NCBI GenBank assembly: GCA_048213135.1
Contig: PS015267.1
Span: 5,838 to 57,187, forward strand
Source: Reclinomonas americana ATCC 50394
Taxonomy: Eukaryota
Direction: 5' to 3'
Length of the DNA stretch: 51,350 nt
The translations under genes were made by a program, and so were the position numbers. Numbering within the stretch: position 1 is the first letter of the stretch; each line of letters starts with the position of its first letter. Shown here piece after piece: positions 1-51,350 of this stretch. The notes beneath the pieces were generated by a model. The model ran no database searches and was not told the origin of the DNA. It saw nothing but the letters and a program-made list of their open reading frames with translations.

Positions 1-3000
1 GCGACTGATGATCTTGAACACGTCCCGCGCACTCGACAAGTTGCTGCCCGACACCGTGATTCGCTTCGCCACTCCATCCGCCACAATCACCGACGGCGCC
101 AGCGACGACACATCCACTGTGTGTATGTCAAATAAATTTGTGTCAGCTGCAACGGCGACGACAAAAGACGACACAAGCACATTCTCTCGAGCTCCATACC
201 AATGTCAATCGATGCGCCCACTTTCAGAAATGTGTCAACACCGACACCCATGCCCACTGCAACACACACAGACGCAGTCCCTGCAGTCAGGCCACTCGGT
301 GCAAATCCACTCGCCACAGTGCTCAGCGTGTCGCCCGCTGGTGTCAGCGATGTGGCCAGCACTCCTCCACCCGCCGCAGTGCACGACGCGCCCGACTCCA
401 CCCGCACAATCGACGACGAGCTCAACCCGAATCCACTCACAGACACTTGCACATTGCTGCTCTGCGCCAGCAAAGCTCCCGGCGAGTATCCAGTCGCCGA
501 CACTGCATCACACCAAAAGAATGCAGTGTGACGAAAGGGTGCGCTTGGCAGGAAACGCAACAAGGGCATGAGAAAACACTCACCAGCCACGAGCGTAGTT
601 GCCGGTACAACTTGCACCCACGACAGTGTCGGTGCAAACCGCATGCAAATGATGTCTGCATCCACATGCACACTCGTCATCAATCACGCTCGACAATCAC
701 ACCATCGCTTGAACAGCACGCAACAATTGGCCGCAGGCACACTTCCCACCGTCACCACCATGTGTGTGAACGACGCATCAATACTCGCCGGCGTCACAAC
801 AGTGCCACCACCCATACACGGTCCCGAAGTCTGCACTTGCACGGAATCCGTCAGCGCCATCGAAGATCCCGTCAGCGTCACCGACGCCGTTCCGTCGTTG
901 GCCAGAATCACGGTGCCGAAAAATGAGGTCACAGATGCTGCACACACGCACAACAATGCCGTGGGTTAGCTGCTGCTCTGCATCCTCATCATCTCATATT
1001 CCCAATCATTGCAAAAAAGCAGCAGACGCAACGAACTCGCAACACCCCCACCACACTCCAGCTCGGGTACGTCGACGCAAACAGCACACACAGTGTGTAT
1101 CGTCCAGTTGCCACCATGCCGACCACAGAGATGCTGGCCGAGTTACGACCGGCCGACACACTGTCCACTCCGAAGGACACCAACGTGCCCGCACCCGAAC
1201 ACGATGACACGCCGCCAACTTGCAGCTGCGCTCGAAACGCCACTCGCCCACTATCGAACCCCACACCATTCACAGCAAGCTGCGGATTCGTGTCTGTCGG
1301 CATCACCACCGTCGGCGTGAACGTTGTCGTCGACGCTGTGCAACATAGGGGGATCAACATGCCAACACGATCCAACGATCTCTAGTCAACGCAAGCACGC
1401 ACGCAACTCGCATACAAGATGGCCGTGCCAACTCGCTGGAAACCCCATCCTGCTTGGAACTCCACGCATACCATGTACGAGCCCTGCACGCACACACACA
1501 CGCAAGAATTCAGCTCATCCGCACAGCACCAGTTGCAGGGGGCACACACAATTACTCACCGACGCAAGGCCGCCGCCTCCAATTTGCACCGTCAGCTCCG
1601 TCGACGATCCATTCACCGACTGGCTCACGCCCAACGATCCACCACCACCAACTGTGCACACTCCTGCACCCGTGGCCTCGAATCGCACGCTGTTGGTCGT
1701 GCGCAACGCTGACCCCGTCACCGTCACTTGCGCCGTTGACAGGCCAGTGGGAATCATGTCTGGAGAGAACGCAGTCGAGAAGCTGCTACTTGCCGCTGTC
1801 AACGAGAACAACATGTGCTGTCAGTCCCGCAATTCTCTGGCACACACAAGCAGGCAAGCAGGCGCACACACGCAACGAACAAACGCCGTTCCCGCCGCTT
1901 GCGCATATCCAAACGTGCTGTCGTACTGAACGCACACGCTCCACGAAGTGCCGCCGGCAAGACCGCCGCCAGTCACTTGCGCCGTCAACTGCGTCAGCGC
2001 GCCGTTCACACTCACACTGCTCAGCGCTGCACCACTCGCCGTCGGCGCCGTCGTGCAGTCCGACCCACCAGGCTCCACCCGCACCACAAACGATGTGTCC
2101 AATCCCGCGCCCACAATCACCACCTGCTGGCTCGCCGACGACGGCTGCCAGTACACTGGTGTGAACGATGTCACCGTCGCTGTGCCAGTCACAATCATTG
2201 TCAGTGACACACCCCCACACACAACACAGAGAACACGCAGTCAAAGCACACACACACACACGCAACGAGCAAGCAGCACTGCAGTGCCGACACGCGTGAA
2301 CGATGCAGAGCCCACAGTCCGGCTGCACACCAAATACGGGCCAGTCGCGAGCCCACTTGCACCAGCCGAGTACACAACCTCCGTGTGTGCCGCATTCACC
2401 GACACACTCACTCCCGCAGTTCCAGAGCCCGCAGCTGCACACGCGCCAGACGATCCCGGTTGGAATCGTATCGCATCGGCCGTGTCCAGTGACGTGCCAG
2501 TAACCGTCACTCTCATCGCCGCACTCGATGCCGCCACCACTGTCGGACCAAACGACGCTGCCGCTCCAGGAACTTGGGTGATGGTGAACGTCGACTGCAT
2601 CGACAGCGCCGGTGTGCCATTGTCCGTCACTCGAATGTCGACTGTCAGTGTGCCAGTCTGGTTGGCATTGACAATGTACACTTGATTGCCGGTGATCGAC
2701 AGGAGTGCTGCTGATGCCGATGGCTGCAAGGCATTCGTTCCCAGCCAATGAGAAAGCAATGACACAGACCCCCTCCTACTCTCGCTCACACACCTGAATT
2801 GAGTACGTCAGCGTCTGTCCCGCGTTGATGTCGGAGGCACTCAGTGTCCCCAACAGCGCATTCGCCGTGTACGGACGCATGTAGGTGAGTGGCGTCAGAG
2901 CGAGACTCGTTGGTGCCACATTGGCCTCACTCATGTAGAAGAACTTGCTGAATGTGTTGCCCGTGGAGTCCACCACCTGGATCTGCACTTCGAGATTGTT

Positions 3001-4643
3001 GCCTGTCAAACTCGCCGCATTGACCTTGAGCTGGTGGCCAGAAATTGAGAAGCTGGAGGCTGATGTGCCGCCGACGATGGTGAACGTCCACACGTCGTAC
3101 GTGTTGGCGTCGACCGCCGCCAGTGTGCCGAATGCTGTCCCCACGGCTGACGCTGGCGTGTACAAGTTGTTCGACAGCGTGATGTCGGTGGGTGGGAACG
3201 AAGCTGCACGCACATGCAGAGAGAGGGAGAGAGAGAGGGAGGGGGGGGGGAAATGAGCGAGTGCGAGATGCTGTGCATGCAAGGACTCGCTGACGAACTC
3301 GGATAGCAGCACATCTGGAGGCCGTTGAGGACGATGGACGTTCTCGTCCACGCGCCGTTGTTCCAGTTCACCACCGCATAACTCGTAAGGTCAGTGGAAA
3401 ACGATGGTGCTGCCACGACGGTGCACTTATCAGCAACAAGGCAAAACAAATTCTCTTATCCACAACGCCTACTCACAGCTCGTGTCGGATGTGAAACACA
3501 CTTGACCATCGATTGGGAACGGACCCATGGCCATGCCGTCACTCTTGGTATTGGCCCAGCTAAACGATGACGTGAACGTGGCTGATGCACGAGGCGCAGA
3601 GAACCGTCAGAGGAAAACGCAGGAGAGCAGCAGACACAAACACGGACTTGGTTGACGCACCAGAGTTGCTCGTTCCCGTCTGTCACCACAGCGCACAAAA
3701 CAATCGTGGTTAGCAAACCACAAAGAGAAGGGAGGACGAGCAGCAACGAGACGCAACCCAAGCACCGCCCTCTCCTGGGTCATTCTGTGCTACGTATGGC
3801 GAGCCCACAGAGAGGAGACTGTACGGCGTCGTAGCGGTCATCTTGGCGTTTTGAAACTTGGAGGATGTGCCAGCTGCACCATCCCAGTTGAGCTCGTACA
3901 CCCAATGCAGCTTGTCGGTGTTATCGACAAGGAAGTACGCGATCTGTGTGACACAGTGAGCAAGTGCGACAGAGGAGAGATGCAGAGGAAGCAAAAACGC
4001 AACAAATCCATCGCGCACTTCAAAGCCCGAATGCCACGATGCGTTGGAGTAGTCGAGATAGCTCACAATGTCGTTGGTGATGCACACGGGTTGGATAGTC
4101 GCAGGCGCCGCCAGTCCAGGGTACGTGTACGAGCACGAAAGCAGGCTCAATGAACTGCACCGCACAAATGTCAGGCTCCACACATACTGTCTCTCACGTA
4201 CGCAGTTGACAGCGTACAGCCTCACTCTATGACTCTCACTTGCCACGCGCGTGCGAGTGTGTAGGGAGTGTGGTCGTGAGTGTGCAAGATTCTGATGTGG
4301 ATGCACGAACCATGCTTCGACTGGCAGCGCGACTTGGATCACGAGTAGCACTGAGAGCACCACAGACGACGTGAAGGCTGGCTCCAGCGACCATGAAGCC
4401 TACAGCACCGCGCAGAGTGATGAGCCCAGCAAAATTAGACACAACACTCACTCTTCCTCTCTCTCATGCGCACACGCTCTCTTTGCCACGCGCGCGTGCC
4501 TTCTCTCTCTTCTGCACACACACGCACACACACACACATACACACACACAGATACTCTCTCTCTCTCTCTCTCTCTCGCACACACACTCAACTTGACACC
4601 GTCTCCATCGATGGCGAACTCTTTCACGAGCAGAGTCGCTCAT
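1..4643 (-). CDS. Giant surface/adhesion-type protein, paralog A (multi-exon; runs off the left edge). Signal peptide, N-terminal domain, 2 cadherin-like repeats, IPT/TIG-like repeats
   Basis: Spliced start MSDSARERVRHRWRRCQ|ASWSLEPAFTSSVVLSVLLVIQVALPVEA (basic then hydrophobic). Exon 2794-3203 plus the next exon encode PPTDITLS...GTLAAVD...FSISGHQL...VVDSTG and NVAPTSLAL...GTLSASD...TYSI...VTDNGTP (cadherin-like). Ser/Thr/Gly/Val-rich beta-sandwich-like exons follow. Start codon and first intron are inferred. Confidence 0.7.
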
Positions 4644-4775
4644 CGCGGTTTCGCGCGTTAGCATGTCGCTCGATGTCAGCAATTGCTTTTTTTCTGTCGC
4701 GCTCTGGCTTCTCAGCGCTTTTGCTTGCTTTCAAATTTCCTTTTGTAGAAATTCGTTCGGCGGCAAGTTTTTTCA

Positions 4776-19905
<15,130 letters not shown>

Positions 19906-20493
19906 CTCACACAGCGTGGGTGCGTGTGCGAGAGAGCGAGAGAGAGTGCGCGTCAAAAATCGAGCGCGGTGTGCGCTCTGTGCGAGACTGACTTTTTGAC
20001 TGTCTAAAACTCGGTGTCGGAGTTGCTGATTGCCGAAAATGCGTTGTACGATCTGAGACTGGGGATGCGGCGGTCTCTGTGCTCTTCCTCTCAAGTGCGG
20101 TTGACAATGGAGGACGATGCACGTTGCTGTATGCAGAGTTTTCGATGATGGTGAGCCGTCGATATCGACCAGTTTCATGGTCGGAAACTTTGCGGAGCGG
20201 GAAAAGACTGCTGTGTCGAGTGATGTGCCTCGAGTGCCACCTTCAGCCTGTGCTAGCCAACGTCGCCAGCATGAGACTCGCATGTTATTTGAGCTGGCGA
20301 GCCTCGATATCGATCGCGCGCGCGCGCGCACAAAACCACGCGACGTCGCGGTTCAAAAATCTCTCCGAGATGCTTGCAGAAGAGGTGATCATCTCAGTAC
20401 CCACCATAGCTTTCAAACGCGTACGCTGCAATCTGCAGTGGTGGCACGTTGCATTTTCCACTCAGGACGTCGCCGTCCCACGCGAACTTGCGA

Positions 20494-24783
<4,290 letters not shown>

Positions 24784-24795
24784 GTATGTCCATGG

Positions 24796-24832
<37 letters not shown>

Positions 24833-25842
24833 GAGGGAGNNNNNNNNNNNNNNNNNNNNNNNNNNNNNNNNNNNNNNNNNNNNNNNNNNNNNNNNNNNNN
24901 NNNNNNNNNNNNNNNNNNNNNNNNNNNNNNNNNNNNNNNNNNNNNNNNNNNNNNNNNNNNNNNNNNNNNNNNNNNNNNNNNNNNNNNNNNNNNNNNNNNN
25001 NNNNNNNNNNNNNNNNNNNNNNNNNNNNNNNNNNNNNNNNNNNNNNNNNNNNNNNNNNNNNNNNNNNNNNNNNNNNNNNNNNNNNNNNNNNNNNNNNNNN
25101 NNNNNNNNNNNNNNNNNNNNNNNNNNNNNNNNNNNNNNNNNNNNNNNNNNNNNNNNNNNNNNNNNNNNNNNNNNNNNNNNNNNNNNNNNNNNNNNNNNNN
25201 NNNNNNNNNNNNNNNNNNNNNNNNNNNNNNNNNNNNNNNNNNNNNNNNNNNNNNNNNNNNNNNNNNNNNNNNNNNNNNNNNNNNNNNNNNNNNNNNNNNN
25301 NNNNNNNNNNNNNNNNNNNNNNNNNNNNNNNNNNNNNNNNNNNNNNNNNNNNNNNNNNNNNNNNNNNNNNNNNNNNNNNNNNNNNNNNNNNNNNNNNNNN
25401 NNNNNNNNNNNNNNNNNNNNNNNNNNNNNNNNNNNNNNNNNNNNNNNNNNNNNNNNNNNNNNNNNNNNNNNNNNNNNNNNNNNNNNNNNNNNNNNNNNNN
25501 NNNNNNNNNNNNNNNNNNNNNNNNNNNNNNNNNNNNNNNNNNNNNNNNNNNNNNNNNNNNNNNNNNNNNNNNNNNNNNNNNNNNNNNNNNNNNNNNNNNN
25601 NNNNNNNNNNNNNNNNNNNNNNNNNNNNNNNNNNNNNNNNNNNNNNNNNNNNNNNNNNNNNNNNNNNNNNNNNNNNNNNNNNNNNNNNNNNNNNNNNNNN
25701 NNNNNNNNNNNNNNNNNNNNNNNNNNNNNNNNNNNNNNNNNNNNNNNNNNNNNNNNNNNNNNCTTCCCCCTCCTTCCCCCTCCTTCCCCCTCCTTGCCCC
25801 TCTTGCTACTCACCCCCTTCGCCCCCTATTTCTCTTGCACAG

Positions 25843-26554
25843 AATCGACGACCAGTGCGCCTGGTGGTGGCTCAGCGACAGCGCCGCGGCTTCCTCGATC
25901 TCGACCAGCAACTGAAAGAGCTCCCGCGCTACATTCGCCACCTGCACGTCGACACCAAAGTCATCGACTTTGGCACGGCCTCGCTCAAGGAGACGGTGCG
26001 TCTAGTCTTCCATTCTTCACACACGCACTCCTCATTCTCCACCCGCAGATCGAGACCGTGGCCTGGGCCGACATCCTCATCAGCGCACACGGCGCCGGCA
26101 TGGCCAACGTCATGTTCATGCGACGCGGAACGCAAGTCGTCGAGGTGCTGCCGGCCAACAACGCCGTGTGGTCCTCTCTCTATGCCTACAAGAACCTGAG
26201 CAACACGGTCGGCGCCAAGCACCACACGTTCGCGCTCAGTCTCCTCGACTCGTACGGCGAGGTGCGTGACCCACACACTTTCCCGCCTTTGCCCTTTGCT
26301 CACAGGCACATATGCGCGTGCAGGCCGCCGTGTCCATGTCACGCGTGCAACTGGACGCCCGGCTGCGAAGAGACAACAGCGTGGAACAGCAGTCGCTGCT
26401 GTACGAGGCGGAGCAGCAGCACATTTCGGCCAAGGAGATTGGCCACCTGGTGGTCTCGCTCCAGTACAACATGTGCGTCGACTACTTTGCGCCCGACGTG
26501 CGCGACGACTACCCCTTGCAACCGAGGCCGCCCGCCGCCAGCAACAAACCATAG
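25843..26554 (+). CDS. Glycosyltransferase family 61, C-terminal half (3 exons; on the inverted contig)
   Basis: RPVRLVVAQRQRR...SLKET|IETVAWADILISAHGAGMANVMFMRRGTQVVEVLP contains the GT61 HGAG(L/M)xN motif; stop TAG at 26552-26554. Confidence 0.85.
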
Positions 26555-26582
26555 AGTAAACAAGACCATAATCACTATATTT

Positions 26583-26726
26583 TTATATTGGTTGTGGTGG
26601 TGGCGGTGGCGGCATGACTTCATCCCCGTCTGCCGCAGCGGCAGCGCCAGGCACTGCCGTGGGATCTGGCAGCACGGTCGGCCCCTCGCGCAGCTTGGCG
26701 CGCAACCTTTCGTACGATTTGCGATC
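26583..26726 (-). CDS. NVL: Terminal exon of NVL (on the inverted contig)
   Basis: ccacag|DRKSYERLRAKLREG...PQPI* continues ...YPSVSRK in phase 0 and matches the NVL C-terminal pattern S(V/I)SxKDxxxYExL. Confidence 0.85.
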   Translation of the reverse strand, partial: DRKSYERLRAKLREGPTVLPDPTAVPGAAAAADGDEVMPPPPPPQPI

Positions 26727-26752
26727 CTGTGGNNNNNNNNNNNNNNNNNNNN

Positions 26753-27812
26753 ATCGTCACTACCACGCTTGGGAAGAACCGGGCGCACTCGCGCCATGAC
26801 GTGCCGACGCAACGCCGAAATGGTGCGCACTGCCAGCTCACGATACAGCGGACCATGATCGATAATGTGCCTGCAAGACAAGTCAGTGCCGAGAGAGCAC
26901 GCTAACAAGAGTGTGCGGAATACCAGTACGCGTAAAAGGGACCCATGGCAAGCACCGCATGCTCCATGCACAAGCATTTCCTGACAGCGCAGATGTCAGC
27001 AGTAAACCAAAGCAGCAGGAAAACAAGACAGCGCAACTTGGACGACAATCGCTCGACTCCGCGTGGCATGAACAGCTCCACCACCGACTTGGCACCCTGT
27101 CACACACACACACACACAGTAAGCCTCCAGATCGGTGTCTCTCATGCCAGAGTCACACACATACCAGCTTACTGATCGGATACCGCCACCGGCTAAACAC
27201 GCGCACCGTACCCAATCGATTCGCCAGCTCCACCAACGCCGACGGCTTCTTCGAGGCCCCGCCCAAGTCGGCCACACTCGGCACCTCCTCCTCGCCCACC
27301 ACCAACGCCATCCACACCCGCGTACTCAAATCCATCAACGCATGCGCATAGTTCCCCAAGTTCCGCGCTGCCTCACGATCGCCCTCCAGTACAACTCCCA
27401 ACGGCACAACCGCGCACTGCTCCCCGTCACTATTTGCATCCGCGGTCGTTGTTACGTAGCCGGCGTTATGTAGCAGATCGATTTGCGATGATGATTGCCA
27501 CCAGTGTTGCCGATGCGCGTCGCGAAATTGCGCGCGAAAGCTCTGTTGTGTGGCGGACCACAGCAGCCCATTGCATGCGCGAGCCTCCACCAGTGAGTCA
27601 TCATTGTCTGAGGAGGAGGAGGAGGAGTCGTCGTCAGAGAAGAGCCATGTGGGGTCGACTTCTGCTTGTTGTTGTTGTTGTTGTTGTCTGTCTTGTGTGG
27701 ACACTGTGATTGCGCTGTTGTTGTCTGTGCTGAGTATGGAGTAGAGGAGTGTGAGGAGGAGGCCACCGAACAGCACGAGCGCCACCACTGTGAGAGTGGT
27801 GCGTCGGTGCAT
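26753..27812 (-). CDS. Glycosyltransferase family 61, N-terminal half (type II membrane anchor, 4 exons)
   Basis: MHRRTTLTVVALVLFGGLLLTLLYSIL anchor and NYAHALMD motif; splices to ...SSKKCLCMEHAVLAMGPFYAYWHIIDHG...ALRRHVMARVRPVLPK and is open at the gap. Family assigned from its fit with the C-terminal half. Confidence 0.7.
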
Positions 27813-29874
27813 GTGTTGTGATTGATTGAAGGGTGACAGGACGAGGGGCGCGTCGAAGGGAGGAAGCAGGTGTCTTGCTCATGGGGAGAGGGTAATGGAT
27901 GCAAGCAGAGAAGGGGCCGAGGAAGTTGCTGATGCGCGATGAAGCGAAGGCAAGCATTCGTAAAGGGAACTTCGCAAACGTCACCTAGGCCTCCTTTGCA
28001 ACGTTGACCGACATTGAAAAGTTCAAATGCATTGCTGCACAAGGCGATCAGAACTCTCGGCAAGTGAGTACAAAAGCTTGCCGATTGCAATGACCGCCCA
28101 CGCGAAGGCTTCTCGCTGCTTGCGCAAGTCACGATATCGATGTTCATGCATCGACCATGTCCACCTCCGCCACCAGCCCAAGATGCGCTCCACATCACTG
28201 CTCACCCTACAGCAGACCACTCTTCCCAATCCGCTCGCTCAATCGGCGACGGCCTCGGGAGCTTGTGGCTCACGAGATCTACATTCAACGTCTCCGGATC
28301 CATTCTGCTTCACGGATCNNNNNNNNNNNNNNNNNNNNNNNNNNNNNNNNNNNNNNNNNNNNNNNNNNNNNNNNNNNNNNNNNNNNNNNNNNNNNNNNNN
28401 NNNNNNNNNNNNNNNNNNNNNNNNNNNNNNNNNNNNNNNNNNNNNNNNNNNNNNNNNNNNNNNNNNNNNNNNNNNNNNNNNNNNNNNNNNNNNNNNNNNN
28501 NNNNNNNNNNNNNNNNNNNNNNNNNNNNNNNNNNNNNNNNNNNNNNNNNNNNNNNNNNNNNNNNNNNNNNNNNNNNNNNNNNNNNNNNNNNNNNNNNNNN
28601 NNNNNNNNNNNNNNNNNNNNNNNNNNNNNNNNNNNNNNNNNNNNNNNNNNNNNNNNNNNNNNNNNNNNNNNNNNNNNNNNNNNNNNNNNNNNNNNNNNNN
28701 NNNNNNNNNNNNNNNNNNNNNNNNNNNNNNNNNNNNNNNNNNNNNNNNNNNNNNNNNNNNNNNNNNNNNNNNNNNNNNNNNNNNNNNNNNNNNNNNNNNN
28801 NNNNNNNNNNNNNNNNNNNNNNNNNNNNNNNNNNNNNNNNNNNNNNNNNNNNNNNNNNNNNNNNNNNNNNNNNNNNNNNNNNNNNNNNNNNNNNNNNNNN
28901 NNNNNNNNNNNNNNNNNNNNNNNNNNNNNNNNNNNNNNNNNNNNNNNNNNNNNNNNNNNNNNNNNNNNNNNNNNNNNNNNNNNNNNNNNNNNNNNNNNNN
29001 NNNNNNNNNNNNNNNNNNNNNNNNNNNNNNNNNNNAAGTGCGTCAAATCCACTGGTCAACCACGCTGATGCGGTGAAGATCGCAGTTCTCGACTTGTTCG
29101 GAGCTCCGAGAGCGAACGCACACACACAAGAAGCCTGCTGCTGCCTCAAGACTGGCGTTTGTGTTGATGTGTTGGATACGGTTGAACTTGCAACTGGTCA
29201 TCAAGACAGCTGTTGCTTGTTTGTTGGTGAATGAATTGTTGTTGCCGGTATCTGACATCGATATCATTCGAAAATCCGACGAATTCGAAGATCGGCGCAG
29301 CGAGCATGCGCACCCCTGCATGAACGCGCGCGGGCGCACTGCTCATCCTCACAGCCAACTGCTTTCATGCAACTGCCAAGAAAACTCGACCTCGTTGCAA
29401 AAGTTTGAAATCGATCTCGGCCATTTCAAGCAAATGCATCATCATGATCAATCGAGACTTGCGTGCGACGACACACTGCATCAGTTCGGCGCCAAGCCGT
29501 GTACAAGATGTACAATTAGCAGGTATATTAATAAAGCGCAAGCTCTCACACACCCGCAACGCGCGCAGATCGCGAGAGATGCTCAACCATCGCAGCGTGC
29601 TCGCGATCACGTGATTCATTCATGAAACCCCGCCTCGCAAGGGCGCGCCAAACTCCTCCCGCACTCACAACTGAACCGAGCAACCCGCGCTTATTCGAGC
29701 ATGTCGCGCGCGAGCTCGCGCGAGCGCCGTCCGACACACCGGACACACATTGCATTGCGTGACTGCATCACCAAACGCAGCGATCTCGTCCACAGACGCA
29801 GATTTATCGTTTTCTTTTGCGTGTGTGTGGGAGAGAGGAGACAACCCTCTCCTCTCCCTCTCTCTTTCTTCATC

Positions 29875-32800
29875 ATGAGTGACGATAACCGCATCCCGAC
29901 TCCACCTCTGCGTGTGGAAGTGAACGCGTCGACGCATTTGGAGATGCGATCGCCTGCGTCACTTGCCCAGTCCGCCTCTCAACGCAAGCTCATTGCGCCA
30001 ACTCCTTCAACGCGGCCGCCACGTCATCACCGCCACCAGCAGCAACAGCAGGCGGGCTTTGTGCGGCAAGTGTGGCTGCTGAGCAAAAAGAATCTTATTC
30101 TCATGGTGAGCTCTCTCTCTCTCTCCTCGCGCGCGCGTGTGTGTGTGTCTGACACTCTCTTCTCCGCAGCTGCGGCAATGGAAGACGACTGTCGTGATCC
30201 TCTTGGCGCCTTTTCTCTTCAATCTCGTGCTGCTCGTTCTCAACGCCGGCTTGTCTTCAAGAGCCGGAGTTTATGGAGATGTTGGTGAGTGTGTCTAACT
30301 CCTGCATACACACCCTCTCACACACACGCACTCTCTCTCTCCCTCTCTCCACGCATTCTTGGTACATGCATTAGTTTTGTGCGTCACGATTTAGGCCACC
30401 GCCAGTTTTTGTCCCGTGACGTTGCCTATCTCTTTTCTGCCTTCAGTCTGTGCTCCTTAGAGGCCATCCATCTTTTGCTACGTCGAATTCATTCATTGAC
30501 TATTGTATTTTTTTGGGTTTCTCAGTACGATCGTATCCGATTCGTGATATTCCGCCCATTCCGCGATGCCAGCGGTCGGTGGTGGCGCCCGACGGTGCCT
30601 GCACGTCGATTGCGTATGCGCCCGACAATGATCCGGATCTCGATGCGGCGATTGCGAATGTTGCGTGTTGCTGTGCAGCCTCTCCTGCTTTTCTATTCGT
30701 CGCGTCCTTGACTCTGCACCCTCTCTTCCTCTGCTCCATCTCATTCTCGACACCTGAGCTCTTCTCGTTGTCTCCTCCCCCTCCTCCTCTTCCTCCTCTT
30801 CTCCGCCTTTCCTTGTTGCAACCATCTCGTACTCCTCCTCTCTCCCTTCTATTCTCTATGACTCCTCATTCTTTCGTTTCGTCACTCTCCTCTCCGCCTT
30901 CTACCAACCATGACTTGCCCTTCCACTCGTAGATCTAATCCTCTACAGCCACTGCACTTTCTGGTCCCTCAATCATCATCTCCTTCCTCTCCCCCTCCTC
31001 CTCCTCCTCCTCCTTCTTCCTCTCTCCTCCTCTCCCTCTCCCTCTCCCTCTCCCTCTCCCTCTCCCTCTCCCTNNNNNNNNNNNNNNNNNNNNNNNNNNN
31101 NNNNNNNNNNNNNNNNNNNNNNNNNNNNNNNNNNNNNNNNNNNNNNNNNNNNNNNNNNNNNNNNNNNNNNNNNNNNNNNNNNNNNNNNNNNNNNNNNNNN
31201 NNNNNNNNNNNNNNNNNNNNNNNNNNNNNNNNNNNNNNNNNNNNNNNNNNNNNNNNNNNNNNNNNNNNNNNNNNNNNNNNNNNNNNNNNNNNNNNNNNNN
31301 NNNNNNNNNNNNNNNNNNNNNNNNNNNNNNNNNNNNNNNNNNNNNNNNNNNNNNNNNNNNNNNNNNNNNNNNNNNNNNNNNNNNNNNNNNNNNNNNNNNN
31401 NNNNNNNNNNNNNNNNNNNNNNNNNNNNNNNNNNNNNNNNNNNNNNNNNNNNNNNNNNNNNNNNNNNNNNNNNNNNNNNNNNNNNNNNNNNNNNNNNNNN
31501 NNNNNNNNNNNNNNNNNNNNNNNNNNNNNNNNNNNNNNNNNNNNNNNNNNNNNNNNNNNNNNNNNNNNNNNNNNNNNNNNNNNNNNNNNNNNNNNNNNNN
31601 NNNNNNNNNNNNNNNNNNNNNNNNNNNCCTCCTCCTCCTCCTCCTCCTCCTCCTCCTCCTCCTCCTCCTCCTCCTCCTCCTCCTCCTCCTCCTCCTCCTC
31701 CTCCTCCTCCTCCTCTTCCTCCTACTCCTCCTCCTCCTCGCCCTCCTCCTCCTCCTCCTCCACCCTCTCTCCCTCCCTCTTCGCCCCCTCCCCTCCCTTC
31801 CACTCTTCCCCTGCTCCTTCTCTCATCTCCCCCTTTCCCTTTATCTCCCCCCTTCTCCTCCCCTCGCAGATCGTGACAGCCAACAACCTGGACCCCCCTC
31901 GTAAATTCGCCAACGGCGACGCCGTCAACTCGTTCCTCGTGCAGAACCGCAACATCACGCAGGCGGCATACATTTTCAACTCACCGCTCTCCGACTCCAA
32001 CGTCGACTACACCATTCAGTACAACGCCACCCAGCTGTGCGGTCTCGACATTTACTGCAACAACCCCGAGGAGCAGCTGGTGGTGCCGATGCAGGCGGCC
32101 ATGAATAATCAAATATGTTGCGTAACAGCCGTTGTCACGTGGACTTCTTCTTCTCCGTTGTGCTAACGATGGCGACTTTGCGCAGGGCTCAAGCACTTTG
32201 GCACCAGCAAGACCACGCGTGTGGCGCAGTATCCGCGGACAGAGTTGTATGCCGTCAACAGTTGCGCCACTGATCCCCGCCTCTGCACTCTCTCCTTTCA
32301 TTTATCTGACTTGATGCGCTCCATTCCAGTCGTCTCCCTCAGCGGCGTCTTCTTCTACTTCCTCGTGTACATTTTTGTGTTCATTGTGTGCCTCGGCGGT
32401 ATCGTGGCCGAAAAGGAGCGCAAGCTTCGCGACATGATGCGACTGGCGGGCCTGGGAGTTGCATCTTCTCACACACTCCCTCTCTGTCTCTCAGTCAATC
32501 TCACATTTCTTCCCTCCACAGAACCTCAGCTTTTGGCTCTCGTGGTTTGTGCAGCAAATGTTTGTCGTGCTGGTGGTCACCCTCGTCATCATCACGTCTG
32601 GCGCCGCCTTCCAATTCCGCTTCTTCCTCAAGAACAACTTTGGCACCTACTTTTTCCTCTTCTTCCTCTTTGGCATGTGCATGATCATGCTGGCGTTTTG
32701 GTTCTCCACCTTGATCAACTCGTCGCGCGTGGCCAGTTGCGTCTCCCACTCTTCACTTGTTGCATGTCTCTGGAGGCGAAGACTCACTCTTTTGTCGATG

Positions 32801-35800
32801 TGCAGCACCGGTCGGCTTCATGTTCTTCATCGTTTGCTACTTTTTCGCCGACGCCACTGGCCGACTGTTCCCGGTGCTCACCGAAGGTAAGCTCGCCACC
32901 CCGCGCCTCTCAGACCTCGCTCGCTCACTTTGCGTGTCCGCAGGCATCCGTCTGGCCTTCTCCTTCATTCCTCCGGTGCTCTTCTCCAAAGGCCTGAACG
33001 ACCTTGACAAAATCAGCTCGAGCGCGCTATCGCCTGGTCTGAGCTGGAGTGACGTCGGCAGCTACACTACCGTGTGGCCTCTTACGCGCATCTACGGCTG
33101 GCTTGTGCTGGACACTGCCATTCTGGCCTTCTTGACCTGGTACTGCGACAATGTGGTGCCGAGTTGCGCGATTCTCTTCACGATGTGTGCGGATCACGCA
33201 CGCGGTGACTTACCTTCCCCTCGACACAGCACCCTCTGGCGCCCGCCGTCCGTTCTACTTCTTCCTCACCAAGTCGTACTGGACCGGCCGCTCGTCATCG
33301 AAGCGCACGCAGGCGACAGAAAAGCCGATCAAAGGCCTGCCCCTCTCGTCGGAGCTCACCGACGAGGACAACGATGTGCGAGACGAGCGTGAGCGGCTGC
33401 AGAAGGAGTCGGTGAGCTGTGCTCTGTTGTCTTCTCTCCTCTTCTCCTCTCTTTCCTTTGAGTCCGAAGCACCATGCGCCTCTCTCCCTTTCTTTCACTC
33501 CATAGACAGCGCATTTCGCCGCCATGTACCACTCCTTTTCCCTTCGCTTCTTTGCCCTCTCCTTCGCTCACTTCTCCTCTCTTCGCTTATTCTCCTCTTC
33601 CATGCTTCTCTTTCTTGTCTCTCCTCCCTTCCCCTCTCTTCTCCTCTCTCTTCTCACCTTTTCCCTTCTCCTTCTCCTCTACTCTCCCCTATTCTCCTTC
33701 TCCTCCCTCCTCTCTTCTCCTCTCTTCCTGCATCCTCCTCACCACCATCGCCGCCACAGGGAGACGAACACCGTGCATCGTTTGCCGTGCGCATCGAGAA
33801 CCTGGTGAAGCGCTTCGGCAGGAACAATGTCCTCCGTCGCCTCTACTTGGGCATTGAGCAGCCGGCCAACGAAGACGACGGACTGCTGTTTGGTCTGCTG
33901 GGTCCCAACGGAGCGGGCAAGGTGCGCGAAGTCGATGCAGTCTCTTTCCCGCTGCACTTTGCCTTGCTCACGCTGGTGTGACAGACCACGACAATCAACA
34001 TCCTGACCGGACTCATGCCGCCCACCGACGGCCATGCGGAGATCTGCGGCCTCGATGTGGCCGCCCAGTTCTCCGAGGTGCAGCGCCTCATTGGCGTGTG
34101 CCCGCAGTTCGACATTTTGTACGACGATCTGTCGGCTCGCGAGTCACTCCAACTCTTTGCCGGCCTGCACGGCATGAGCGACGAGGAGATTGAGGAGGAG
34201 GTGCAGCGTCGTCTCGAGCAGGTCGGTCTCGTCGATGTGCAGCACGACCGCTCCTCCACGTTCAGTGGTGGTATGAAGCGCCGTCTGAGTGTTGCTGTTG
34301 GTGAGTGTTGCCTGACGGAGAAGGAAGAGGAGAGATGAAAAACAACAGCAAGCTTCTCTTGACCTCTCTCTCTTTCTCCTCATCCTCCTCTTCCTCCTTC
34401 TTCTTGTTCTTCTTCTCTTCTTCTTCTTCTCTCTTCTTCTTCTTCTTCTTCTTCTTCTTCTTCTCCTTCGCCTTCTATTTCTTCTTCTTCCTCATGACAA
34501 CTGCAAAGAGACATAGCTTTAGCACTTATGTTCCTCACTTATTTTGTTGTTTGTGCTTGCAGCTCTTGTCGGTGATCCGAGTTGCGTGGTGGTGGTGGCC
34601 GTAGCTGCTTGCACTTCACGTTGATGGCTCACTGCCGCGTACAGAGGTGGTGTTCCTCGACGAGCCGACGACGGGTATGGACCCTGTCATGCGTCGCCAA
34701 GTGTGGACCATGCTCGAGGATGCCAAGCGCGGTCGTGTCATTATCCTGACCTCCCACTCCATGGAAGTTGCGCAGTGCGTGATGAGCCTCTCGCCCCACT
34801 TGCCACTCACTATCTACTCTCCATTTTCTCTCTCTCCACAGGAAGTGGATTACCTGGCCGATCAAATCGGTACTGTCGTGTAGCCTGCTCGTGCACCCTT
34901 GCTGTCCATCCTCCTCATCTCCCGCACAGGCATTGTCGCCGCTGGACGCCTGCGCTGCATCGGCTCATCCACTCGCCTGAAGAACAAGTTCGGCGCCGGT
35001 TATCAGCTGACTGGTCGCTGCGAGAATCCGGAGCGGCATCGTGACGTGGCCGACGCCGTCGTCCGTCTCTTGCCCTGTGCGTCGTCTGTCGCGTCACTTG
35101 CCCTTTGTATCCTCCTCGCTCATGCTCCACCCTTCCCCACCCGCAGCGTCGAACCTCGTGCTGGCGGCCGGCACCTTCCTCACGTTCAACATTCCCCGCG
35201 CCTCCATGACGGATCTGCCGGGTTTGCTGCGTGCGCTGAAGCAGCGCGAGTCCGAGATCGGCTTCACCGACGTGGCGGTGAGGCAGTCGACGCTGGAGGA
35301 TGTGTTCCTGTCGATTGTCGACCAGACCAAGGTCGCGGATGCTGCCGCTGCCGGCAAGCCGGTGGAGGTGGAGATGTCGCAGCTGGTGCGCGCGCCCACC
35401 ATGTTGGAGGCGCCGCACAAGTACGACAAGATCAAGGCGGCGACCACTGGTGCGCAAGTTCGCGCGCTGATTATCAAGAGCTGGAATGTGCAGAAGAGGG
35501 TGAGATTGGGAAGGGGGAGAAGAGGGGGAAGGGGGAAGGGGAAGGGAGAAGAGGGGAAGGGGGGAAGAGGGGAATGGGGAAGGGGAAGGGGGAAGGGCGA
35601 AGGAGAAGGGAGAAGGGAGAATGGAGGGGAAGGGGAAGGGAAAGAGATAAGGGAATAGTGAGAAGAGAGAAAGGGAATGGAAAGGAGAAGAGAGGAAGGG
35701 GAAGGGGAGAGAGAAGGGAGAAGTGCAGGGGGAAGGGAGAAGGCGAAAAAGAAGGGGAAGGCATAGGGGAAGAAAAAAGAGGAGAAGGAGAAGGGGGAAG

Positions 35801-38800
35801 GGGAACGGAGAAGACGGAAGGGGCGGACAAGTGGGAAGAAGAAGGAGGAAGAAATGCAGTGAGATACGTGACTATTATTCACGAACGGCAGTCACCTGTT
35901 TGTCATTGTTTCTGCAAAGCAATTGGCGACAAGAATACACGACAGGAAGTGGTGGGGAGAGAATGGGACAGAATTAGTTGATTGTCTTCCTCGGCTAACA
36001 ATCGTCCTTTCTTCTCTGCACGCTGCTCTCCAGTCCCTTGCGTTTCACTTCTCTTTATCTGCTTCCTTTCGTTTGGGTTTCTCATGCGCGTTTGGTGCTT
36101 ACCATACTCACTTCGCACACAACTCAGGCCTGGTGTGCCAACATTTGCTTCTTTGCGAGTCCCATTATTCTGGTGAGTTTGTTGTCACGAGTCTGCTGTG
36201 CTTGGTGTGCAGACTCTCATCGCGTTTCATGCAGTTGCTGCTCGTGCTCGGTGCACAAGCTCTCTTTGTGTCCCTCATTCCCGGCGTGGGCGGCAACGCT
36301 CGGCCGCAAATTCGACAAGCTGCAATCTAGTTTCGTTTTTACCAGCAAGCAGATGATAAGAAGAAGATGACTGACAGGCTCACAGCATCGATGAAACGGG
36401 TATCGTCAATCCCACTGTCCCCTACACGGCGCCCGACTCGCTGTCGACGGTGCTCGGCTCCATGTCATACACGTCGACTCCGCCACAGCTCTCCGGCTTG
36501 TTTGGCGCGTTTGATTTCTCCAAGATCACAGTTGCGTGTTGCTACGATCCACCAGTGCGCCACACGTCGCGACCCTCACTCCTCTCTCCGCACGCAGATT
36601 TGGGAGAAATACACGACCGACAAGGTGGCCACGCCGCCGCCGGTGACCAGTGTGCAGTATCCCAACAAGGCGGCCGTCGACCAGTTCCTCCTGTCGCAGT
36701 TCAACCCGACCTCGCTCCAGTCGGTGCTCTTTGGCCTCGCTGTGGATACGGTGGACACGAACTCCAAGGCGCTGGAGTACTCGGTGTTTACCAACAGTGT
36801 GCGTAGGAGGGGAAAGGGGGAAGGGGGAAGGAGGAGGGAAAGGAAAAGGGGAAGGGGTGAAAGGGGAAGAGAGGGGGAAGGGGTAAAAGGAGAAAGGGGT
36901 AAGGGGTGAAGGGGCGGGGAGGTGAGGTGGCTCCGTTCTACCATTTTTAAGTTCTCTCTCTCTCTCTCTCTCTCTCGCTGTCACTCTCGTATGGTGGGCG
37001 TCACGAAGAGCTTCTCTTCCTATTGCTGGCGCTCTGTCTTTTTCGTTGGTTCTCGCATATCTGTTCCACGAAGCCCAGTTCTGCCATTCTTCGGTCTCTC
37101 TCTGTCTCTGTCTCTGTCGTGGTTCCCACGGCAGGAAGAGGAGGAATGCCGCAGGAGGGCTTTCTGTTGCTCTGCCTCTCGTTATACACCCCATATATTT
37201 GCATTCCTGAACTTCGCTTCTTGCGGATATTCTGCTGTTTATTCTCTCTCTATCGCGCATTCTACGGTGTGCGCTAGGAAGCGATTTGTAGAAAGAGACA
37301 GCCTCTCTTTCTTTTGTTCTGTCTTTCTCATTCCACAGATGTTTTTGCAGCTATTCTGCTTTCAGTATTCTCTCTCTTTCACGGAGAGGGTGGAGAAATG
37401 CAGATGGGGTCTGCTTCTCTTTCTGTTGACGGAGTTCTGTTTTTCTCATTCCACCTGCACGTTCTCGCGAGCTGTTTCGCTCTGTTCTGTTTTACTTTTC
37501 TCTCTCTGTCTCTCTGTCTCTCTCTCTCTCTCTCACGCGTTGTGGGAATCGACTGCTGACTGCGCATACTGTTGCAGAGTGTCGGCTACACCGCCAACGA
37601 CATCTTCTTCCAGACGTACTTGAACACGTCGAATACAGTCGGCACCATGCAGCTCGTGGACAATGCGGCGTTTGGACTGTTCAAGGGCACGTACTCTGCC
37701 TCGCTGACCACCAGTTGCGTGCTGTGAGGAGCTCCTTTCACAGTGTTGTTGTGCATTCCACTCACCTACTTGGGGTGCTGCAGGACTCCGCTCCTTCCCC
37801 ACGCTCAACAATGACACAGAGGCCGGCACTCAACGTTTCGTGCCTGTCCCGCTGCTGAGCAATGTGAGACTGAGACTGACACTTCTCTCTGTGTTTGTGC
37901 GCAGTGGATGGTACTGTGCTAGCCTCTCACCCAATTCCGTTGAAGCGTATCTCACTCACTTCTCGTGTCTTTCCTCTCTTGCGTCACTCGCCACAGTCGT
38001 TCCATTCTTGTTGGTGAGTTGGCGCTGATCTTTGATGTCGTGAGTATGGATTTGTCTCACTCACCCGTCTGTGCAGCCGCTGATGATCTTCATCTCGTTC
38101 TTCCTGATCCTGCCGATTGTTGTGGGGGTACGTGGTGCAAGCAGGGAGAAGAGAAGAAAGACGGGAGAAAGAGGGCAAGGGAGAAGGAGAGCAGCGGAGG
38201 GAGTAGGAGGCAAGGGAGAGGGAAATCAAGGGAGAAGAAGGGAGAAAGAGAGCAAGAGAGGAGGAGGGCAAGGGAGGAAAGGGGCAAGGGAGAAGGAGGG
38301 CAGGGACAAGGAGGGCAAGGGAAATGGAGGACAAGGGAGAAGGAGGGCAAGGAAGGAAATGGGCAAGGTAGAATGAGGGCAAGGGAAAGGAGGGCGAGGG
38401 ATAAGGAGAGCAGGGGAGACGGAGGGCAAAGCAGAAGGAGAGCTGGGGAGAAGGAGGACAAGGGAGAAAATAATGGAGCAAGAGAAATGAGCGCAAGGGA
38501 GAAGATAGAAGGGAGACAAGAGGGAGAGGAGGAAAAGGGCAGGGTAGAAAGAGGGCAAGGGAAAAGAAGGCAAGGGAAAGGAGTGCAAGGGAAAGGAGGA
38601 CACCAAAGAAGGAGGGTAAGGGAGAAGGAGGGAGCAAGAGAAATGAGAGAGCGAGGAACGCGGATGAGAGAAAGACAACTTGACGAAGGAGAAGGAGATG
38701 GGCAGTATTCAGATGGCTGAGTCTTCTTGTTTCTTGCTCTGCTGGCTCGCTAACTGTGCCGTCTCTGCCTGCAGAACCTGGTGTCGGAAAAGGAAAATCG

Positions 38801-41800
38801 CCTCCGATTCCTCATGCGCCTGATGGGGCTCCGCTCGTCGGTGTACTGGATGACCACCTTTGTCTGGTACTATGTCATGTTCTGCCTTGCGACCATCATC
38901 ATTTGCGTTACTGGCGGTATTCTGCGGTTCCGGTGCGTTGATGTGTAGACAAGTGACAGCTGTGGGCGATGTCCTCACCGTCTATTGTGGCCTCAGTTTC
39001 TTCACACAAAATGCACCGGGCACATACGTGCTGCTATTCCTCCTGTGGGGCTTGGCGGCCATTGCCATGGGATTTGTGTTAAGCACGCTGTTCTCGACCG
39101 AGTACTCGGCATTTGGTGAGCCTGTTGATCATGCCGTGCTCTCCGTCCTCCTCCACCATTCTGCTAACCGTCTTGACTGCCTCGCAGTGATTGCCATTGT
39201 CATTGAGATTGTGCTGATCATTGTCGTGCGCGTGATCAACAACACGTTCCTCAAGGCCGGTGGTGATCTCTTCTATCTGGAGTTCATTACGTCCATTTTA
39301 CCACCCTTTGCGTTTGAACGGTACGTGAGACATGCAATCATTCAGCGTCACCTGTGCTTTCCTCCTAATTCTCTTTGCTGTGCGCAACAGTGGCATCGGC
39401 ATCCTCAACCAGGCCGTCATCAACAACCGACCTGGCCTGCGCATCGGCGACATTCAGTCCAGCGGTCTCGCCGCCGTCTACGGCTACCTCATTGTGTGGG
39501 CGCTGATCTGGCTCCTCGTCACCTACTACTTGGAGCAAGTGCTGCCCGGTGGCGCTGGACTGCCGCGCAGTCCTGCGTTCCTGTGCCACCGCTCGTTCTG
39601 GCGCAGTTGCTGCTGCTGCTGCGGAAATCGTGGCAAGCCGAATATGGAGCGCCGCATGTCGGAGCTACCTGTTCTTGCGCACGGCAAGGTGCGGTCCACG
39701 GCGGAAGGGGGGGATAGAAATGATTGAAGCTGACTCTGTGCTCGCAGGATGATCTGGAGGCCGGGCATGAACGTGACGAGGAGGGTCCCGACGTGCAAGC
39801 TGAGGAAGCGCGAGCGAGGCGTGAAATCGACGACGGCGTGTCGGTCATTGGCATTCGTAAGAAGTATCCGGTGCGCAACCATTGAGGTAGAAGAAGTGGT
39901 GGTTGTTGTGCTCATGCAAGATAATTGGCTGCAGAATTCACAAAAGGTCGCACTGAAAAAGCTTTCGCTGCGGGTACCGCGGGTGCGTTTGGTATTACGT
40001 CGTGTGCAGAGTGCAGAGTTCGTTGTTGACATCTCCTAACACCAGGGAGAGTGCTTCGGATTGCTCGGCCACAACGGCGCAGGTTGGTGTCGTGATGGTT
40101 GTTGATGTGCGCAGTACCGACCGCGAATCACTCACATCTGCTGCTGCACCAGGCAAGACGACCTCGCTGTCGATCATTGCCGGCCTCTTTGCGGCCGACG
40201 GCGGCGACGTGTTCCTCCAAGGCCACCACGTCGACGAGGACAACATGAACAGCATTTACAAGATTCTGGGCATTTGCGCGCAGCACGACATTCTGTGGCC
40301 CACCATGACTGGCGCGGAGCATGTGGCGTTCTTTGCGCGACTGAAGGGCCTGCGAGGTGAGGGAGGAGAGAGTGTGAGCGCAAGAGTGAGTGGCCCTGAC
40401 TGGAGAGAGTGTGGTGCAGGGCCGGCTGTGGATGCGGAGATTGAGCGCCAGCTGGGTGCTGTCGGCTTGCTGCCGGCGCGCGACCGTCTCTCCAAGGACT
40501 ACAGCGGCGGCATGCGACGCCGTCTTAACACATCGGTGTCGCTGACGGGCAACCCGCGTGTGCTGTTGCTGGATGAGCCGAGCTCAGTTGCGTTAGCAAA
40601 ACAGGTTTATTTGTGTTACTGTCAGTTCTCTTATCATGAACGTCACAGGGTCTCGATCCGTACTCTCGACGCGAACTGTGGCGCTGCGTAATGATGGCCA
40701 AGCGCGAGGGTCGGGCGATGATTCTCACGTCGCATAGCATGGAGGAGGCTGGTGCGTTGTTGGAGAAGGGTGTGTATGTGCGAGTGCGATGCTGAAAGAA
40801 GTTGGTGTTGTGTGAACAGAAACGCTGGCCGATCGAGTCGGCATCATGGCGGAGGGTCGACTCAAGTGTGTAGGGTTCTCGCAGGATGTGAGTCGCAAGG
40901 GAAAGGGGGAGAAGGGGAAAGGGGAAATAGGGAAAGGGAGATAAGGGGAAGGGGGATAGGGGAAGGGAAGGGGGATAAGGAAAGGGAGGTGGAGGTCACT
41001 GGAAAGGGCGAATAAGATGGGTTAAAGGGCGAATAAGATGGGTTTATGGGAAGGGTGGATGGAGGTGGAGGGTGACGGAGGAGGAGGGAGATGGAGGAGA
41101 AGGGAGATGGAGGAGAAGGGAGAAGGAAGTTAACAAGGGTGGATGAGAAGGGTGGATGTGTAGAAGTAGGAGACGAAAGAAAAGGGCAGAAGGAAACGGG
41201 CGATGAAGAAAGAAAGAGAGAGAGAGCAGAGACAGAGGGAGGTATGGGCGAAGGGAACGAGAGAGGTGCTCAGAAAGCACATCAGCAAGAGGCACTGTGG
41301 GACGCTAGGTATGACGATGTGATTGTGAAGCACATGAAAGGAGTGTTTGTGAAGAGCAGCGTGAAGAAACGAAGATGGACCAGCAAAGAGAAAGGAGGAG
41401 GAGAACGGGAGGGAATAGCAGAAGGAGAACGAGGATTGAAGCTGACAATCAACACGACGAGTTAGACCGAGAAACAGAAAGAAGATGGGGAAGAGATACT
41501 GGCATCATCATTGACTCTGCTTCGGTGTCATGCGCAGTTGAAGCAACGCTACGGACGCGGCTACAAGATGGTGGTCACCTGCAGCCCGATTGACCGCGAC
41601 CGTGTCGTCAAGTGAGTGCGACTTTCTGCCCAGTTCCTTGCTGTGAGTTCTTCTCATCCTTTCATCCCTTGTCAAGCTATGTGCAAGGTCGCTTCCGCGA
41701 TGCTGTGCTGGAAAAGGATGTCAGCGGGCACCTCACGTTCTTGGTTTGTCTGCCTTTATGATTGTGCTGCATGCAAGTGCGTCACTAACCACCTGGTCAC

Positions 41801-42001
41801 AGATGCCAAGCGCGGCCACGCAGCTGGCAGACCTGTTCGAGGTGATGGAGCGCAGCCGCGTGGATATTGGTGTGCGCGACTGGGGAATCAACCAGACAAG
41901 TTTCGTGAATCAGTGACGCTGGTGGTGTGATTGCTGGTTGCTCACTCGTGGTTTTGCGCGCAGCACTGGAGGATGTGTTTATCAGCGTGGGGCGCGAATG
42001 A
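29875..42001 (+). CDS. ABCA: Full-length ABC transporter subfamily A (TMD-NBD-TMD-NBD), about 40 introns
   Basis: [15 protein letters not shown]-terminal motif; [63 protein letters not shown]; second half [50 protein letters not shown]. Exact 3' end and one intron near 36300 are unresolved. Confidence 0.93.
34581..34644 (+). other. Example intron with atypical A|GTTGCGT donor
   Basis: Splicing CCG A|GTTGCG...ACAG|AG GTG restores [20 protein letters not shown] branch-point-like motif lies upstream of the AG. Confidence 0.9.
38140..38660. repeat. Polypurine minisatellite (gggcaaggga-like unit) in an ABCA intron
   Basis: Many imperfect copies of agggcaagggagaagg. Confidence 0.8.
40587..40648 (+). 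other. Example intron with atypical A|GTTGCGT donor
   Basis: AGC TCA|GTTGCG...ACAG|GGT CTC GAT CCG restores the ABC D-loop LDEPSSGLDP. Confidence 0.92.
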
Positions 42002-42090
42002 TACCCTTCACAGAGAAGGGGTTGGGGGAGAGAGTGAGCGGTAACTTGCAGTGTAAAAAGTGTGCAGAATGATAGCTTTGCATCTGCTGT

Positions 42091-42231
42091 GGGAGGGGGA
42101 CCAGTTTTGCTCGTGTTTTATTGCGGAGCTGCCCTCTCACCGCGTCTGTGTGAATGGTGGGGACGAAGGCGACGTCGACGCACTTCCCGATGCCATCGAG
42201 CCATGTTCTCTGATGTGTGGATGGCACGCGA
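42091..42231 (+). pseudogene. Degenerate duplicate of the methyltransferase 5' segment
   Basis: IAELPSHRVCVNGGDEGDVDALPDAIEP versus IAELLSHRVFVPGGDEGDAPPDAIEP (42531 onward), then two 1-nt deletions (gagccatg versus gagcccatg; ggatggc versus ggattggc). Confidence 0.6.
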
Positions 42232-42524
42232 TCGAAGGAGAAGAGAGGAGAGCGACAGAGAACGAAAGAACGAAGCGCAAGAAGAGGAAGAAGATGAAGG
42301 AGAGGAAGAGGGAGAAGGAGGAGGAGGAACATGTGCAGGATCCGGAAGTGGGGCATTGCGCCTGAATTGCAGTTGCATTGTGGCGCAGGCGATGACGAGC
42401 ATCGTGTCAAAGAGAAGGGTCAATACTCACGAGTGCAAGAGCTCCCACTGTGTTCTCTGCACATGCTCAGACAAGAACAAAGTTTTGTCCGGGAAGGACC
42501 GGTTTTGCACCTGTTTCTCTCCAG

Positions 42525-51350: not shown

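Follow-up and report, generated by a model that had tools for sequence, protein, structure and literature searches.

A second abundant class of 5′ splice sites, H/GUUGCGY, in three genes of Reclinomonas americana

Genes and donor sites in the window

The DNA analysed here, referred to below as the window, is a 51,350-nt stretch of contig PS015267.1 (assembly GCA_048213135.1) of Reclinomonas americana ATCC 50394. It contains an ABCA-type ABC transporter gene, an NVL/Rix7-type AAA ATPase gene and part of a giant gene of TIG/IPT-like repeats, together with a recent duplicate of the last (Table 1). The curated ABCA model forms a single open reading frame (ORF) of 1,750 codons whose sole stop lies at 41999–42001, and its best homolog match, in the protein length ranges searched, has 58% exon identity. 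The closest NVL homologs reach 80% identity over part of the query and 58% over its full length. The duplicate resembles its counterpart closely (exons 300/303 identical, introns 80–96% identical) and was left out of all donor statistics. All five class B intron pairs of the paralogs agree over their first 9 nt, but with introns only 4–20% diverged this identity is weak evidence for conservation.

We curated 56 introns in these three genes of the single 51-kb window. Class B denotes donors reading GTTGCGY together with their relatives GTTGCAT and GTTTCGT, and class A denotes ordinary donors; a slash marks the exon–intron junction. Class B accounts for 23 of the 56 introns and class A for 33.

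Table 1. Genes and class B donors of the window. DP, GT..AG gene parser; homolog counts are from spliced alignment.
Feature	Position	Strand	Intron end and support
Part of giant TIG/IPT-like repeat gene	15300..20400	-	donor-agnostic DP and per-exon translations
Class B donors of the TIG/IPT-like gene (first G)	19340, 17981, 17587, 16923, 16547, 16230	-	DP
Recent duplicate of 15300-20400	1..5000	-	same class B donors: 4003, 2266, 1876, 1407, 1032, 724
NVL/Rix7-type AAA ATPase gene	20660..24790	+	class B donors 20799 (2/15 homologs), 21085 (4/15), 22050 (14/15)
NVL class B donor gga/GTTGCGC	22050..22056	+	intron to 22124, within conserved AAA domain; 14/15 homologs
ABCA-type ABC transporter gene	29875..42001	+	41 exons, 40 introns, 14 class B donors; spliced alignment to 12 homologs
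Class B donor aat/GTTGCGT	30660..30666	+	intron to 31869, holds assembly gap; DP; 3/12 homologs; ORF needs it
Class B donor tat/GTTGCGT	32117..32123	+	intron to 32185; DP; 2/12 homologs; read-through stop at codon 16
Class B donor aca/GTTGCGC	32261..32267	+	intron to 32329; 2/12 homologs; junction aligns; ORF needs it; weakest support
Relative gga/GTTGCAT	32458..32464	+	intron to 32521; 11/12 homologs; DP
Class B donor cca/GTTGCGT	32736..32742	+	intron to 32805; 6/12 homologs; DP
Class B donor cga/GTTGCGC	33163..33169	+	intron to 33229; 10/12 homologs
Class B donor cga/GTTGCGT	34581..34587	+	intron to 34644; splits GDP/KVVFLDEP (Walker B); 12/12 homologs; gap-free
Class B donor gaa/GTTGCGC	34767..34773	+	intron to 34841; splits HSME/E (H-loop); 12/12 homologs; gap-free
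Relative cta/GTTTCGT	36330..36336	+	intron to 36385; DP; 4/12 homologs; immediate read-through stop
Class B donor aca/GTTGCGT	36531..36537	+	intron to 36597; DP; 3/12 homologs; ORF needs it
Class B donor cca/GTTGCGT	37714..37720	+	intron to 37783; 3/12 homologs; read-through stop at codon 4
Relative aac/GTTTCGT	37835..37841	+	intron to 37904; ORF model only; 0/12 homologs
Class B donor tca/GTTGCGT	40587..40593	+	intron to 40648; splits DEPSS/GLDP; 11/12 homologs; gap-free
Relative caa/GTTTCGT	41900..41906	+	intron to 41963; 9/12 homologs

The heptamer GTTGCGY is strongly enriched in the window, with 51 matches where 20.24±4.28 were expected; none of 100 shuffles reached 51. Its orientation tracks the genes, with 10 sense and 2 antisense matches in ABCA and 22 sense and 5 antisense matches in the block of minus-strand genes spanning 1-20400. 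An initial inspection of the sequence (the original prediction) had listed ten GTTGCG(T/C) sites and three relatives in ABCA. All 13 motifs were confirmed on the plus strand at the coordinates given, and we add a likely fourth relative, at 36330, that was absent from that list. The same inspection counted 22 non-redundant GTTGCG donors across the window; 19 GTTGCGY donors could be verified in the three genes, and the rest (for example 49329, 27037, 26813 and 26706) lie outside our gene models, the last three falling in the unmodelled minus-strand region 26400-29850. The exonic base preceding these 19 is A in 10, T in 6, C in 3 and G in none, compared with the A 11, T 7, C 3 and G 1 tallied originally, and our recount gives the class 17 of 50 introns in NVL and ABCA, against about 16 of 53 in the original estimate. 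The site at 19092 (tgg/GTTGCGT) was dropped as a donor, as a search for an ORF-preserving acceptor found none, and the upstream GTGCTT donor at 19100 was kept.

Class B donors lie at probable U2-type introns

When the gene parser was given no donor motif, GTTGCG emerged as the commonest donor, at 15 of 94 introns and, in a second run, at 18 of 117. The same parser read through or skipped several class B introns, and at 33163 it favoured a GTGCGG donor 24 nt downstream, yielding a 43-nt intron. Motif-blind protein-to-genome spliced alignment, carried out with 12 ABCA and 15 NVL homologs, recovered eight class B donors with half or more of the homologs. These eight are the sites with strong homolog support among the 23 drawn from three genes of one 51-kb window; the remaining 15 derive from ORF reasoning or from a run of the parser with a donor model. 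The ABCA donors found in none to four of the 12 homologs (30660, 32117, 32261, 36330, 36531, 37714 and 37835) sit in poorly conserved parts.

If the class were an artefact of gene modelling, GTTGCGY would serve as a coding or regulatory word instead of a splice site in use. Two class B introns, 32261 and 34767, could indeed be retained in frame, which is why 32261 is the weakest-supported site, and of the 24 GTTGCGY sites on the sense strand of the three genes, 5 fall outside the modelled donors. However, the junctions that had originally been fixed by conserved motifs (GDP/KVVFLDEP, HSME/E and DEPSS/GLDP) align to homologs without gaps (MAFFT), at places that include the Walker B motif, the H-loop and the D-loop region. 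Moreover, 11 of the 14 class B introns in ABCA have a length not divisible by 3 and would shift the frame if retained, read-through meets a stop in 6 of the 14 (reached at 34767 and 40587 only past the codons of the intron itself), and the ABCA ORF closes only when the class B introns are removed. Together with the strong skew of the motif to the coding strand, these observations leave an artefact very improbable.

By inspection of 21 class B and 21 class A introns, both classes carry a branch-like CTNAC or TGAC 10–40 nt upstream of a CAG acceptor. Median intron length is 69 nt in class A and class B alike. Long introns appeared to be confined to class A when gap-containing introns were left out (8 of 30 versus 0 of 21, p=0.015), but a length difference between the classes was rejected, as including the gap-containing introns gave 8 of 33 versus 2 of 23 (p=0.17). 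Because the ORF is collinear with homologs after their removal, their ends are GT..AG and the branch and acceptor pattern is common to both classes, we infer from the sequence that class B sites mark true spliceosomal introns, GT-AG in kind and of the ordinary U2 type.

Sequence rules of a distinct donor class

An EM mixture of the donor-agnostic donors split cleanly into H/GTTGCGT and G/GTG[A/C]GT, bearing out, by clustering within the window, the separate class that had been proposed. The exonic −1 base was G in none of the 23 class B donors and in 28 of the 33 class A donors (p=6e-11), in line with the earlier claims that class B follows non-G exon ends and that ordinary donors mostly follow G. 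This difference persisted in the homology-supported subset (0 of 8 versus 17 of 20, p=5e-5). A is the commonest −1 base in class B, at 13 of 23 sites overall and at all eight in the homology-supported subset. The +5G that the class had been noted to lack is replaced by C in 23 of 23 sites; +3 is U, +4 is G in 20 and T in 3, and +7 is a pyrimidine in all 23, again as first described. The 5′ splice sites of these genes thus include a distinct and abundant class, H/GUUGCGY, in which H is any base but G.

A one-base offset from the ordinary consensus

The intronic signal of class B is the ordinary G/GUGCGY displaced downstream by exactly one nucleotide. A position weight matrix (PWM) trained on class A only separated class B from 656 decoy GTs with an AUC of 0.997 at shift +1; at shift 0 the AUC was 0.157, and at shift 2 it was 0.212. 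The mean class B score at shift +1 (4.53 nats) stands beside the 4.43 that class A obtains in register at the sites used for training, and none of the 656 decoys reached the class B median under the shifted matrix. Under class A columns +2 to +6, TGCGT and TGCGC rank second and fourth of 1,024 pentamers.

This offset fits the original description of class B as the local consensus AG/GTGCGY moved by one base, and the interpretation built on it is supported in part: three results sit poorly with a simple shift, namely that the displacement is confined to the GCG subtype, that −1 never carries G and that U1 pairing is at decoy level. A pure shift would predict GTTGAGY donors, since class A +4 is A in 17 and C in 12 of 33 sites (G 2, T 2), yet none is present in the curated set even though TGAGT is the top-ranked displaced core. 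The class A −2 column, the counterpart of class B −1 under the shift, has G in 7 of 33. At class B −1, G is absent although a G-U wobble would be tolerated.

Pairing with U1 and candidate readers of the motif

Pairing energies were computed with duplexfold, which allows bulges. With the canonical U1 5′ end, from which the host's own U1 may differ, mean energies were −1.6 kcal/mol for class B (n=23), −2.6 for decoys (n=656) and −7.5 for class A, and 63% of decoys lay at or below the class B median. Among 1,024 guide variants the canonical end ranked 7th for class A (AUC 0.92) and 544th for class B (AUC 0.40), for which pairing in any register was at decoy level. Canonical U1 is probably present in this organism, because class A is almost optimally explained by the canonical 5′ end. 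At the best class B sites, the shifted register is precisely the structure of lowest energy (−3.6 kcal/mol at 36531, for example). Duplexes with the U6 ACAGAGA heptamer gave energies that were uninformative in either class (AUC 0.43 and 0.37). A search with Rfam at gathering thresholds returned no match, and hence no snRNA, within the window. A single divergent U1 carrying G5/C6 was considered and rejected, as its AUC was 0.80 for class A, below that of the canonical end, and 0.71 for class B.

The likeliest mechanism, to which we give about an even chance, is that the components reading ordinary donors engage class B with their register displaced by one base. The U1 5′ end, and then U6, would bind class B one base out of register, so that the intron +1G would take the place held by the exon −1G in ordinary sites: +1G would face U1 C9, +2U would be mismatched with C8, and +3 to +7 would stand for +2 to +6, with cleavage staying at the only GU. 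Such a helix would be intrinsically weak, requiring every other position to be optimal, which would explain the near-invariance of UGCGY. The original prediction had allowed either shifted or bulged recognition. The absence of G at −1 argues for the shifted alternative, in which a −1 A partners U10, and disfavours the bulged one, in which a −1 G would pair with C9; U1 energies are at decoy level. If canonical U1 instead bound with the +2 or +3 U bulged out and +1G on C8, +4 to +7 would show the same offset from class A as in the shifted model, and the bulge +2/+3 register is listed for several dozen human sites (68 by prediction, 54 once curated; PMC4856993, Table 3). This bulged pairing is nevertheless highly unlikely, as −1 would face C9 and favour G just as in class A, contrary to its absence from all 23 sites, and energies stayed at decoy level with bulges allowed.

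Alternatively, class B may be a separately recognised intron class, read in normal register and with Watson-Crick pairing by a dedicated guide, whether a U1 paralog of variant sequence or a small RNA of another kind, with a 5′ end that complements GUUGCGY. The decoy-level pairing of canonical U1 is consistent with such a guide, as are the findings that, among the 1,024 guide variants, those performing best on class B directly complement the motif (AUC 0.92-0.95) and that no single guide fits both classes (best minimum AUC 0.80). Positions +3 to +7 are near-invariant, including +5C, and the exon side is without consensus, resembling U12-type sites, which are read by an snRNA of their own. We nonetheless consider a dedicated guide unlikely: the one-base match to the class A profile (AUC 0.997, rank 2 of 1,024) would be a coincidence, neither the mixed G and T at +4 (20 and 3) nor the Y at +7 could be matched by one Watson-Crick partner, and a guide that kept C9 should favour G at −1. 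In Fritillaria borealis, furthermore, splice sites changed massively while the U1 5′ end remained unchanged (PMC13326754). Class B could also be chosen mainly after or apart from U1, by a protein that binds UUGCGY or by the tri-snRNP (U6/U5/Prp8) at 5′ splice-site transfer. U1 pairing energy cannot discriminate class B, the GCG core is common to class B and to G/GTGCGY (the 12 class A sites with +4C), and commitment to a 5′ splice site has been placed largely at transfer to U6/U5, with exon and intron strength anticorrelated (PMC11732430). The U6 energies, however, lend this route no signal, and class B has neither the −1 G of the U5 class nor the in-register GURAG of the U6 class, making it improbable. 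It is similarly doubtful that, in addition to the U2 and U12 types, the organism has a third way of recognising 5′ splice sites, in which /GUUGCGY in about one-third of introns would be read by a protein or small RNA devoted to it (in the latter case a new snRNA, or a U1 paralog whose 5′ end has been rewritten) and the exclusion of exon-end G would keep ordinary U1 off.

Relation to known splice-site classes

U12-type introns have the 5′ splice site RTATCCTT and a TCCTTAAC-like branch site near the 3′ end. Like them, class B introns combine a long, near-invariant intronic 5′ motif with an exon that lacks a consensus. Their branch sites, acceptors and lengths are, in contrast, those of the ordinary introns of the window, and inspection of 21 class B introns revealed neither RTATCCTT nor a TCCTTAAC-like branch, so a U12-type assignment was rejected. 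An introner or transposon-derived family was rejected as well, since the 21 introns, the recent gene duplicate aside, are by eye alike only in their first 7–9 nt.

Among human 5′ splice sites, those read in validated shifted and bulged U1 registers make up about 1.5% (PMC4856993); the +1 shifted register was described by Roca and Krainer 2009 (ref. 10 of PMC4856993). As in the human +1 shifted sites described there, class B has an extra U after GU, downstream bases that match the consensus one position late, an exon −1 base other than G and cleavage at GU. Unlike those sites, which are rare (all noncanonical registers together account for the 1.5%), class B makes up 17 of 50 introns in two genes and 23 of 56 in three. 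The human shifted sites have an A-rich core (..AAGU) that pairs well with U1 and have been validated (PMC4856993), whereas class B has only the GCG core, pairs poorly with canonical U1 and is known from sequence. Sites of the bulge +2/+3 type likewise carry an extra U after GU, with +6G and +7U acting as +5G and +6U (PMC4856993, Fig. 1C legend), but the bulge model retains a −1G:C9 pair that class B, without G at −1, could not form (PMC4856993).

Parker, Fica and Simpson 2025 distinguish two main classes of 5′ splice site, AG//GUNNN (U5-type) and NN//GURAG (U6-type) (PMC11732430). The donors of the window likewise fall into two modes, in which a strong intronic motif and an exon-end G are anticorrelated, but class A carries −1G and +5G together, and class B, unlike NN//GURAG, has U at +3, G or U at +4 and C at +5 in place of an in-register GURAG. 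The split is also discrete here, being a one-base offset, whereas the two-class model describes a see-saw of strengths (PMC11732430). A large share of 5′ splice sites also departs from U1 complementarity in the tunicate F. borealis, in which most splice sites are re-patterned, the U1, U5 and U6 motifs are strictly conserved and U1's use of a shifted register is left undecided by the authors (PMC13326754). That species has lost GT and has diverse intron ends (PMC13326754); the introns here retain GT-AG, and a single sharp heptamer defines their second class. We found no description of a GTTGCGY donor class in open-access literature text; judged by title and abstract, the listed matches to GTTGCG or GUUGCG look like primer or other unrelated contexts.

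Discussion

Shifted or bulged U1 registers are marginal in the organisms examined to date. If about one-third of the introns of a free-living eukaryote do use a donor displaced by one base, this genome would offer a natural system for splice-site questions: what determines where cleavage occurs if the recognition helix sits out of register, how 5′ splice-site choice is split between U1 and the hand-over to U6/U5, and why the displaced site demands +5C and forbids −1G. Gene finders with a single donor model will mis-annotate a large proportion of exons in this genome, and several class B introns were also skipped by the parser used here.

Class B introns are supported by homology and reading frame

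All thirteen GTTGCG(T/C) and related motifs placed in the ABCA gene by the original prediction are present at the stated positions. GTTGCGY occurs 51 times in the window, compared with 20.24±4.28 expected (maximum 31) from 100 dinucleotide shuffles, and follows the coding strand (10 sense versus 2 antisense in ABCA; 22 versus 5 in the minus-strand block 1–20400). We aligned homologous proteins to the genome using BLOSUM62, allowing as introns only GT..AG intervals of at least 35 nt, with no donor or acceptor weights. Homologs recovered to varying degrees the class B introns, defined by the donor H/GTTGCGY (H, any base but G; slash, exon end) or its relatives GTTGCAT and GTTTCGT; low-scoring ABCA donors lie in weakly conserved protein regions.

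Genes of the window and homology support for class B donors (first G of each donor, window numbering)
Feature	Position	Strand	Support
ABCA-type ABC transporter gene	29875-42001	+	closest relatives 58% identical on one exon
NVL/Rix7-type AAA ATPase gene	20660-24790	+	protein homology
Giant TIG/IPT-like repeat genes	~90 to 20400	-	
ABCA donor	34581	+	12/12 homologs
ABCA donor	34767	+	12/12 homologs
ABCA donor	32458	+	11/12 homologs
ABCA donor	40587	+	11/12 homologs
ABCA donor	33163	+	10/12 homologs
ABCA donor	41900	+	9/12 homologs
ABCA donor	32736	+	6/12 homologs
ABCA donor	36330	+	4/12 homologs
ABCA donors	30660, 36531, 37714	+	3/12 homologs each
ABCA donors	32117, 32261	+	2/12 homologs each
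ABCA donor	37835	+	0/12 homologs
NVL donor	22050	+	14/15 homologs
NVL donor	21085	+	4/15 homologs
NVL donor	20799	+	2/15 homologs

With its 40 introns removed, 14 of them class B, the curated ABCA model yields a single ORF of 5253 nt whose lone stop is terminal. Class B intron length is indivisible by three in 11 of the 14, and read-through meets a stop in 6 of 14, past the intron's own codons for 34767 and 40587. In-frame retention is possible for two (32261 and 34767), the latter pinned by the H-loop motif. When the model was aligned with ten homologs (MAFFT), no gaps interrupted the exon junctions in several transmembrane segments or at Walker B, the H-loop and the second D-loop region. Given the homolog alignments, the ABCA ORF, the frame and stop tests and these junctions, we take the class B introns to be real. 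The model also contains an 18-nt micro-exon at 34563–34580 (ALVGDP), both of whose flanking introns are found in 12/12 homologs, and micro-exons at 37905–37910 (6 nt) and 37997–38013 (17 nt) that are demanded solely by the ORF model.

To guard against circularity, we used a dynamic-programming parser that scored GT..AG intervals by codon log-odds with a constant cost per intron and had no other input; its top donor hexamer was GTTGCG (15 of 94 introns). With an acceptor and branch term and still no donor term, GTTGCG opened 18 of 117 introns versus 12 for GTGAGT and 6 for GTGCGT. Many parser introns are spurious; such calls weaken a signal and are unable to generate one. A three-component mixture (two motifs plus background) applied to 75 parser donors resolved H/GTTGCGT(G)T (weight 0.29), G/GTG[A/C]GT (0.49) and background (0.22).

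Class B donors exclude a final exon G

The curated, non-redundant set comprised 56 introns (37 from ABCA, 10 from NVL and 9 from one copy of the TIG gene), with the duplicate TIG copy and three uncertain ABCA introns excluded. Class B accounted for 23 (19 GTTGCGY, 1 GTTGCAT and 3 GTTTCGT), of which 15 labels lean on ORF logic and a mixture-model parser pass and are less independent than the other eight. Its share of ABCA and NVL introns, 17/50, is near the 16/53 first estimated. The predicted dependence on the −1 base was borne out across the three genes: G ends the exon in 28/33 ordinary (class A) introns versus 0/23 class B introns (Fisher p=6e-11), where the base is A in 13, T in 6 and C in 4. 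In the homology-supported subset the counts are 17/20 versus 0/8, all eight being A (p=5e-5). Within class B introns, T at +3 and C at +5 are invariant (23/23 each), +4 is G in 20 and T in 3, +6 is G in 22 and A in 1, and +7 is T in 18 and C in 5. GTTGAGY (1 occurrence), GTTGGGY (1) and GTTGTGY (13) provide no donors in the curated genes. Such stringency would be expected of a handicapped (mismatched) helix needing the optimum at every other position. For three genes in one window, comparative sequence evidence confirms class B as a real and abundant class, with a sharply defined motif and a link to exons that do not end in G.

On inspection of 21 class B introns, common sequence was limited to the first 7–9 nt; like ordinary introns, they carry CTNAC-type branch motifs and CAG acceptors, and the median length of both classes is 69 nt. 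An origin as mobile-intron copies was rejected because similarity ends there, and a U12-type identity was rejected because no U12-type signals were seen and branch, acceptor and length are those of ordinary introns. A length difference between the classes vanished once gap-containing introns were counted (p=0.17).

Three further GTT donors follow G and carry +5G/+6T: 40083 (cag/GTTGGT, 12/12 homologs), 22660 (agg/GTTAGT, 15/15) and 41744 (ttg/GTTTGT, 2/12, otherwise from the model alone). GTT donors therefore fall into two groups: those in register, which follow −1G, and displaced ones, which lack it. Other irregular sites are donor 34870 (tcg/GTACTG, +5G absent, 12/12 homologs), donor 21842 (cga/GTGATG, 13/15; a candidate acceptor chosen by eye at 21914 gives a 73-nt intron) and an AAG acceptor at 23167 (15/15).

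Class B matches the ordinary donor displaced by one base

We built a weight matrix from the 33 ordinary donors only and placed it one position downstream, using as decoys 656 further GT dinucleotides from the sense strand of ABCA. Class B averaged 4.53 nats at shift +1, compared with 4.43 for class A in register on its own training sites. Class B was separated from decoys with an AUC of 0.997 at shift +1, 0.157 at shift 0 and 0.212 at shift 2, and 0/656 decoys attained the class B median at shift +1. Of 1024 pentamers ranked under class A columns +2 to +6, TGCGT came 2nd, TGCGC 4th, TTCGT 14th and TGCAT 44th. Because of this AUC and these ranks, the proposal that A/GTTGCGY is AG/GTGCGY moved by one base is correct at the sequence level. 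Contrary to a simple shift, the top-ranked displaced core, TGAGT, is used by no class B donor; among ordinary donors, only the GCG subtype has its displaced counterpart in class B.

Pairing energy was computed with duplexfold (ViennaRNA), in which bulges and loops permit any register, using the canonical U1 5' end (PMC4856993). Class A averaged −7.5 kcal/mol (n=33) and class B −1.6 (n=23); the 656 decoys averaged −2.6, and 63% of them lay at or below the class B median. Among 1024 variants of U1 positions 2–6, with a 300-site subset of the decoys as background, canonical U1 ranked 7 for class A (AUC 0.92) and 544 for class B (AUC 0.40). The top class B guides were direct motif complements (AUC up to 0.95), and none of the 1024 fitted both classes (best minimum AUC 0.80). 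The organism very probably has a canonical U1 that reads class A; U1 pairing energy alone cannot single out class B, which a simple shift does not account for.

We put at about even the chances that ordinary machinery reads class B in a one-base-shifted register. The original prediction allowed for shifted or bulged recognition, and the shift finds support in the displaced-matrix AUC. The missing −1G speaks for a shifted rather than a bulged register, because a bulged helix would place −1 opposite U1 C9, where G is expected to be kept, yet none of the 23 has it; bulged reading is accordingly improbable. In the shifted helix, +1G would occupy the C9-facing place and −1 would lie opposite U10, with which the A excess at −1 is consistent. 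Against a simple shift, −1G is shut out though the class A −2 column has G in 7/33. A dedicated guide RNA, for which the direct complementarity of the best guides and the decoy-level score of canonical U1 both argue, seems unlikely overall; the prior for a rewritten U1 is lowered by the tunicate Fritillaria borealis, which has most splice sites re-patterned and the U1 5' end, U6 ACAGAGA box and U5 loop 1 strictly conserved, its authors allowing for a shifted U1 register (PMC13326754). Recognition mainly by protein or at the U6/U5 step is somewhat less probable still, and a modelling artefact is very improbable.

In human cells U1 is known to read some sites in shifted or bulged registers, though rarely: validated noncanonical registers account for ~1.5% of 201,541 5' splice sites, and a few dozen sites have the bulge +2/+3 register (PMC4856993). 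The current two-class view of 5' splice sites (AG//GUNNN versus NN//GURAG; PMC11732430) is echoed here, in that exon-end G and the intronic motif are likewise anticorrelated; with its +5C, class B belongs to neither of those classes. Searches of the main text of open-access papers turned up no account of /GTTGCGY as a donor class.

Other GTTGCGY copies and window architecture

Curated donors take up 19 of the 24 sense-strand GTTGCGY sites of the three genes. Apparently unused GTTGCGT copies are of four kinds, two preceded by G: 16066 and 561 (minus) are intronic, 22 nt past a GTGAGT donor; 12433 (minus) is part of a repeat exon and is preceded by G (gag/GTTGCGT); 19092 and 3757 (minus) follow G, 8 nt past the GTGCTT donor at 19100; and 20868 (plus) is 2 nt inside an NVL exon. 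Outside the curated genes (26400–29850 (minus) and 42100–51350), GTTGCGY occurs at 26706, 26813, 27037, 46103, 47825, 47897, 49329 and 49374, of which only 49329 (minus) was picked as a donor, by a parser pass with a donor model.

The window is eukaryotic nuclear DNA (51,350 bases, 12 N runs, ~55–58% G+C outside gaps) with numerous short introns; an Rfam search detected no RNA genes in it. Minus-strand 1–5000 is a recent segmental duplicate of 15300–20400 and covers the 5' portion of a giant surface-protein gene with TIG/IPT-like repeats; one exon pair is identical at 300/303 positions, and introns are 80–96% identical. Between the copies (~5000–15300) runs a long array of repeat exons, each of 321–330 nt, and the introns between them start with GTGAGT or GTGCGT. 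Long ABCA introns (30700–31850, 33420–33760, 35500–35860, 36810–36900, 38140–38640 and 40900–41230) are packed with strand-asymmetric microsatellite-like tracts, CCT/CT-rich in the gene's first half and GGGAAG/GA-rich in its second, and several assembly gaps fall inside these tracts.
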